64,000 nt of DNA from Longimicrobiales bacterium. Lineage in GTDB: Bacteria; Gemmatimonadota; Gemmatimonadetes; Longimicrobiales; RSA9. The translations under genes and the position numbers were made by a program. Shown here in pieces: positions 1 through 64,000 of the stretch (within the stretch, counting starts at the first letter, position 1; every line of letters starts with the position of its first letter). Under the pieces are notes generated by a model that was not told the origin of the DNA, did no database searches, and saw only the letters and a program-made list of their open reading frames with translations. The stretch covers positions 42,495 to 106,494 of the forward strand of contig JBOHRL010000053.1 of NCBI GenBank assembly GCA_050732695.1. The letters run 5' to 3'.

Positions 1-133
1 GCTTGAGCCAGATCTCGGCGGGTGCATCGACCATGTTGAGGCGGACGAGCGGTGTACGAAGCGCATGCGCGCGAATCCGTTCGGCAGCCGCCTCGACATC
101 GGTGAGGGTCGGCGGACGGAGTTCACGCAGCAT
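1..133 (-). CDS. PLP-dependent serine/threonine dehydratase-like enzyme, N-terminal fragment (gene continues past the window edge)
   Basis: Not in the ORF track because no stop lies inside the window. The reverse-strand ATG at 133-131 reads MLRELRPPTLTDVEAAAERIRAHALRTPLVRLNMVDAPAEIWLK. This is the usual N-terminus of fold-type II PLP enzymes (..TPL.., ..xLKxE..). It lies on the same strand, 47 nt downstream of the cyclodeaminase-family gene. Confidence 0.5.
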   Translation of the reverse strand, partial: MLRELRPPTLTDVEAAAERIRAHALRTPLVRLNMVDAPAEIWLK

Positions 134-146
134 GCGCTCTGATTGT

Positions 147-182
147 GGAGGAGTGGTTGGCTGCGGAGGAGTGGTTGGCTTC
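147..182. repeat. 18-nt tandem duplication (2 copies) in an intergenic spacer
   Basis: ggaggagtggttggct+gc (147-164) is followed directly by ggaggagtggttggct+tc (165-182). The 16-nt core is identical in both copies. Read directly from the sequence. Confidence 0.8.
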
Positions 183-1176
183 AAGCGTGACCTCCGATCG
201 GCACGGCGATCCCGCGGCCCTGGTCGAGTGCCTGCCTGTATGCGAACCACGCAGCCGCTACATCCTCGACGCCCAGCCCGAGTGATTCAAAGAGCGTGAT
301 CTCGTCGGGTTGCCGGCGTCCGCGCGCCGCGTCGCTCAACACATCACCCAGTTCGGCAACGATGTCGTCATCCGTGACGGCGCCCTCTGCCCGCGCGAGC
401 AAAAAGTCGCCGCACTCGGCCAGCACCGAATCACGCCGGTCCACAAACAGGCGTGAGCGCCGCAGCGCCGCTGCATCGAGTTCCCTTGCCGTGCGCACAC
501 TCGAACCGACGGCGTTCACGTGTGCGCCCGGCGCGAGCCAATCACCAGAGAGGATCGGTTCGCGGGCGGATGTCGTCGTACAAACCAGTGACGCATCGGC
601 GACTGCGCGCCGCGCGTCGGGACAGACCTCGATCGCGATGCCGTGGTGTGCGGACTCACGTCGCGCGAAGGATTCGGCATGTTCGGCATTGCGGCTCCAC
701 ACACGAACGCGGTCGCAGCGCCGTACCGCGAGCATCGCTTCGAGATGCGTCCGCGCCTGTGTCCCGCTTCCGAGGATGGCGAGATCTCCTGCATCAGCAC
801 GGGCCAGGAGACGCGTCGCGACACCACTCACGGCAGCAGTGCGAATGGCCGTGATTTCGCCTGCGTCGGCCAGTGCGAGCGGCCGCCCGTGCTGTGTCTC
901 GAACAGCAGGACGGAACCCTGATGCGCATCGTACGGAGTCCCGTGATTCCCCGGCATCACACTCACGACCTTGATGCCCATCACATTCGCAGGTCCGTAA
1001 TGAGCCGGCATCATCCCGAGCAACCCACTGCGGTCGGGCAGCCAGAGCAGCGTCCGCAGCGGGACCGTGGCGTCGCCTCGTGCGAGCGCGGAAAGCGCAT
1101 CTGCCATGAGATCGATGCATCGCGACATTGGAAGCAGCGCGCGCACGTCCTCGGCGGAGAGAGCCAGCATGTGCAT
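181..1176 (-). CDS. Ornithine cyclodeaminase / mu-crystallin family NAD(P)-dependent enzyme
   Basis: ORF 181..1290 trimmed to the MHMLALSAEDVRALLPM start (ATG 1176-1174). Family-typical blocks are present: ITAIRTAAVSGVATRLLAR, the Rossmann motif LAILGSGTQARTHLEA, GAHVNAVGS and ITLFESLGLGVEDVAAA. Confidence 0.9.
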   Translation of the reverse strand: MHMLALSAEDVRALLPMSRCIDLMADALSALARGDATVPLRTLLWLPDRSGLLGMMPAHYGPANVMGIKVVSVMPGNHGTPYDAHQGSVLLFETQHGRPLALADAGEITAIRTAAVSGVATRLLARADAGDLAILGSGTQARTHLEAMLAVRRCDRVRVWSRNAEHAESFARRESAHHGIAIEVCPDARRAVADASLVCTTTSAREPILSGDWLAPGAHVNAVGSSVRTARELDAAALRRSRLFVDRRDSVLAECGDFLLARAEGAVTDDDIVAELGDVLSDAARGRRQPDEITLFESLGLGVEDVAAAWFAYRQALDQGRGIAVPIGGHA

Positions 1177-1581
1177 GGCCCGCAAAGTACACAACGGCGA
1201 GCGACTTGCCGATGGCAAACGCGCTCGACGGCACGACCGCGCGCCGCACCTGCGCCAGCGCGGCAGCTCCTGGATGCCGAACCACATCACTGATGGTCAG
1301 CACTCACCCAGCCGGAAGCCCGCGTTCGGCTGAGGGCGCGGGCGAATCAGGCGTTGATCGATGCCCCGGATGAACCCCGGCCGCACCCGCCATGCGGGGC
1401 GCTCGAACATCGGATCGGAATAGCGGGCATGCAGCGCGGGATCGGTTTCGCGACTGTCCGGCACGAGGCTTGCGGCGAGCCGTATCGCCTGAGTTCACCA
1501 TCGTGCCCGGGAGCCATGGACGACTCCTTTCATTCTTTTTTTGCAGACCACGACGTGCCCTATCCCGTCCGGTTCGTGACG

Positions 1582-2385
1582 ATGTCTGCCCTGGCCGCCC
1601 ATTCCTGGCCCATGGCACGGCTGGCCTGTGCGTTGTTGTTCGCTTCACTCACGCCGGGCGCCGTTGCGGCCCAGCAGAGCGCCAATGCACCGGATGTGCG
1701 AATCATCGCGCCCGCGGATACGACGATCGTTGCAGGCGAGGGCGAGTTTCGTTTCCGACTTGTGGTCAGTGCACCCGTGCACGTGCGCGTGACTCTGGAT
1801 CGAGGCATAACGGTTGCACAGCACGAGGTATACGCAGGCGATCTTTCGGACGTGGCGGACATCTCGTGGAACGTACTCGATGCCGCGACGCAACAGGCGA
1901 TCGAGGGCGCGGTGCGACTCGATATCGTGGCGCAGGCGGCAGACGGTCAGACAGCGCGACTCCAGTTGCCGCTCACCATCACGGCGACTGGCGGTGACAC
2001 GATTCCGTTGCCGGGCATGCCGGCGGACACGGTCGATGTGTGGAAGCGATCGCCGACATTGCCGTCGATCGCGACGCTTGCGGCCGGTCTTCTCACGGGC
2101 GCCGCGGCCGTGTTGCTGCCGTCGGCGGTCGCCGTCGATGGCCGGGGCGCGCCGATCCGGTTTGCTATCGGTGGAACACTGGGCGCTGCGGGTGTCCTTG
2201 GCTTCCTTGCCCAACGCGAAAACCAACCGGACCGGAACGCAATCGAACGGAACCGGCTGACACGGGAGGCGTGGCAAGCGGCCATCGACCGCACGATCGA
2301 GGAAAACCGCCAGAGACGTGAGGTCCGGCTGCGCATCGTGACGCGCGAAGTGATGGAGGGAGCGGTGCGTGAGCCCGCGCGATGA
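1582..2385 (+). CDS. Hypothetical exported/membrane protein
   Basis: ORF 1354..2385 trimmed to ATG 1582, giving MSALAAHSWPMARLACALLFASLTPGAVAAQQ (signal-peptide-like). A later hydrophobic stretch reads LPSIATLAAGLLTGAAAVLLPSAVAV. I recognise no family. Confidence 0.5.
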   Translation: MSALAAHSWPMARLACALLFASLTPGAVAAQQSANAPDVRIIAPADTTIVAGEGEFRFRLVVSAPVHVRVTLDRGITVAQHEVYAGDLSDVADISWNVLDAATQQAIEGAVRLDIVAQAADGQTARLQLPLTITATGGDTIPLPGMPADTVDVWKRSPTLPSIATLAAGLLTGAAAVLLPSAVAVDGRGAPIRFAIGGTLGAAGVLGFLAQRENQPDRNAIERNRLTREAWQAAIDRTIEENRQRREVRLRIVTREVMEGAVREPAR

Positions 2386-2406
2386 CTCTGCCGGGACGGT
2401 GTCACG

Positions 2407-3210
2407 ATGAGCAAACGGTTCGTTGCGACACTCGCGCGCGTTGCGTTCGTACTCGCTCTGCTTTCCGTGATCGGCCAGCAGAGCGCCGAGGCGCAGTTGC
2501 TTCAGGGATCCGTGGCGGCTGCCGGTTCCGCCGTCGAACTGCGGTCCGTGCTGAATGGCAATCGCGAAACCTACCGGGGCTTTCTTGTCGGCTTCGAAGG
2601 AAGAGTGACGTGGAATCGGCTGGGCCTGCGGGCAGGCTACGGACAGGGACCGCTCGACCGCACGTTCGTCGATTTCAACGATCGGCAACTGGTGGACGCG
2701 TTCACGCGCCTCGATGTGCTTGTCGTCGAGGGCCTGGAACTGGGCATCGCCGTGCGCGGGCGCGCTTACTCTGCCGGGTCGCCGAGCGGGCCGGGTCTGC
2801 TGCGTCTCGCCGTTGGCGGCGGACAGCAGGCAGGCGTGAAGCGCTGGCTTCTGTGGGAGATACACGGACGTTACGAGAGACGCGTGCTTCCGGAACTGTT
2901 GGGCGTGTACGCAGACGGCTGGCTGACCCGGCCGCTTCGCGTCAATCCGGGTGAGGTCTACCACGGCGGGCGGGGCGGAGAGGTTGGCCTCTCGGTGGAA
3001 CCGGGCGCCCCACCCGTCACGGTGCGCTTCGGCTATGCGATCGACGAGATCCGGATCGGATCGCTGGGCCGGCGCGAAACCGTTGAACGCGTGACCCTCT
3101 CGATTGGTTATGCCATTGGCGGCGTCCGTGGTGGCAGTGCAGCGGCGTTATCCGGGAGCAGCCGTGATGAGGGCGCAGTACGACCCGGACGCACGCCCCT
3201 TCGACCCTGA
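2407..3210 (+). CDS. Hypothetical secreted protein (beta-rich, possibly outer-membrane)
   Basis: The N-terminus [30 protein letters not shown] looks like a Sec signal. Alternating G/aromatic-rich strands follow ([37 protein letters not shown]). No family assigned. Confidence 0.5.
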
Positions 3211-3370
3211 CGAGTTTGCGGAGATAACCCGACCGGCGCAGCGAACGCCCACGCCCCTCGCGCAGTTCTTCTCCGTTGTGCATTCTTCGGCCCGCCGCGA
3301 GCACTTCGCATCGCAGCCCGGCCCGAGCGCCGCGCAAGCCCTCGCTCCTTCGCGGAGACGATCCGTCCCC

Positions 3371-4618
3371 ATGACCGGTCAGAGAGTCGTACTTGCCTAC
3401 AGTGGCGGTCTGGATACCGCCTGTATCCTCAGATGGTTGCTCGAGCGCGGCCACGATGTCATTGCGTACGTGGCCGACGTCGGCCAACGCGAGGACTTCC
3501 AGAGCGTCGCGGAACGGGCCCGAGCGACCGGTGCATCGAAGGTGTTCGTCGAAGACCTGAAACGCGAGTTCGTCACCGATTACATCTTCCCCGCCATCGC
3601 CGGCAATGCGATCTACGAGAATCGGTACCTGCTCGGTACGTCGCTGGCCCGACCCATCATCGCGAAACGGCAGGTCGAGATCGCGATTGCCGAAGACGCG
3701 GGTGCGCTTGCCCACGGCGCGACCGGAAAAGGTAACGATCAGGTCCGCTTCGAGCTTGCGTTCGCGGCCCTCGCGCCCCAGCGCGAGGTTTTCTCACCGT
3801 GGAAGGATCTCGAATTCCTGTCGCGGTTCAAGGGACGATCCGATCTCATCCGCTATGCGAAGGAGCACAGGATCCCGGTCGAGGCAACCGCGGAGAAGCC
3901 ATACAGCAGCGATGAGAATCTGATGCATCGTTCCTATGAGGCAGGCATTCTCGAGGACCCGCTCACGGCGCCCCAGGAAGAGATGTTTCGCCTCACACGC
4001 AGCCTCGCCGACACGCCCGACTCGCCGGCCAACCTCGAGATCCATTTCGACGATGCGATGCCGACGCGTGTCGTCAACCTCGACGACGGCACCGAATTCG
4101 ACGAACCGCTCGCCCTCTTCGAGTACCTCAACGACGTCGGCGGCCTGCACGGCATCGGCCGCGTCGACATGGTCGAGAACCGCTTCGTCGGCATCAAATC
4201 GCGCGGTGTGTATGAGACGCCGGGCGGCACCGTCCTGCACCACGCGATCCGCGATCTCGAGGGCCTCGCCATGGACCGCGAAGTCCTGCGCCTCCGTGAC
4301 TCGCTCTCGCCTCGCTTCGCCGAATTCATCTACAACGGCTTCTGGTTCAGTCCCGAGATGGACTTCATCCGTGCTGCCTTCGCACAGTCCGAAAAGTTGA
4401 TCGACGGCTTCGTCCGCGTACAGCTCTTCCGCGGTAACGTGATCCCTCGCGGCCGCGAATCCCCGTACTCGCGCTACGACCGCGATCTCTCCTCGATGGA
4501 CGTCGAGGGCGGGTACGACCAGACCGATGCCCGCGGCTTCATTCGTATCAATGCGCTACGACTGCGCGCGCATAAGCTCATCCTCCGGCAGGCAGGCGAG
4601 AACGGAGCAACGACGTAA
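3371..4618 (+). CDS. argG: Argininosuccinate synthase
   Basis: ORF 3104..4618 trimmed to [23 protein letters not shown] (ATG 3371), which contains the ATP-pyrophosphatase motif. Later blocks match ArgG: [28 protein letters not shown] and [19 protein letters not shown]. Confidence 0.95.
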
Positions 4619-4684
4619 CCCCTGCGCAACCATCTTCGGCTCGCCGTGGTCCTCGTCAGCCGCGCAGCGCCTGTCCTGGCGGAG

Positions 4685-6709
4685 TCAGGGCAGACGCAAC
4701 GCGACCAGCGAACCGGGGTGTTGTCCACTGCCGACGGCGACGACGATGTACTGCCGGCCATCGTGGAGAAACGTCATGGGTGCCGTGTTGGTCGGGGCCG
4801 GCAATTGGACGGTGGCGATCTCGTCGCCGGTCTGTTTGTTGACGGCGTGGAAGAGTGGCGCGCCGCCGCGGCCTTCGCCGTAGATGAGGAGAGTGCTGGT
4901 GACGAGGGCGGTCGCATGTGTTCCCTTCCCTGTTCGTGGCAGGTCGATGCCGCGCAACATGGGATGGTTCTTGATGTCGTCGGGCGTATCACCGTTGGGA
5001 ATCCACCAGAGCGTCTCGCCGGTGTTGAGGTCGATGGCGGTAATGCGGCCGTACGGCGGCTTGTAGAGAGGCAGGTCCTCGACGCCACCGACGCCGCCGG
5101 GTCCGCGTGTGACCCAGTCCATGGTCGCGGCCGAGTCCACCTCGGTGCCGGGGATCAGCTGCGGGGCGCTGCACGCTTTCGTCGATGCGACGTAGAGGAT
5201 GCCTGACTCGGGGTCGACGACAGCGCCGCCAGGGATGTTGGTACCGCCGTTGGCGCCGGGGCAATGGATGGAAGCGCGGGTTCCGTCGGGCGCGTCGCGC
5301 AGGGAAGGCGGATTGAAGAGGGGGCCGATGCGATAATTCTTGATCACGTCGACGGCAGCGCGGCGAAGCGCGGGCGTGAAGTCGATGAGATCATCTTCGG
5401 TCAGGCCCTGCATCTCGTACGCAGCCGGCCGGGTCGGGAAGGGCTGGGTCGGCGAGGTGTGTTCGCCGGGCACATCGGATTGGGGGACAGGCCTTTCCTC
5501 GATGGGCCAGATGGGTTCGCCGGTCACGCGGTTGAACACGTAGGCGAAGGATTGCTTCGTCGTCTGCACGAGTGCAGGGACCTGTTGGCCGTTGACGGTC
5601 AGATCGACGAGGTTGGGGGCAGTGGGGTTGTCATAATTCCAGATGTCGTGGTGAACGGTCTGGAAATGCCAGATCCTCTCGCCGGTCTGCACGTCGAGGG
5701 CAATGATGCTGGTTGCGAACAGGCCATCGCCGGCGCGGAAGCCACCGAAGTAGTCGTTCGTGGGCGGGTCCGTGACGACGTAGACGATGCCGCGCTCGAG
5801 GTCAGCGGACATGGGTGCCCACGCGGACACGTTGCCGGTGTACGACCATGCGTCGGTTTCCCACGTTTCATGACCGAATTCACCGGGCCGTGGGATGACG
5901 TTGAAGCGCCAGAGGTGCCGGCCGGAACGCGCATCGTAAGCCAGGATGTTGCCGGGCACGTTCTCCTTGCGTGTCTGGTAGTAGCCCTGCTCATGTGCGT
6001 TGCCGACGACGATCACGCCGTTCACGATGATGGGTGGCGATGAGTTCGTGATGTAACCGACCTCGGGCGGCAGGCCTTCGGTCGGGTGGTGTTCGTAGCC
6101 GAGATCATTGAGCAGATCGACTGTGCCGTTGTCGCCGAAAGACTCGATGGGAACACCGGTCCCGGCGTCGAGGGCGTGCAGGAAGAAAGCGGGCGTTACC
6201 ACGTAGATCACGCCGCGGCCGTCGATGCGATCGTAGGCGACGCCCTTGCCATAATTCTTGCGCATCGAGTCTTCCCACCGTTTGGTGGGCGCCTCGCGGA
6301 ACGTCCAGAGCGTTTCGCCGGTCGCCGGATCGATGGCTGCGACCGTGCGTCGTGCGCCGGCGACGGTGAACAGTTTGCCTTCGGCGTAGATGGGTGTGGC
6401 GCGCAGGATGTTATCGGTCTCTGGACCGAAGTTGTCACCACGCCAGACCCAGGCGACTTCGAGGTTCGCGAAGTTGGACGAGTCGATCTGCGTCAGCGGT
6501 GAGTAACGCGTGCTCCACGAGTCTCCGCCCCAGTAGCGCCATTCGCCTTCTGGCGTACCGCGCGGTCCGGTCATCTCTTCCTCGGCTGTCGTCGCGGCGC
6601 CGCCTGGCTCGGCCGGTGCGCAGCTCGCCGCCATCGACCCGATGATCATGGACAACACGGCCAGCAGGGCGGTAGTGGACTTCGGGAAACGCATCCCGAC
6701 TCGCGGCAT
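4685..6709 (-). CDS. PQQ-dependent dehydrogenase (quinoprotein beta-propeller), lipoprotein
   Basis: WRYWGGDSWSTRYSPLTQIDSSNFANLEVAWVWRG and repeated PQQ-propeller W-motifs are present. The N-terminus MPRVGMRFPKSTTALLAVLSMIIGSMAASC carries a lipobox. The start is either 6709 or 6694. Confidence 0.88.
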   Translation of the reverse strand: MPRVGMRFPKSTTALLAVLSMIIGSMAASCAPAEPGGAATTAEEEMTGPRGTPEGEWRYWGGDSWSTRYSPLTQIDSSNFANLEVAWVWRGDNFGPETDNILRATPIYAEGKLFTVAGARRTVAAIDPATGETLWTFREAPTKRWEDSMRKNYGKGVAYDRIDGRGVIYVVTPAFFLHALDAGTGVPIESFGDNGTVDLLNDLGYEHHPTEGLPPEVGYITNSSPPIIVNGVIVVGNAHEQGYYQTRKENVPGNILAYDARSGRHLWRFNVIPRPGEFGHETWETDAWSYTGNVSAWAPMSADLERGIVYVVTDPPTNDYFGGFRAGDGLFATSIIALDVQTGERIWHFQTVHHDIWNYDNPTAPNLVDLTVNGQQVPALVQTTKQSFAYVFNRVTGEPIWPIEERPVPQSDVPGEHTSPTQPFPTRPAAYEMQGLTEDDLIDFTPALRRAAVDVIKNYRIGPLFNPPSLRDAPDGTRASIHCPGANGGTNIPGGAVVDPESGILYVASTKACSAPQLIPGTEVDSAATMDWVTRGPGGVGGVEDLPLYKPPYGRITAIDLNTGETLWWIPNGDTPDDIKNHPMLRGIDLPRTGKGTHATALVTSTLLIYGEGRGGAPLFHAVNKQTGDEIATVQLPAPTNTAPMTFLHDGRQYIVVAVGSGQHPGSLVALRLP

Positions 6710-6814
6710 CGTGACCTCGCAGGAAGTGGTGGATCCACGCCACTCGATCGGCGCATGGACTGAAGCATGGACCGTTGGGGCGACCATCGGGCTGTCTCGT
6801 CGCCGCTGTTGCCC

Positions 6815-9800
6815 TCACCCGCCGCGGCCGGGGCGTCGTGAGCGAATCGGCGGTGGCGGTTCCGCCTTGCGCTCGAAGGTCTGCGTTTCAAGCAGGCGCA
6901 TGGCCTCCTGTACGGCGCGCTCGAGCTGCGGATCGTGACCGGCAATCACGTCCTTCGGCATCATCTCGACCTCGATGTCGGGCGCCACGCCCTCGTTCTC
7001 GACTGACCAGTCTCCATCGATGTCGAAGAAGCCGCCGCGTGGAGCGATCATGACGCCGCCGTCGAGCAGCGGCGGCGTATCCCACGTTCCGACGAGACCG
7101 CCCCAGGTGCGTGTGCCGACCAGCGGGCCGACATCGTAATAACGGAACATGTAAGGCATGAGGTCCCCGCCGGAGCCAGCCATTTCGTTGATGATCATCA
7201 CCTTCGGTCCCCAGATCCCGGCCGCGGGAGATGTGAACGGGCGCCGTTCGCCGACGGGATTGTTGAAGTAGCCGTGTGGCTGGCGCGCGAGCAGATCGAC
7301 GATGTAGTCCGCAGCGGAGCCGCCGCCGTTGAAGCGTTCGTCGATGACGGCGCCTTCGCGATCCTGTTGTGCGAAGTAATAGCGGTTGAAGTTGGTGTAG
7401 CCGCCCTGTCCTGTGTTCGGCAACCAGACGTAGGCGAGGCGGCCGCCGGAGAGTTCGTCGACCTTGCGGCGGTTGCTCTCGATCCATTCACGCTGGCGCA
7501 GCTGGCCTTCACTGGAAACCGGGACAACGGTCACGAGTCGTGAGCCCTGGCCGTCCGGGTCGGGCCCAACGCGCAGAGTCGTCTGTCGGTTGGCGGTGCC
7601 CTCGAACAGGCGGTACGGAGTGGCGGGTGGTATCACCTCGACACCATTCACTTCGAGCAGGTAATCGCCTTGGCTGACAGCGATGCCGGGCTCGGCGAGG
7701 GGCGCACGCACGCTCGGGTTCCACAGCTCGCCCGTGTAGATCTTCGCGATCCTGTAGCGGCCGTTCGCGATTTCGAAGTCCGCGCCGAGCAGGCCGACCG
7801 GGTACTCGGGCACGTCCGGGTTGTCGCCGCCGCGCACGAACGAGTGACCGACCGCGACTTCACCGCCCATCCAGTCGAGCAGGTAATTCAGGTCCGTGCG
7901 ATGCGCGACGTGCGCGAGCATCGGTTCATACATGGCCATGGTGCGCGCGTAGTCCACGCCATGCATGTTATCGACGTAGAGGTAGTCGCGCTGGAAGCGC
8001 CAACCTTCGTGGAACATCTGCTCGAACTCGGCGCGCGGGTCTACACGCATACGCAGGCCGGCGACATCGATGCGCCCGGCGCTCGCTGCTGGAGGTGCGC
8101 GATCGCTGTCGACGACACTCCAGTTCTGACCACTGCGGTACAGTACCTTCTTCCGGTCCGCGGAGAGGGTGTAGAACTGCGCACCTGTCGCGAACTCGGC
8201 GGCTTCGCGCTCGCGCACGTTGTACCGGCGCAGCGTTGTGCCCGAGCCACCCTGTCCGCCGCCGGGACTTGACTCGAGGTAGAAGATCATTCCTTCGGCA
8301 CCTGCCTGTAGACTGCGGTAGTCGCGCTGCGGCACCGGTACCGGTACGATGCGCCGGTCAATGCCATCGAAATCGATATCGACGCGAACGTCGCGCGTGG
8401 AGGTGCGCCTGCCGGTGCTGTCACTCGCGGCACCGGTGCCGCGCGCGGGGGCGGCGCCGGCGCTGGCGGCCGTATCGCCGGCTTCGTCGCCCTTCACGGG
8501 CAGGAACGGTGAAGCATCGGCCTGCTTCAGGACGGCGAGATACACACCGCGCGAGGCCGGCCGGTCATACGACGTCATGTCAAGCCAGCCCGTGTTCAGC
8601 CCGAAGTCCGTGCCGGCCAGGAAGTAGAGGTATTTGCCGGAGGCGTCCCACGCCGGCGCCGTTGCATCGGAATAGCCGTCCGTCAGTTGATGGGTCTGCC
8701 CGGTTTCGACGGAGTAGACGAAGATGGCGTGCAGCAGGTTGTCGAGCCGCTTCGCATAAGCGATCCAGCGCGAATCGGGGCTCCACACGGGATCGAGCGA
8801 TCGTGTCGGAACCATCCACGCGTCGGTATCGATGTGTTTCGCTTCCCCTCGCTCGACATCGACCAGCCACAGGCGCAAGTCAGTGTCCGTGAAAAGGATC
8901 CTCTTCGAGTCTGGTGACCATGCGGGCGTGTAGTAGAAGCGCGGGTCGGGCATGGTGATTTCGCGGCGCTCGCCGATGCCGTCCTGCGGCGCGATAACGA
9001 GGCGGTATTCGCCACTGGCATCGCTGAACCACGAAACATGTCTCCCGTCTGGCGACCATGCCGGGGTTCGCTCGGACGTGCCCGGCGTACGGGTGAGATT
9101 TCGCCAGTCGGCATCCTCCTCGGCGGGCACCGTGAAGATCTCGCCGCGTGCCTCGAAGATCGCGCGCTTGCCAGTCGCCGAGAGTTGCGCGTTCGTGAGC
9201 CGGTTCGCGACGCCTTCCCAGCTGGGCGTGAGCCACGGAAAATCGCCGCGTACGCGGATCTCGACGCGCTGCGCCTGTCCCGAGGCAGGATCGAGCGTAT
9301 GGATCCAGCCGGCCTGTTCGAGTACCAGTGTGGTACCGTCCGTGCCGAGCGTCTTGACATCGAAATCGGTAAAATGCGTGATCTGTCGAAGCTGCTTCGT
9401 GCCGGTGTCGTAGCCCCATACATTGGCGGCCCAGTCGCGATCGGAGAGGAAATAGACAGTCTGCTCGATCCAGACCGGCTGCCCATCCTCCGAACCCTCC
9501 CATGGGCCGACTTCTTCGACATCGTAATCATCCATGTCGAGGATCCAGACAGGCCGGTTCTGCCCGCCGCGGTAATTGCGCCATTCCTCGTCCCACTCGT
9601 TGGGCATGCGATAGGCGAAGCGGCGGCCATCGGGTGAGAACGAGCCCTGGTACGCACGCGGCATGGGCAGCGCCTGCGGCATATCGGCGTCCAGGCCCAC
9701 GGTCCAGAACCGGCTGCCGGATGGGGCATTCGTGCGACCGGACGCGAACACGATCCGGCGCCCATCGGGTGTCCAGCCCTGTACGACGTCCGCACCCGGA

Positions 9801-10183
9801 TGCCATGTCAGGCGGCTTGGTTCCCCGCCGCCCGCGGGCGCGACATGGACGTCCGTATTTCCGGCATATTCCGCGCTGAAGGCGAGCCACTGGCCGTCCG
9901 GCGAGAAGCGCGGGCTGGTCTCCTGTCCCTGAAAGCTCGTGATGCGCTTCGCTTCTCCGCCGCTGCGCGGTACGACCCAGATATCGTTCGCATACTCGAA
10001 TGCGATGGACGTCGCGCTGAGCGACGGGTTCCGCACGAGCCGGGTCGGACCGGGATCCGCCGGATTCCGTCCGTTCGCGCCCACCGCCACGGTCGCCGCA
10101 CTCTGCGCGCCGGCCGGGACAGCGCTCAGCAGGAACACGAACGAAAGGGCCGAGGCACGAAGAACCGCGCGGCTGCATCGCAT
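6815..10183 (-). CDS. Tricorn-like protease (TolB-type beta-propellers + PDZ + S41 peptidase core)
   Basis: ORF 6815..10225 trimmed to MRCSRAVLRASALSFVFLLSAVPAGAQ. Many SPDG(R/Q)xxAF propeller blades are present. The C-terminal S41/tricorn block is VMIINEMAGSGGDLMPYMF, matching the tricorn NExAGSDGD serine motif. Confidence 0.88.
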   Translation of the reverse strand: MRCSRAVLRASALSFVFLLSAVPAGAQSAATVAVGANGRNPADPGPTRLVRNPSLSATSIAFEYANDIWVVPRSGGEAKRITSFQGQETSPRFSPDGQWLAFSAEYAGNTDVHVAPAGGGEPSRLTWHPGADVVQGWTPDGRRIVFASGRTNAPSGSRFWTVGLDADMPQALPMPRAYQGSFSPDGRRFAYRMPNEWDEEWRNYRGGQNRPVWILDMDDYDVEEVGPWEGSEDGQPVWIEQTVYFLSDRDWAANVWGYDTGTKQLRQITHFTDFDVKTLGTDGTTLVLEQAGWIHTLDPASGQAQRVEIRVRGDFPWLTPSWEGVANRLTNAQLSATGKRAIFEARGEIFTVPAEEDADWRNLTRTPGTSERTPAWSPDGRHVSWFSDASGEYRLVIAPQDGIGERREITMPDPRFYYTPAWSPDSKRILFTDTDLRLWLVDVERGEAKHIDTDAWMVPTRSLDPVWSPDSRWIAYAKRLDNLLHAIFVYSVETGQTHQLTDGYSDATAPAWDASGKYLYFLAGTDFGLNTGWLDMTSYDRPASRGVYLAVLKQADASPFLPVKGDEAGDTAASAGAAPARGTGAASDSTGRRTSTRDVRVDIDFDGIDRRIVPVPVPQRDYRSLQAGAEGMIFYLESSPGGGQGGSGTTLRRYNVREREAAEFATGAQFYTLSADRKKVLYRSGQNWSVVDSDRAPPAASAGRIDVAGLRMRVDPRAEFEQMFHEGWRFQRDYLYVDNMHGVDYARTMAMYEPMLAHVAHRTDLNYLLDWMGGEVAVGHSFVRGGDNPDVPEYPVGLLGADFEIANGRYRIAKIYTGELWNPSVRAPLAEPGIAVSQGDYLLEVNGVEVIPPATPYRLFEGTANRQTTLRVGPDPDGQGSRLVTVVPVSSEGQLRQREWIESNRRKVDELSGGRLAYVWLPNTGQGGYTNFNRYYFAQQDREGAVIDERFNGGGSAADYIVDLLARQPHGYFNNPVGERRPFTSPAAGIWGPKVMIINEMAGSGGDLMPYMFRYYDVGPLVGTRTWGGLVGTWDTPPLLDGGVMIAPRGGFFDIDGDWSVENEGVAPDIEVEMMPKDVIAGHDPQLERAVQEAMRLLETQTFERKAEPPPPIRSRRPGRGG

Positions 10184-10292
10184 GACACTTCTCCGGGACT
10201 GGGGACTCGAAGCGGTGACGATCACGCCTACGTTAGTCGGATCCCACGCTCCCGGCTATGCAGCCAATGACATGACGTCGGGTGAAGTGTGA

Positions 10293-10436
10293 GGGTGATC
10301 AAAGGTGAGGGTGGGGGGCTTCGGGTGGGGGTGAGGGCTCCTGCGGGCCCGGTGGGGAAGTCGGGAATGGACGTCGGGCGATGGTCCTCGGCCCCGGCCC
10401 GCACCCGCGTTTCCCCACCCTCACCTTTGATTACCC
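10293..10436. repeat. Long inverted repeat (24-nt arms, 96-nt partly self-complementary spacer)
   Basis: The arms are gggtgatcaaaggtgagggtgggg (10293-10316) and ccccaccctcacctttgattaccc (10413-10436). They are complementary at 23 of 24 positions, and the exception is a G:T pair. Extra complementary blocks sit inside the spacer: cgggtg/cacccg and tgcgggcc/ggcccgca. Confidence 0.75.
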
Positions 10437-10519
10437 CCACCCTTACCCGTCTTCTCTGTCGGGCTTTGCCCGGCCTGCCCCCCGGTCGCCCCATCTGGCC
10501 GGGTTGGCGGCGCTGGTGA

Positions 10520-11062
10520 TCAGGTCTGCCCTGCGAGGTCGCCGGTCATGGGGGCAATCCTGATCTTCAGCTCGTTTCGCTCGCCGTCGCGGAGGTGCGG
10601 TGAGCCGGCAAGTCTGCGTGCCGCCTCGATCATTTCATGTGCGTCCGCCTGTCGCTCCTGTTCAACGGCCACGAATGCAGCATCGATATACGCATTGGCG
10701 GCGGCGAGGACCTGTCCGTTGCGAACGGCCCGCTCGGCCGCATTGAAGAAGGCGCGCCGCGCGTCCGTCAGGTCTCCGATGTAGTAGCGCAGACGCCCGG
10801 CCATGATGAGATTGTCGGCTGCTTGCGCGTCACCCTGCGGCCGCAACGCCGACGCACGAAGCAGCAGGTCCGCAGCGTCAGCGTACTTCGCCCGCTGGTT
10901 GTACAGCGATCTTGCGTGCTGCTCGAGCTGTGCGGCCTGCTCGAGGTCGGGTGCCATGTTCGTTCCCGCAATCTGACCCGCGACATCTTCTACCGAAGAG
11001 AATACGGCGACCAGCGCCGCTGCCGTGATCATTCGCATCGAGACCGTCGTCACCTTCGACAT
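10520..11062 (-). CDS. Small secreted helical-repeat (TPR-like) protein
   Basis: ORF 10520..11851 is over-extended. The credible part starts at MSKVTTVSMRMITAAALVAVFSSVEDVAGQ (ATG 11062-11060), which is signal-like. The rest is Ala/Leu-rich helical repeats. Confidence 0.55.
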   Translation of the reverse strand: MSKVTTVSMRMITAAALVAVFSSVEDVAGQIAGTNMAPDLEQAAQLEQHARSLYNQRAKYADAADLLLRASALRPQGDAQAADNLIMAGRLRYYIGDLTDARRAFFNAAERAVRNGQVLAAANAYIDAAFVAVEQERQADAHEMIEAARRLAGSPHLRDGERNELKIRIAPMTGDLAGQT

Positions 11063-11330
11063 CGGTTTCTGCCTTTCCCTGTTGTTGACCATTTCACGCC
11101 GGCGCCAATCGACGCAACGTCGAACGGGTTGCCTCAGCGTGCCCAGCCTGGTAACACAAGATGCCGGGATGACCGGAACGAGGGCACCCGGAACGCGGCC
11201 GGCCGGGAGGGTGCCGAAAGTCATTGATCCGGCCCGACTCCCGATCCATGGTCGATGTTGACAGGAGGTAAACCCGGCGCATTGATTCCCGAACGGCAGG
11301 TGCCGGGAGGACTCGATCCGGAGCGTCGCC

Positions 11331-12416
11331 ATGTCAAGCATACGACCACCGATCCTGGTGAACACCGTCACGTCGGCACGCACTCCGGTCAGGCATGATT
11401 CACTCCCGGATCGCGTCCTTCCTGGCTGGAGCGTGCGCGCTCTACTTGCGTGCCTTGCAGCTGCGTCGTTCGGATGCGATGGGATGTCGGCCCGTCCTGC
11501 GACGGTCCTTGGGGGAGCGGCGGCGCAGGACACGCTGACGCCGGCCTGGGAATGGTCGATGGAACGGATCGCAGACGTCGTGAACGCGGCCCGCGCCGGC
11601 ACGAACCTTCGACCAGCGAGCTGGCCGGGCGGTGCGCGTGTCGCGGTCCTGCTGTCCTTCGATGTCGATAACGAGACCGTGAACCTGCGCTTCGCACGTC
11701 CGACGATCGGCGAGCTGTCGCAGGGCCAGTACGGTGCGCGCCAGGGACTGCGGCGCGTGGTCGAACTGCTCGATCGCCATGACATTCCGGCGACGTTCTT
11801 CATTCCGGCCGTGAGTCTGCGTCTCGCGCCCGGCATGGCGGACGTGATCAAGGCCGCCGGGCATCATGAGTTCGCTGTTCACGGATGGATCCACGAGATG
11901 AACTCTTCGCTCGACGGACCAACCGAGAAGCGCCTCGTGCAGCAGGCGATCACGGAGCTGGAACAGCTCACCGGCTACAGCCCCGTCGGCTACCGGGCAC
12001 CGTCCTGGAATTTCAGCGCGAATACACTCGATATCCTGCGCGAGCTGGGATTCCTCTACGACAGTTCCTTGATGGCCGATGACGATCCGTACGAGATCGA
12101 GTCCGATGGTCAGCGCACGGGAATCGTCGAGCTTCCCGTTGAATGGATTCTTGATGAGGCGCCACTCGTGAACCCGCGCGGCAATGCATACACAACACCG
12201 CGCGAGTTGGCCCAGGTCTGGATCGATGAGTTCGACGTTGCCTACGCAGAGCGTGGCATGTTCGTGCTGACAACGCACCCGCACCTGATCGGCCACCGTT
12301 CACGCATGGTCGCGCTCGAGCTTCTCATCGAGCACATCCGCGCGAAGCCGGGCGTCTGGTTCGCGACGCATCGTGCAGCCGCCGAATACGTGAAGCCGGC
12401 CGCCAACCCCGGCTGA
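11331..12416 (+). CDS. Polysaccharide deacetylase (NodB-homology) family protein
   Basis: VAVLLSFDVDNETV supplies the Asp motif, and EFAVHGWIHE is an HxxxH metal motif. YRAPSWNFS and LTTHPHLIGHRSR match PuuE-like deacetylases. A possible lipoprotein signal is LLACLAAASFGC. The exact start is uncertain. Confidence 0.8.
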   Translation: MSSIRPPILVNTVTSARTPVRHDSLPDRVLPGWSVRALLACLAAASFGCDGMSARPATVLGGAAAQDTLTPAWEWSMERIADVVNAARAGTNLRPASWPGGARVAVLLSFDVDNETVNLRFARPTIGELSQGQYGARQGLRRVVELLDRHDIPATFFIPAVSLRLAPGMADVIKAAGHHEFAVHGWIHEMNSSLDGPTEKRLVQQAITELEQLTGYSPVGYRAPSWNFSANTLDILRELGFLYDSSLMADDDPYEIESDGQRTGIVELPVEWILDEAPLVNPRGNAYTTPRELAQVWIDEFDVAYAERGMFVLTTHPHLIGHRSRMVALELLIEHIRAKPGVWFATHRAAAEYVKPAANPG

Positions 12417-12602
12417 ACGGCGCTCGCGAGGTCGCCCCCGAAGGTCACTGCACCTACCGGTGCCACCTTGCCGAATGGCGCTGGTGGCGTCCCGGAGAAC
12501 CCCTTTCGGGGCACGCCCCCGTGTTGTCAATTGGGCACCCTTCGTTCCGACAACTCCAAGGAGAACCATGACGATGTCTGAACCAGGTCGCGGCCAGCGG
12601 AT

Positions 12603-15023
12603 GTGGAAGGGCGCATGTTGACCGCGACGGCGATGGTCATTGTTCGATCAGCCCAGGAACCCGTGAGTGGAGGCGGCGAGGCCAGTCTGATTCTGCCGGA
12701 CCTGGGGCAAATCGCGTTTCTGGGTGTGAGCGGGAGCACGCTCCTCATGTTCGGCCTGCTGGTCTGTGCCGGCGGCTTCGTGTTCGGTGCTGCGACGTAT
12801 CAGGGTTTGCGCCGGTTGCCGGTGCACCCGGCCATGCGCGAAGTGTCCGAGTTGATCTACGCGACCTGCAAAACGTATCTCTTCACGCAGGGCAAGTTCA
12901 TTGCGCTGCTGAGCGCATTCATTGGTGCAGTCATTGTTTTCTATTTCGGCGCACTGCGCGATATGTCGGCTGTGAAAGTTGCGGTCATCCTGCTGTGCAG
13001 CGTGATCGGCATCCTGGGCAGCGTCGGAGTAGCGTGGTTCGGAATCCGCGTCAACACGTTCGCCAACTCGCGCTCGGCGTTTGCGAGTCTGAAGGGCAAG
13101 CCATTTCCGACGTACGCGATTCCGCTGCGTGCAGGCATGTCCATCGGCACCATGCTGATCAGCGTCGAACTCGCGATCATGCTTGCCATTCTGCTGTTCA
13201 TTCCCGGTGATTTCGCGGGCCCGTGCTTCATTGGCTTTGCGATCGGTGAGTCGCTTGGCGCGTCCGCCCTGCGTATTGCGGGCGGTATCTTTACCAAGAT
13301 CGCCGACATCGGGTCGGATCTCATGAAGATCGTCTTCAACATCAAGGAAGACGATGCACGCAATCCGGGCGTGATCGCGGACTGTACCGGCGACAATGCG
13401 GGCGACTCGGTGGGACCGACAGCCGATGGATTCGAGACCTACGGCGTTACGGGCGTTGCCCTCATCTCGTTCATACTGCTTGCGATCACGGATGTGACGG
13501 TTCAGGTCCAGCTGCTGGTCTGGATCTTCGCCATGCGCATCATGATGGTCTTCGCAAGCGTCTTTTCCTATTTCGTGAACGAGGCCTGGGCGCGTGCGCG
13601 CTACGCTGGTGCGAGCCAGATGAACTTCGAAACACCGCTCACGTCGCTGGTCTGGCTGACATCGCTGGTTTCGATCGTGCTGACGTTTGTGGTCACGTGG
13701 CTGCTGGTGCCCGGGCTCGGCGACGGCACGCTGTGGTGGAAGCTGGCCGCCATCATCAGTTGTGGCACGCTCGCCGGCGCCGTCATCCCCGAACTCGTCA
13801 AGATCTTCACGTCCACGGAATCGGGCCACGTGAGAGAGGTCCTCGTCGCATCCCGTGAGGGTGGCACATCGCTCAACATTCTCTCCGGACTGACCGCCGG
13901 CAACTTCAGCGCTTACTGGATGGGTCTGACGATCGTAGCTTTGATGGCCGTCGCGTATTCGGTCAGCACGCTCGGCCTGGATGCGATCATGCTGGCGCCC
14001 GCCGTGTTCGCGTTCGGCCTCGTCGCTTTCGGCTTTCTCGGCATGGGACCGGTGACCATCGCGGTGGACTCCTACGGCCCGGTCACGGACAATGCCCAGT
14101 CGATCTACGAACTGTCGCTGATCGAGAGCCTGCCCGGCGTCCGCGAACAGGTCAAGCGCGATTTCGGGTTCACACCGGATTTCGATCAGTCGAAGCACTT
14201 CCTCGAGGCCAATGACGGCGCCGGCAATACATTCAAGGCCACCGCAAAGCCCGTCCTGATTGGAACAGCGGTCGTCGGCGCGACGACGATGATCTTCTCG
14301 ATCATCATGCTGCTCACGGACGGGTTGACCACAGGCATGGAGAACCTGTCGATCCTGCATGCGCCCTTCCTGCTCGGGCTGATCACGGGCGGCGCCATCA
14401 TCTACTGGTTCACGGGAGCCTCGACGCAGGCAGTCACCACGGGCGCCTACCGGGCTGTCGAGTTCATCAAGGCGAACATCCGCCTCGAGGGCGTCGAGAA
14501 GGCGTCCCTCACCGACTCGAAGCGCGTCGTCGAGATCTGTACGCGCTACGCGCAGAAGGGCATGTTCAACATCTTCCTGGCCGTATTCTTCACCACGCTC
14601 GCGTTCGCGTGCGTGGAAGCCTACTTCTTCATCGGTTACCTGATCTCGATCGCGACCTTCGGTTTGTATCAGGCCATCTTCATGGCCAACGCCGGAGGCG
14701 CCTGGGACAACGCGAAGAAGCTGGTCGAAGTCGACCTGCGCGAAAAGGGTACGGACCTGCATGCCGCCACAGTCGTCGGCGATACCGTCGGTGACCCGTT
14801 CAAGGACACGTCCTCCGTGGCAATGAACCCGATCATCAAGTTCACGACACTCTTCGGACTTCTTGCCGTGGAGATGGCCGTCGAGTTGCCACGCACCACG
14901 AGCGCGTTTCTGGCCGCCGCGTTCCTGGCGGTATCGATGGTGTTCGTCTGGCGCTCGTTCTATGGAATGAGGATTCAGGCAGGGCCAGCGGTGCGCACGG
15001 AAATGAGGGAAGTCCGGGTCTGA
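12603..15023 (+). CDS. hppA: Membrane-bound proton-translocating pyrophosphatase
   Basis: Diagnostic blocks are present: GGIFTKIADIGSDLMKIV, DDARNPGVIADCTGDNAGDSVGPTADGFETY, AGGAWDNAKKLVE and GDTVGDPFKDTSSVAMNPIIKF. GNTFKATAKP has Lys at the A/K position of the GNTT(A/K)A motif, which by inference suggests the K+-independent type. The start is GTG 12603 or ATG 12615. Confidence 0.95.
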   Translation: MEGRMLTATAMVIVRSAQEPVSGGGEASLILPDLGQIAFLGVSGSTLLMFGLLVCAGGFVFGAATYQGLRRLPVHPAMREVSELIYATCKTYLFTQGKFIALLSAFIGAVIVFYFGALRDMSAVKVAVILLCSVIGILGSVGVAWFGIRVNTFANSRSAFASLKGKPFPTYAIPLRAGMSIGTMLISVELAIMLAILLFIPGDFAGPCFIGFAIGESLGASALRIAGGIFTKIADIGSDLMKIVFNIKEDDARNPGVIADCTGDNAGDSVGPTADGFETYGVTGVALISFILLAITDVTVQVQLLVWIFAMRIMMVFASVFSYFVNEAWARARYAGASQMNFETPLTSLVWLTSLVSIVLTFVVTWLLVPGLGDGTLWWKLAAIISCGTLAGAVIPELVKIFTSTESGHVREVLVASREGGTSLNILSGLTAGNFSAYWMGLTIVALMAVAYSVSTLGLDAIMLAPAVFAFGLVAFGFLGMGPVTIAVDSYGPVTDNAQSIYELSLIESLPGVREQVKRDFGFTPDFDQSKHFLEANDGAGNTFKATAKPVLIGTAVVGATTMIFSIIMLLTDGLTTGMENLSILHAPFLLGLITGGAIIYWFTGASTQAVTTGAYRAVEFIKANIRLEGVEKASLTDSKRVVEICTRYAQKGMFNIFLAVFFTTLAFACVEAYFFIGYLISIATFGLYQAIFMANAGGAWDNAKKLVEVDLREKGTDLHAATVVGDTVGDPFKDTSSVAMNPIIKFTTLFGLLAVEMAVELPRTTSAFLAAAFLAVSMVFVWRSFYGMRIQAGPAVRTEMREVRV

Positions 15024-15277
15024 TTCGCGACCGGGCGGTCCGGCGCGAATCCCGGCCGGCGCACTCTGCACGCTGAAGGTTTCCCGATCCACGGATCGGG
15101 ACTCCGGCGCGCGATGTGCAGTCGTGATTCATCGCTCTGAAGAACCCGGGAGGAACGATGGATCCGATCGACGCGATTCTCGACGCACACCGGCAGCACG
15201 GACGGGTCGGCAGGTTCGGCCGTTGACTTGAGCGCCCCGACGCCCAAAGCTACGGACGTACGCCTCGATCAAGGAGG

Positions 15278-16123
15278 ATGCCCGTGGTCAGGCGATGGCT
15301 TTCATTTGCCAGCCTCTTCGCCCTCGCGCAGAGCCTGCCCGGCTCGGCCCAGCCGGTTCCGCTTTCGCCGGCACGGGCGACCGGCCAGACCGTTACCCCC
15401 GCCTTCGAGGGCTGGTACCGGAACGCCGACGGTTCTTTCAGCATCTCGTTCGGCTACTTCAATCGCAACACCGAAGAAGAGGTGGACATCGCGGTGGGCC
15501 CGGAGAACTCGATCGAGCCCGGCGGCCCTGACCGCGGTCAGCCAACCCATTTCAGCGCGCGCCGCCACTGGGGTGTTTTCGCCGTCCGCGTGCCTGCCGA
15601 TTTCGGTGATCGCACGATGGTCTGGACCCTCATCATGCGCGGCGACACGTTCGCGATTGCCGGGAGTCTCAAACGCGGCTGGCAGATCGATGCACTCGAG
15701 GGCGAGGCCGGGAGCGGGAACACGCCACCGGCGTTGCGCTTCGAGATGGGCGGCCCGACAGGTTCAGGGCCGGGCGGCATAATGGGCCCGCCCCTCTCGG
15801 CGACGATCGGAACCCCCGTGCCACTCATCGTCTGGGCATCGGATGATGGCAAGGCAAGGAGCAGCATCGCGAGTGGCGGTCGCGCCGGCGCTCCCGTGAC
15901 GCTCACCTGGTTCAAACACCAGGGACCGGGTAACGTCACGTTCGCCGATGCATCGCCCGCCGCCGCCCCGACCGATGGCAGCGCCAGCACCACGGCCACG
16001 TTCGACGCGCCAGGCGAGTACGTCCTGCGAGTCCGCGCCAACGATGCATCTGGTGTCGAAGGCGCAGGCCACGCACAATGCTGCTGGACGAACGGCTTCG
16101 TGAAAGTCCGCGTCAGCCGCTGA
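15278..16123 (+). CDS. Hypothetical secreted protein (likely co-transcribed with the next gene)
   Basis: The signal reads (MP)VVRRWLSFASLFALAQSLPGSAQP. The SD aaggagg abuts ATG 15278, so GTG 15284 may be the true start. I recognise no family. The C-terminus reads AGHAQCCWTNGFVKVRV. Confidence 0.6.
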   Translation: MPVVRRWLSFASLFALAQSLPGSAQPVPLSPARATGQTVTPAFEGWYRNADGSFSISFGYFNRNTEEEVDIAVGPENSIEPGGPDRGQPTHFSARRHWGVFAVRVPADFGDRTMVWTLIMRGDTFAIAGSLKRGWQIDALEGEAGSGNTPPALRFEMGGPTGSGPGGIMGPPLSATIGTPVPLIVWASDDGKARSSIASGGRAGAPVTLTWFKHQGPGNVTFADASPAAAPTDGSASTTATFDAPGEYVLRVRANDASGVEGAGHAQCCWTNGFVKVRVSR

Positions 16124-16182
16124 AGATCTGCATGGTTCGATGAAGGGGATGGCGTAACCCGTTGCAAGCGGAGGAACGCGCC

Positions 16183-17580
16183 ATGAACAGGACGAGATTC
16201 GACTCGCGCATGCTGCGCATCACCGGCCTCGCCGTGCTGGTCCTCGTTGTTCTCGCGTTATGGAAAGGACGGGGCGTTGCACCGATGCATGCCGCGATGG
16301 TATCCGGTGCGGCATCGCTCGCGACTGACGCCGAGGTCACATACGCGAGGGATGTCGCACCGATCCTCCAGGCGAAATGTCAGGTGTGTCATCAGCCGAA
16401 TTCGATCGCGCCGATGTCGCTGCTGACGTACGAAGAGGCGAAGCAGTTCGCGCCATTGATCAAGACACGCGTTCAGTCGAGAACAATGCCGCCGTGGCAC
16501 ATCGACAAGGGCGTGGGCATCCAGGAGTTCAAGAACGACCGGTCTCTCACGGACGAACAGATCGAGACGATCGTGCGCTGGGTGGACGCTGGCACGCCGG
16601 CAGGCGATCCGGCCGACATGCCGCCGCCGGTTGACTGGCCGGACCCGACGCAGTGGCAGCTCGCGAGCGAATTCGGCGAACCCGATCTCATCGTTCGTTC
16701 CGAGCCGTACTCGGTGATGGCGCAGGGCCAGGACAAATGGTGGAGGCCGGAGGTCGAGACCGGCCTCACGGAAGCGCGCTGGGTGCGTGCCATTGAAGTC
16801 AAGCCGTCATTCCCCGCCGGTCGCAAGGTCGTCCATCACGTCCTCACCCTGCTCGTACAGAACGAGGAAGGTGTCACCGGTCTGGCCAGCACGGCCGCGC
16901 ACAGTGGCTCACGCATGACGGCCGGCCTGTTCATGGAGTGGGCCGTCGGCAAGACCGGCGAGATCTTTCCTGAAGATGCGGGTAAGTTGATGTTACCCGG
17001 TTCGCGAATTCGCTGGGAAGTCCACTACTACGCCATCGGCATGGAAGTCCCGGACGACCAGGTCGAGCTGGGCATCTGGTTCTATCCACGCGGTTTCACA
17101 CCGAAGAATCGCACCATCCTGCGCATGTTCAATGCGGCGCCCGGTTCCGTGCTCGACATCCCGCCCGGCGAGCTTGCGATCACGCAGAACTTCTACGTTC
17201 TGCCGGCACCTGCCCGGCTCGAGAATTTCCAGCCACACATGCACATGCGTGGCAAAGCGATGTCGATGGAAGCGATCCACCCGGACGGCCGGCGCGAGCT
17301 GCTCAGTACGGTCAGCAATTTCCAGTGGCGCTGGCACGTCAACTACATCTACGCGGACGGCGCGGCACCCGTACTGCCCAAAGGCACGACACTCGTGTTC
17401 ACTGCATGGCACGACAACACTGCCGCCAATCCGAGCAATCCGGACCCGGCGCAGTGGGTTGGCTGGGGCGACCGCACCGTCGACGAGATGGCACACGCGT
17501 GGGTCGATGTCACGTACCTCGAGCAGGCCGACTACGATCGACTTGCCTCAGCGCGGCAGAGTTCGACCCGGAGAGAGTGA
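16183..17580 (+). CDS. Membrane-anchored heme-c (CxxCH) protein with copper type-II monooxygenase-like C-terminal domain
   Basis: ORF 16162..17580 trimmed to ATG 16183 (SD ggagga at 16170-16175). MNRTRFDSRMLRITGLAVLVLVVLALW is an N-terminal anchor. CQVCH lies at 16378-16392. FQPHMHMRGKAM resembles the HxHxxG copper site of PHM/DBH-type monooxygenases. Confidence 0.65.
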   Translation: MNRTRFDSRMLRITGLAVLVLVVLALWKGRGVAPMHAAMVSGAASLATDAEVTYARDVAPILQAKCQVCHQPNSIAPMSLLTYEEAKQFAPLIKTRVQSRTMPPWHIDKGVGIQEFKNDRSLTDEQIETIVRWVDAGTPAGDPADMPPPVDWPDPTQWQLASEFGEPDLIVRSEPYSVMAQGQDKWWRPEVETGLTEARWVRAIEVKPSFPAGRKVVHHVLTLLVQNEEGVTGLASTAAHSGSRMTAGLFMEWAVGKTGEIFPEDAGKLMLPGSRIRWEVHYYAIGMEVPDDQVELGIWFYPRGFTPKNRTILRMFNAAPGSVLDIPPGELAITQNFYVLPAPARLENFQPHMHMRGKAMSMEAIHPDGRRELLSTVSNFQWRWHVNYIYADGAAPVLPKGTTLVFTAWHDNTAANPSNPDPAQWVGWGDRTVDEMAHAWVDVTYLEQADYDRLASARQSSTRRE

Positions 17581-17631
17581 GGACTCGCCGGCACAGACGT
17601 GAGCCGCGAAGTCCCGCTCCGGTCCGACGTT

Positions 17632-17826
17632 TCAGAACGTCACGTTGAACGCACCCGCGCTAACAATCTTGTCGCCGGTCGCGCCGGTTCCGGCCACGGG
17701 CGGCGCCGTGAACGAAAAGGTTCCCGTTGCGCCGGTGGCCGAGAGCGTGACGATCGTCACGGTTCCGCTGCCCCTGGCCGTTGTCCTCGTTCGCGAAATC
17801 GCTGGGCCGGACCGGCTCAGGTCCAT
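17632..17826 (-). CDS. Orphan 64-codon ORF (possible small protein or C-terminal gene remnant)
   Basis: Third-position G+C is high (about 80% by my count), so the ORF looks coding. The product ends ..KIVSAGAFNVTF, a beta-strand-like tail ending in Phe. There is no signal peptide, no SD and no recognisable family. An in-frame stop lies immediately upstream. Confidence 0.2.
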   Translation of the reverse strand: MDLSRSGPAISRTRTTARGSGTVTIVTLSATGATGTFSFTAPPVAGTGATGDKIVSAGAFNVTF

Positions 17827-17966
17827 TCACAGCCTGCATTGCGTCAACAACCATCGAACTCCGTCATCGCGATGGTGTCCTTTGCCGGCTCTCTGGATCG
17901 CGCGATACCGGCGCCGTATTGTAGCGGACGCGCAGCGACAGGGAGGTCCCCTTCAGGAGCCGGGCG

Positions 17967-19697
17967 ATGAGCGAGCAGCGGGAAGGGCCGGTGCAGGATC
18001 ACGGTGAGGCGACGGCCGTTACGCCGACCGGCCGTGTGGACCGGCGGGGATTCGTGCGGATCGCTGTGGCAACGGCGGCGGCCGGTGGCCTGAGCACACG
18101 CGTGTCTGCGCAGGGAGGCCGTGGCGCCGGACAGTCACAGCAGGCGCCGCAGACGCCGCCCATTCCCCTGGGTCAGGGCGAGCACCCGGCGCTGGTGTTC
18201 CAGGCGTATCCGGGCGGCACCGGCGCATACCTCGAGAAGCTCGCGCGCGAACGAGGCTACGGTGCGTTTGCTCGTACGGCGTTCCAGGTCGAGCCGTGGA
18301 CGGGCGAGGTACCGTCAGCGGAAGAGGATCTCGCCTTTCTGCCCGTGCACCGGCTGTCTGCGCTGATCGCGTCGCGACAGCTTTCGCCCCTCACGCTGAC
18401 GGAGATCTACCTGTCACGGCTGGAGCGGTACGATCCGACATTGCTGTGTGCGGTCACGATCCTGCGCGGACCGGCGATGGAGGCGGCGCAACAGGCCGAG
18501 ACGGACATCCGCAACGGGCAGTATCGCGGACCGCTGCATGGCATTCCGTACGGGTTGAAGGATCTGTTCGCGGTTCGCGGTGTGCGCACGGCATGGGGCT
18601 CGCGGGACTTCGAGAACCAGGTCATCGATGTCGATTCTGAAGTCTTCGTCCGGCTGCGCGACGCCGGCGCCATCATGATTGCCAAGCTGGCCACAGGTCT
18701 CTTCGCACAGGGCGATAACTGGTATCGCGGCCAGACGAAGAACCCGTGGAACCTGGAAGAGGGTTCGAGCGGCTCCTCGGCCGGACCCGCATCGGCCACG
18801 GCGGCCGGCTGCGTCGCGTTCGGGATCGGCACGGAGACGCAAGGTTCGATCGTCTCCCCGACTCGCCGTTGCGGGCTGTCCGCCCTCCGCCCGACGTTCG
18901 GTCGCGTCAGCCGCTACGGCGGCATGGTGCTCGCCTGGAGCATGGACAAGGTCGGACCCATCTGTCGGACGGTCGAAGACTGTGCCCTCGTCTTCAACAC
19001 GCTGCACGGCGCCGATGAGAAGGATCCTTCGACGGTAACGGCACCGTTCGCGTTCGAGCGCAAAGCGGATCTCTCCCGGCTTCGCATCGGCTACGACGAC
19101 GAAGCGCCGCAGGCATTCGTCGACAAGCTGCGTGAGTTGGGTGCGGACCCCGGACCCATTCCCGCCAGGCCTGAGACCTCCGGCATCAGTCAGCTCAGCG
19201 TCGAGTCCGCTGCCGCGTTCGATTACTGGATCTCGACGCTGCCACCGGAACGCGCCGACTCGATCGGAGGCGGCGGTGGCCGCGGCGGGCGCGGCGCCGG
19301 TGGCGGAGGCGGGCGCGCTGGCGAAGCAACGGCCGGCGCTGGTGGCGTGCGTGCTGGCGAAGGCGGTGGACGGGGTGGGCGATTCACCCGTGGTCGCACG
19401 GTCCTGGCGCTCGACTTCCTTCAGGCGCAGCGCCGGCGCCTGATCCTGATGGAGCAGATGGCCGAGGTCATGCAGGATTTCGACATGTACGTGAGCGGGT
19501 CAGGCGATGTCGGCCTGACCAATCAGACCGGCCACCCGGCCGTAGTCGTGCCGTACCAGATGAGCGAGGGCGAGAATTCGCAGCCGGAATGCACCACTCT
19601 GATCGGCAGCCTGTTCGCGGACGACAGGATCCTGTCGGTCGCGCACGCATACCAGACGGCCACGGACTGGCACACCCGCCGACCTCGTCTCCTCTGA
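17967..19697 (+). CDS. Amidase-signature family amidase, TAT-exported
   Basis: The twin-arginine leader is VDRRGFVRIAVATAAAGGL. The amidase-signature blocks are PYGLKDLF and EGSSGSSAGPASATAAGCVAFGIGTETQGSIVSPT. A Gly/Arg-rich insert lies near nt 19264-19398. Confidence 0.9.
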   Translation: MSEQREGPVQDHGEATAVTPTGRVDRRGFVRIAVATAAAGGLSTRVSAQGGRGAGQSQQAPQTPPIPLGQGEHPALVFQAYPGGTGAYLEKLARERGYGAFARTAFQVEPWTGEVPSAEEDLAFLPVHRLSALIASRQLSPLTLTEIYLSRLERYDPTLLCAVTILRGPAMEAAQQAETDIRNGQYRGPLHGIPYGLKDLFAVRGVRTAWGSRDFENQVIDVDSEVFVRLRDAGAIMIAKLATGLFAQGDNWYRGQTKNPWNLEEGSSGSSAGPASATAAGCVAFGIGTETQGSIVSPTRRCGLSALRPTFGRVSRYGGMVLAWSMDKVGPICRTVEDCALVFNTLHGADEKDPSTVTAPFAFERKADLSRLRIGYDDEAPQAFVDKLRELGADPGPIPARPETSGISQLSVESAAAFDYWISTLPPERADSIGGGGGRGGRGAGGGGGRAGEATAGAGGVRAGEGGGRGGRFTRGRTVLALDFLQAQRRRLILMEQMAEVMQDFDMYVSGSGDVGLTNQTGHPAVVVPYQMSEGENSQPECTTLIGSLFADDRILSVAHAYQTATDWHTRRPRLL

Positions 19698-19721
19698 ACG
19701 GTGCGGATGCGTCGAAGTCCG

Positions 19722-21413
19722 TCACGAGCGGGAAAGGAATGCCTGCGCTTCCGCCAGCTCGCGCTGCCTCGTACCGCCGGCTCCAATGTCGAGCACCTCA
19801 CCGTAGAACTGACGGGCGAGCGCTTCATCACCGACTGAGCGTGCTGCGCGAGCGGCGCCGATCAGGCTGTTGAAGCGACGCGGATAAAGCTCGAGCGAAC
19901 GCTGGTAGGCAGCGAGTGCCTCCGGCATCCGTTTCTGCTCCAGATGGAGATCCCCAAGGAGTTCGAATGAGGGCAGAGTCGGCGCTGGAGTCACTGCATG
20001 CTTGGGAGTTGACTCCTCCAGGTCGGCAGCTTCTTGCAGGAGTTCCACACTCGCGGTTTCATTGCCCGTTGCGTGCTCGAGCCACGCTCGTGCTCCGAGA
20101 CGCAGGATTCGGATGTTCCGTTCGAACAGAACTTCGCCCGTGCCCGCCGCGGCTGTCTCGAGTTCCTCGAGACGCTCGATCGCCCGGCCTGCCGCTTCGA
20201 CTTCTGCCTGGTGTGCAGCGCCAAGGCCACGGGCGAACCAGATGATCGCCTCCGGCCACAGGAACCGGTCCCAATCGAGATCAGCGGGCTCACGAGGAAC
20301 CAGTACGGCCGCCTCGCTCCACGCGTGGCGCTCGAGTGCGTACCGCGCCTGGACGGACGCCGTGTGAAACGCTGTCTTGAATGTAGGCTCCAGCCGAGCC
20401 GTTGTGCGCAACCGCTCCATCATCGTCACAGCGTCGTTGTCTGCACCCTGCTGAAGATAGGCATACACGAGGTATTCGAGCGCGTGTGGATACTCGTCCC
20501 ACACGAACTCGCCGTTGCTGCCCGCAGGCGTCTCGAGTGCCGCATCAGCGGCTTGCAGGTTGCCTCGTATGACTTCGCCCCAGTCGCCGAGACGTGTGTA
20601 GATGTGCGTCGGCATGTGCAGCGCGTGCGGATTGCGCGGTGCAACCGTTTCGTACTGGCGAATGATCTCGAGTCGTTCGTGCTCGCGCCCCGGTGCGTCA
20701 TTGGCATGAACCAGGTAGTGCATCATCCCTGGGTGGCCGGGACTCCGTTCGTATACCGCGAGTAGAAGTTCGGCTGCGCGCTGCGCATGCTCGAGCGAAA
20801 CCGTGTCGGATGGCGCGGTGGCCAGTTGCGCGAGGGCGAAGAAGACGGCAGCTTCGGCGTCATCGGGGAACGCATCGTGTACTTCGCCCGACGCCCGCTC
20901 CCACCTGCGAATACGCGCCCAGTAATCCGTCGCTTCCGGATCACGGAAAAACGCCTCGGCCGCCGACACGAAAAGACCTTCGCGTTCGGTTGGTGGTTGA
21001 AGCGCCCGGGCTCGCTGCACTTCCTCCCATCCTCGCCGGCGTTCCGGCAGTTGCGGTCGCGTCGGCCAGAGCGGCTGGAACAACGTCATGGCGATGCCCC
21101 AGTGCGCCATCGCGCATGCAGGATCTGTCGCTGACACCTGCTCGAATACTGTCCTTGCCTGCGGGTACGTCATATGGTGAAGCAATGCGATCCCGCGATT
21201 GAACAACCGCTGCGCTTCAGCGGAACACGAGATCGGAAAGTCAACCGTGCCCAGTTGCGGATCGGGCTGCTCGAGCGTCGCGTTGCCGCCGCTCGCATCG
21301 CATCCAACCGTTGACAGCGCAATCAGGAGTGACAGCCAGAGAACGTGTCGCCGGTAGGGGCGGCTTCCGTGGTCCCGAGCCGGGCTTTGACATCTGGATT
21401 GTCCGGATTGCAT
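19722..21413 (-). CDS. TPR-repeat lipoprotein
   Basis: ORF 19722..21872 trimmed to ATG 21413-21411. MQSGQ...RRHVLWLSLLIALSTVGC carries a lipobox. The body is made of helical TPR-like repeats (e.g. ALAAYQRSLELYPRRFNSLIGAARAARSVGDEALARQFY). Confidence 0.7.
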   Translation of the reverse strand: MQSGQSRCQSPARDHGSRPYRRHVLWLSLLIALSTVGCDASGGNATLEQPDPQLGTVDFPISCSAEAQRLFNRGIALLHHMTYPQARTVFEQVSATDPACAMAHWGIAMTLFQPLWPTRPQLPERRRGWEEVQRARALQPPTEREGLFVSAAEAFFRDPEATDYWARIRRWERASGEVHDAFPDDAEAAVFFALAQLATAPSDTVSLEHAQRAAELLLAVYERSPGHPGMMHYLVHANDAPGREHERLEIIRQYETVAPRNPHALHMPTHIYTRLGDWGEVIRGNLQAADAALETPAGSNGEFVWDEYPHALEYLVYAYLQQGADNDAVTMMERLRTTARLEPTFKTAFHTASVQARYALERHAWSEAAVLVPREPADLDWDRFLWPEAIIWFARGLGAAHQAEVEAAGRAIERLEELETAAAGTGEVLFERNIRILRLGARAWLEHATGNETASVELLQEAADLEESTPKHAVTPAPTLPSFELLGDLHLEQKRMPEALAAYQRSLELYPRRFNSLIGAARAARSVGDEALARQFYGEVLDIGAGGTRQRELAEAQAFLSRS

Positions 21414-21447
21414 GATGCCGCTCCGATCCTGTTCGACGAGCGCAGGT

Positions 21448-22836
21448 TTACTGCTTCTTTTCGCTGGCACTGAGGCGAGCAAGGCGCCGCGCAAGGCGTA
21501 CGCGAACGGAATCATACTGCGCATCGGCGTGCCGGCTATCGAGCTGGTACGGATCCGTCGCGAGATCGTACAACTCGCGCTCGCCGGACTCGTATTCGGC
21601 GTACAGATAGCGGCGCGTCCGGACCGCGCGAACGGCCGGATTGATCCTCTGTCTGGTCCAGAGATTCTCGATGAGGATCGCGTCGCGTGCGAGAGCACCG
21701 TATCTCTCGATATGCGGAAGCAGACTCTGGCCGTCCATCGGCGAGGTTGGCGTGATGCCGGCCCAGTCGAGGAGGGTCGGCGCGATGTCGGCCATCTGAA
21801 CGAACGCCGTGTCGAGGCGTGGCTCGACGCCCGGCACACGGACGACGAAAGGAACGCGAACATCGTGGTCATACGCGGTTCCCTTGCGCCACCACAACCG
21901 GTGCTCGCCGAGAGCTATGCCGTTATCGCTCGTGTACAGAATGAACGTGCGATCCAGCCGTTCTCTCTCCGCGAGTCCGTTGATCACCGCTTCCACCATG
22001 CGATCGACCGCCTGCAACGACCCGCACATGCCACGCCAGATCGAGTCCGTCTGAAGATGCATTGCTCCGGTTGCCGGTTGCACCCTGCGGACGAACTGTG
22101 GCTTGTCCGACGTGTCGGTTTCGTCGTACGAAGCGCTTCGCGGCGGCTCGAGCTGCCGGCATGCGTCAACATCGCGCGGCGCCGGAAGTGACGGGCGGTG
22201 CGGCGCACTCGTCGCGACGACCAGGAAAACCGGCCGATTCTCCGGCAACCGCTTCAGAAACGCGACGATCTTGCCCGTCATGACATCGGTCGCGTAGTCG
22301 GACGGCGCACCCCCGTGCACGGTCTGCGTCACGACGCTATCCGGCCAGGTCCGCTCGACAAGCGTGTAGTCGTAATAGACGGAACGAGCCGGCACGTGCC
22401 ATTCGTCCCACCCCGGCGGAACGTGCGGCCATGGCTCGACCCGAGAGTACTCGTTCAACCACTTGCCACCGAAGTACGCAGTCAGATAGCCGCCTCGCTG
22501 GAGCCAGACACCAATCGTCCCCCGAGTGCTGAGTTCCATCGCACCGCCATCCGGCGGCACGTTGTTCAGGACCCCGTGGTTGTGCTGGTAGAGGCCGGTC
22601 AGGAACGTAGCCCGGCTCGGACAGCAGTTCGGCGTGTTCGCGAAGGCATGTGAGAACACGACTCCACTGTCCGCAAGCAGCGCCTTCGTCCGCGGCATGT
22701 ACTCGAGGAAGAGGTCGGCTCGCTGGTCATCGGTCAGAAATACGACAATGTCAGGCGGTGGCGGTCCATCCGGCTGGCACGCCAGGCCCAGCAGAACGAG
22801 CGCGGAAAAGGCGCCGCATCGCCGGCCAGAGATCAT
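21448..22836 (-). CDS. Sulfatase (formylglycine-dependent), lipoprotein
   Basis: ORF 21448..23496 trimmed to MISGRRCGAFSALVLLGLAC (ATG 22836-22834). IVVFLTDDQRAD and the CxPSR motif in TPNCCPSRATFLTGLYQHNHG are present. Confidence 0.9.
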   Translation of the reverse strand: MISGRRCGAFSALVLLGLACQPDGPPPPDIVVFLTDDQRADLFLEYMPRTKALLADSGVVFSHAFANTPNCCPSRATFLTGLYQHNHGVLNNVPPDGGAMELSTRGTIGVWLQRGGYLTAYFGGKWLNEYSRVEPWPHVPPGWDEWHVPARSVYYDYTLVERTWPDSVVTQTVHGGAPSDYATDVMTGKIVAFLKRLPENRPVFLVVATSAPHRPSLPAPRDVDACRQLEPPRSASYDETDTSDKPQFVRRVQPATGAMHLQTDSIWRGMCGSLQAVDRMVEAVINGLAERERLDRTFILYTSDNGIALGEHRLWWRKGTAYDHDVRVPFVVRVPGVEPRLDTAFVQMADIAPTLLDWAGITPTSPMDGQSLLPHIERYGALARDAILIENLWTRQRINPAVRAVRTRRYLYAEYESGERELYDLATDPYQLDSRHADAQYDSVRVRLARRLARLSASEKKQ

Positions 22837-23089
22837 GTCCACTCCGCTCCCGCGACGCTGGTCGCGAGTTCGCTTGCGCAACGATCGTGATTCCGTCGAA
22901 CGCTGCGGGAGGTATACAGAAACGGATGTACCGGCGTCAAGCGCGGGCGCGGTTCCGTTCCGTGTAACCAACACGCGCCTGGCGGGACCGGAACGAAGGC
23001 CGGTGCAAGCGCGCGTGCGGAACGTTGCCCGTGGTTGGCGGTTCGAATACCTTGCGCGTGGCTCGACGCTCCGATATCCGCACATCCTC

Positions 23090-25330
23090 ATGGCAGGCTC
23101 GATGCAAGACATGGCAAGGTCTGCGATGCGACTGCGCCGGCGGCAGTGGGCGATCTTCGTTACATGGCTGCCGGTTCTTGCGGCGTGCAGACCGGTCGCT
23201 CCGGCGGCAGCGCCATCCGTAGCTGAATCAGGCGTGGTCCGGCTCACGCCGGATCCGGATGTGGCGGATCTCGAGAGGCGTATCCGCGCCAGGATCGCGC
23301 TGGACGACAGTGCCGAAGTATCCGTGGCGATGGTCGATCTCGGAACGGGGCTGCGCCTCGAGATCGATGCGGACATCGTCATGCACGCAGCGAGCACGAT
23401 GAAGGTGCCGGTGATGCTGGAAGTATTCCGGCAGGCGGAAGCCGGCCGGCTCTCGCTCGACGAACCTCTCGCCGTTACCAACGAGTTCATGAGCATGGTC
23501 GGTGATACTGCGTACGTTTTGACCGCAGCATCCGACAGCGACTCGACTCTTTACGCGCGGATTGGCTCGACCGTACCCATTCGGGAACTCGTCCGGCTCA
23601 TGATCGTGCGCTCATCCAACCTCGCGCTCAATCTGCTGATCGGCCGTGTCGGAGCGGCGAGCGTGCGTACGACGATGGCCGAAATCGGCGCCGCAGAAAC
23701 GGTCGTACGCCGGGGCGTGCAGGACATACCGGCGTTCAACGCCGGTCTCAACAACACGACGACCGCACACGGCCTTGCCGTCGCGCTCGAGGCCATTGCC
23801 AGCTGTTCGATCACGCGCCGCACCGCCTGCAACGACATGACCGATGTCCTCGCCGCCCAGGAATTCAATGATATGATCCCGGCCGGCCTGCCCGCGCGCA
23901 CGCGTGTAGCACACAAGACTGGCTGGATCACCCGCATCCGGCATGATGGCGGCATCATCTTCCCGGGCACGCGGGCACCCTGGGTGCTCGTGGTCCTGAC
24001 TCGCGGCTTCGAAGATGCCGCCCGGGCGGATGCGCTCGGCGCAGACATCTCGCGCATGGTCTGGGAACAGCTCACGGACCCGGCCTTTGCCTCGATCGCG
24101 CGTCTCACTGATGACCACGCGCGTGACCTGGTCGAACTGCATGCGCGATTTCGAGTCGGTTCGCTGTCACAGCGACATTTCGGCCACGCCCAGCTCTGGA
24201 CGGCCATCGAGCCGTTCCTCGGGCGGCGCATCGAGCGTGAACCGATTGGAGAATCCGGAGAAGGACGGCAACTCAATCTGTTGCGCTACGGAAACGGACC
24301 CACTCGCGTACTGCTCTGGTCGCAGATGCACGGCGACGAGTCCACCGCAACCATGGCCATCGCCGATCTCATCCACTTCCTGGATGCAGCACCCGAGGAT
24401 CCGCGAGCACGCTCGTGGGCGGAACGTCTGACGCTCCTCATGGTGCCAATGGTCAATCCGGATGGCGCCGAGCGATTTCAGCGGCAGGACGCGTACGGCG
24501 TCGATGTGAACCGGGATGCGCGCGTCCTCGCCACACCCGAAGGCAAGGCGCTGAAATCCGTTCGCGATCAGTGGCAACCGCAGTTCGGCTTCAATCTGCA
24601 CGATCAGAACCCGCGCACCCGCGTCGGCTCGAGCGAGCGCCTCGCCGCCATCTCCCTCCTTGCACCCGCCGTCGACGAGAACGCCACGGCGACACCCGGC
24701 TTCATCGCTGCGAAGCACGTCGCTGCCACGATCCGCCGCGCCATTCAGCCACTGGTCGGCGGCTACATCACGCAGTATGACGACACGTTCAATCCGCGCG
24801 CGTTCGGTGATCTCATGCAGCAGTGGGGGACGACCACGGTTCTGATCGAGTCCGGTGGCTGGCACATGGACCCCGAGAAGCAGTACCTGCGCGCCGTCAA
24901 CTTCGTCGCACTGGTGAGTGCGCTGGACGCCATTGCCTCGGGCACATTCCGCGCCTCACCGGTCTCGCTCTATGAGGCATTGCCCGGCAACGGGCGCTCC
25001 GTCAACGATCTGCTCATCCGCGGCGGGACGCTTGTGCTGCGGGGACTTCCTCTCGCCCCGGTCGACATCGCTGCCAACTTCGACGGCGGCAGCGGCGGTC
25101 CGTGGCACGCGCGTATCACCGAAATCGGCGATCTCGCCGAGATCGTTGCTCGTGACACCATCGACGCCGGCGGTTTGTTTCTTCACCCGATCCTTCCGGA
25201 CTCGCTGGGCGCACCCGCGCTCGTGCCCGGGATGGAAGCTTCCTTTGTCGTGCGCCGAACCGCCTCGCCGGAAAGCGAAGGAATCTTCCGGATCGAACGT
25301 GGTAGAAAGCGGCCGATCGATCGTCGATGA
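23090..25330 (+). CDS. Fusion protein: class-A beta-lactamase-like serine hydrolase + M14 zinc carboxypeptidase, lipoprotein
   Basis: ORF 22634..25330 trimmed to ATG 23090 (23126 is also possible). The lipobox is WLPVLAAC. The N-terminal half has STMK (SxxK), SSN (SxN) and HKTGW (KTG). The C-terminal half has QMHGDE (HxxE), MVNPDG, DVNRD, FNLHDQ and LIESGGW. Confidence 0.8.
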   Translation: MAGSMQDMARSAMRLRRRQWAIFVTWLPVLAACRPVAPAAAPSVAESGVVRLTPDPDVADLERRIRARIALDDSAEVSVAMVDLGTGLRLEIDADIVMHAASTMKVPVMLEVFRQAEAGRLSLDEPLAVTNEFMSMVGDTAYVLTAASDSDSTLYARIGSTVPIRELVRLMIVRSSNLALNLLIGRVGAASVRTTMAEIGAAETVVRRGVQDIPAFNAGLNNTTTAHGLAVALEAIASCSITRRTACNDMTDVLAAQEFNDMIPAGLPARTRVAHKTGWITRIRHDGGIIFPGTRAPWVLVVLTRGFEDAARADALGADISRMVWEQLTDPAFASIARLTDDHARDLVELHARFRVGSLSQRHFGHAQLWTAIEPFLGRRIEREPIGESGEGRQLNLLRYGNGPTRVLLWSQMHGDESTATMAIADLIHFLDAAPEDPRARSWAERLTLLMVPMVNPDGAERFQRQDAYGVDVNRDARVLATPEGKALKSVRDQWQPQFGFNLHDQNPRTRVGSSERLAAISLLAPAVDENATATPGFIAAKHVAATIRRAIQPLVGGYITQYDDTFNPRAFGDLMQQWGTTTVLIESGGWHMDPEKQYLRAVNFVALVSALDAIASGTFRASPVSLYEALPGNGRSVNDLLIRGGTLVLRGLPLAPVDIAANFDGGSGGPWHARITEIGDLAEIVARDTIDAGGLFLHPILPDSLGAPALVPGMEASFVVRRTASPESEGIFRIERGRKRPIDRR

Positions 25331-25363
25331 GTGCGCCGTCGTTGCCCGGATCGTCAGGAGGAT

Positions 25364-26146
25364 TCAGAAGAGGCCTTCCACGAAGCCGACTCGCCAGGCG
25401 ACAAACAGACCGAACCCCAGACTGAGGGCGCCGGACGCAAGTCGCAGCCGGCGGTTCCATTGCGAGAAGCGACCGGCCGTCGTAGCGAACGGGACGGCGA
25501 TCGCCATCGTGATCAGCATCATCCCGATGATGGTGCCAGACCCGAACAGGCCCAGATAGAGGACGGACCAGCGGGGCTCGCGAATCGTCGTCAGTACGAG
25601 GAGTGCGACGGCGGCGGAGCCGGCCAGGCCGTGGACCATTCCGATGACGATGGGCCGGATCGCCGAGTACAGGCCGAAGCGACCGAAGCGGCGATCGAGG
25701 CGCGCGACCGGCGTTCGATCCGGCGCATGCGGATGGGCCTCCGGCTCGTGGCCGTGGGCGTGCGTGTGGATGTACTCACCGTGCGCGTGTGCGTGCGAGT
25801 GAACGTGCCCGCCCGCTGCGCGCGCTGAGGCAATCGTTTCGTCGACGTTCTCGAGAACACTTCTGAGGGTGATGGCGCCGAGCAGAACGAGCATGGCCCC
25901 AACGGCAAGTTCCATGGACAGGCCAACACGAGGTGGAATCACCCAGCCAAACAGGACAATCCCGCTGCCGACGGTCAGGATCGTAAGCGTGTGACCGACG
26001 CCCCAGAACACGCCGACCATGGCGGCATCACGCACTGCGCGGTGCCGCGCGACGATCGTCGTTACGGCGAGCACGTGGTCCGCGTCCGTCGCGTGTCGCA
26101 TGCCAAGGAAAAAGCCGAATGCAAGAATGGCCAGCCAGCCTGTCAT
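25364..26146 (-). CDS. NiCoT/NicO-type nickel-cobalt transporter with His-rich loop
   Basis: ORF 25364..26347 trimmed to MTGWLAILAFGFFLGMRHATDADHVLAV, which carries the HxxxxDH signature. The His-rich loop reads GGHVHSHAHAHGEYIHTHAHGHEPEAHPHAPD. A second half repeat contains GMVHGLAGSAA. Confidence 0.85.
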   Translation of the reverse strand: MTGWLAILAFGFFLGMRHATDADHVLAVTTIVARHRAVRDAAMVGVFWGVGHTLTILTVGSGIVLFGWVIPPRVGLSMELAVGAMLVLLGAITLRSVLENVDETIASARAAGGHVHSHAHAHGEYIHTHAHGHEPEAHPHAPDRTPVARLDRRFGRFGLYSAIRPIVIGMVHGLAGSAAVALLVLTTIREPRWSVLYLGLFGSGTIIGMMLITMAIAVPFATTAGRFSQWNRRLRLASGALSLGFGLFVAWRVGFVEGLF

Positions 26147-26454
26147 GGATTCGAGACTCCTTGTTCTTCGCGTTGCTCGGTTCGGACGATGGTCGATCAA
26201 ACGAGTCCGTGAGGTCGAAAGAGACAATCCGAATCGCCGAGGCGCCAGTTTTGGGGACCTGTCACGCCGATGCCACGTCCGGGCGGCTGAGCGGACCCAC
26301 GCGGGCAAGCTGCCCTGACCGGGGCTGGCAGTCTGGCGTTCGAGCATGCAACTTCGGTCGAAGGTTTGAACAGCCGGGCCGATCTCGAGCGGGTTCTGAG
26401 CGATGACGGTGCCGGCGGCCGGGCGATCGGCGACGGATCCTCTCTGAACGGCAG

Positions 26455-29400
26455 TTGATCACCTTGCGATACGACGCCTTCATCTCCTACAGCCACGCAG
26501 CGGACCAGCGACTTGCACCGGAAGTCCAGTCCGCGCTGCACCATCTGGCCCGGCCATGGTACCGGCGACGGGCGCTGCACGTTTTTCGTGACAGCACGAG
26601 CCTTGCTGTTACGCCTGCGTTATGGCCGGCGATCGAGAAGGCCCTGCGCAATGCGCGCTTCTTCGTCTATCTCGCGTCTCCGGATGCGGCGCGCTCGGAG
26701 TGGGTGGCTCGCGAGATCGATTGGTGGCTTACGGATCGTGATGCCGGAACGCTGTTGATCGTGCTGACGGGCGGTGATCTCGAATGGGACGACGCCCGGT
26801 CCGACTTCGATGTGGAACGTTCCAGTGCGATCCCCGGCGTGCTGCATGGTGCGTTTCGAGATGAACCGCGCTACCTGGATCTGCGCTGGGCCAATCACCG
26901 CGACAATGTCTCGCTGCGTGTGCCGGCGTTCCGCGATGCGATGGCCACGCTCGCCGCCACGCTGCATGGCCGCGCCAAGGAAGACCTGGTCGGTGAGGAT
27001 GTGAGGCAACACCGCAGGACGATGCGCGTCGCTCGCACTGCGGCTGCACTCCTGCTCACCCTGACACTGGCGGCGGCGACTGCAACCGTCATCGCGACCG
27101 CGCAGCGCAACCTGGCCCTCGAACGACAGCGTCTCGCACTGAGCCGACAGCTCGCTGCCGAAGGAACCCTGACCGTCATCCGCTCACCCAATCGTCTACC
27201 GCTCGGACTTGCTCTCGCGGTCGAAGCTTTCCGACTTCATCCGGCTGCGGAAACGGAGCGCGCACTGCGTTCGCTCCTCTCACTCCGCCCGCAGCCGGTG
27301 CTCGAAATCGCTTCGTATGGCGATGTCCATCACGTCGCGCTGAGTCCGGACGGGCGCCGGTTCGTGACGGGCAGCGCGTTTCCCGGCGAGATTGCGATGT
27401 GGGCCGTTGCGGCACCCGACTCTCCGCCGGCACAGCGAACGGACGCCCCGGCGCCGCTGTGGAGGATCGTGACCGACGCTCCGGTGCGCGGACTCGCCTT
27501 GAGTCCTGGCGGAGACCGCGTCATCGCCGGTACTGGCATGATTGCCACCGTACGGAGCACAGAAACGGGAGATGAACTTCTGCGCCTCGAGACCGGAGAC
27601 AGCATATTGACGGTAGATTACCACCCTGCGGGATCACGAATCGCAACCGCAGGCAACGGCGGAGTCGTCCGCCTCTGGTCCAACGCGGACGGCCGCGAGC
27701 TTGGCGGCTACGGTCACGGCCGCGATTACGAAGCCGTCCAGCCAGCGCTGTCTCGCGTCGCGCAGGACATCGGCGAATCTTTCCGTGCAGTGCGTGTCGT
27801 TGCGTTCTCGCCGGATGGGCAGTGGCTCGCGTCGATCGATGAAGATGGCGTGTTCTGCATCGCCCGCGGGTTGGACGCCGGTGACCCTCTGTGCCGCTTC
27901 ACGGGCGGCATCGGACTCCACCTCGCGTGGGCCCCGGATGGCCGGCGAGTCGTGACCGTCGCGGAAAACGTCGCCAGCATCTGGGCGCTCGCGGGAGATG
28001 GGCCGATTACGCGCGTCGAACACGTCGATGCGGCAGGCGATCTGCCAACTGCGATATTCGGCTGGCTCTGGGAAGCCGCTTTCAGCCCAGACGGCCGGTG
28101 GATCGCGACGGCCGGCCGCGATTTCTCTGCGCGCGTCTGGGATGCAGCGACGGGGCGCGAGATTGCACGAATGCGGCACGCCAGTGCAGTCAATGCCGTT
28201 CGCTTCAGTCCCGACGGCGCGAGCCTCGCCACGGCTTCCGAAGATGGGACAGTGCGCGTGTGGGATCCCCTGCGCGGCATCGAGCGGTTGCGCGGAACAC
28301 ACGAAGGCGGCGCGTTGACACTCGCGTTCGACCGGACGGGGCGCCGCCTCGCGTCAGGATCCCGTGATGGCACGGCGACCATCTGGGGCCTCACAGGCGG
28401 CGATCAGGTTCTGACTCTCTTCCACCAGCGACCGGTCGAGAGCGTCGCTGTGAGCGAAGATGGCTCGCGTATCGCGACACTCGACAACGAAGGATGGATC
28501 GGCGTCTGGAGTGCAACGGGCGGCGCGCGTCTCACCGCGATACGCCCGCCGGGCCTGCGCGCCGATCGCGTCGCCTTCGCTGCGACCAACAACGAACACC
28601 TCATCTCATGGCGCTCCGATGATCCCTACCTCCTTCGACCCGCTGCTGGCGGCGCTCTCGAGGCCAGCCGTCTGCTCGATCGCGCTGCATCGCCGGCCGT
28701 CATCGTCGGAACGCGTCGCGTCATCGCGGAGACCGACTCCGGGATCGTCGTGTTCTCGACGTTGAGCGGCGATACGTTGACGCGCGTGCACGCACCCGCA
28801 TTCACAGGGACCGCATCATTGAGCGATGATGAGCAGTATCTCGCACTCGAAAGTGATGCGGGCGTGCTTCGTGTGCTCGAACTGCCGGCAGGACGCGATG
28901 TCACTCACTTGACGCTCGGGTCAGGCGCGGAGTCGGCGAGCGCGAACATTGGTGGCGACGAAACGGTCCCTTCACGAGCGAACGGCTCCAATGCGGCTCC
29001 CCGGGTCGATGCGCTCGACGTGGCAAGCGGCGGGCAGTTCATCGCCGCTGTCATCGACAACACGTTGCGCATGTGGCGGCGCGCAGAGCCCGGTGTCGTT
29101 GCCATCGGTATCGAACAGCCCGACACATCGGATCTGATCGCATTCACAAGATCCGGCCGGTTCCTGATCTCCATTCGCTGGCAGGGTGAAGAGATCGTCG
29201 TCAGGGAAAGCGACACCGGCCGCATCGTGAGCAGACTCGCACACCCGGCAACCGTAGATGTCGTGCGATCCTCGCAAGGCGGCGATTTCGTCGCCACGAT
29301 CAGTGACGGCCGCGTGCGCGTCTGGGAACTCGAGACCGGCTACCTCGCCCTCGAGCTGGGAAGCGAAACGGGCTATTATTCCGATGTCCGGTTCGCGCAG

Positions 29401-29571
29401 GACGATCGCTACCTGGTCACTGCTGCGAGCAACGGCGAAGCCGTGCTGCGCCTGTGGCGGGGTGAAGACCTGCTGTCGGCCGCATGCTCACGTCTGCTCG
29501 CACCACTCTCGCGCGAGCAGTGGGCGGTCAACCTCGGCAATCTTCCGTATGACCCGGCGTGCGCTCGATGA
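26455..29571 (+). CDS. TIR domain - hydrophobic (TM-like) helix - WD40 double-propeller protein
   Basis: The TTG start is the only start codon available; an in-frame stop lies at 26404-26406. YDAFISYSHAAD...FFVYLASPDAARSEWVAREIDWW is a TIR fold with a SARM1-like WVxxEI glutamate (E87, nt 26713-26715). The hydrophobic segment is RVARTAAALLLTLTLAAATATVIATA. At least 12 WD40-type blades follow (SPDGxxhAT/S..DGTVRVWD). Confidence 0.85.
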   Translation: MITLRYDAFISYSHAADQRLAPEVQSALHHLARPWYRRRALHVFRDSTSLAVTPALWPAIEKALRNARFFVYLASPDAARSEWVAREIDWWLTDRDAGTLLIVLTGGDLEWDDARSDFDVERSSAIPGVLHGAFRDEPRYLDLRWANHRDNVSLRVPAFRDAMATLAATLHGRAKEDLVGEDVRQHRRTMRVARTAAALLLTLTLAAATATVIATAQRNLALERQRLALSRQLAAEGTLTVIRSPNRLPLGLALAVEAFRLHPAAETERALRSLLSLRPQPVLEIASYGDVHHVALSPDGRRFVTGSAFPGEIAMWAVAAPDSPPAQRTDAPAPLWRIVTDAPVRGLALSPGGDRVIAGTGMIATVRSTETGDELLRLETGDSILTVDYHPAGSRIATAGNGGVVRLWSNADGRELGGYGHGRDYEAVQPALSRVAQDIGESFRAVRVVAFSPDGQWLASIDEDGVFCIARGLDAGDPLCRFTGGIGLHLAWAPDGRRVVTVAENVASIWALAGDGPITRVEHVDAAGDLPTAIFGWLWEAAFSPDGRWIATAGRDFSARVWDAATGREIARMRHASAVNAVRFSPDGASLATASEDGTVRVWDPLRGIERLRGTHEGGALTLAFDRTGRRLASGSRDGTATIWGLTGGDQVLTLFHQRPVESVAVSEDGSRIATLDNEGWIGVWSATGGARLTAIRPPGLRADRVAFAATNNEHLISWRSDDPYLLRPAAGGALEASRLLDRAASPAVIVGTRRVIAETDSGIVVFSTLSGDTLTRVHAPAFTGTASLSDDEQYLALESDAGVLRVLELPAGRDVTHLTLGSGAESASANIGGDETVPSRANGSNAAPRVDALDVASGGQFIAAVIDNTLRMWRRAEPGVVAIGIEQPDTSDLIAFTRSGRFLISIRWQGEEIVVRESDTGRIVSRLAHPATVDVVRSSQGGDFVATISDGRVRVWELETGYLALELGSETGYYSDVRFAQDDRYLVTAASNGEAVLRLWRGEDLLSAACSRLLAPLSREQWAVNLGNLPYDPACAR

Positions 29572-29573
29572 GT

Positions 29574-30698
29574 TCATGCAGTCTGGCGAAGAGCCGACTT
29601 CGCTACTCGGGCGCGCAGTGCTGCGGGCTCGATCAAACGTGCATCGGCGCCGTACTTCAGTACATGGCGCACGATCCAGTTCGGATCCGCAACACCATGT
29701 CTCACGAGCACTCCGCCGTCCGCCACCGGCTCGCAATCGAACCGCTCTTCGATCCAGCGCGCAATGCGCGCGGAATAATGTACGGTTGCGATCACTTCAT
29801 GGTCAGGCGACCGATAGACGCTACCAGCCGCTGTTAACCAATCCGACGCATCGAAATCGGACGGCGCATCGAACGGCTCGTCCGTCACGTCCACCTTCAT
29901 CATGCGATCCATTCGAAAGGCCCGGACTTCGCCGCGATCCGCATCGTGCGCAAGCACGTACCACGCGCCGGACGCGTACACCAGCTGATACGGCGCAATG
30001 GTGCGAAGCGAAGGTTCAGCATCACCTGGCTTCAGGTACGTCACCTGACAGAGCAACCGATCTCTGGCGGCATCGGCAAACTCCGACCGGAACCCGTCCT
30101 CACCCACATCGACGGACACCGGATCTCGAGCCCGCGGTGCCAGAGCGTGGAACGAGGCCGCTCGTTCGGAAGGTCGACCGATGCTCGGCGGGACGGCCGG
30201 ACGTTCGCGGACACGGGGTGAATCGTCGCCGTACTCAACCTGCGGCTCCTCACATACCCACCCCCGCAACAGAAGGTGCGGCGCGCGCACCTCGGTCGGG
30301 GCGCCGGCTTCACCGATCGATATGACCACTTCGTCCTCGAGCTTGCGCGCGAGGGCGAGGATCTGTGATCTGCGCGGGCCCTCCGCCTCGCACGCGAGCA
30401 TGCGGAGCCCGAGGCCAAGTGCAAGACCTTCGCTTGGCGTCAGCTTTGCCGGCCGCTTGAAATCGCCAACCGACCAGATTTCGACGCGGCCGTTCTCGAT
30501 CATGATCTGGAGCTGATCCGCGACACCGGGCGGATGGTAGAACGCACGAGCAGTGATCTCCGTGAGATCGCCCAGGATCCGCGCCGGGTCACACGAGAGA
30601 ACGCGCGCCAGCTCCTCGATCGTAACACCGCCTTGCCGCATCGCCCGCGGCAGGATGTAGAGGATGCGGTCGAGCCGTTCCAACGCGGATTCAGCCAT
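29574..30698 (-). CDS. WYL-domain transcriptional regulator (PafC-like, second of a pair)
   Basis: ORF 29574..31025 trimmed to MAESALERLDRILYILP (ATG 30698-30696), which overlaps the upstream stop within ATGGCTGA. An N-terminal wHTH is followed by the WYL core IAPYQLVYASGAWYVLAHDADRGEVRAFRMDRM and a C-terminal extension. Confidence 0.85.
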   Translation of the reverse strand: MAESALERLDRILYILPRAMRQGGVTIEELARVLSCDPARILGDLTEITARAFYHPPGVADQLQIMIENGRVEIWSVGDFKRPAKLTPSEGLALGLGLRMLACEAEGPRRSQILALARKLEDEVVISIGEAGAPTEVRAPHLLLRGWVCEEPQVEYGDDSPRVRERPAVPPSIGRPSERAASFHALAPRARDPVSVDVGEDGFRSEFADAARDRLLCQVTYLKPGDAEPSLRTIAPYQLVYASGAWYVLAHDADRGEVRAFRMDRMMKVDVTDEPFDAPSDFDASDWLTAAGSVYRSPDHEVIATVHYSARIARWIEERFDCEPVADGGVLVRHGVADPNWIVRHVLKYGADARLIEPAALRARVAKSALRQTA

Positions 30699-31881
30699 CG
30701 GCGCCTCGCACCCCGCCGGGCTCACCGGCCGGATCAACGGGACCGTGCGCCGCGGCGACATCCCGTGCCAGCGCGGCCAGTGTTTCCGCGAGTTCGGGCG
30801 GATCGAGGACCACGGCATCGCCTTCCTGGCTGAGCAGCCAGCGTAGAAAAGGCGAAACCTGTCGCACCTCGAATGCGCGCACTGCGTCACCACCGGCGCG
30901 CTCTTCGATGAGTGTACCGATCTGATTGCGGGCCGCGGACAGCGAAGCAGGCCAACGGAAGAGGATGCGAGCGTGCATGGTAGGTTCGTCCTCCGCGCCA
31001 AGCTCCCATGCTTCACGGCCGGCAAAATCGTCCAGTCGGAAGTCGGCAGGTCGCTCGAAATCCGGCGTGTTGGGCGAACGTGTGTTGATCACTACGTCCT
31101 CCATTCGCTCGGCACGGAACACGCGAATTGCAGCGCGGCCGCGATCGTGACCGACGAGATACCAGTGGCCATGGTGGAACAGCAAGCCGTACGGCTCGAC
31201 ATCCCGGTCCGTCGTCTCGCCACGGTGCATGCCATGATAACGGAAGGTTACGTGTTTGCGGGCGACCAGGGCGTCGGACAGGGAGCGGAGGCGGTCGAGC
31301 AGAGCCGAGGTTTCGGGTCGCTCGACGAACAGAACCGGCGTATGATCTCGAAACGCATCCGGATCGAGATCGAACGCGAGTTTGCGAAAGGCAGACCTCG
31401 CCTCGGCTGCCAGCGGAAAAGCCGGCACATCGGCCACGCGCGCGAGTGCCTCGAGCGCAAGCCTTGCGTCGGCCCTGGTGATCTCCGTTTCCTGGACCTG
31501 GGGCCGCGCACTCTGCGGATCTGCTCGACTGTGTGGCTTCCGGCCTTCAGCGCGCTCCGGCGCCGTGGCTTCTTCAACCAGACGCAAGTATGGCAGATAG
31601 AAATCGCGACGATCGATGCGATAGCCGTCGATCTGCTCGAGTCCGAAATTGATGGAATAACGAACCGTCTGGAGTGGAATCCCGTGGTCGCGCAGCTCGT
31701 CCTTGTCGCGCTCGAACATGCGCCGCACGGTCGCCTGCGCTGTTTCGTCGTCTGGATCCCACTTCTCGCCGTACGCCGGCAGGTGTTGGAGCAGATCCTC
31801 GAACGGAACCGGTAAGCGACGAGAGACCAGAAACGCGATCAGGTCGATCCAGCGCTGCAATTTCGTGATTCGTTCCGGCAT
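30691..31881 (-). CDS. WYL-domain transcriptional regulator (PafB-like, first of a pair)
   Basis: MPERITKLQRWIDLIAFLVSRRLPVPFEDLL is the wHTH. The WYL core is VEPYGLLFHHGHWYLVGHDRGRAAIRVFRAERM. A C-terminal WCX-like region is present. Confidence 0.85.
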   Translation of the reverse strand: MPERITKLQRWIDLIAFLVSRRLPVPFEDLLQHLPAYGEKWDPDDETAQATVRRMFERDKDELRDHGIPLQTVRYSINFGLEQIDGYRIDRRDFYLPYLRLVEEATAPERAEGRKPHSRADPQSARPQVQETEITRADARLALEALARVADVPAFPLAAEARSAFRKLAFDLDPDAFRDHTPVLFVERPETSALLDRLRSLSDALVARKHVTFRYHGMHRGETTDRDVEPYGLLFHHGHWYLVGHDRGRAAIRVFRAERMEDVVINTRSPNTPDFERPADFRLDDFAGREAWELGAEDEPTMHARILFRWPASLSAARNQIGTLIEERAGGDAVRAFEVRQVSPFLRWLLSQEGDAVVLDPPELAETLAALARDVAAAHGPVDPAGEPGGVRGADG

Positions 31882-31956
31882 GCCCGTTCCTTCGGAGCGG
31901 AGGGGGAGCAGGCAGGCCTGCTCCCTCTTCTCGCTCGTGAGAGATTCACGCGCCTG

Positions 31957-32985
31957 TCAATCTGGGATGGCGAGACCTCGCCGTCCATGGTCGCGTGCCA
32001 GGCCGTTACCCGGAAACGCGCTCAGATGAACGACACGCGCAGGCGCTATGGCATCGTCAACCAGTTCGCCGCCGATGACCGCACCCGTAAGGATGGAGTA
32101 TGTGCCGCACCCGACGGATGGCGCACTCACACGTTCTGCGTCACGGACGGATTCGAGAAAGCGGCGGGCTGCGCCCGGAGCATGCGCGGGCTGTGCAGCG
32201 CGGATGCCTCGGTCCGGGTCGAGTTCCCCGCCCTCTTCCACGCCAGAATCGCGAGGGATCCCAGGCGTGCCTTCGAGCGCATCGAGCACGTAGCCGCGCA
32301 GCAGCCGCTCGTGCAACTGCGCGTAGAGCGATCGACCGCCGATCACATCGAGGCCGACCGGCTCGTCATTGACGAGACCGAGGAGGCCGACCTGGCCATC
32401 GACGACGGAGAACGAGCGGACGAATGCAGCGATATCGTTCGAGGCATGGTCGAAGGCCTGGTCGAGTGCGTCCGTCGGCGACCGATCGGACAGGTGATCG
32501 AACAGCTCGCGGATCTCGCCCCAGACCTCGCCCTGCGCCCGTGCGAGCAGACCTTCGGCGTCGCTCGTGCCCGCTGCGGCCGCGCGCGCCTCGACTTCCC
32601 GTGTCTTGCGCCGAACCTTCGCCGGCGAGTGCTGCGGTGCCGGCTTGAAGTCTTCCGAGACAGAGCGCCAGCGGCCGCGCTCCATGCACGACACGGGGAT
32701 CTCCGTCGCCGACTGCTTTGCCAGCAGGATCGATCGGCTCGTCATACGGTTCTGAAGCGCGCCAATCAGCTGCTCGCCGTCCAGGATGAGGACATCACGG
32801 TCAGACGCGTTCTTCGCGTAAAGCAGGGGCACCGTACCACCTCGAGCCTCCGTGATGCGCACCAGCCCGCCAGCCAGCGCATCGGCAAGCAGAGTGTACG
32901 GCAGTTCGACATCATCCGACGTGAGGAGGGGAACGATGGTCAGTGCCTTGTGCCGCTGTGGTGGGCCGGTCCGGATGTCGAGCAT
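31957..32985 (-). CDS. Conserved hypothetical protein, ARPP-1/DUF6569-like (assignment from memory only)
   Basis: HKALTIVPLL..., VRITEA..GTVPLLYAKNASDRDVLILDGEQLIGALQNRMTSRSILL...IPVSCMERGRWRS and the C-terminal VVHLSAFP match my recollection of the DUF6569/ARPP-1 pattern (LLLDGEELvGAKQNRvlN...PVSCVEqGRW). No HMM search was run. Confidence 0.6.
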   Translation of the reverse strand: MLDIRTGPPQRHKALTIVPLLTSDDVELPYTLLADALAGGLVRITEARGGTVPLLYAKNASDRDVLILDGEQLIGALQNRMTSRSILLAKQSATEIPVSCMERGRWRSVSEDFKPAPQHSPAKVRRKTREVEARAAAAGTSDAEGLLARAQGEVWGEIRELFDHLSDRSPTDALDQAFDHASNDIAAFVRSFSVVDGQVGLLGLVNDEPVGLDVIGGRSLYAQLHERLLRGYVLDALEGTPGIPRDSGVEEGGELDPDRGIRAAQPAHAPGAARRFLESVRDAERVSAPSVGCGTYSILTGAVIGGELVDDAIAPARVVHLSAFPGNGLARDHGRRGLAIPD

Positions 32986-33099
32986 CTTGCCGCCTTTTTG
33001 AAGGTCATCGACGGCAGAGTGTAGCGGGGGGGTGTGACAGCCTCGATCCGGCGGGCAGCGCCGGCTCGCTCCGTCGCGAGCACGGCGCGGCCGTTGGCC

Positions 33100-34578
33100 T
33101 CAATGACGGTAGAAGAGGTAACGGTAGGACGAGCGGTAGTTCTGGTTGTACTGCTTCTCACCGTTCAGCCAGGCGCGCTGCACGCCCCCATTGAAAACGA
33201 TATCACCGTGTTGCCGGTACTTCGTCTGCCCGCTGTGTTGCGCGTACCAGCCGAACGGGCTCACGATCAACATGTTGAGGTCGGGCGCCGCCTTCGGCGA
33301 ACCCTGGGACGAACAGTAGCCGGAGATGTACTTGAACGCTGCCTGAGCCGGCAGCCACTGCGTGTTCCACAGGAAGTCGAGCGAGCGCCGGATCGCGCCG
33401 GGGATCCGCGAGTCCGGGGCGATCACCTCGTAGTACTCGACGAGAGCATCGTTCAACAGCCCGGTCTGGAAGTTGAGTTGCTGCTGGCAACTGCTCTTGA
33501 AGCGATACGAACCATCGGCACGTTGTGTACCCAGGATCCTGGTCAGCGCCTGCCGGCTGACCGACGCGTAGTCATGCTGCCGGATGTCCAGCCGGCTCGC
33601 CGTCATGTAAGCGTCCAGCGCCCGGGCCTGGATCCGATTCGCCGTATACTTGCTGCTCAGACTCCCGATGACAGGCAGCCATATGCGATAGAACTCGTGC
33701 GCAAGCACGCGCACTGCGTTGTGCGAAGTCCCATCGCCGGTGAGCAGGTAGTGCGCCTCGAGACCGTCGATGTTCACCTCGGCCGGCGGGACCCGGTAAC
33801 CGCGCGGCTTGAGGAAGAGTTCGCGGTACGCGATCAAGTAGTGAATCGCACGCCGCCATTGTGCTTCATCACCCGTGCGCGCCCACCACGCAAAGTCAAT
33901 GTATGCGCGGTCGTAGTAGTTTGCGTTCTCCACGTCCCAGACGGTCAGGCTCGAGCCATACTTCGAGATGAATCGGTTCCACTTGTTGTCGCCATACGTA
34001 TAGAAGTTCGACTCGTACCGGGCGTTGAATGCATCCGGCGCGGTCGTCGTCTTGCCGAAGATCCCCGTACTGATGAGATACGCCGGTGAGCTGGGCAACG
34101 CGGCGGCCTGTGGCAGTGGACGCGTGTACGTGTACGTGGGTTGCGCCACCGTGATGTCGGTCGTCGTACGGCTCTGGCCGATGACCAGCTGCGCACGCAT
34201 GCCACCCGCCGGCACCGCGTGGCGGAACTGGACCAGAACCGATCGGACCGAGCCGTCCCGGTGCCTGCCACGGAGCACCTGAATGTCGATCGGCTTCTCC
34301 GTCCCGTTGATCATCAGCCGGACACGATCGCTCTGACCTGGCGTCAGCATCCCCTGCGCCAACGGAATCCCGCTCGACACCAGCACCTGGTTACTGCCGC
34401 CACTGAAGCGGACGACGTTCAGGTCGATCGTGTTGCTCGCCGCCGCCGTGACCTCCATCTGCGGCCCGGCTACCGGGTCGACTCCCATCGGTGTTTCCTG
34501 GCACGCGAAGACCACGCTCACCGCCAACACCTCCAGTGCATGGCGAGCAACCTGTCCTCGCATCCTTGCCAGCTTCAT
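33100..34578 (-). CDS. Hypothetical lipoprotein, possibly an alpha-helical toroid polysaccharide-active enzyme
   Basis: The signal MKLARMRGQVARHALEVLAVSVVFAC is lipobox-like. An N-terminal beta domain is followed by a Trp/Tyr-rich helical region (YYDRAYIDFAWWARTGDEAQWRRAIHYLIAY..). The function is a guess. Confidence 0.65.
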   Translation of the reverse strand: MKLARMRGQVARHALEVLAVSVVFACQETPMGVDPVAGPQMEVTAAASNTIDLNVVRFSGGSNQVLVSSGIPLAQGMLTPGQSDRVRLMINGTEKPIDIQVLRGRHRDGSVRSVLVQFRHAVPAGGMRAQLVIGQSRTTTDITVAQPTYTYTRPLPQAAALPSSPAYLISTGIFGKTTTAPDAFNARYESNFYTYGDNKWNRFISKYGSSLTVWDVENANYYDRAYIDFAWWARTGDEAQWRRAIHYLIAYRELFLKPRGYRVPPAEVNIDGLEAHYLLTGDGTSHNAVRVLAHEFYRIWLPVIGSLSSKYTANRIQARALDAYMTASRLDIRQHDYASVSRQALTRILGTQRADGSYRFKSSCQQQLNFQTGLLNDALVEYYEVIAPDSRIPGAIRRSLDFLWNTQWLPAQAAFKYISGYCSSQGSPKAAPDLNMLIVSPFGWYAQHSGQTKYRQHGDIVFNGGVQRAWLNGEKQYNQNYRSSYRYLFYRH

Positions 34579-34988
34579 CGGGGATCCCCTTCCCTTGAAT
34601 GGTCCCGGAGACGGCGGCGCCCGGATTCCGGGTCACCGCTCCCCGCTCGCGGACGGATTTCGCCCGCGTCTCCATGAGCCCCAGCTTCGCGGACCCCGAA
34701 GGCACTCACCGCTCGTGCGATGCACGACTTCACCGGGATCCGGGCGAGAAAGCACCTGCTCGGCTCTTCTCCAGCCAGCATCACAGCCGGTTCCGTTGCC
34801 TTGCTACCGGCCAGCACCCAGGTTTTCGGCGGCGGGCCAGTCTCGGGCGGGACTCACTGCGGAGTCAATGTAAACATGAGTTTCGCGCACGAAGGAACGG
34901 CCGTTTCGAACAACGCACGCGCGCCTCGCAATGGATCGATTCCGTGGGGTTGATGACGGCCGGGTGCGCTGGCGAAGGCTACCAGGTG

Positions 34989-35037
34989 TGTTTGAAGGAA
35001 CTGTTGGGAAGGTCGGCCCCAACAGTTCCTTCAAACA
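34989..35037 (-). terminator. Perfect 20-bp stem / 9-nt loop hairpin immediately after the DUF697 gene stop
   Basis: tgtttgaaggaactgttggg (34989-35008) pairs without mismatch with cccaacagttccttcaaaca (35018-35037). The stop codon of the 35040..36044 gene is 2 nt away. No U-tract follows. Confidence 0.45.
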
Positions 35038-35039
35038 TG

Positions 35040-36044
35040 TCAGGGGGTCGGGTCGCCGCCCGGGGGTGCCGAAGCAGGTCGGCCGAAGCGGAATTTTTCG
35101 GCGACGGCTTCGCTGGCTTCCTTGAGGTAACCGCCGACGCCGCCAATGGCGCCGCCGACCCTGCGCCTCGAAGCGGACCAGACTGCGGCCGTGACACGTG
35201 CTGCGCCGTCGGCGACGATGGATCCGAGGAGCTGAGTTGCGACGAGCGTGGCTGATCGACGAGCGTTGCGACGGGCGGGTGCGACGAGTGCCCCGCAGTA
35301 CTGTCGCGCCAGAGTACCGACGCGGAGCGTGAGGAAAGCATTCGCGCTGCCGGTCGTGATCGAATTGACGACGAGCGCGGTCGCGGCCTGAAGGCCGGGA
35401 ATCGCGCCGGCCGCTGAGCCCAGCAGGCTCGACAGCACCGGCTGGATCTGGGCGGCCAGGTCGACATCCTCGAGTTCGCTCGAGATGAAGGCGGTGGAGG
35501 CGACATTGCCGTAGAGGTAGATGAGGTCGCGCAGCGTAGGCCGCTGGTAGTAAACCCGCGCGATGCGGAGGACCAGTTGCGATTGGGCAGCGAGTACCAC
35601 GACAGCATCGAGGCTCCCGTTCTGTGAAACGGCGGTCGTGAGGAAGACCTGTGCTGCCGCTGCCTTGGTCAGCTCATCGGCTCTGGCATCGAGGGAACGG
35701 ATCGCGCTCTCCAGTTCCACGCGACTGGCAAGGGAATTCCCCTTCAGGACGGGATGGCCCTGAAGTCGCTTCGTCAGTCGGTCGATGTGCTTCTCGAACG
35801 CCGGACCCTCCTCACTCTCGGGTGGCACGAGCGGCTTCGGCAGTCGAATCAGAAGCCAGAACGGCACGATCACACAGAATGCGTACGTGAAGAGCAGCGC
35901 CCAGAGCACGGCCTGGCCAAGGGTGGGATGAACCTGCGTCGCGAGCGCGACCACCTGTGCGGTTTCACCCACCATGAAGACCACAAACGCGGCCACGGCA
36001 AGCAGTGCCAGCAGGACTGCCACCCGAACGATCGTTCTCCGCAT
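35040..36044 (-). CDS. DUF697/YcjF-like inner-membrane protein
   Basis: Two N-terminal TM helices are present (IVRVAVLLALLAVAAFVVFMV and AVLWALLFTYAFCVIVPFWLLI). A YcjF-like region follows: AQVFLTTAVSQNGSLDAVVVLAAQSQLVLRIARVY. Confidence 0.7.
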   Translation of the reverse strand: MRRTIVRVAVLLALLAVAAFVVFMVGETAQVVALATQVHPTLGQAVLWALLFTYAFCVIVPFWLLIRLPKPLVPPESEEGPAFEKHIDRLTKRLQGHPVLKGNSLASRVELESAIRSLDARADELTKAAAAQVFLTTAVSQNGSLDAVVVLAAQSQLVLRIARVYYQRPTLRDLIYLYGNVASTAFISSELEDVDLAAQIQPVLSSLLGSAAGAIPGLQAATALVVNSITTGSANAFLTLRVGTLARQYCGALVAPARRNARRSATLVATQLLGSIVADGAARVTAAVWSASRRRVGGAIGGVGGYLKEASEAVAEKFRFGRPASAPPGGDPTP

Positions 36045-36329
36045 CGCGCCTCCTCATCTGCGGAAGGGTCTGAAGTCGCCCCGCCGGACTCCCGTCGACG
36101 AAAGTAGAGCGTGACGCGGCACGGCGCGATCCGGTTTCCTTGTCTGTCCGATGAAGCGGTGGTGAAGCGTTCTTCGTCTGGGGATTTCGCGCGGGATGTC
36201 CGTCTCGTGGGGGATTCGAGGCTGTGGCTCCGCAGAATCGTGCCGCCTGCGTTGTGCGCCGGGTGGCGCGACCCGTGCCGGAACCCCGCATGGCCGTTCG
36301 GTTTGATGGTCGTGGCGGCACAGCACACG

Positions 36330-36358
36330 CTTGACGCCCGGGTCATCGCGGCCAATTA
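36330..36358 (+). promoter_or_regulatory. Candidate sigma-70-type promoter upstream of SusC-like gene
   Basis: TTGACG (36330-36335), a 17-nt spacer, then AATTAT (36353-36358), about 190 nt upstream of the ATG. Pattern match only. Confidence 0.25.
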
Positions 36359-36545
36359 TCCGACGGTTCGCAAAGGAACGGGGCCGCAGCGCAAGCGGCA
36401 AAGTCCATGGACTGCGCGGAGTTCAGCCCGAGCTGGTACTCAGCGCGCTGTGCGTTTGTGCGAGTTTTGCCGCGGCCGGCGAGGACCGCGGCTCGGCCAT
36501 TGATTTCACATCGTTTTCGCGACCACGGCACCAGGAGAGGAAGAC

Positions 36546-39500
36546 ATGCGTTCACGCAGTCACGCACTCGGTGGGTATCTAGCGTTGCTGCTCGCCGCGA
36601 CCCCGGCGCTGGCCCAGCAAACGGGCGGCACGATCCAGGGCACGGTCACGGCAGCCGCGACCCAACTTCCACTCGGATCGGTACAGGTCTACATCCCGGC
36701 AACGGGGATCGGCTCGCTGACGAACCGGGAGGGGCAGTTCACACTGACGAATGTGCCTGCGGGCGAGCACGTCGTGCGTGTTCAGTCCCTGGGCTACACG
36801 TCGGCGCAGCAGAGCGTGACGGTCGCAAGTGGTCAGGCGGCCACGGCCAATTTTGCGCTCGAGGAAACGGCCGTCGCGCTGGACGAGATCATCGTGACCG
36901 GTACGGCGACGCAGGTCCGCAAGAAAGAGATCGGCAACAGCATTGCCGCGATCAGCGTTCGCGAGATCGAGAACGTGCCGATCAACAACGCACAGGAGGT
37001 GCTGGCCGGGCGGGCGCCGGGCGTCACCTTCATGGCGAACAGCGGCCAGCCGGGTGCGGGCGGCACGATCAAGATTCGCGGCATCAACTCGGCGTCTCAG
37101 GACGCTGAACCGCTTCTGTACATCGATGGCGTGCGCGTGTTCAACGAATCGACGCGCGCGGGCTGGGGCGGCCGCACGACGACGTCGCCGCTCCAGGACA
37201 TCTCACCCGACGACATCGCAAGGGTGGAGGTCGTGAAGGGCGCCGCAGCGACCACACTGTACGGCACGGAAGCCTCGAACGGTGTGATCCAGATTTTCAC
37301 CAAGAAGGGCATCGCAGGGCCTACGCAGTGGTCGGCCGAGGCGAGCTACGGCGGCAACCAGGCCAGCCGCTGGTCTGCGGATGACGATCCGACGGAGCAG
37401 TTCGTCAACTGCGGCCTGACCGACATGATGTACAGTCTGGATCTCGCGGGCAGCGACCGGGGCGAGAAGGTGTACTTCGTTGATCCGACCTGCCCTTCGA
37501 GCGGCAAGTGGACGCGGACCGGGCTCTCGCAACGCTACTCGCTGTCCGTTCGCGGCGGCGCCGAGCGTCTCTCGTACTTCATCTCCGGCAACTACAACAA
37601 CGAGGACGGCTATATCGAAACGATGAACTCGAAGGATGGCGGTTTCCGCGCCAACTTCGGATTCGCGCCGATCGATCCGTTGAACATTTCCTTCAACAGC
37701 GCCTACACGCGGCGTGATACGCGGTGGCTCGCCGATGGAAACAACGCCGAAGGCTTCCTGCTCAATGTCGGCCGCGGCGCTGCCGGCTACATGAAGGGCG
37801 GCAAGGGCGAGGATTGTGCGGGCGTCCCCGATGAGGTCGTGTGCGCCACGAACGGCTACGTCCTCGACAGCCAGAACTTCACGCGCTCGAACCACTTCAT
37901 GTCGGGTCTGACGATCAATTACACGCCGGTCACCAACTTCACGAACCGGCTGATCGTCGGGTTCGACTACACGGACATCAACAACGAGACGACGCTGCCC
38001 TTCGGATACCTGACGCTGCCGCAGGGCTACTACTGGGACGAGAACACCGACCACACGAAGGTCTCGCTCGACTACGCAGCCACACTCACGCACCAGTTCG
38101 GATCGTCCGTCGCGTCGAACTTCTCCTTCGGCGGCCAGATTTTCCGGGACCGCCACCGCTGGACGGAGATTGACGTGCAGAGTTTCGCCGGCCCGGGTGA
38201 GCCAACGCTGGAATCGGGCGCGGAGTTGACCTACCGCGCGGATCAGCCGTTCACGGAGACGAACGCTGGTTTCTTCGCGCAGGAACTGCTCGGGATCAGC
38301 GACCAGCTCTTCATCACGGCCGGCCTGCGCGTCGACGGGAACAGCGCGTTCGGTGACGACTTCGGGCTTCAGGCGTATCCGAAGGTGAGCGCTTCCTACG
38401 TGCTCTCGGATCTCGCCGCCTGGCCGACCGGGTGGTGGGACGCGATGAAGATCCGTGCGGCCGTTGGTGAATCGGGCAAGGCGCCGGGTGCGTTCGACAA
38501 GGTTCGCACGTGGAGCCCCGTCTCCGGCGACGACGGTGAGCCGGGCTTCACGCCGGGCGATATCGGGAACGACGAGGTCGGCCCGGAGCGCACCCGCGAG
38601 ATCGAGGCCGGTTTCGATGCCAGCTTCGGTCAGGGCCGGCTCGGAATCGAGTTCACGGCGTTCCAGGCTCGCACGATCGACGCGCTGATCGGTGTCAACT
38701 ATCCGCCCTCCGCCGGGTTCACTGCGGCCCGGACGGAGAACGTGGGCGAACTCGAGAACAAGGGGCTCGAGGCAGCCATCACACTCGGCCTGCTTCGCAC
38801 TGCCAACGTCGACTGGCGATTCCGCTTCAGCGGCTCGATCCTCAGCAGCGAGGCGATCGACCTCGATGGCGGCAAGCCGGACACCACGACGATCTCGACC
38901 GGCCTCAATTCCTACATCCGCGAAGGTTACGCCTTCCCGATGTACTTCGGCACGCGGTTGCTCAACCCGGACGAGGCCGGCAACGAACAACTCGTGTCCG
39001 ACACGGCCCTGGGTCGCGTCTACCCGAACCGCATCTTCGGCTTCGGTACGACCCTCACGCTGATGCAGAATCTCACCATTGACGCGCTCGCCGAGTTCCA
39101 GGGTGGCCACGTCGTACAGAACTACACCGGCTACCAGAGCGCGCGGCGAGGCTCGTGGTTCCCGTGTTATGCGACGCAGGAGAAGATCATCGCGTTCCTT
39201 GACGGCAATTCGAGTGCTCTCGACGGCGTCCCGAACATCGATCGGGCCCGCTGCGCCATCGGCTCGCCGGGCGCCTCCTCGACGGTCCCGGGCAGCACGA
39301 TCGGTTATGACACCGGGTTCTGGACCGAGAAGGGCGACTTCCTCAAGCTGCGCCAGATTTCCGTGACGTGGCAGCTGCCCGAAAGCATTGTGTCGCGCTT
39401 CGCGAACAGCGCGTCCATTACTTTGGCCGGTCGCAACCTCCTGACCCTGACTGACTACACAGGCGCAGATCCGGAGTCCATGGACGGCACCGACCAGTTC

Positions 39501-39596
39501 AACCTGGTCGGCAACAGCGGCAGCTTCGGCCGCCGCGACTACTATCAACTGCCGCCCACGCGGTCGTTCCTGCTGACCACCCGGATCACGTTCTGA
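36546..39596 (+). CDS. SusC/RagA-type TonB-dependent outer-membrane receptor
   Basis: The SD aggagagga precedes the ATG. After the signal comes a carboxypeptidase-regulatory-like domain (GTIQGTVT...VPAGEHVVRVQSLGYT). The plug region reads LDEIIVTGTATQ...IKIRGINS. The C-terminus ends LLTTRITF with an aromatic residue. Confidence 0.92.
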   Translation: MRSRSHALGGYLALLLAATPALAQQTGGTIQGTVTAAATQLPLGSVQVYIPATGIGSLTNREGQFTLTNVPAGEHVVRVQSLGYTSAQQSVTVASGQAATANFALEETAVALDEIIVTGTATQVRKKEIGNSIAAISVREIENVPINNAQEVLAGRAPGVTFMANSGQPGAGGTIKIRGINSASQDAEPLLYIDGVRVFNESTRAGWGGRTTTSPLQDISPDDIARVEVVKGAAATTLYGTEASNGVIQIFTKKGIAGPTQWSAEASYGGNQASRWSADDDPTEQFVNCGLTDMMYSLDLAGSDRGEKVYFVDPTCPSSGKWTRTGLSQRYSLSVRGGAERLSYFISGNYNNEDGYIETMNSKDGGFRANFGFAPIDPLNISFNSAYTRRDTRWLADGNNAEGFLLNVGRGAAGYMKGGKGEDCAGVPDEVVCATNGYVLDSQNFTRSNHFMSGLTINYTPVTNFTNRLIVGFDYTDINNETTLPFGYLTLPQGYYWDENTDHTKVSLDYAATLTHQFGSSVASNFSFGGQIFRDRHRWTEIDVQSFAGPGEPTLESGAELTYRADQPFTETNAGFFAQELLGISDQLFITAGLRVDGNSAFGDDFGLQAYPKVSASYVLSDLAAWPTGWWDAMKIRAAVGESGKAPGAFDKVRTWSPVSGDDGEPGFTPGDIGNDEVGPERTREIEAGFDASFGQGRLGIEFTAFQARTIDALIGVNYPPSAGFTAARTENVGELENKGLEAAITLGLLRTANVDWRFRFSGSILSSEAIDLDGGKPDTTTISTGLNSYIREGYAFPMYFGTRLLNPDEAGNEQLVSDTALGRVYPNRIFGFGTTLTLMQNLTIDALAEFQGGHVVQNYTGYQSARRGSWFPCYATQEKIIAFLDGNSSALDGVPNIDRARCAIGSPGASSTVPGSTIGYDTGFWTEKGDFLKLRQISVTWQLPESIVSRFANSASITLAGRNLLTLTDYTGADPESMDGTDQFNLVGNSGSFGRRDYYQLPPTRSFLLTTRITF

Positions 39597-39604
39597 GCGG
39601 AGGC

Positions 39605-40834
39605 ATGATCATCATGATGACACGTTATCCAGCGCGCATCGTCGCCCTTGCCATCGCCGCTCTTTCTCTGGGTGCGTGCGGCCTGCTCGATGTCGAGGCG
39701 CCAGGACGCATCGCCGACGACGACCTGAACAGCAAGGATGCCATTCCGGCTCTCGTGACCGGCATGTCGTACGACGTCGCCGAATCCCTCGACGACGCGA
39801 TCGAGACGCTTTCCCTCGCGGCCGGCGAACTCTTTCACGGCGGCAGTTACAACCTCGGCGACATCCCGCGCGGCATCATCCTGGCTGAGGATGTCAACGG
39901 CGAATGGGCCACCATGCAGCAGGCCCGCTGGGTCGCCGAGAGCGGGATCACGCGGCTGAGCGAACTGCTCGAGCCCGAAGAGTTCAACCGGAGCCCGTTC
40001 GTCGCGCGAGCCTACATGTTCGCGGGAATCGCCAACCGCACACTCGGCGAGAACCTGTGCGAGACCGCCATTGACGGCGGTCCGCGTGAACCGCACACCG
40101 TCCACTTCGCCCGCGCTCAGGCGCATTTCGACAAGGCCATCGAGATCGGCTCGGCTGCCGGATCGTCGGCACAGGAGTACGTACTCGCCGCATTCGGCGG
40201 GCGCGCCTCCGTGCGTGCCTGGCAGGACGACTGGGCCGGCGCGGTCAGCGATGCCTCTCAGGTGCCCGCGGGCTTCGTTACCTACGCCTACCTCTCTCCC
40301 GACGGCGAGAGCAACATCATCGCCTACGAGACGCACGACCGCTTCGAGTATACCGTCTGGGGTACGGAATTCGAGAATCTCCCGGGCGATGCTCGCGCGC
40401 CATGGGAGATCATTCACCGCCAGGACGGGTCTGTTGCAACGGGTGCGAACGGCTCGACCCCGATGTATCAGCAGCGGAAATACAACGGATCCGGCGACGA
40501 CATTCCTCTCGTCAAGGGCACCGAGATGCTGGTGCTCCGCGCCGAGGCCGCGCTCCGCTCGAACGACATCGATGGCGCATTCGTACTGCTCAACGATGCT
40601 CGCGCGGAATACGGCATGGCTTCGCTGCCCACGCCTGCCTCGCTGGATGAGGCCTGGGATATCCTGCATGCCGAGCGCGGCGCCACGACATGGCTCGAGA
40701 ATCGGCGCTTCTGGGACCTGCGACGCTGGTTCGCCGAAACCGGTCCCGCGCACCACGATTTCCTGGCCGATCGCGACCAGTGCATTCCCATCAGTGAGGA
40801 AGAACTGGACACGAATCCCAGTCTGCGCGGCTGA
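39605..40834 (+). CDS. SusD/RagB-family lipoprotein
   Basis: It starts 9 nt after SusC. The lipobox is AALSLGAC. The C-terminal WLENRRFWDLRRWF is typical of RagB/SusD. Confidence 0.85.
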   Translation: MIIMMTRYPARIVALAIAALSLGACGLLDVEAPGRIADDDLNSKDAIPALVTGMSYDVAESLDDAIETLSLAAGELFHGGSYNLGDIPRGIILAEDVNGEWATMQQARWVAESGITRLSELLEPEEFNRSPFVARAYMFAGIANRTLGENLCETAIDGGPREPHTVHFARAQAHFDKAIEIGSAAGSSAQEYVLAAFGGRASVRAWQDDWAGAVSDASQVPAGFVTYAYLSPDGESNIIAYETHDRFEYTVWGTEFENLPGDARAPWEIIHRQDGSVATGANGSTPMYQQRKYNGSGDDIPLVKGTEMLVLRAEAALRSNDIDGAFVLLNDARAEYGMASLPTPASLDEAWDILHAERGATTWLENRRFWDLRRWFAETGPAHHDFLADRDQCIPISEEELDTNPSLRG

Positions 40835-40856
40835 TCCGCGCTCTGCTGGCGCACAC

Positions 40857-40890
40857 GTGCCCGGGCACGAGGGATACCGTGCCCGGGCAC
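40857..40890 (+). terminator. Twin palindrome able to form a 12-bp hairpin after susD-like gene
   Basis: gtgcccgggcac occurs at 40857-40868 and again at 40879-40890, separated by gagggatacc. Each copy is self-complementary, so the two copies can also pair with each other. Confidence 0.35.
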
Positions 40891-40917
40891 AGTGCGTTCT
40901 GGACGAACGGTGGACCC

Positions 40918-41454
40918 ATGAATCGCGTTCGATGTACGCTCTGTCTTTTGACCCTCGTGACGAGCTTCACCTTGCCGGCCTGTTATCGGTACGCCCCCGT
41001 CGGGATCACCGAACTCGCCGAAGGCAAACTCGCTCGCACCCGCGTGACCGCTGAACAGGCAGTCGCCCTGAACGACCTTGCGGGTGTTGACGACCGGCTC
41101 GTCGAAGGAGAGATCGTCGCCCTCGGCGACGGGAGCCTGACCATGTCCGTCGCATCCGCTTCCGTGACCGCCGGCCTCAGCTCGCGCCGCCTCTACCAGC
41201 GCGTCGTCATCCCGCACCAATCCATTGTCGAAGTCGAGACCCGTCGCCTCGATAAGCTCCGGACCGGCCTGCTCGTCGGCGTCGCGACCACCGTCGCCGC
41301 GTACATCGTCGCAAGCCAGTTCATCGCCGCCGACGATCCGGAAGGCGAGGACAAACCCGACCCGGAACGGCTTATCGGACCGGGAACCATTTCCCAAAGT
41401 TGGCTCATCGACCTATCCCGTGCCGCCTGGCGCGCTCTTCAGCGGAGATGGTAG
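40918..41454 (+). CDS. Hypothetical lipoprotein with C-terminal hydrophobic helix
   Basis: ORF 40879..41454 trimmed to MNRVRCTLCLLTLVTSFTLPAC (ATG 40918). A later segment, TGLLVGVATTVAAYIVASQFIAA, is hydrophobic. Confidence 0.55.
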   Translation: MNRVRCTLCLLTLVTSFTLPACYRYAPVGITELAEGKLARTRVTAEQAVALNDLAGVDDRLVEGEIVALGDGSLTMSVASASVTAGLSSRRLYQRVVIPHQSIVEVETRRLDKLRTGLLVGVATTVAAYIVASQFIAADDPEGEDKPDPERLIGPGTISQSWLIDLSRAAWRALQRRW

Positions 41455-41470
41455 GCAGGCGCGGAAGGCA

Positions 41471-42520
41471 TCAAGCTGGCCCCGCCAGAGTCGGTCCTGC
41501 CACGAGAAGCCGCTTCCGGTCAGCGGCGATCACGTTGGAAACTGCATTCGCGGAAACACGGAGATACGCGGCGATCTGCGTGTTCCGATAACCCTGGTTT
41601 ACCGCGTGGCGAATGATGGTATGTCGAGCGAGCACATATGGGCGACCGCCCCATCGTGAGCGCACGACCAGCGGATCCAGGCCGGGCTCACTCTCGTTCA
41701 GCACTTTGGCGGCGATCACGCCGAGATCGAGACGACGCGGATCCATCTCACCGGCGATGGGTTCGCCCGACGCCAGCGGCCGACTGAACCCGAACCCGGG
41801 TTGGTGAACGCTCAGAAAGGATCTCCAGTTGGCATCGCCCTGGGCGAGCGGGGGTGGCGGCGGCGAGCAGCCGGTTTCCCTGCCCATGTCGACGTCAGCC
41901 TGCCACCGGTCGCTTGCGAGACGCCAGTCGAGATAGGCGACATAGTCAGCAATCAGTTCTGACCGGCTACGCTCGGGGCTTCTGGCAAAGAGCGGCAGTA
42001 CTCTCGCGGGAGTCACCGGCTCGGGGCCGCCGTCGGCACTCAGCGTCTCACCCAACCACGCCCTGTGCGAACTCCATTCATACTCCTCTGCTCGTGTGCA
42101 GAGGCCTGCACGCACCGGGTTGAGATGCGTGTACGCGATGGCGTTCCGCAGATAATCCGGATCCGCGCACGGCCGGTCCCGATAGCGTCGCTCGAAGATG
42201 CAACCCACGTAGTTGTGCTTGCGCTGGACGAGCAGAGCTATGCGCCGGAGCAAGGGCTGCATGAAGTCGCATAACGGTTGGTTACCCTGACGCACGATGA
42301 GATGCAAGTGGTTGGACATGATCGCGTAGGCGAGCAATTCCACGTCGCCGATGGCAACCTGATCGCGAAGCAGAGCAATGATCGCGTACTTCAGCTCTGC
42401 TTCGAACAGCGCCTCGCCGCGAAGCAGGCGCGTCGTCAGGTGCAGAGTCCCGCCGGGCAGATGGGAACGGTGAAGTCGACCCATGTCCGGGAATGTGCTG
42501 ATTCCTCGGGGCACCTCCAT
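41471..42520 (-). CDS. IS200/IS605-type Y1 (HUH) transposase-family protein (RAYT-like) with C-terminal DnaA-domain-IV-like HTH
   Basis: The HUH motif lies in AYAIMSNHLHLIV, and the catalytic-Tyr block is NAIAYTHLNPVRAGL. The C-terminal GRPYVLARHTIIRHAVNQGYRNTQIAAYLRVSANAVSNVI resembles the DnaA C-terminal HTH. No flanking repeats are present; the neighbouring genes abut it. Confidence 0.75.
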   Translation of the reverse strand: MEVPRGISTFPDMGRLHRSHLPGGTLHLTTRLLRGEALFEAELKYAIIALLRDQVAIGDVELLAYAIMSNHLHLIVRQGNQPLCDFMQPLLRRIALLVQRKHNYVGCIFERRYRDRPCADPDYLRNAIAYTHLNPVRAGLCTRAEEYEWSSHRAWLGETLSADGGPEPVTPARVLPLFARSPERSRSELIADYVAYLDWRLASDRWQADVDMGRETGCSPPPPPLAQGDANWRSFLSVHQPGFGFSRPLASGEPIAGEMDPRRLDLGVIAAKVLNESEPGLDPLVVRSRWGGRPYVLARHTIIRHAVNQGYRNTQIAAYLRVSANAVSNVIAADRKRLLVAGPTLAGPA

Positions 42521-42559
42521 AGGCGGATGGGCAAGCTTTGGGAAATGGAGGGTGGTCCG

Positions 42560-43837
42560 CTAGTTGCCGCCGATCCCGTTGCTGAAGCGTGGGTTCACAA
42601 TGTTGTCGAAGCTGGAGCCGAATCGGTAGGACAGACCGAAGAACATGAAGTAGCTGTAGTCGGTCCGCAGTTCGTGGAGCCTGAGCAGGATCTCGTCGCG
42701 CGTTGCGCCCTCCTTTGCGATCGAGAGCTGGTCGCGGACCACGCGGTACACGCCGTCGAGATTCAGGGAGAGACCACGGAACAGTCGCAGTTCCATTCCT
42801 GCCTGGAAGGACGCGCGATACTTCTGCGTGTCATCGAGGAACTGCGAGAAGTCGACCGACAGCGCTGTGGCGCCCCAGGTCTGGCGGGTGGTATAGCCGA
42901 CGGTCAGGGTATGAGCCGGGCGCGTCTCCTTGAGGCGGTCGAAAATCGTAGTCTCGCGGTAATCGAAGGAGTTGATACCGGCGGAGTAAACGATGGTGAA
43001 CGCCCGTCTCGTGGACTCCGAGTACGGAAAGAAGTTGTATTCGATGGCAGGGGCCAACCGCCAGGCGATTTCGGTGTTGCCGAATGTGCTGGACTCGACG
43101 ACGCCCTGCGCACCGAGCGAGGTATGTCCGCCGATGCTGCGCACGAGCAGAATTCTACCCGTGTAGGAGCGCGTAATCGATTTGATGGTCGTGACGCTGT
43201 CCACTTCGAATGTGTTCTCGCTGTAGCTTCCGCGTGCGGAGGACTGGACCTTCCATGCTTCCGTGATACGGTTTGCTTCGAGACTGACGGAGAAGTTGCT
43301 GAACTTCTGCCGGCTCTCTCCATTCAAGAAGCCGTTGCCGTTGATGCGGAAGACCCAATAGTTCCATGGATCCTGAGTCGTGGCCGTGCGCAACTGCGCC
43401 TGTGGACCTTCTGGCTCGACGATCGAGATCTGCACCCGGTCGGCAAGCGGCAGGTTGGCGATGAACGGCATGAGCCCGATTTTCACTTTGCGAACCAGAC
43501 CTGCCTGTCTGATGACCGGTGTGGCATCAGGAGAAGCCACGTAGCGAAGCGTATCGGTGATTCCGGCGTAGCTCTGTCCACCGATGAAGAAGAGCGAGAA
43601 GTCACGACCGCCGGTACTGGTTATCTGGACTGTGACCAGCACGTGAACATCTGCATCAGCGCGGTCGAGCATGAAGTCGACCCAGTTGATCTCGGTACGC
43701 ACGAAGTCGCGTTCGCACGCATTACAGTCGAGGAAGACGCGCAGGCGGGTGGGCCCAGGTTCCTGCGCAAGGACAGGCGATGCGACGAGTCCCGCGAGCA
43801 GTCCGAGAAGCGCGGATCCGGTGCGACAACGCATCAT
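42560..43837 (-). CDS. Hypothetical outer-membrane beta-barrel protein
   Basis: The signal is MMRCRTGSALLGLLAGLVASPVLAQE. The body has alternating beta-strand patterns. The tail YSYFMFFGLSYRFGSSF is aromatic-rich. Confidence 0.65.
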   Translation of the reverse strand: MMRCRTGSALLGLLAGLVASPVLAQEPGPTRLRVFLDCNACERDFVRTEINWVDFMLDRADADVHVLVTVQITSTGGRDFSLFFIGGQSYAGITDTLRYVASPDATPVIRQAGLVRKVKIGLMPFIANLPLADRVQISIVEPEGPQAQLRTATTQDPWNYWVFRINGNGFLNGESRQKFSNFSVSLEANRITEAWKVQSSARGSYSENTFEVDSVTTIKSITRSYTGRILLVRSIGGHTSLGAQGVVESSTFGNTEIAWRLAPAIEYNFFPYSESTRRAFTIVYSAGINSFDYRETTIFDRLKETRPAHTLTVGYTTRQTWGATALSVDFSQFLDDTQKYRASFQAGMELRLFRGLSLNLDGVYRVVRDQLSIAKEGATRDEILLRLHELRTDYSYFMFFGLSYRFGSSFDNIVNPRFSNGIGGN

Positions 43838-44255
43838 GTCACAGCCTCCATCGGCCAGGGCAAGTATCCCGGGACCGCGGTTGCCTTTGCGCGACGGGCT
43901 GTTCCGAAGCGCGACCTCCCGGGCGAAACAGACGTTCGTGAGACACCGGCCCTCGCGTCCGGGTTCGCTCCAGCATTCGATGACAGTCCGCCCCTGACCC
44001 GTTTATCGCTGCCAGCGGACCGCCCGTTGTGCATGTGATCGCGAACAGGCTGGCCATGGCGCGGGCCTTCAGCACCGCGGATCGAGAATCCCGGTACGCC
44101 GATCTCGACGGCGCCGGACACGGTCTCCCCTCGAGCGCTGGCCGGCAGATGGATGCCGGGTCATCGGTCCGGCCATGCGACACGTCATGGACCCCCGCGC
44201 TCAATCGTCTGGTACGATCTGGCAGACTACATTCCCCCAGCGGAGGGAGAATGCC

Positions 44256-44609
44256 ATGAGATCGATGACGATGCACACACGACACGCTGCCCGGCGGGTG
44301 ATCGGTCCAGTGTTCGCCCTTTTCATGCTCGCCGGTTGCGCATCCACGACACCGATTGGCGAGCTGCTCGCGGAACCCGGGCGCTACGATGGCCGGGACG
44401 TCCGCGTGGAAGGAACGGTCACGCGCGCTGCGGGCGTGCTCGGCGTCGGCGCGTACGAGATGGAAGACGGCACCGGCACGATCGTCGTGATTGCACGCGG
44501 CCAGGGCGTTCCGCCCGAGGGCGCACGGACTCGCGTTCGTGGCACGTTCGAGTCCGTCTTCAGCTTCATGGGCCGGAGCATCGCCGCGATTCTTCAGACA
44601 GAACGCTGA
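44256..44609 (+). CDS. Small lipoprotein, OB-fold-like
   Basis: The SD ggaggga at 44243-44249 precedes ATG 44256. MRSMTMHTRHAARRVIGPVFALFMLAGC carries a lipobox. DGRDVRVEGTVTRAAGVLGVGAYEMEDGTGTIVV is typical of small OB-fold periplasmic proteins. Confidence 0.6.
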   Translation: MRSMTMHTRHAARRVIGPVFALFMLAGCASTTPIGELLAEPGRYDGRDVRVEGTVTRAAGVLGVGAYEMEDGTGTIVVIARGQGVPPEGARTRVRGTFESVFSFMGRSIAAILQTER

Positions 44610-45803
44610 TTGGCGTGCCGGACGTTGCGTCGCAACAGGGATCGATCGAAGAGCGGAGGCCTCGTCAGGCTGGCGGTGACGATCACGATCGCGTCACTCC
44701 CTGCTGCGCTCGCCTGTGCCATGCAGGACAGACGTGAGGATGGGGACTCCGGAAGTGGTGATAATACCGCGACAACGGCAAAACCGACGATCGTCGCTCG
44801 AGGCCTGAACGGGCCCGTCGGCGTGCTCGTCGAAACGGACGGCACGCTGTGGATCTCGGAGAGCGGGACGGGTGGCGATCAGGTCATGCAAGGCGGAGCA
44901 CCGGATTCCGAACCGGTCCGATCCATTCCGTGGGGTCTCACGGCGCGTCTCATTCGGGTCGGCACGGACGGCACGCAAACGCACGTGCTCTCGCTTCCGT
45001 CCATGATCACCCCCGAAGGTCCTGATGGCGCTGGCCGGATCGTTGTGCTGGACGGCACACTCTATGTCACCAGTGGCGCCTGGACGGATGGCATGAGCAT
45101 CGACCGGCCGTCGAACATGGCGGCCATCGTCCGTGTGATGCATGGTAACGCGAGCGAACTCGTCACGACGTGGGACATCGAGAGAAGAGACAATCCCGAC
45201 GGTGCCGCGATCGAGACGAACCCCTTCGACCTCACGGTCGGGCCGGATCGTGCGCTGTGGCTGACCGACGCCGCCGGCAACACGCTCTATCGCATCGACC
45301 CCGCCACCCGAGCGCTCGAGCTGCGCGCCGTTTTCAGTGCGATGACCGGCCCGATCCCACGAGGCTCGCGTGAGCCCGACATGACGATCCAGGCGGTTCC
45401 GACCGCCGTTGCGTTCGATGCTGACGGTGACATGTACGTGTCCTTGATGCCGGGCGTTCCGTATCTGCCCGGCTCAGGCAGGGTCGTGCGCGTTTCGCAG
45501 GACGGGCGGGTCAGTGACTACGCGACCGGTCTGACCTCGTTGACGGACCTCGTGACCGGGCCGGATGGACAGCTTTACGCTGTGTCGGTCGGCCTGTTCA
45601 CGGAGCACGGCCCGGTCGCCAACACCGGCGCTATCGTGCGCATCCGCGAGGGCCCGGTATCCGATACGATCCTCTCCGGCCTGTCTTTTCCCAGCACGCT
45701 CGCCTTCGCGAACAACGGTGACGCGTATGTTGCACGCAACAGCATCGGCCCGGCGGGATCCGGCGAAGTCGTGCGCTACGCCGCACTCGTATCTGTCCGT
45801 TAG
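44610..45803 (+). CDS. Secreted beta-propeller protein (NHL/SMP-30/ScyE-like)
   Basis: A lipobox-like ASLPAALAC is present. Repeated blades read GLNGPVGVLVETDGTLWISESG, DRALWLTDAAGNTLYRID, AFDADGDMYVS and FANNGDAYVA. The start codon is uncertain; TTG 44610 directly follows the upstream stop. Confidence 0.7.
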   Translation: MACRTLRRNRDRSKSGGLVRLAVTITIASLPAALACAMQDRREDGDSGSGDNTATTAKPTIVARGLNGPVGVLVETDGTLWISESGTGGDQVMQGGAPDSEPVRSIPWGLTARLIRVGTDGTQTHVLSLPSMITPEGPDGAGRIVVLDGTLYVTSGAWTDGMSIDRPSNMAAIVRVMHGNASELVTTWDIERRDNPDGAAIETNPFDLTVGPDRALWLTDAAGNTLYRIDPATRALELRAVFSAMTGPIPRGSREPDMTIQAVPTAVAFDADGDMYVSLMPGVPYLPGSGRVVRVSQDGRVSDYATGLTSLTDLVTGPDGQLYAVSVGLFTEHGPVANTGAIVRIREGPVSDTILSGLSFPSTLAFANNGDAYVARNSIGPAGSGEVVRYAALVSVR

Positions 45804-45867
45804 CGCGAGTCACACCATGAGATCCTGCGCGCGTTCCGGCCCGTTCCGGCAACTCCGCAGGTAGCGA

Positions 45868-45987
45868 TCCACTCCGAACCGCCACCCGGTCAGCACCTCG
45901 CCTGTCCTCTCCGCCGCGCTCAGACCCACGTCCACTCCGAGTCACCCACCCGGTCAGCACCTCGACCGACCTCGCCGCCGCGCTCAG
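45868..45987. repeat. Two imperfect direct repeats, period about 63 nt
   Basis: tccactccgaaccgccacccggtcagcacctcgcctgtcctctccgccgcgctcag (45868-45923) repeats as tccactccgagtcacccacccggtcagcacctcgaccgacctcgccgccgcgctcag (45931-45987). Identity is about 85% by eye. Confidence 0.65.
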
Positions 45988-46242
45988 GTGCGCCCGGCAG
46001 TTTGTCGCCGCCGATGCCTCACCCACCGGTCCGACCACGCTGTCATACCCCACCTGTACGTTGTGCCCGATCACCATGCCGGCAAACCCATGACCGTGTC
46101 GAGGCACGCATTGTCCGATTCCGATCGGCCCGGAAACCTGCATGCGCCAGGCGCAGCGCCTCGCGGTGAGTCGCGCCTTGATCGGGGCGAAGCGGTGCGG
46201 CCGCCGGAGGGTTCGATCCGATCGCGCATAGATCGCCTTGCG

Positions 46243-46509
46243 ATGGCCTCCGCGCTGGCTACTGTCACCGGCCGCTCGATTGCCGGCGGGCTTGCCGGCT
46301 GCGCGCTCGGCGCCGCGGTCGTGGCCGTCCCGCTCACCGTACTCGCCTGGTTGGTCGCGTGGCTGCGGCCCGATGGGTGGAAACTCATACGCGAGTGGTA
46401 CGTGATCCTGGGCGTGGCCGCCGCCGTTCTTCTCGCCATTCTTTGGGCGGCCTCGATTTCGATCAGTGTGCTCGACCGCCACCGGCGCTCGCCGCCACCG
46501 TCGTACTGA
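46243..46509 (+). CDS. Small two-TM membrane protein (hypothetical)
   Basis: This is the C-terminal part of ORF 45988..46509, from MASALATVTGRSIAGGLAGCALGAAVVAVPLTVLAWLVAWL to VILGVAAAVLLAILWAASISISVL. It has very high third-position G+C. The upstream part of the ORF looks non-coding. Confidence 0.4.
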   Translation: MASALATVTGRSIAGGLAGCALGAAVVAVPLTVLAWLVAWLRPDGWKLIREWYVILGVAAAVLLAILWAASISISVLDRHRRSPPPSY

Positions 46510-46882
46510 AGTGTTCGGGCGGGCTCGACGCGGCTCCAGAGAGCGGCCCGAGGCACGTATCAGCGGGTCATTCGATCATGCTGTACGGAGCGACGGCGAG
46601 CTTCCACGATTCCATGATGGCTCCAGGATGAGGCGATACCTTGCGTAACTCGGTGTTTCCTGGCCACTTTCCTCGCGACGGCCTCCCGGGACCGTCGAGG
46701 GCTCGCAAGTACCCGAACCGAAAGGAGAATCTCCCCGGACCCGGGTCACTCGCCCACACCGTTCTGATGCCCGGCCAGTCAAAACGCTGTCCGATCGACG
46801 CAACCCGTGCGCGAGCGAGGCCGCTCGTGCCACGAGATGCTCGGATTGCACGGGCCGGCACCCACTCCTCGAGGAGGGACGA

Positions 46883-48970
46883 ATGCAGTGTCGACGCTGC
46901 GTTTCCGTTGCAAAGACCGCGACGGCCGGTCTTCTCATTGTCTTCGCGTTCGGCGCCTGTCACGACGCGAGCACCCTCATGGCCCCTGACCACACGACCT
47001 TTCGTGCGAGCGTCGTGACGGCCAGTTCGATCAGCGGCAGTTTCGCACCACCGGAACTCGTAACGTCGGTTTCGACTCGACATGGCGCCTTCGTATGCTC
47101 GCCGCTGACCGCCGGTGTCGAGATCAACGGCACTGTACAGCTCACGCTCGAAGACAACGGCGCGGTGATGGTCGGGTTGCTTGACAAGACGTTTCTGGAC
47201 AGTGGCACGGACCCGCAATGGGGCAGTGGCGCGTACATCTACTTCGGGCGCCGCGGCACGAACATGGTAGCCGGCCCATCGGATGGTTTCCTTGGCGGCG
47301 AACTGGTGCAGAACTTTACCACCCTCCCGTACGTGGCCGGTGCCACTCACAACTTTACGTTGAAGATCCGGGCCGACGGCAAGATCGAGGTCCTCTTCAA
47401 CAGTGCCACGATCATCGACGATTACGGTCAGATCAAGGATGCGAATTCGTTCACCGCGTACGCACATGCCGAGTTCCAGAACGGCGCGTACATCGGTGCC
47501 GACCGTTTCCCCGATACGAATACGGCGAGTTATACATTGAACATCGTGTCGGGTTGCATCACCGCGGATGATGATGGTCCGCTCGCCGTCAATGTAGCGG
47601 CAACACCGAATCCAGCTGCCGCGACCACGGCGGTGACCGTAACGGCTGACATCGACGACACGACGACTGGCGAGGCCGTCATCGCCTCGGCCGAGTACAG
47701 TCTCGATGGGGGCGCCACGTGGAATGCGATGTCTGCGGCCGACGGCGTGTTCGACGAGGTCATCGAATCGGTCACAGCCGGAATCACGGCACCAGCCGAT
47801 GCCGGTCTCTACGCACTCTGCGTGCGCGGCACGGACGGCCATGGCAACACAGGTGACGCATCGTGTACCACGCTGGTCACATTCGATCCGTCGGGTGGCT
47901 TTGTGACGGGTGGCGGCTTCATCAACTCGCAAGCGGGTGCAATCCCGCCGGTGACAACGCTGGTCTGGGATCAGGGCTTCCAGACGGATGCGGCCGGCTG
48001 GTTCGGTGCAGGCGCGGGCGGCTGGGGCACAGTCAGTCACGTGGGCGACACGGGCCCGGATGGCTCCCCGGGGATCGCAAACATGACTGGCGACGCAGCT
48101 GCCGGCCCGTTCAGCCGGTTCGACGGCTATCGCAGCACGTGGACCGGGACGTGGACCGCCGAAATCGACGTGTTCCTCGACCCCGCCTGGTCGGCTGGCG
48201 AGGGCTTCGACTACTCCGTCGCCGCCAGCGGCTCCGACGGCCTGCATCAGCGTGACTACATCTTCCATGTCACCAAGGACGCGTCGAGCAACGCGCTCTT
48301 CGTCGCAGGCTCGAACAACACCAACTTCGCGCCGCGACAGGACCTCGAGACGATCCCTCATTACGAGGTGACGAGCGCGGGCTGGTACACGTTCCAGCAC
48401 GTCTTCCGCGATCAGGGCGGCTCGCTCGCCGTCGACCTGAACCTGCTCGATGCATCGGGTAACGTGCTGTTCACGGAAACCCGATTCACCGCAGCCGACA
48501 TCATCGCGACGGAGATCGGCGGCAACCGGTATTCCTGGTTCACGTTCATCTCGGTGGCCAGCGGAATCAGCGTCGACAACCATCAACTCTTCTTTCCCGT
48601 CGCTTCGACGGCCAGCGGCAAGGCCCAGTTCGGCTTTGTCGCGAAGTACAAGAAGGGTGCGTCCATGCCCGAGGGTAACACCCAGTTCACGTTCCAGGCG
48701 GGCGGCATCGACCTGCACAGCACCAGCTACGACTGGCTGGTCGTGAATCAGGGAGGGTCGAACGCGCATTTCAAGGGAGAAGCCACAGTCAACGGCGTTC
48801 CGGGCTACCGCTTCATGCTGTGGGCCGGTGATGGCAACGGCCCGAACGGGGAAGACACGTTCCGGATCAGGATCTGGCAGGACGCGGGTTCCGGCGAAGA
48901 CGTACAGTACGACAACGCCATGAACCAGCCGATCGCCGGCGGCAACATCATCGTTCACCCCGGCAAGTAG
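46883..48970 (+). CDS. Large lipoprotein with Ig-like domain and a C-terminal module shared with the 61750..63312 product
   Basis: The SD gaggaggga precedes the ATG. The lipobox is IVFAFGAC. The C-terminal GKAQFGFVAKYKKGASMPEGNTQFTFQAGGIDLHSTSYDWLVV...FRIRIWQ...GGNIIVHPGK is paralogous to the other lipoprotein. Confidence 0.75.
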   Translation: MQCRRCVSVAKTATAGLLIVFAFGACHDASTLMAPDHTTFRASVVTASSISGSFAPPELVTSVSTRHGAFVCSPLTAGVEINGTVQLTLEDNGAVMVGLLDKTFLDSGTDPQWGSGAYIYFGRRGTNMVAGPSDGFLGGELVQNFTTLPYVAGATHNFTLKIRADGKIEVLFNSATIIDDYGQIKDANSFTAYAHAEFQNGAYIGADRFPDTNTASYTLNIVSGCITADDDGPLAVNVAATPNPAAATTAVTVTADIDDTTTGEAVIASAEYSLDGGATWNAMSAADGVFDEVIESVTAGITAPADAGLYALCVRGTDGHGNTGDASCTTLVTFDPSGGFVTGGGFINSQAGAIPPVTTLVWDQGFQTDAAGWFGAGAGGWGTVSHVGDTGPDGSPGIANMTGDAAAGPFSRFDGYRSTWTGTWTAEIDVFLDPAWSAGEGFDYSVAASGSDGLHQRDYIFHVTKDASSNALFVAGSNNTNFAPRQDLETIPHYEVTSAGWYTFQHVFRDQGGSLAVDLNLLDASGNVLFTETRFTAADIIATEIGGNRYSWFTFISVASGISVDNHQLFFPVASTASGKAQFGFVAKYKKGASMPEGNTQFTFQAGGIDLHSTSYDWLVVNQGGSNAHFKGEATVNGVPGYRFMLWAGDGNGPNGEDTFRIRIWQDAGSGEDVQYDNAMNQPIAGGNIIVHPGK

Positions 48971-48992
48971 AACGCGGGAATCCTTGTCGGGC

Positions 48993-49036
48993 GAGGGCAC
49001 GGAAGGCGGTTCCACGCGACTGCGATCCGTGCCCTC
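48993..49036 (+). terminator. 11-bp stem hairpin downstream of the lipoprotein gene
   Basis: gagggcacgga (48993-49003) pairs with tccgtgccctc (49026-49036) across a 22-nt loop. It lies 23 nt after the TAG stop. No U-tract follows. Confidence 0.3.
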
Positions 49037-49282
49037 AGCCGACGGTCTCACGGCCCCCACGGGGCGCCGAACCAACAGGAGCCCCACCCGTGCACCAGGG
49101 AAACCCGCCACGCACGATTCAGCGGGCCAGGAAGGGCGCCGCATTCCGACGCCGGACAGTAGCCTGCCTGTTGACATCTCGGCCCGGATAGCGAACCCTT
49201 CTGTATGGTGGATCGTTGCGAGCGGCCGGGCAGGTACCCGAGCCGCGCTCGGAGCGGCGGTCCGGTTCTCGAACGGGAGGCA

Positions 49283-50467
49283 ATGATGCAGGTGAGGCTG
49301 GCGGTTTCGCGACGCGGATTCGTGGGCGGCCTGGCAACCGCCGTTGGCTACCTCGGGCTTGAACCGGCCTCGAATGCCTGGGCGCTCGACCGGCCTGCCG
49401 CGCGACCATCGCGACAACAAACCAACGAGTACGACGGTCTCGCCAAGCTCGGGAACAACGAGAATCCGTACGGCCCTTCGGAAGCCATGCTCGAGGCGAT
49501 GAACCGGGTGTGGAAGTACTCCAACCGCTACGGGTATCCGGACGGCGACATCACCGAGAAGATCGCCGAACACCACGGTGTTGATCCGGACCACGTGTTG
49601 CTGGGCGCCGGTTCCGGCGAAATCCTGGAAGTCGTCGGCCTCACGTTCCTCAAGGGAGGAAAGGCCGTCGTCGGCGTCGAACCGACGTACTCGACCGTGT
49701 ACCGCACTGCATCGGGCATCGACGGTGAAGCGATTACCTTGCCGTTGCTCGACAATTATCGGCAGGACATCCCGGCGATGATCGAAACGACGAACCGCAA
49801 CTATCGCAACGTCGGTTTCGTCTACCTTTGCAACCCGAACAACCCGACCGGTGTCATCGTTACGGCGCAGGAAGTTCGGCAGTTGCTCGATGCGATTCCC
49901 GAAGACATGCCGGTGCTCGTCGATGAAGCGTACCATCACTACGTGCAGGACCCCGCGTATGCCACTTCCCTGCCCTACGTGCTGGAAGGCAGGAACGTCA
50001 TCATCGCACGCACGTTCTCGAAGATCTATGGCATGGCCGGCATGCGCCTCGGCTACGCCATCGCGCCACCGCGGCTGATCCAGCAGATGGAAGCGTACAG
50101 CACGGGAACCATCAACGCGCTGGTGAAGTGGGGCGGCGTTGCGGCGCTCGCCGACAAAGCATCGGAGGTCAAGGTTCGCGACACCGCAATCGAACTTCGC
50201 ACAAAGACGACGAAGCAGCTCGAAACAATGGGTTACGAAGTGATCCCGTCGGAAACCAACTTCTTCATGGTCGGCATCCGCACGCCGGTGCAGCCGGTCA
50301 TCACGGAGTTCCGCAAGAAGGGCGTGATCGTCGGCCGGCCCTTCCCGCCCATGGTCGACCATCTGCGCGTCTCCGTCGGCACGGCAGACGAGATGGATCG
50401 CTTCATGACGGCCTTTACCGAACTGTTGCCGGTAACCAGTGCATCGAATGGAGGCAGGAACGGCTGA
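49283..50467 (+). CDS. Class-II (HisC-like) PLP aminotransferase with twin-arginine signal
   Basis: ORF 49205..50467 trimmed to ATG 49283 (SD gggagg at 49275-49280). MMQVRLAVSRRGFVGGLATAVGYLGLEPASNAWA is a TAT leader. LGNNENPYGPS, YLCNPNNPTG and the PLP-lysine block FSKIYGMAGMRLGY are present. Confidence 0.88.
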   Translation: MMQVRLAVSRRGFVGGLATAVGYLGLEPASNAWALDRPAARPSRQQTNEYDGLAKLGNNENPYGPSEAMLEAMNRVWKYSNRYGYPDGDITEKIAEHHGVDPDHVLLGAGSGEILEVVGLTFLKGGKAVVGVEPTYSTVYRTASGIDGEAITLPLLDNYRQDIPAMIETTNRNYRNVGFVYLCNPNNPTGVIVTAQEVRQLLDAIPEDMPVLVDEAYHHYVQDPAYATSLPYVLEGRNVIIARTFSKIYGMAGMRLGYAIAPPRLIQQMEAYSTGTINALVKWGGVAALADKASEVKVRDTAIELRTKTTKQLETMGYEVIPSETNFFMVGIRTPVQPVITEFRKKGVIVGRPFPPMVDHLRVSVGTADEMDRFMTAFTELLPVTSASNGGRNG

Positions 50468-50469
50468 CC

Positions 50470-50787
50470 GGACGGCCAAGGGCCGAGCAGAGAGTAAAGC
50501 AACTTCGCCTGCGTCGAGACTGCAGCATAGCGCGCACGCCGTCCAGGCTGCCCGGCCACGGCCGATTGGCCGGCACGATCGAGAACAACCAGGACGGGCG
50601 GGCGCGCTCGAGTGCACCAGCGCCCCGCCCGTGACGCTATAAGTCCCACTCACTGCTACGCCGTCGATGTACAGCGTCATGTCGCTGGGCCGCGCACGGT
50701 CGCGACGACGTGAACCACCTGTCCGCTGGTAATGGCCTCGATCAGGGTGGTCAGTTGCGCGCTGGCGTCCGAATGGGATGGATCGGG
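50470..50787 (-). pseudogene. Decayed LamG/concanavalin-like domain remnant (C-terminal fragment, several frameshifts)
   Basis: Three minus-strand frames each give a piece of the LamG_3 pattern (WhHvAvtyDG..lrLYvDG...fxGxlDevriy..aLsaaEi). The pieces are ..SGQVVHVVATVRGP (then a stop), SDMTLYIDGVAVSGTYSVTG, NRPWPGSLDGVRA and LDAGEVALLSA. There is no start codon. The upstream continuation would run into cls. Confidence 0.3.
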
Positions 50788-50931
50788 TCACGCCCCGACC
50801 AGAGTCCGGGCCGGCGTTGCGGCGCGCGACATTTCTTCCTCGTTCCGCCAGTTCCCTCTCCAACGGGTACGCCCGGCGATCCGATGGCTGGCGCGACCCC
50901 CGCCTGTAACCGAACCGGTGACCGGTCCTGA

Positions 50932-52404
50932 ATGGACGCCTTCACCGGCACCGTACGTGACTTCCTCCGCGATTTCTGGCCTCACTTCACAGCGGTGGCC
51001 GTCATGGTCGTTTCGTTGGTCGCTGCCGTGCACGTTGTGCTTCACAAACGCGATTCACGCTCGGCCCTTGGCTGGGTCGGCGTGATCTGGCTCACACCGT
51101 TGATCGGGTCTGCGCTGTACTATCTGTTTGGCATCAATCGCATCCACAGGCGGGCTCGCTCACTTCGGGGCGACCAGGAATTCCACGTATCGCCGCCATC
51201 GCCCTTCACAGTGACCGAGGCAATGTTCGAGGCGAAGCTTTGCGATGACACAGACCGCTTCCTGCCATTTGTCAGGCTGGTCGGCGAACTGGCGGAACGA
51301 CCGCTGGTCCACGGCAATCGCGTGGAGCCGCTCATCGGCGGCGACGTCGCGTTCCCGCAGATGCTCGCCGCCATTGACGGCGCCCGGCATTCGGTCTCCG
51401 TGTGCAGCTACATCTTCGACAATGATCGCGTCGGACGCATGTTCGCCGACGCACTCGGCAAGGCGGTTCGTCGCGGTGTGGCTGTGCGCGTCCTCATTGA
51501 CAGCGTCGGCTCACGCTATACGTTCCCGTCGATCGTCAGACGGCTTCAGCGCCTCGCCGTCCCGACTGCGCTATTCATGCGCACCTGGCTCCCGACCAGC
51601 CTCACGTATGCGAATCTGCGCAGTCACCGCAAGATTCTGGTTGTCGACGGCCGAACCGGCTTTACCGGAGGCTTGAACATCCGTGAAGGTGCGATGCTCT
51701 CGCTCGCGCCGCGCGCGCCTCTGCACGACACACATTTCCGCTTTGCCGGTCCCGTCGTTGCACATCTACAGGATGTGTTCGTCGAAGACTGGACATTCAC
51801 GACGCGTGAGGTGCTCGCCGGCGAGTTGTGGTTTCCGCAGCTCGATGAGGCAGGCACTGTTTTCGCTCGCGGCATCCCCAACGGTCCCGATGAGGACCTT
51901 GGTGAGATGCGAACCACGCTCATCGGGGCCATCACCTGCGCGCGAGCGCGCGTCGTCATCATGACGCCGTACTTCCTGCCGGATGATGCCCTGGCTGAAG
52001 CCCTGAACGTGGCCGCGCTGCGCGGCGTCGACGTCGACATCATCCTCCCCCAGGCCAACAACCTCGCCCTCGTCAAGTGGGCCTCGACCGCAATGCTCTT
52101 TCAGGTCCTCCAGCGCGGCTGCCGTGTCTGGCTCTCACCACCGCCGTTCGATCACACGAAGCTGATGCTCGTCGACGATGTCTGGACCCTGCTCGGCTCC
52201 GCCAACTGGGACCCGCGCAGCCTCCGCCTCAACTTCGAGTTCAACGTCGAATGCTACGATCGAGTCCTGGCTGCGGCGCTCAACCACGTCGTCGCGCAGC
52301 GGCTGAAGGGCGCCAAACAGGTCACGCTCGCCGACGTCGATGGACGATCCATCCCTGTGCGCATCCGCGATGGCGTCGCACGTCTCTTCTGGCCCTACCT
52401 GTGA
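50932..52404 (+). CDS. cls: Cardiolipin synthase (PLD superfamily, two HKD motifs)
   Basis: Two N-terminal TM helices are followed by HRKILVVDGRTGFTGGLN and DHTKLMLVDDVWTLLGSANWD. Confidence 0.92.
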   Translation: MDAFTGTVRDFLRDFWPHFTAVAVMVVSLVAAVHVVLHKRDSRSALGWVGVIWLTPLIGSALYYLFGINRIHRRARSLRGDQEFHVSPPSPFTVTEAMFEAKLCDDTDRFLPFVRLVGELAERPLVHGNRVEPLIGGDVAFPQMLAAIDGARHSVSVCSYIFDNDRVGRMFADALGKAVRRGVAVRVLIDSVGSRYTFPSIVRRLQRLAVPTALFMRTWLPTSLTYANLRSHRKILVVDGRTGFTGGLNIREGAMLSLAPRAPLHDTHFRFAGPVVAHLQDVFVEDWTFTTREVLAGELWFPQLDEAGTVFARGIPNGPDEDLGEMRTTLIGAITCARARVVIMTPYFLPDDALAEALNVAALRGVDVDIILPQANNLALVKWASTAMLFQVLQRGCRVWLSPPPFDHTKLMLVDDVWTLLGSANWDPRSLRLNFEFNVECYDRVLAAALNHVVAQRLKGAKQVTLADVDGRSIPVRIRDGVARLFWPYL

Positions 52405-52490
52405 GTGGCCACGCATCTCCGGTCCCGGCTCCGCTGCCCGTGACGCCGCGTGATGGAGGAAGCGAACCTGCCGGAGCGGCGACAAACCGC

Positions 52491-52913
52491 TCATAACTCC
52501 ACGAACGTCAGGCCCTTGTTCAGAAAGTCCGTCTTCAGAGTCGAGCGAAGGCCCGGGTGTCTCGTAAGAAGTTCCTGGCTCGATACGCTGAATTCATCCA
52601 GGTCTTCTCCGCAATGAAAGGCCCGGATCGAACCGTCAGCCAGCATCTGCTCGAGGCGAGCGCGCGAACGCATGCGAATCTGACCACCCGTTCCTGAAGA
52701 GCCGTACCCGTGGATCAGCCGCACCAGCCGAGCCCCTCGCCGGCGTGCTGCCCGCAGCTCGCTCTCCATATGCGCAATGGCCTCTCGAACGGTCGGCCTG
52801 TCCCCTTTCAGATTCGCCGTCACAATACTCAGGCCCGGTCCCTTCTTCTTCACTCTCGCCTCCAGTCCATCGCTGTGTCCCACGTGTGCAACGTAAGCGT
52901 GGAGAGTGACCAT
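52491..52913 (-). CDS. Smr (MutS2 C-terminal-like) domain protein
   Basis: ORF 52491..52994 trimmed to MVTLHAY (ATG 52913-52911). ANLKGDRPTVREAIAHMESELRAARRRGARLVRLIHGYGSSGTGGQIR...NKGLTFVEL follows the Smr pattern LDLHG..xEA....vxIIHGkG...G.l....N.G.T.V.L. Confidence 0.65.
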   Translation of the reverse strand: MVTLHAYVAHVGHSDGLEARVKKKGPGLSIVTANLKGDRPTVREAIAHMESELRAARRRGARLVRLIHGYGSSGTGGQIRMRSRARLEQMLADGSIRAFHCGEDLDEFSVSSQELLTRHPGLRSTLKTDFLNKGLTFVEL

Positions 52914-53014
52914 CGCAGTCGGCCGCCGTCTCCTCGTGGTTGTGGACGGAGACCCGCCCGTCCACCTCGGCGTCCGCCACCGCCCCCACTGCAAAGTATG
53001 TCATTACATGTGTA

Positions 53015-53043
53015 TTGACACTTCTTGATGGTTTGGCTACCGT
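53015..53043 (+). promoter_or_regulatory. Candidate promoter in an AT-rich patch, positioned for a leaderless transcript of the RHH gene
   Basis: TTGACA (53015-53020), a 17-nt spacer, then TACCGT (53038-53043). The ATG at 53051 lies 7 nt after the -10 hexamer, and no SD is present. The -10 is weak (3 of 6 matches). Confidence 0.25.
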
Positions 53044-53050
53044 TGCAGAC

Positions 53051-53542
53051 ATGACGATCAGGTCCACGCAGTTGCAGATCCGGGTGACACCGAGAGAGAA
53101 GGCGGTATTGAAACGACTCGCCGCGGCGGCGGGCAAGGACGTCTCGAAGTATGTTCTGGCAAAGGCGCTGCCGGGCAATCAAGTCGAATTCGGCTCGATT
53201 CTCCGATCACTGGAGAACGAAGGGAGCCGCCGGTTCGCATTGGCAGAGTTGAACGATTTTCTGACGGGACTGAGCGCGAGCGAGTTGATCGAAGCGGTAG
53301 CGAGCGCCGGTGTCGGTCGGCTTGCGCCGTTTGTGCAGAACTACGTTGCCGCGATGGTCGAGCAAGCGGCGTACGAAAGGGACGTAGACCCGCCCGGCTG
53401 GGTGGCGGATATAGAGCCGCTCGCGACACCGTGGTTCGCAGCACCGCTGATTGGACTTCGACCGCATCTGTTACGGGCATCGCCTGTGCCGTTCAAGCGT
53501 CGCAACCTCTTCGTGGACAGCGCGCTGGGCGCGCGGGTCTGA
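53051..53542 (+). CDS. Ribbon-helix-helix (DUF1778/CopG-like) antitoxin-like protein with extra C-terminal domain
   Basis: ORF 52940..53542 trimmed to MTIRSTQLQIRVTPREKAVLKRLAAAAGKDVSKYVLAKAL, which shows the RHH beta-strand plus two helices. An unassigned C-terminal domain of about 110 aa ends PVPFKRRNLFVDSALGARV. Confidence 0.65.
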   Translation: MTIRSTQLQIRVTPREKAVLKRLAAAAGKDVSKYVLAKALPGNQVEFGSILRSLENEGSRRFALAELNDFLTGLSASELIEAVASAGVGRLAPFVQNYVAAMVEQAAYERDVDPPGWVADIEPLATPWFAAPLIGLRPHLLRASPVPFKRRNLFVDSALGARV

Positions 53543-53553
53543 GCGCCTGGCTG

Positions 53554-54084
53554 GTGAGCGCGCCGAGGTATCTCACGCGGAACGATATCGAGCGTCTGTT
53601 CAAGCTTCTGGAAGCCGAACTCGAAAGCGTGGGTGTCGAGGGGGAGATCTATCTGGTTGGGGGCGCGGTGATGTGTCTGGCGTTCGACGCGCGGCCAGCG
53701 ACGCGCGACGTGGACGCCCTTTTCAAGCCTGCGAAGGCGATCCGGGAAGCGGCGGCGCGAGTCGCGGCGCGTGCCGGTGTCCCGGCAACGTGGTTGAACG
53801 ATGCCGTCAAGGGATACCTTGGTTCGCGACGCGAGTTCGATCCGTATCTGGAACTCGCACATCTGCGTGTATTCGTCGCCCGGCCCGAGTACTTGCTGGC
53901 AATGAAATGCGTCTCGATGCGGCTCGGCGAAGAGTTTCACGATCTGGACGATGTCCGTTTCCTGCTGCGGTATCTGAACATTACGAACGTAACCGAAGCC
54001 CTCGGCATCGTCACTCGGTACTACGACGAGTCACAGATCGTGCCCAAGACGCGGCTTGCACTCGAAGAGCTTTTACCGGCGTGA
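53554..54084 (+). CDS. Minimal nucleotidyltransferase (DUF6036-like)
   Basis: GTG 53554 lies 12 nt after the upstream stop; ORF 53431..54084 would overlap the upstream gene. IYLVGGAVMCLAFDARPATRDVDALF matches the G[GS]-x(n)-DxD signature of the pol-beta NTase fold. Confidence 0.65.
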   Translation: MSAPRYLTRNDIERLFKLLEAELESVGVEGEIYLVGGAVMCLAFDARPATRDVDALFKPAKAIREAAARVAARAGVPATWLNDAVKGYLGSRREFDPYLELAHLRVFVARPEYLLAMKCVSMRLGEEFHDLDDVRFLLRYLNITNVTEALGIVTRYYDESQIVPKTRLALEELLPA

Positions 54085-54106
54085 AAGCGGAACCCGGACA
54101 GCCGAA

Positions 54107-54559
54107 CTACCGTCTCACTGCAATGGCCTGGACCTCGAACCGCGCTCCGTACAGCAGCGTGCCGGACCCGAGGAACGCCCGCGCAGGGAACTCTCTGGTG
54201 AAGTACGTTCTGTAAACGGCGTTGAAGGCGTCGTAATGCGCGACGTCGGAGCAGAAAACCTGGACCGACACCAGATCGTCCATCGTCATGCCGGCTGCTT
54301 CCAGCGTGCCTTTCACGTTGTCGAGGACCAGTCGTGCTTCCGCATCCGCGGTGGCGGGGACGCGACCACCGCTCTCCAGACCGATCGTACCGGACAGATA
54401 GAGCGTGTTGCCGATGAGGACACCACCGCTGAACGGCCGCCCGGCCGAGTCCGTCGCAAGGCTCGCATTGATGTAGCGCCGTTCCTGACCGTTGAGGTCG
54501 CTTGCGAGTCCGATCATGAGTGAGAAACAGGCGAGGATTCCGAGTGTCCGCGAAGTCAT
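54107..54559 (-). CDS. RidA/YjgF/TdcF-family protein with signal peptide
   Basis: ORF 54107..54760 trimmed to MTSRTLGILACFSLMIGLASDLNG (ATG 54559-54557). GNTLYLSGTIG, LDNVKGTLEAAGMTMDDLVSVQVF, PARAFLGSG and FEVQAIAV are present. Confidence 0.85.
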   Translation of the reverse strand: MTSRTLGILACFSLMIGLASDLNGQERRYINASLATDSAGRPFSGGVLIGNTLYLSGTIGLESGGRVPATADAEARLVLDNVKGTLEAAGMTMDDLVSVQVFCSDVAHYDAFNAVYRTYFTREFPARAFLGSGTLLYGARFEVQAIAVRR

Positions 54560-54695
54560 GGTGCCTCTCCTGAAGGGGTTGTCGCATCGTTCGAAGCAGT
54601 GCAAGATGGCGGCTTGAACATGGAAATGGACAGAGTTTCGCGGGCTCGATCGCCGCGGTGCCGGTGCAAGTACCGCCCGGCAGCGGATCCCAGGC

Positions 54696-57600
54696 TCAGG
54701 CCGGACCCGGCTGGCCGAGCGGCTCGCTGCCTTCGCCGGGCGGCTCTGGAAGCCAATCACGCTCGCGCATGATCTCCCACGCTCGCCGGAGCACGCGCTT
54801 CCGGAACGCGGCAGCTTCCGCGTCCGGGGCCGGCTCGCCGGTCAGGTCGGCCGCGGGGTTGACTTCGAGGCGAGCGAGCTGCTCGAAGGCCCGGGCCATG
54901 GTGTCATCGGGGTCGCGGAAGAATCGCGTGCCGCGGATGCGGACGAAGCGCCAGCCAACTCGTTCGAGGACGGCCTGACGAGCCATGTCGGCCGGGATCT
55001 GCTCGAAGCCGTGGTAGCGATCGCCATCGCACTCGATGGCGACGCGGTTGGTGCCCCGGCCGACAACGATGTCGATGCGGTGGTTGCCAACCCACACCTG
55101 AGGTTCGACCGGATAACCTGCTAATATGAGATGGCGGCTGACGGCGGCTTCGAACGGCGATTCCGCGCGCGCGACGGCGCGCTGGAGCTGTCGTCTTTTA
55201 GCGCCGGGGTCGCGGACGTGCTCGATGAGAAGCCGGCGCAGATCGAGTTCCTGGAGGTCGCGGCCGGGGTCGAGCGAATGTATGAGCCAGAGCTGATCTC
55301 TGGCGCGGCTGGCGGCGACGTTGTAGCGCTGCTTGAAGAGATCTGTCTGTCTCATGGAGAGTGGGTGGTCCGCGGGCGAATCGACCATCGAGAGGAACAT
55401 CACGTGGCGCTCATCGCCCTGGAACTGGGCGGGATTGCCGGCTATGAACCGGCGGCTTTCCAGCTCGACGGCCCCGACGAGGCTGATGGTGGTGTCCTGA
55501 ATACGCTGTGCCTGTTCGTCGCCGAGGAGTGCGATGGCGCCGAGCGTTTTTCCGTCGTATTCGGTCATTTCCGTAACCGCCTTGACGAGTGCGGCGACGA
55601 CGCGGGCCTCGGCGATGTTTTCCTTGCCATTGCGGCCGGGGCCGAGTTCGGGGTTGACCATCAACTCGACGACATGCGGGAGTCGTGCTGAGCCCGGATC
55701 GCGGAGCGGCCGGATTTCACCATGGTATGAAAGGTGATTCGAGAAGTCGATGATATCGGGCACGCAGCGGAAATGCTCGCGCAGTGCAATGGCGCCGCCG
55801 AAGCACTGTCGCGCCAGGTCGTAAATGGACATGCGGCCGTCATACAAGTGGTTGTTGGGGATGCCGGCCAGGTACTGAGCGATGAGTGCCTGCATGGCGG
55901 CCATCTGTTGGCCAACCGCGAGCGGACTGACCTGTTCATGGTCGCCAACGACGGCGATCCTGTCACCGAGATACCATGCCAGCAAACCGAGGACGTCGGA
56001 CTGGCTGGCTTCATCGACGATCACGACATCGAAGCGGCCGCGTGTTGCATCGAAACTTTCGGCGACGCGCGAGAGCGGCATGATCCACACAGGCACGGCA
56101 TCGCGCGCCTGTGACAGGAGTTCGCGCGCCCTTGCCTGGAGTTGTGGTACGCGCAGGCCCGTTCCGCGGCCAATCCTTCTCTGCGTATCGGCCCATCCCT
56201 GAAGCGCCTGGCGGGCGGCGAGGCCGGTACGGCGCATCTGTTCGAGCCAGGCAAGGTGCTCGATCAGCTGAGCGGTGACGATGCGGAGTTCCTCTCGTCG
56301 CATGTACAGCTGCCGGCTCAACTCGACTTCATCGAGGGCGGCGCGACGCTCGATTTCCTGGCGCAACTGACGCCAACGCCAGGCAGTCGGTGCATCACCC
56401 GGCAGCGTGCCAGCATGATGAGGATCTTCACGGCGCCGGATTGCGTCCGCCCAACCGGGTGCGGATTGCGCCATGCGCTCGAGCAGTTCAGCCCGGCGCT
56501 TCCAGACTGGCTGTTTTGCGGTGAGACGATGGAGCGCCGTGAGCGCGGCATCGTAGTCAGCGGCATCACAGGCACGTGCGGCGGCACGCAACGTCGTGCA
56601 CACTGGCCCTGCGAAGCTCGAAAGCGTGCGATCGAGCTCGGCCAGGCGCTGCTTCGCCTGTTCCCGGTGCGCGATCGCGAGACGAACGCTGGCCGTGGCT
56701 TGCAGCGGACCCGCGATGATGGCGGCGTCCCTGTCGAAGGGGGCGACCGGAGCGGATCGCGCGACTTCGCGTTTCCGGAATTCGTTCCATCTGAAGCCGG
56801 CTTCGACCGCTGCGCTTTCGATGTCCGCCCAGCGCGTTCGCCACCAGTCCAGCAGAGGCTCGAACTGTGCCGCGTATTCCGCAATGACCGGCTCGGGCGT
56901 CGGGCCCGCATCGGCGAACGGCGGCAAGCCGACGGGTTCTGCCTGCCGGAGCCAGCGCACGGCCAGCTTGCGGCGGCCTTCCGTGATCGTGATGAGCGTG
57001 CCAACAGCGCGAAACTCGGTCAGCGACGAGGGCGGGGCGCCGTTTACACGTAGCGTCGGAATCGCATTCTTCCATCTCCTGCGGATGAACAGGGTCCATG
57101 CGCCCAATGTGCCGCCCGCCTCGAGGTGCTCGATGATCTCCCGGACACAGCCGAGCAATTCATCAACGTCATGGTTCTCCGGTAACTCGACCTCGTAATC
57201 CAACAGCAACGCTCTTGCTTTCTCCCAGCGGTCGAGCGCATCGCCGACCATCCTGTCGAGTTGGAGCCAGAGATCACGGTCAGCGCCGTTCGCGTGGCCA
57301 GCCGCAATCATCGCGAGTTGCCAGCGCTGGAAACCGGCGAGATCGGTGGACATGAGGTTGATGAGATCGGCGAAGCGCGTGAGGCACGGCAGCATGCTCG
57401 CATGCGCGTGTCGATCCCAGAAGGCGGCGAGTTCGGGAGGCTCTACGGCATCCAGCGAATGCACGATGCCGTCGAATGCATCCTGTTCAGGAAAGAGGTC
57501 AGAGTCCGGCAGCCGACTCGCGATCTCGGACTCCTCCCCGGGCGTGAGCCGGGTGTTCGACTGGTAGAGCTGGTCCAGTTCCTGTGGCGAGAGCGGGAGT

Positions 57601-59282
57601 GGTGCACCGGGTTCAACATGGTGCGGGATCCAATCGTTGCCGTTGGCGTGGTCGCGAACCCAGCGAGCTGCATCGGAAGGCGACGTCGACTGGCCGGCAA
57701 CCACGATCGGCACGTACTCGGCCTGCCTCGCCGTCTGCATTTCCGAGGTCAGGCGGCCGATCTCTGCATTGAGCCGCGAGCGCGTTTCCGCCAGGCCACT
57801 GACCTCTCGTTCAAGACCTTCCTCCGTCGAACCGGTGAGCCGGGACAGGATCGTACGAACTGATTCCTCCATCAGCGTGCGCCCGGCGAGATCGTTTTCG
57901 AGCACGGCGACGCAAAGCGGGCGGAGAGGTTCGACCACATGGTCACGCAGTACACGCAGCGCCTTCGTCGTATGGCTCGTGACGAGGACGCGTTTGCCAT
58001 GAGCCACGAGGTGGCCGATGAGATTCGCGATCGTGTGACTCTTGCCGGTGCCGGGCGGGCCCTGCACCAGCACAGCACCGTGACGATCGAGCGCGCGTGC
58101 AATGTGGATCTGCTCCGCGTTGGCAGGCTTGCTCAGCAGCAGGTCCGGCGGCTCACTCCATGGCGATGTCGCCTCGACAGGAAAGTCCTCCGGTGGCGGT
58201 GGTTCGATCCCCGTCAGCCGGGTGATCGAGATCGGTAATTGCTCCCTGGTTTCGAGATCCTCGAGTACACGATCGAAGGCCGCGGCGAATCCGGACGAGC
58301 GTGTGCGCATGAAGAGAACCGGATCACGCGCCACAACCGGATCCGGTCCGGGCGGAGTATCATCCGGCCTGTCGAGGAAATTGCCACGAGGCCCGAGAAG
58401 CTGGACCAGCCGGCGCAGATAACCCGCCGTGCCAGCGAGCGCCAGAGGATGATAACCTCCCGCTTCGAGTTCGTGGCGCAGGCGGTTCAGCTGTTCGGCG
58501 CTCATGGTTCCGCCGCTCTGGAGCAGGCCGGCGTACAGCTCCGGCGGCCGGTCCGCATCAGTGACGCGAAACTCCGGCACGTCTGCATCGAAGATCAGAT
58601 CGACACGTTGCAGGAGAACGGGGTGATCCATGGCACCCTCGTTGGTTCTCCAGCGCAACCGGCCGTCGGCGATCATCAGCTCGACGCGTTCACTGTCGAG
58701 TTCCATCCGACCGTGCAACTCATAGAAACGTTCGAACGTGCGCATGGCACGGCGAGCCGGCTTCTCGGCTTCGGCCCAGACGCCCCGGGCCGTCGTCCAT
58801 TGCTCGAGGGCGGCTACGCGTGCCGGATCGTTATCGAACCGTTCAATGATCGTTTCGAAGCCACGCCGAAGGTTCACGGCCTCGAGCAGCTCGACGGACT
58901 GCTCGGGGTCCTCCCATCCAGGCCTGAGATAATCGCTGATGCTGCGCGGTGGGCGAGGTGCGGACGTCAGTGTCGGGCGCCGGATACGGATCAGGAACGA
59001 TCGGTCCGGTTGCTCGCCGGCGACAGGCTCCTCCGCTTGTTCTTCGGTACCCGCGATCCGGACCTCGGTGATCTGGATGCTTCCGTGTTCTGGCAGATCC
59101 CGGAGTGGCAGAAACCAGAGCTGTTCCGCAAGGCTCCGGTGCATCGGCTGGCTGCGCTCGGCGAACGCCTTCAGGAATCGGAAAATCTGGCGGGCTCGCC
59201 CGGGGGCGCTGTCAGGCTGATGTTCGAATGCGCTCGGCATGGCACGGGATCTCTGGCTGCACCGCGATGTCAGGTCGAACAC
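54696..59282 (-). CDS. Upf1/Dna2-like SF1 helicase (AAA_11/AAA_12 type) fused to C-terminal DUF559/Vsr-like PD-(D/E)xK endonuclease
   Basis: Helicase motifs are present: VLVQGPPGTGKSHT (Walker A, aa 408-415), VVIVDEASQ, VGDHEQVSP, LREHFRCVP, FQGDERHVMFLSMV and YNVAASRARDQLWLIHS. The C-terminal region (nt about 54918-55163) reads ESPFEAAVSRHLILAGYPVEPQVWVGNHRIDIVVG..VAIECDGDRYHG...ERVGWRFVRIR. The N-terminal 390 aa or so are unassigned. The start is GTG 59282 or ATG 59240. Confidence 0.9.
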   Translation of the reverse strand: MFDLTSRCSQRSRAMPSAFEHQPDSAPGRARQIFRFLKAFAERSQPMHRSLAEQLWFLPLRDLPEHGSIQITEVRIAGTEEQAEEPVAGEQPDRSFLIRIRRPTLTSAPRPPRSISDYLRPGWEDPEQSVELLEAVNLRRGFETIIERFDNDPARVAALEQWTTARGVWAEAEKPARRAMRTFERFYELHGRMELDSERVELMIADGRLRWRTNEGAMDHPVLLQRVDLIFDADVPEFRVTDADRPPELYAGLLQSGGTMSAEQLNRLRHELEAGGYHPLALAGTAGYLRRLVQLLGPRGNFLDRPDDTPPGPDPVVARDPVLFMRTRSSGFAAAFDRVLEDLETREQLPISITRLTGIEPPPPEDFPVEATSPWSEPPDLLLSKPANAEQIHIARALDRHGAVLVQGPPGTGKSHTIANLIGHLVAHGKRVLVTSHTTKALRVLRDHVVEPLRPLCVAVLENDLAGRTLMEESVRTILSRLTGSTEEGLEREVSGLAETRSRLNAEIGRLTSEMQTARQAEYVPIVVAGQSTSPSDAARWVRDHANGNDWIPHHVEPGAPLPLSPQELDQLYQSNTRLTPGEESEIASRLPDSDLFPEQDAFDGIVHSLDAVEPPELAAFWDRHAHASMLPCLTRFADLINLMSTDLAGFQRWQLAMIAAGHANGADRDLWLQLDRMVGDALDRWEKARALLLDYEVELPENHDVDELLGCVREIIEHLEAGGTLGAWTLFIRRRWKNAIPTLRVNGAPPSSLTEFRAVGTLITITEGRRKLAVRWLRQAEPVGLPPFADAGPTPEPVIAEYAAQFEPLLDWWRTRWADIESAAVEAGFRWNEFRKREVARSAPVAPFDRDAAIIAGPLQATASVRLAIAHREQAKQRLAELDRTLSSFAGPVCTTLRAAARACDAADYDAALTALHRLTAKQPVWKRRAELLERMAQSAPGWADAIRRREDPHHAGTLPGDAPTAWRWRQLRQEIERRAALDEVELSRQLYMRREELRIVTAQLIEHLAWLEQMRRTGLAARQALQGWADTQRRIGRGTGLRVPQLQARARELLSQARDAVPVWIMPLSRVAESFDATRGRFDVVIVDEASQSDVLGLLAWYLGDRIAVVGDHEQVSPLAVGQQMAAMQALIAQYLAGIPNNHLYDGRMSIYDLARQCFGGAIALREHFRCVPDIIDFSNHLSYHGEIRPLRDPGSARLPHVVELMVNPELGPGRNGKENIAEARVVAALVKAVTEMTEYDGKTLGAIALLGDEQAQRIQDTTISLVGAVELESRRFIAGNPAQFQGDERHVMFLSMVDSPADHPLSMRQTDLFKQRYNVAASRARDQLWLIHSLDPGRDLQELDLRRLLIEHVRDPGAKRRQLQRAVARAESPFEAAVSRHLILAGYPVEPQVWVGNHRIDIVVGRGTNRVAIECDGDRYHGFEQIPADMARQAVLERVGWRFVRIRGTRFFRDPDDTMARAFEQLARLEVNPAADLTGEPAPDAEAAAFRKRVLRRAWEIMRERDWLPEPPGEGSEPLGQPGPA

Positions 59283-59305
59283 ATGTTCTACATGTGCTCG
59301 TCAGC

Positions 59306-59345
59306 GCTGCGAGGTGAATTGCACGATCAACGGGCACCTCGCAGC
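59306..59345 (-). terminator. 11-bp stem hairpin between the ACT-domain gene and the helicase gene
   Basis: gctgcgaggtg (59306-59316) pairs with cacctcgcagc (59335-59345) across an 18-nt loop. It lies 37 nt downstream of the ACT gene stop on the minus strand. Confidence 0.4.
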
Positions 59346-59381
59346 GGTGGCGACAGGGCATGGCCTGGCTGAGGCCCGCAG

Positions 59382-59798
59382 TCAGCGGGCGCTCAGCGCC
59401 CGGCTTGCACGGGTGAAGTCCTGCGGTCTGACCCAGAGGATCATGCCAAAGCGCCCGCGGCCCGCAGCAATCGCGCTGCTGGCGATGGCGTTCACGCCGG
59501 CGTCCGCGAGCTTCTTGAACTGACGCTGCACGGCGCCGGCGCGATCCTCGCCCTCGATGATGAATGCCCTTTTCGGGCTCGACAGCTTCCAGGCGTTCGT
59601 CTTCGCCGCGCGGCGGAGTGCCGTCCCGTCCTCGGCCACGAGATCGACCTGTGTCTTGCCACCGCCTGCGGGAAAAGCGTGAAACGCCGTGAGATTGACG
59701 CCTCCGTCGCGCAGGGCTTCCAATAGACGCGCGCCCTGCCCGGCGCGATTCGGTACCATCACCTTCACGTAGCTCACCTTCTTCACGCGATCAGCCAT
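59382..59798 (-). CDS. Tandem ACT-like domain protein
   Basis: ORF 59382..59921 trimmed to MADRVKKVSYVKVMVPNRAGQGARLLEALRDGGVNLTAF (ATG 59798-59796, SD ggagg upstream). The second half reads FIIEGEDRAGAVQRQFKKLADAGVNAIASSAI. Confidence 0.65.
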   Translation of the reverse strand: MADRVKKVSYVKVMVPNRAGQGARLLEALRDGGVNLTAFHAFPAGGGKTQVDLVAEDGTALRRAAKTNAWKLSSPKRAFIIEGEDRAGAVQRQFKKLADAGVNAIASSAIAAGRGRFGMILWVRPQDFTRASRALSAR

Positions 59799-59907
59799 AC
59801 CAACCTCCATGTTGGCGAAGCGATACGGACCAACGTGCCCCGGCATTGGCATCGCCGCAAGCGCTCCTCGCCTTGCCGACCAGAGACTGTGGTGAACGAG
59901 CCAGCGG

Positions 59908-59937
59908 GTGAGGACAGGCACCGGCCGCTGTCCTCAC
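59908..59937 (-). terminator. 10-bp stem hairpin downstream of the sigma-54 activator gene
   Basis: gtgaggacag (59908-59917) pairs with ctgtcctcac (59928-59937) across a 10-nt loop. It lies 70 nt after the minus-strand stop at 60008-60010. Confidence 0.35.
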
Positions 59938-60007
59938 GCTAGCTGCCCGACCCCACTCGCCGCCGACCCCGACTCAGCCACGTTCCATGATCCGGGACGG
60001 TCAGCGC

Positions 60008-61354
60008 TCAGAGCCCGTGCCTGCGCCGTTTCTTCCAGAGCGTCTTGCGGGAGATCCCGAGGCGTCGAGCGATCTCGTTCAACTCGACGCCCGGATTGGT
60101 TTCGATCATCAGGGCGATGTAGCGTCGTTCGACTTCGTCGAGCGTGAGATCGAGGGGAACGGCCGTTCCGGGCGAGCCGGGCGCCAGGTCGACGGGTGGT
60201 GCATTGAACTCGAGCGCGCCGTCATCGTGGAAGATCAGTGCGCGCTCGATGGTGTTGCGCAGTTCGCGTCCGTTGCCCGGCCATGGATGCATACCGAGAC
60301 GGGCGAGGGTTTCGTCCCCGATCGGCGGCGGGTCGCGACGCATCGAGGCGCACAGCTCCGCCGTGAAATGCCGTGCAAGTTCGGGAATGATCGACGGCAT
60401 CGCGCGGAGTGCAGGCATCTCGACAGACGTGACGTCGAGGCGGTAGAGCAGATCCATTCTGAACTCGCGGGCGCGTATCCGTGCCTTCAGATCATCATTG
60501 GTCGCAGCGATAACGCGCGCCTCCGCGCGAATCGGCGCCGTGCCGCCCACCCGCCGGAACGTCTGCCGTTCGATGAACAGCAGCAGCTTCGCCTGAAGCT
60601 CGAGCGGCAGCGCTCCAATCTCGTCCAGCAACAACGTACCGCGGTGCGCCGTCTCGAGCAGCCCGCGCTTCGTCTGTCGTGCGTCCGTAAACGCACCCTT
60701 CTCGTGACCGAACAGTTCGGACTCGAGCAGATGCGCAGGCAACGCCGCGCAGTTGACTTCAACGAATTCGCCCGTTGCATTGGATAATTCGTGAATCGCA
60801 CGCGCGAGCAGGCTCTTTCCTGTGCCGCTCTCACCCGTGATCAGAACCCGAGCGTTCGGTACCGTTGCGACACGTGCCGCGAAACGCCGTACCTGTTCGA
60901 GCCGCGGATGATCGCCGACCACGAGACCGTCGCCACGTCTTCTTGCCGATCTGTGCACCGCTCGATCGCCGGTCCGGCCATCGCCGACGAACGCGCGCGC
61001 GATGCGGGCGAGGATCGCATCGGCGCTGACCGGCCGGTCGAGAACATCCGTTGCGCCTTCCCGGAACAGCGGCACCGCCTGGTCCCTTGTTGACTCGTCC
61101 ACGAGCGCGAGGACGCACAACGAACGATCCGTTTCGCGAAGCCTGCGAACCAGCTCGACCGCTGCACGGCCCGGCTCAACAACGCCGATGACGACCGCGT
61201 CGCCCGGATCTTCCTCGACGTACGCGAGCGCATGCGGGACCGTCTCGACCATGCGCACGCGGGCGCCCCGCCGCTCGAGGTCGACGCGGAGCAGGTGCGC
61301 CTCGGGGCGATTGGTCTCGACGACAAGAACGTTGGTGGCCGCACGCAGCGTCAC
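60008..61354 (-). CDS. Sigma-54-dependent transcriptional activator (bEBP) with degenerate receiver domain
   Basis: ORF 60008..61459 trimmed to GTG 61354 (SD ggagga at 61361-61366, 6-nt spacing). AAA+ blocks are present: VLITGESGTGKSLLARAIH, EKGAFTDA, LLLDEIGAL and RVIAATN. The C-terminal Fis-type HTH is EIARRLGISRKTLWKKRRRHGL. Confidence 0.9.
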   Translation of the reverse strand: MTLRAATNVLVVETNRPEAHLLRVDLERRGARVRMVETVPHALAYVEEDPGDAVVIGVVEPGRAAVELVRRLRETDRSLCVLALVDESTRDQAVPLFREGATDVLDRPVSADAILARIARAFVGDGRTGDRAVHRSARRRGDGLVVGDHPRLEQVRRFAARVATVPNARVLITGESGTGKSLLARAIHELSNATGEFVEVNCAALPAHLLESELFGHEKGAFTDARQTKRGLLETAHRGTLLLDEIGALPLELQAKLLLFIERQTFRRVGGTAPIRAEARVIAATNDDLKARIRAREFRMDLLYRLDVTSVEMPALRAMPSIIPELARHFTAELCASMRRDPPPIGDETLARLGMHPWPGNGRELRNTIERALIFHDDGALEFNAPPVDLAPGSPGTAVPLDLTLDEVERRYIALMIETNPGVELNEIARRLGISRKTLWKKRRRHGL

Positions 61355-61552
61355 GCGCTTTCCTCCCTGAATCGACTGGATCCCGCCTTCCGCAGGACGA
61401 CCCGGGCTGGGGCAAATCCGGGGCCTTCCGGGGTCTGCTCCGGCCGCCGGTGTTCCCATTCGGGGACACGTGTCTCCAAACAGGCACCTGTCACGGGCCG
61501 GTCGTCATCGCATAACTCATGATTCAGGAACAGCTTGGCATCAGGGGATGGA

Positions 61553-61568
61553 AGGCACGTCTCCTGCC
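61553..61568 (+). promoter_or_regulatory. Candidate sigma-54 (-24/-12) promoter for the divergent lipoprotein gene
   Basis: aGGCACGtctcCTGCc has GG at 61554-61555 and GC at 61566-61567, which is the exact GG-N10-GC spacing. There are 3 mismatches to TGGCACG-N4-TTGCW. It lies about 185 nt upstream of ATG 61750. Confidence 0.35.
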
Positions 61569-61749
61569 CTCATGCTCTGACCGGCACGGGTCGGCGTCTC
61601 ACCGACAGAGTGGCACGACGATCCGGAATGCCGACGTTTTTCCGATCCTGGCGCACCGGCCACCCGGTTCCCAGGCGCCCTCCGCAGGGACGCGGCACGG
61701 CGAATCACCGAGCCCGCCGGCCAGGGCCGGCACCCTTGAGGAGGACGCG

Positions 61750-63312
61750 ATGATGAATCGACCTCTCGTCAGACTACTCGCCGCGGTCGTCGTTCTGGCC
61801 GGTTGCAGCGAAGAAAGCGGCCTGCTGGTTGCACCGGATGCGGAGACGATCGATGTCCGGCAGCGGATCGATCTGCGCCAACGCATAACGCCCGCGTACG
61901 AGGATTCGATGCAGGCGACCGATCATGCGCTCGATGTGAGCCTCGCCTCAGCGGGCTCGATTGTCGTCGCGGCCGGATCCATGGATTACTCGTTTACGCT
62001 GCGGTTCCGGCGTTTCACAGGCGCCGCCTGTACCGGTGGCCCGGACCTGTTCACGAACGTTTTTGGCGTGAGCGACATGGGTGTCGCGATCGACTTCGGC
62101 ACGCGACTGTCCGTGCAGCTCGAAGCGGCGACAGCCGCCAATGACGGCACTCCGTTCAATCGCTGGCAGGGGCCGGCCAGTTTCGTTTCAACGAATCGCA
62201 CGATCTGTGTGGATGTGCCTGCCGGCATGGATACGTACCTCGCGATGTATGAAGTACCGAGCAATCTGCCGCCGGTGCTCGATCCGATCCAGCCCCAGAC
62301 TGTGGATGAGGGCACTGCGCTGATGTTCACGGCAAACGCATCGGATCCGGATCTGCCGGCGGACGTGTTGACGTTCAGCCTGAGCGGCGCACCTGCGGGA
62401 GCAGGCATCGATCCCAACAGCGGCGAGTTCTCGTGGACACCCATCGATGATGACGGCAGCCCGTTCACGTTTGCAGTGATCGTCACTGATGCGGCCGGGG
62501 CATCCGCACAGCAGAACGTGACGATCGTCGTAAACAACGTCGCACCACAGTTGCAGTCGTTGCTTGGCCTGCCCATCGACCCCGTTCAGCTGGGCGCGAT
62601 CGATTTCAATGGCGGCTTCGCGGATCCGGGTACCGGCGATGTCCACACACTGGTCATCAACTGCGATTTCAACGGCTCAGCGCTCCCGGGAACGGGCTCG
62701 ATCGATCCGGCCGCCGGCTCGTATGCGGGATCCTGCACCTTCGCATCGCCCGGCATCTACCAGGTGCGCGTCGAGATCGCCGATGACAACGGCGGCGCAG
62801 GCGACCTCGTCTCGGACTTCGTCGTCGTGTACGATCCGTCAGGTGGATTCGTGACCGGCGGCGGCTGGTATGACTCGCAACCGGGGGCGTACCGGCCCGA
62901 TCCGGCTCTCACGGGCAAGGCGCATTTCGGTTTCGTCTCGAAGTACAAGAAAGACGCCGCCACACCGAGCGGTAACACCGAGTTCACGTTCCAGGCCGCC
63001 GGCATTCAGTTTCGCGGGACGGACTACGACTGGCTCGTTGTGGCCAGTGACCGCGCGAGGTTCCGCGGGCGAGGCGAGATCAACGGCAACACCGGCTACG
63101 CATTCGAGATCGACGCGACCGACGGCAATCTCAAGAGCAGAGACGGCCTCGACCGGATTCGCGTTCGCATCTGGGACGATGCCAGTGGAGATATCGTGTA
63201 TGACAATGGTGCCGGCAATCAGAACTCGCCCGATCCAATGACCGCCCTCATCGAGGGCAGCATCGTGATCCACGATGGCAAGGTCACGACACAGAGCCAG
63301 CGGCGAATGTAG
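61750..63312 (+). CDS. Lipoprotein with cadherin/Ig-like domain and the shared C-terminal module
   Basis: ORF 61519..63312 trimmed to MMNRPLVRLLAAVVVLAGC (ATG 61750, SD gaggagga). IQPQTVDEGTALMFTANASDPDLPADVLTFSLSGAPAGAGIDPNSGEFSWTP is a cadherin-like repeat. The C-terminus is DPSGGFVTGGGWYDS...GKAHFGFVSKYKK...IRVRIWD...GSIVIHDGK. Confidence 0.75.
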   Translation: MMNRPLVRLLAAVVVLAGCSEESGLLVAPDAETIDVRQRIDLRQRITPAYEDSMQATDHALDVSLASAGSIVVAAGSMDYSFTLRFRRFTGAACTGGPDLFTNVFGVSDMGVAIDFGTRLSVQLEAATAANDGTPFNRWQGPASFVSTNRTICVDVPAGMDTYLAMYEVPSNLPPVLDPIQPQTVDEGTALMFTANASDPDLPADVLTFSLSGAPAGAGIDPNSGEFSWTPIDDDGSPFTFAVIVTDAAGASAQQNVTIVVNNVAPQLQSLLGLPIDPVQLGAIDFNGGFADPGTGDVHTLVINCDFNGSALPGTGSIDPAAGSYAGSCTFASPGIYQVRVEIADDNGGAGDLVSDFVVVYDPSGGFVTGGGWYDSQPGAYRPDPALTGKAHFGFVSKYKKDAATPSGNTEFTFQAAGIQFRGTDYDWLVVASDRARFRGRGEINGNTGYAFEIDATDGNLKSRDGLDRIRVRIWDDASGDIVYDNGAGNQNSPDPMTALIEGSIVIHDGKVTTQSQRRM

Positions 63313-63376
63313 GGATTCCATCGTGCGGCCCGTCCGGTTGATGCCGGGCGGGCCGCCGTTCGAACCTGGAGGAGCG

Positions 63377-64000
63377 ATGCGGCTTCGAAGACAGGAGGAT
63401 CAGGCAAGGATGACGGATCCGCGGCACAGCGAAGTGCCGGTGGAGGATGCTGCCGATCGAAATCGCATGTCCGCACTCGAGCGAACCGTGCTGCTGGCTG
63501 ACCACCTGGCACGCGAGCAGGCAGCCGCCGGTGTCTGGGATGCTCTCGCGCGTCACGCACCCGCCGTTGTCGGCGGTTGGGCGGCAGCGTGTTTCGTCCC
63601 CGACCACAACGGTGTGCTACACCTGCGCACGGACGACGCAACATGGCCGGACTGCGATGAAGGCGCGCGGCGATTCGAACCTTCTGCAACCGTTCCCGCG
63701 ATGGACGCTGCCGCACTCGCGGGCGCGTTCACGCCTGCGCTGTTCACGCGATCGGCGCTACGCTCCGCGGAGCCTCCGCTTCACGCTCTCGCCTCGATCT
63801 TCGAAGATGACAGGATTGACCGGATCGCGTGTATCAGTGTCGGCGGCCGCGGTCTGCTCGCGGTCCTCGAGAGACGAGCCACTCGCAGCTTCGAGCCCGA
63901 CGATTGGTATCGGCTGCGCACCATCGCCGTACAGGCGGATGTCACGCTCGAGCGTCTCGAGTTACGCCAGCGTCTCGACGTGGTCGCAGCCGGCCACGGA
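63377..64000 (+). CDS. GAF-like domain protein, 5' part (open to the window end)
   Basis: Not in the ORF track because there is no stop. The frame is open from 63341 to 64000. ATG 63377 follows the SD ggagga (63368-63373); ATG 63410 is an alternative. Third-position G+C is high. IACISVGGRGLLAVLERRATRSFEPDDWYRLRTIAVQADVTLERLELRQRL is GAF-like. Confidence 0.5.
   Translation, partial: MRLRRQEDQARMTDPRHSEVPVEDAADRNRMSALERTVLLADHLAREQAAAGVWDALARHAPAVVGGWAAACFVPDHNGVLHLRTDDATWPDCDEGARRFEPSATVPAMDAAALAGAFTPALFTRSALRSAEPPLHALASIFEDDRIDRIACISVGGRGLLAVLERRATRSFEPDDWYRLRTIAVQADVTLERLELRQRLDVVAAGHG

What the first reader, a model, noticed from the sequence alone, without database searches (positions are those of the whole stretch)
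26455..29571. TIR protein with Toll-like-receptor-style topology and no NTPase module
The architecture read from the sequence has three parts:
- a TIR domain (aa 5-140);
- a linker ending in RQHRRTMRVAR, followed by a 25-residue hydrophobic helix (aa about 193-216);
- SRQLAAEG...LALAVEAFRL, followed by at least 12 WD40 blades, enough for two propellers.

There is no NACHT/NB-ARC ATPase between effector and repeats, so this is not an Avs/STAND-type sensor. By the positive-inside rule the TIR domain would be cytoplasmic and the propellers extracytoplasmic. That is the same logic as an animal TLR (repeat ectodomain, TM, TIR), but with the domains in the inverted order.

The ORF can only start at a TTG. 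An in-frame stop lies at 26404-26406, no ATG or GTG is available, no SD is present, and the TIR fold begins 5 codons after the TTG. This suggests deliberately weak translation of a potentially toxic effector.
Basis: partly seen in the sequence, partly recalled or inferred. Interest (0 to 1): 0.65.

Follow-up and report, generated by a model that had tools for sequence, protein, structure and literature searches.

The report
Membrane-anchored TIR protein with outward-facing propeller sensor
This gene encodes a typical member of a very widespread but unstudied bacterial protein family in which a probable NAD-cleaving "TIR" domain inside the cell is joined by a single membrane helix to two large propeller domains predicted to lie outside the inner membrane, which resembles an animal Toll-like receptor with the domain order reversed.

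Summary
Window 26455-29571 (+) is a real 1038-aa gene from a Longimicrobiales (Gemmatimonadota) MAG. It encodes a TIR domain with an invariant candidate catalytic Glu (E87), then one 22-residue hydrophobic helix, a conserved helical linker, 16 WD40 blades (two propellers) and a small C-terminal cap with two invariant cysteines. There is no NTPase.

The protein is not unusual within its family. At least 547 species-representative genomes from seven or more phyla encode the same architecture, and databases label it only "TIR domain-containing" or "WD40 repeat" protein.

New here: the helix-linker-WD40-cap unit is the same one found behind nSTAND1 STAND NTPases that carry caspase, trypsin, kinase or TIR heads. 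This protein is therefore the NTPase-less relative of a STAND sensor class.

Topology is inferred, not shown. Four observations favour a cytoplasmic TIR and periplasmic propellers:
- the K/R bias across the helix is family-wide;
- the apolar core is 22-24 residues long;
- AlphaFold2 predicts one isolated 69-residue helix;
- the cysteines after the helix come in conserved pairs.

Adjacent paralogs keep the TIR at 91-98% identity while the propellers fall to 52-57%, as in receptor families.

The idea that the TTG start reflects deliberately weak translation is not supported. I found no published description of this design. Verdict: new variant of a known kind, moderately high interest.

The parts
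26455..26457 (+). TTG start codon. A second in-frame TTG at 26464-26466 is used in one NCBI record.
   Evidence: There is an in-frame stop at 26404-26406 and no other canonical start between it and 26455.
26467..26967 (+). TIR domain (aa 5-171) with the S81-x-W83-x-x-x-E87 motif. E87 (26713-26715) is the candidate catalytic Glu.
   Evidence: Pfam TIR_2 scores 36.3 bits. AlphaFold2 pLDDT is above 90 and the Foldseek hits are TIR domains. E87 is invariant and aligns with the Glu of AbTir and TcpB.
26977..27183 (+). Single continuous helix, aa 175-243. It contains the conserved Arg-rich juxtamembrane motif GEDVRQHRRTxRLA (aa 180-194), the hydrophobic core, and the coil after it.
   Evidence: AlphaFold2 predicts helix 175-243 in both models. 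The motif is conserved in homologs.
27037..27102 (+). Predicted transmembrane segment, aa 195-216 (TAAALLLTLTLAAATATVIATA).
   Evidence: Kyte-Doolittle 2.07. The uncharged core is 22 residues here and has a median of 22-24 in the family. K+R is higher on the N-terminal side in 47 of 60 and 49 of 60 members. Nearly all full-length members have exactly one such helix.
27103..27285 (+). Conserved helical linker and cap after the membrane helix (aa 217-277; QRN.A..QR..A.SRQLAA...LALAVEAFRL...). It is shared with nSTAND1 proteins.
   Evidence: Linker profiles A2 and A3. The exhaustive search found 9,492 cluster representatives at E<=1e-3. In 81 of 92 top hits checked the linker follows a hydrophobic helix directly.
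27292..29454 (+). Tandem WD40 beta-propellers, aa 280-1000, about 16 blades. This region contains C468 and C480.
   Evidence: Pfam WD40 families; 13 repeat units by self-built HMM; 64 strands in the AlphaFold2 model; Foldseek hits are tandem WD40 propellers such as 2ymu, Apaf-1 and Aip1.
29461..29568 (+). C-terminal two-helix cap with an invariant Cys pair (C1011, C1036). The family motif is AC..(G/N)RNLT..EW..Y.P..PY..TC.
   Evidence: C1011 and C1036 are invariant in 61 full-length homologs. 47 of 60 genome loci have C-x(20-32)-C in the last 70 aa. nSTAND1-class proteins carry the same cap. No Pfam model matches it.
29569..29571 (+). Stop codon. The convergent PafC-like ORF ends 2 nt downstream, at 29574.

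Best explanation
The gene encodes a stand-alone, single-pass membrane sensor-effector. The N-terminal TIR domain, a probable NAD+-cleaving enzyme with catalytic Glu E87, sits in the cytoplasm close to the inner face of the membrane, held there by a rigid helix that continues as the one transmembrane segment. The C-terminal part lies in the periplasm and acts as the variable sensor. It comprises the helical linker, two WD40 propellers and a cap that is probably disulfide-bonded.

Proposed mechanism: a ligand at the cell envelope binds or cross-links the propellers. This brings the transmembrane helices together, and with them the TIR domains. TIR self-association then switches on NAD+ cleavage, causing either NAD+ depletion and growth arrest or death, or production of a signal nucleotide. 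The logic is that of a conflict or immunity receptor.

In evolutionary terms, this is the NTPase-less form of the [effector]-nSTAND1-TM-linker-WD40 proteins.

Shown here: the domain content, the conservation of E87, conservation of the helix as a hydrophobic segment rather than as a sequence, the shared module with nSTAND1 proteins, the absence of a partner gene, and the faster divergence of the sensor.

Inferred: the topology, the NADase activity, activation by clustering, and the biological role.
For: TIR domain:
- Pfam match above the gathering cutoff.
- Confident AlphaFold2 TIR fold, with TIR domains as the top PDB matches.
- E87 is invariant and aligns with the Glu of the W-x-x-x-E motif in AbTir and TcpB.

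Membrane helix:
- Every full-length relative has one hydrophobic 19-residue window (Kyte-Doolittle 1.8-3.2) at about aa 186-247. The sequence varies, and a conserved Arg-rich motif precedes it.
- The uncharged core has a median length of 22-24 residues.
- K+R is higher on the TIR side in 47/60 and 49/60 members, with one reversal in each set (Wilcoxon p about 1e-9).
- AlphaFold2 predicts it as part of a single 69-residue helix, not buried in a domain.

Exported C-terminal region:
- The Cys count after the helix is even in 50 of 60 members and exactly 2 in 34.
- C1011 and C1036 are invariant.
- The window protein has two closely spaced pairs, 468/480 and 1011/1036.
- Short TIR-TM forms carry their own conserved Cys pair in the tail.

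Receptor-like evolution:
- Adjacent paralogs have 91-98% identical TIR domains but only 52-57% identical propellers.
- Family-wide, TIR identity is 54-57% and propeller identity 31-35%.

Single-gene system: no conserved neighbour across 80 loci.

Shared module: the linker profile finds [caspase / trypsin / Pkinase / TIR / none]-nSTAND1-helix-linker proteins.

Precedent for the design: Ser/Thr kinases in Planctomycetota are predicted to have a cytoplasmic kinase, one transmembrane helix and periplasmic WD40 arrays (PMC11032199).
Against: - No experiment supports the topology, and no dedicated topology predictor could be run.
- The window protein's own K+R bias is weak (5 versus 4), and the net-charge bias across the family is modest.
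- G-beta-type WD40 domains are classically cytoplasmic.
- In STAND relatives a membrane between the NTPase and the sensor is unorthodox, because STAND sensors normally contact the NTPase directly.
- Cysteine is also scarce in the cytoplasmic TIR domain (0.24% versus 0.41% after the helix), so low Cys content is not specific to the exported part. Most of the even-number signal comes from the single conserved pair.
- The gene is not in a recognisable defence island in this window; only generic WYL regulators match PADLOC.
- The protein matches no PADLOC system model well.
- The family is absent from the phage collection and rare on plasmids.
- The ligand is unknown.
Confidence: 0.62

Rival explanations
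1. The protein is a soluble or peripheral cytoplasmic sensor. The hydrophobic helix does not cross the membrane. It forms the core of a homo-oligomeric helical bundle or dips into the inner leaflet, so that TIR and WD40 are both cytoplasmic and the propellers sense an intracellular ligand, as in Apaf-1 or Avs-type sensors.
For: The same helix-linker-WD40 unit follows nSTAND1 NTPases, and in classical STAND proteins the sensor and NTPase share a compartment. G-beta-type WD40 domains are usually cytoplasmic. The propellers resemble those of Apaf-1.
Against: The core is 22-24 uncharged residues with Kyte-Doolittle scores up to 3.2, and it is conserved only in hydrophobicity. It is flanked by an Arg cluster with a consistent K/R asymmetry. 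There is exactly one such segment per protein. The cysteines after the helix are paired. AlphaFold2 places the segment in an exposed single helix.
Confidence: 0.12
2. The topology is as proposed, but the protein is a housekeeping envelope or signalling protein, not an immune or suicide effector. The TIR would act as a protein-interaction scaffold or a low-level NAD-derived signal generator, reporting envelope state, cell-cell contact or development.
For: The gene is chromosomal, is not in a defence island here, is absent from phages and rare on plasmids. The family is very widely and vertically spread in soil bacteria with large genomes. Kinase-TM-WD40 analogues are regarded as signalling proteins.
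Against: The catalytic-type Glu is invariant. Sibling proteins with the same sensor module carry caspase, trypsin and TIR heads, which are typical of conflict systems (PMC8195603). There are multiple paralogs per genome, and the propellers diverge much faster than the TIR.
Confidence: 0.2
3. The topology is reversed: the TIR domain faces outward and the propellers are cytoplasmic.
For: Nothing specific. The window protein's own flank charges are nearly balanced (5 versus 4 K+R).
Against: There is no N-terminal signal peptide, because the TIR fold starts at residue 5. Family-wide, K+R is higher on the TIR side with one exception in each set of 60. The TIR substrate NAD+ is cytoplasmic (established knowledge). 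The cysteine pairing is on the WD40 side.
Confidence: 0.02

Closest known systems
nSTAND1 STAND-NTPase conflict proteins (Pfam PF20703; Kaur et al. 2021, PMC8195603)
   Same: They have the same C-terminal unit: one hydrophobic helix preceded by an Arg cluster, a homologous helical linker, tandem WD40 propellers and the AC..RNLT..EW..PY..TC cap. Some carry an N-terminal TIR (L034 and P0304/P0365-type proteins).
   Different: The window protein has no NTPase; its TIR is joined directly to the helix. The papers I read do not mention a membrane helix between nSTAND1 and the repeats.
Bacterial TIR NADase effectors (AbTir, TcpB/BtpA, ThsB, TIR-STING, TIR-SAVED, SPARTA TIR-APAZ)
   Same: TIR fold, the S-x-W-x-x-x-E motif and an invariant Glu. 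Activation by oligomerisation is the expected shared logic (established knowledge for these systems).
   Different: None of these is a single-pass membrane protein with a large extracytoplasmic repeat domain. This gene has no partner such as ThsA, a cyclase or an Argonaute.
Animal Toll-like receptors
   Same: A repeat-built ectodomain, one transmembrane helix and a cytoplasmic TIR, with signalling presumed to start by ligand-induced receptor association.
   Different: The order is reversed (N-in, type II versus type I). The ectodomain is WD40 propellers, not LRRs. The TIR looks enzymatic, not a pure adaptor. Apart from the TIR domain there is no homology, so this is an analogy and not membership. 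A 2024 survey states that such TLR features seem absent from bacterial TIR systems (PMC11350192).
Bacterial receptor Ser/Thr kinases with periplasmic WD40/TPR arrays (Planctomycetota; PMC11032199), and PknD-type kinases with an extracellular beta-propeller
   Same: A cytoplasmic enzyme, a single transmembrane helix and a C-terminal periplasmic propeller array, with the topology predicted in the same way.
   Different: The output domain is a kinase, not a TIR. I did not test homology of the linker or cap for these kinases. One kinase-nSTAND1-helix-linker protein (P0358) does carry the same linker.
Apaf-1 / Avs-type STAND sensors with WD40 or TPR sensors
   Same: A tandem WD40 double propeller as the presumed ligand sensor, and an effector-plus-sensor organisation within one polypeptide.
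   Different: There is no NTPase, and a membrane helix separates the effector from the sensor.

Membership tests
TIR domain superfamily (Pfam TIR_2, PF13676) | Profile match above the curated gathering score | tested here: met
   36.3 bits against a cutoff of 28, covering aa 9-105.
TIR domain superfamily (Pfam TIR_2, PF13676) | Flavodoxin-like TIR fold | tested here: met
   AlphaFold2 pLDDT 91.7. The top Foldseek PDB hits are all TIR domains (MAL, TLR1, L6, AbTir, BtpA, SPARTA), with target-normalised TM-scores of 0.5-0.68.
Catalytic (NADase-type) TIR domains | Conserved catalytic Glu in the W-x-x-x-E motif of helix alpha-C | tested here: met
   E87 is invariant in alignments A1 (55 sequences) and A4 (61 sequences) and aligns with the Glu of AbTir WTNYELD and TcpB WPARELD. 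That these residues are the catalytic Glu is from my own knowledge of the literature. A 3D superposition could not be inspected.
Catalytic (NADase-type) TIR domains | Measured NAD+ cleavage | not testable with these tools
   Requires an enzyme assay.
Thoeris (ThsB) | Adjacent ThsA-type effector gene (SIR2/SLOG or Macro/TM) | tested here: not met
   The neighbours are a NicO-like protein, PafB/PafC-like WYL regulators and an ARPP-1 protein. No neighbour is conserved across 80 loci. The PADLOC ThsB match is only E=0.015.
STAND/NLR-like sensors (Avs, bNACHT, nSTAND1) | Central STAND NTPase domain | tested here: not met
   Pfam, NCBIfam and PADLOC find no NTPase. The AlphaFold2 model goes directly from TIR (5-171) to the helix (175-243).
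STAND/NLR-like sensors (nSTAND1 class) | C-terminal helix-linker-WD40-cap module of nSTAND1 proteins | tested here: met
   The linker profile hits nSTAND1 proteins at E of about 1e-13 to 1e-17, with the helix directly upstream and the same Cys-pair cap.
Toll-like receptors | LRR ectodomain, signal peptide, type I topology, C-terminal TIR | tested here: not met
   The repeats are WD40, there is no signal peptide, and the TIR is N-terminal. The resemblance is in design only.
Single-pass (bitopic) membrane proteins, N-in | One apolar helix of about 20 residues, with more K/R on the cytoplasmic flank | tested here: met
   The core is 22 residues. Family-wide, K+R is higher on the N-terminal side in 47/60 and 49/60 members. 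There is one helix per protein.
Single-pass (bitopic) membrane proteins, N-in | Experimentally determined membrane insertion and orientation | not testable with these tools
   Requires reporter fusions, fractionation or protease accessibility. No dedicated topology predictor was available.

The most novel reading that the evidence does not exclude
Bacteria have a large, previously unrecognised class of true transmembrane pattern-recognition receptors. Their periplasmic or extracellular WD40 propellers detect a threat at the cell envelope, for example an adsorbing phage, a contact-dependent toxin or a foreign cell, before anything enters the cytoplasm. They signal through one transmembrane helix to a cytoplasmic TIR NADase, or, in sibling proteins, to an nSTAND1 NTPase carrying a caspase, trypsin or kinase head. 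That would be a bacterial counterpart of Toll-like receptors that arose independently, and the first 'transmembrane STAND' proteins.
Probability: 0.3. Interest if true: 0.85.

Novelty: new variant of a known kind. Interest (0 to 1): 0.6.

Why it matters
Nearly all bacterial TIR and STAND immune sensors characterised so far detect their triggers inside the cell. A 2024 survey states explicitly that TLR-like features such as transmembrane domains seem absent from bacterial TIR systems (PMC11350192).

If the topology inferred here holds, thousands of proteins would be outside-in receptors that couple an extracytoplasmic repeat sensor to a cytoplasmic death or signalling enzyme. The linker module alone has 9,492 cluster representatives at 50% identity, and at least 547 species carry the TIR form.

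This would make two questions directly testable: whether bacteria sense threats at the envelope with dedicated receptors, and how a TIR or STAND module can be switched on across a membrane. The TIR form is the simplest version, one gene with no NTPase and no partner, and is therefore the best entry point for experiments. Cultured Streptomyces, Actinoplanes, Nonomuraea, Mycolicibacterium and Mesorhizobium strains carry homologs.

Tried and rejected
1. Exact look-up of the protein in the assembly index found nothing. The source was identified later through a neighbouring gene and cluster look-ups.
2. The word-indexed homolog search with the 70-aa linker profile returned only fragments of 50-120 aa. 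That tool seems to favour targets about as long as the query, so it gave no architecture information. I replaced it with a local hmmsearch of the fetched loci and the exhaustive HMMER search.
3. I looked for family members whose region after the helix carries a domain known to be extracytoplasmic. All ten divergent members tested are also WD40 propellers, so this says nothing about topology.
4. Conserved-neighbour clustering over 80 loci found no partner gene. The largest cluster consists of antisense or paralogous WD40 ORFs.
5. PADLOC on the protein and on ten neighbours gave no system-level match; only generic WYL hits appeared.
6. Tandem Repeats Finder found no internal DNA repeats in the WD40 region, so there is no sign of recent repeat homogenisation. 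The promoter and terminator scan gave nothing usable.
7. Phage collection: no hit. Plasmids: 7 records, all large replicons.
8. Five literature searches and seven papers gave no description of a TIR-TM-WD40 protein or of a membrane helix in nSTAND1 proteins. The library covers open-access papers only, so this is not proof that none exists.
9. I considered Cys depletion as evidence of export and rejected it, because the TIR domain is at least as Cys-poor. Only the pairing and conservation argument is kept.
10. I considered that an Actinobacteria-specific stalk might span the cell wall. Only the Actinoplanes/Spirilliplanes members have the roughly 200-aa coiled coil, so this does not hold for the phylum.


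Full report
**1. What is in the sequence**

The ORF 26455-29571 (+) exists exactly as described: 1038 aa with a TTG start. An in-frame TGA lies at 26404-26406, and none of the 16 codons between it and 26455 is ATG, GTG or TTG. A second in-frame TTG lies three codons downstream, at 26464. One NCBI record starts there (P0157, 1035 aa). Another holds the 1038-aa form, MGH7501968.1, named 'MAG: TIR domain-containing protein [Longimicrobiales bacterium]'. The window therefore comes from a Gemmatimonadota MAG, which is a diderm lineage. Third-position GC of the ORF (0.72) is at the low end for this window. Homology and structure prediction leave no doubt that it is a real gene.

**2. Domains**

- The N-terminus matches Pfam TIR_2 above its gathering score (36.3 against 28 bits) and ThsB_TIR (28.1).
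- The rest is covered by WD40-type families, and Pfam, NCBIfam and PADLOC find no NTPase.
- An AlphaFold2 model of aa 1-307 (mean pLDDT 91.7) and a full-length model (pLDDT 88.8, pTM 0.76) agree on the layout:
  - a TIR fold at aa 5-171;
  - one uninterrupted helix at aa 175-243;
  - two short cap helices, at aa 245-261 and 265-277 in the full-length model;
  - 64 beta-strands between aa 280 and 1000, which is 16 four-stranded blades, enough for two propellers;
  - two C-terminal helices at aa 1003-1013 and 1020-1027.
- Foldseek against the PDB returns only TIR domains for the N-terminal model (MAL, TLR1, L6, SPARTA, AbTir, BtpA). For the full-length model it returns tandem WD40 double propellers (2ymu, Apaf-1, Aip1, Utp21).
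- A repeat HMM built from the protein itself finds 13 units.

**3. The candidate catalytic residue**

In alignments of 55 N-terminal and 61 full-length homologs, S11, Y12, S13, S81, W83, E87 and W91 are invariant. In phmmer alignments to solved TIR domains, '..SEWVAREIDWW..' aligns with '..KDWTNYELDGL..' of AbTir and '..KQWPARELDGL..' of TcpB/BtpA. E87 falls on their Glu. From my own knowledge, that is the catalytic Glu of NADase-type TIRs (E208 in AbTir). I could not inspect a 3D superposition, and enzyme activity is inferred.

**4. The hydrophobic segment**

In the window protein, GEDVRQHRRTMRVAR is followed by a 22-residue uncharged stretch, aa 195-216. Its best 19-residue window scores 2.07 on the Kyte-Doolittle scale.

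- Every full-length relative has a comparable segment (Kyte-Doolittle about 1.8-3.2) at the same place. The sequence is not conserved but the hydrophobicity is, and the well-conserved motif GEDVRQHRRTxRLA precedes it.
- In 80 genome loci, nearly all complete genes have exactly one such segment.
- The uncharged core has a median length of 22-24 residues.
- K+R in the 15 residues on the TIR side exceeds the C-terminal flank in 47 of 60 and 49 of 60 members, with one reversal in each set (Wilcoxon p about 1e-9).
- The window protein's own count is only 5 versus 4, so the orientation argument rests on the family and not on this one sequence.
- AlphaFold2 puts the segment in the middle of an isolated 69-residue helix, not inside a globular core.

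**5. Cysteines**

Of 60 full-length genomic members, 50 have an even number of Cys after the helix and 34 have exactly two. In 47 of them a C-x(20-32)-C pair lies in the last 70 residues, within the motif AC..(G/N)RNLT..EW..Y.P..PY..TC.

C1011 and C1036 are invariant in the 61-sequence alignment. The window protein's other two Cys (468 and 480) are 12 residues apart in one blade. Short family members (about 270-285 aa, consisting of TIR, helix and a tail of about 55 aa) have their own conserved pair.

This fits disulfides in an oxidising compartment, but it is only suggestive. The TIR domain is equally Cys-poor, and most of the even-number signal comes from the one conserved pair.

**6. The family**

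- A pattern scan of one genome per species found at least 547 confirmed loci. They lie in Actinomycetota (Streptomyces, Actinoplanes, Nonomuraea, Mycolicibacterium and others), Acidobacteriota, Gemmatimonadota, Verrucomicrobiota, Pseudomonadota, Nitrospirota and Desulfobacterota.
- Complete genes are mostly 880-1170 aa.
- Full-length relatives in the protein collection are plentiful and are named only 'WD40 repeat protein' or 'TIR domain-containing protein'.
- Divergent members that my single-sequence search missed are also WD40 propellers.
- No neighbouring gene is conserved, and in this window the neighbours are unrelated: a NicO-like protein, a beta-lactamase/M14 fusion, PafB/PafC-like WYL regulators and an ARPP-1 protein.
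- The family is absent from the phage collection and rare on plasmids.
- Adjacent paralogs are common.

**7.

A profile of the 70-residue linker after the helix, searched against DNA already fetched, picked up L034 4738-7683. That protein reads TIR_2 - nSTAND1 (440 bits) - hydrophobic helix preceded by RRRRVR - the same linker - WD40.

The exhaustive HMMER search with the linker profile found 9,492 cluster representatives at E<=1e-3 and 1,073 at E<=1e-10. Of the 92 longer top hits I checked (out of the 150 listed), 81 have a hydrophobic helix directly before the linker and 82 have exactly one such helix overall.

All eight long-class proteins that I scanned with Pfam, in which the linker lies at aa 548-916, are [none / caspase / trypsin / Ser-Thr kinase] - nSTAND1 - helix - linker; a TIR head occurs in the L034 protein. 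They end in the same Cys-pair cap.

So the helix-linker-WD40-cap unit is the standard C-terminal part of nSTAND1 proteins, which Kaur et al. 2021 place among conflict systems (PMC8195603). The window protein is the form in which the TIR is joined to it without the NTPase.

**8. Receptor-like evolution**

In two adjacent paralog pairs the TIR domains are 91% and 98% identical, while the propeller regions are 52% and 57% identical. In three other pairs the figures are 49-61% against 34-35%. Across the family the window protein shares 54-57% identity in the TIR and 31-35% in the propellers.

**9. Start codon**

Both possible starts are TTG, and no Shine-Dalgarno motif lies upstream. However:
- many homologs begin 2-5 residues before the same YxAFxSYSH motif;
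- the start codon nearest that motif is ATG in roughly half of the 80 loci, with the rest GTG or TTG;
- about two thirds of genes in this window lack a Shine-Dalgarno-like motif, and several have GTG or TTG as the first start codon of their ORF, although those starts are only approximate.

Nothing suggests selection for weak translation.

**10. Interpretation**

The best-supported reading is a single-gene bitopic receptor: a cytoplasmic TIR that is probably an NADase, one transmembrane helix, and a periplasmic double-propeller sensor with a probably disulfide-stabilised cap. Ligand-driven clustering would bring the TIR domains together, as in other TIR enzymes that need self-association. The rigid helix joining the TIR (which ends at aa 171) to the membrane core (which starts at aa 195) fits direct mechanical coupling.

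A published analogue exists for kinases: Planctomycetota Ser/Thr kinases with a predicted cytoplasmic kinase, one transmembrane helix and periplasmic WD40/TPR arrays (PMC11032199).

The rivals are a non-spanning helix with a cytoplasmic sensor, a housekeeping signalling role, and reversed topology. All three are less likely, for the reasons given under each.

**11. Novelty**

I found no description of TIR-TM-WD40 proteins, or of a membrane helix in nSTAND1 proteins, in the papers searched. A 2024 survey remarks that TLR-type membrane features seem absent from bacterial TIR systems.

The components are all known, and the sequences are already in databases under generic names. What is new is the arrangement and what it implies. 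I therefore rate it a new variant of a known kind, with moderately high interest that depends on experimental confirmation of the topology.

Noticed in passing
window 29574-31025 (-) and 30691-31881 (-): A PafC-like (HTH_PafC + WYL + WCX) and PafB-like (WYL + WCX) regulator pair lies convergent with the TIR gene. The two convergent stop codons are only 2 nt apart (29571 and 29574). The listed ORFs overlap by 335 nt, but HTH_PafC begins at aa 115, so the true PafC-like start is probably near 30698.
   Followed up: partly
window 31957-32985 (-): An ARPP-1 family protein (PF20208, 239 bits) sits next to the WYL pair. An exact copy occurs on a 15-kb Logan contig from SRR27067781.
   Followed up: partly
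window 54696-59282 (-): A 1527-aa protein combines SF1 helicase domains (AAA_11/AAA_12) with a C-terminal REase_MTES_1575 nuclease-like domain.
   Followed up: no
window 22634-25330 (+): One long ORF contains both a class-A beta-lactamase-like domain (Beta-lactamase2) and an M14 carboxypeptidase domain. The first roughly 200 aa of the listed ORF look non-coding, so the true start is probably internal.
   Followed up: no
window 6815-10225 (-), 36546-40834 (+): A tricorn-like protease with PD40 propellers, and a SusC/SusD-like TonB-dependent receptor pair. These are ordinary envelope genes of a diderm and agree with the Gemmatimonadota assignment.
   Followed up: no
L029 7995-8852, L031 157-969 (and P0072): Short family members (270-285 aa) consist of the TIR, the membrane helix and a tail of about 55 aa with its own conserved Cys pair (..LC..(35 aa)..NC..). 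They have no propellers.
   Followed up: partly
L044, L058, L060, L063-L065, L067, L069, L072, L075, L077, L080 (Actinoplanes/Spirilliplanes): These members have a Gln/Glu/Ala/Arg-rich coiled coil of about 200 residues inserted between the membrane helix and the linker, which looks like a stalk. In two adjacent paralog pairs (L044, L058) the TIR domains are 91-98% identical while the propellers are 52-57% identical.
   Followed up: partly
L008, L009, L010, L030, L034, L043 (C-termini): An alternative C-terminal cap has a CxxC motif (..C.VCGS..LL.LA..R..R.LT..ER..YL) in place of the C-x(~25)-C cap.
   Followed up: no
L082 (Streptomyces cynarae plasmid NZ_CP106794.1) 4586-8772: In this annotated example the TIR-TM-WD40 gene is preceded by a NUDIX hydrolase and a 213-aa hypothetical protein whose stop overlaps the TIR start by 4 nt. 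NUDIX enzymes act on ADP-ribose, so a link is conceivable, but this is a single case.
   Followed up: no
L066 11442-13850 (-) and three other loci: An ORF of about 800 aa near the family gene in four loci has an N-terminal motif (ADLVIADVT..NPNVFYELGIRHA) reminiscent of TIR-like or nucleoside deoxyribosyltransferase-like domains.
   Followed up: no
P0278 (4487 aa): This giant protein matches the linker profile in 13 separate stretches (E=4.6e-35), so the linker unit can itself occur as a repeat.
   Followed up: no
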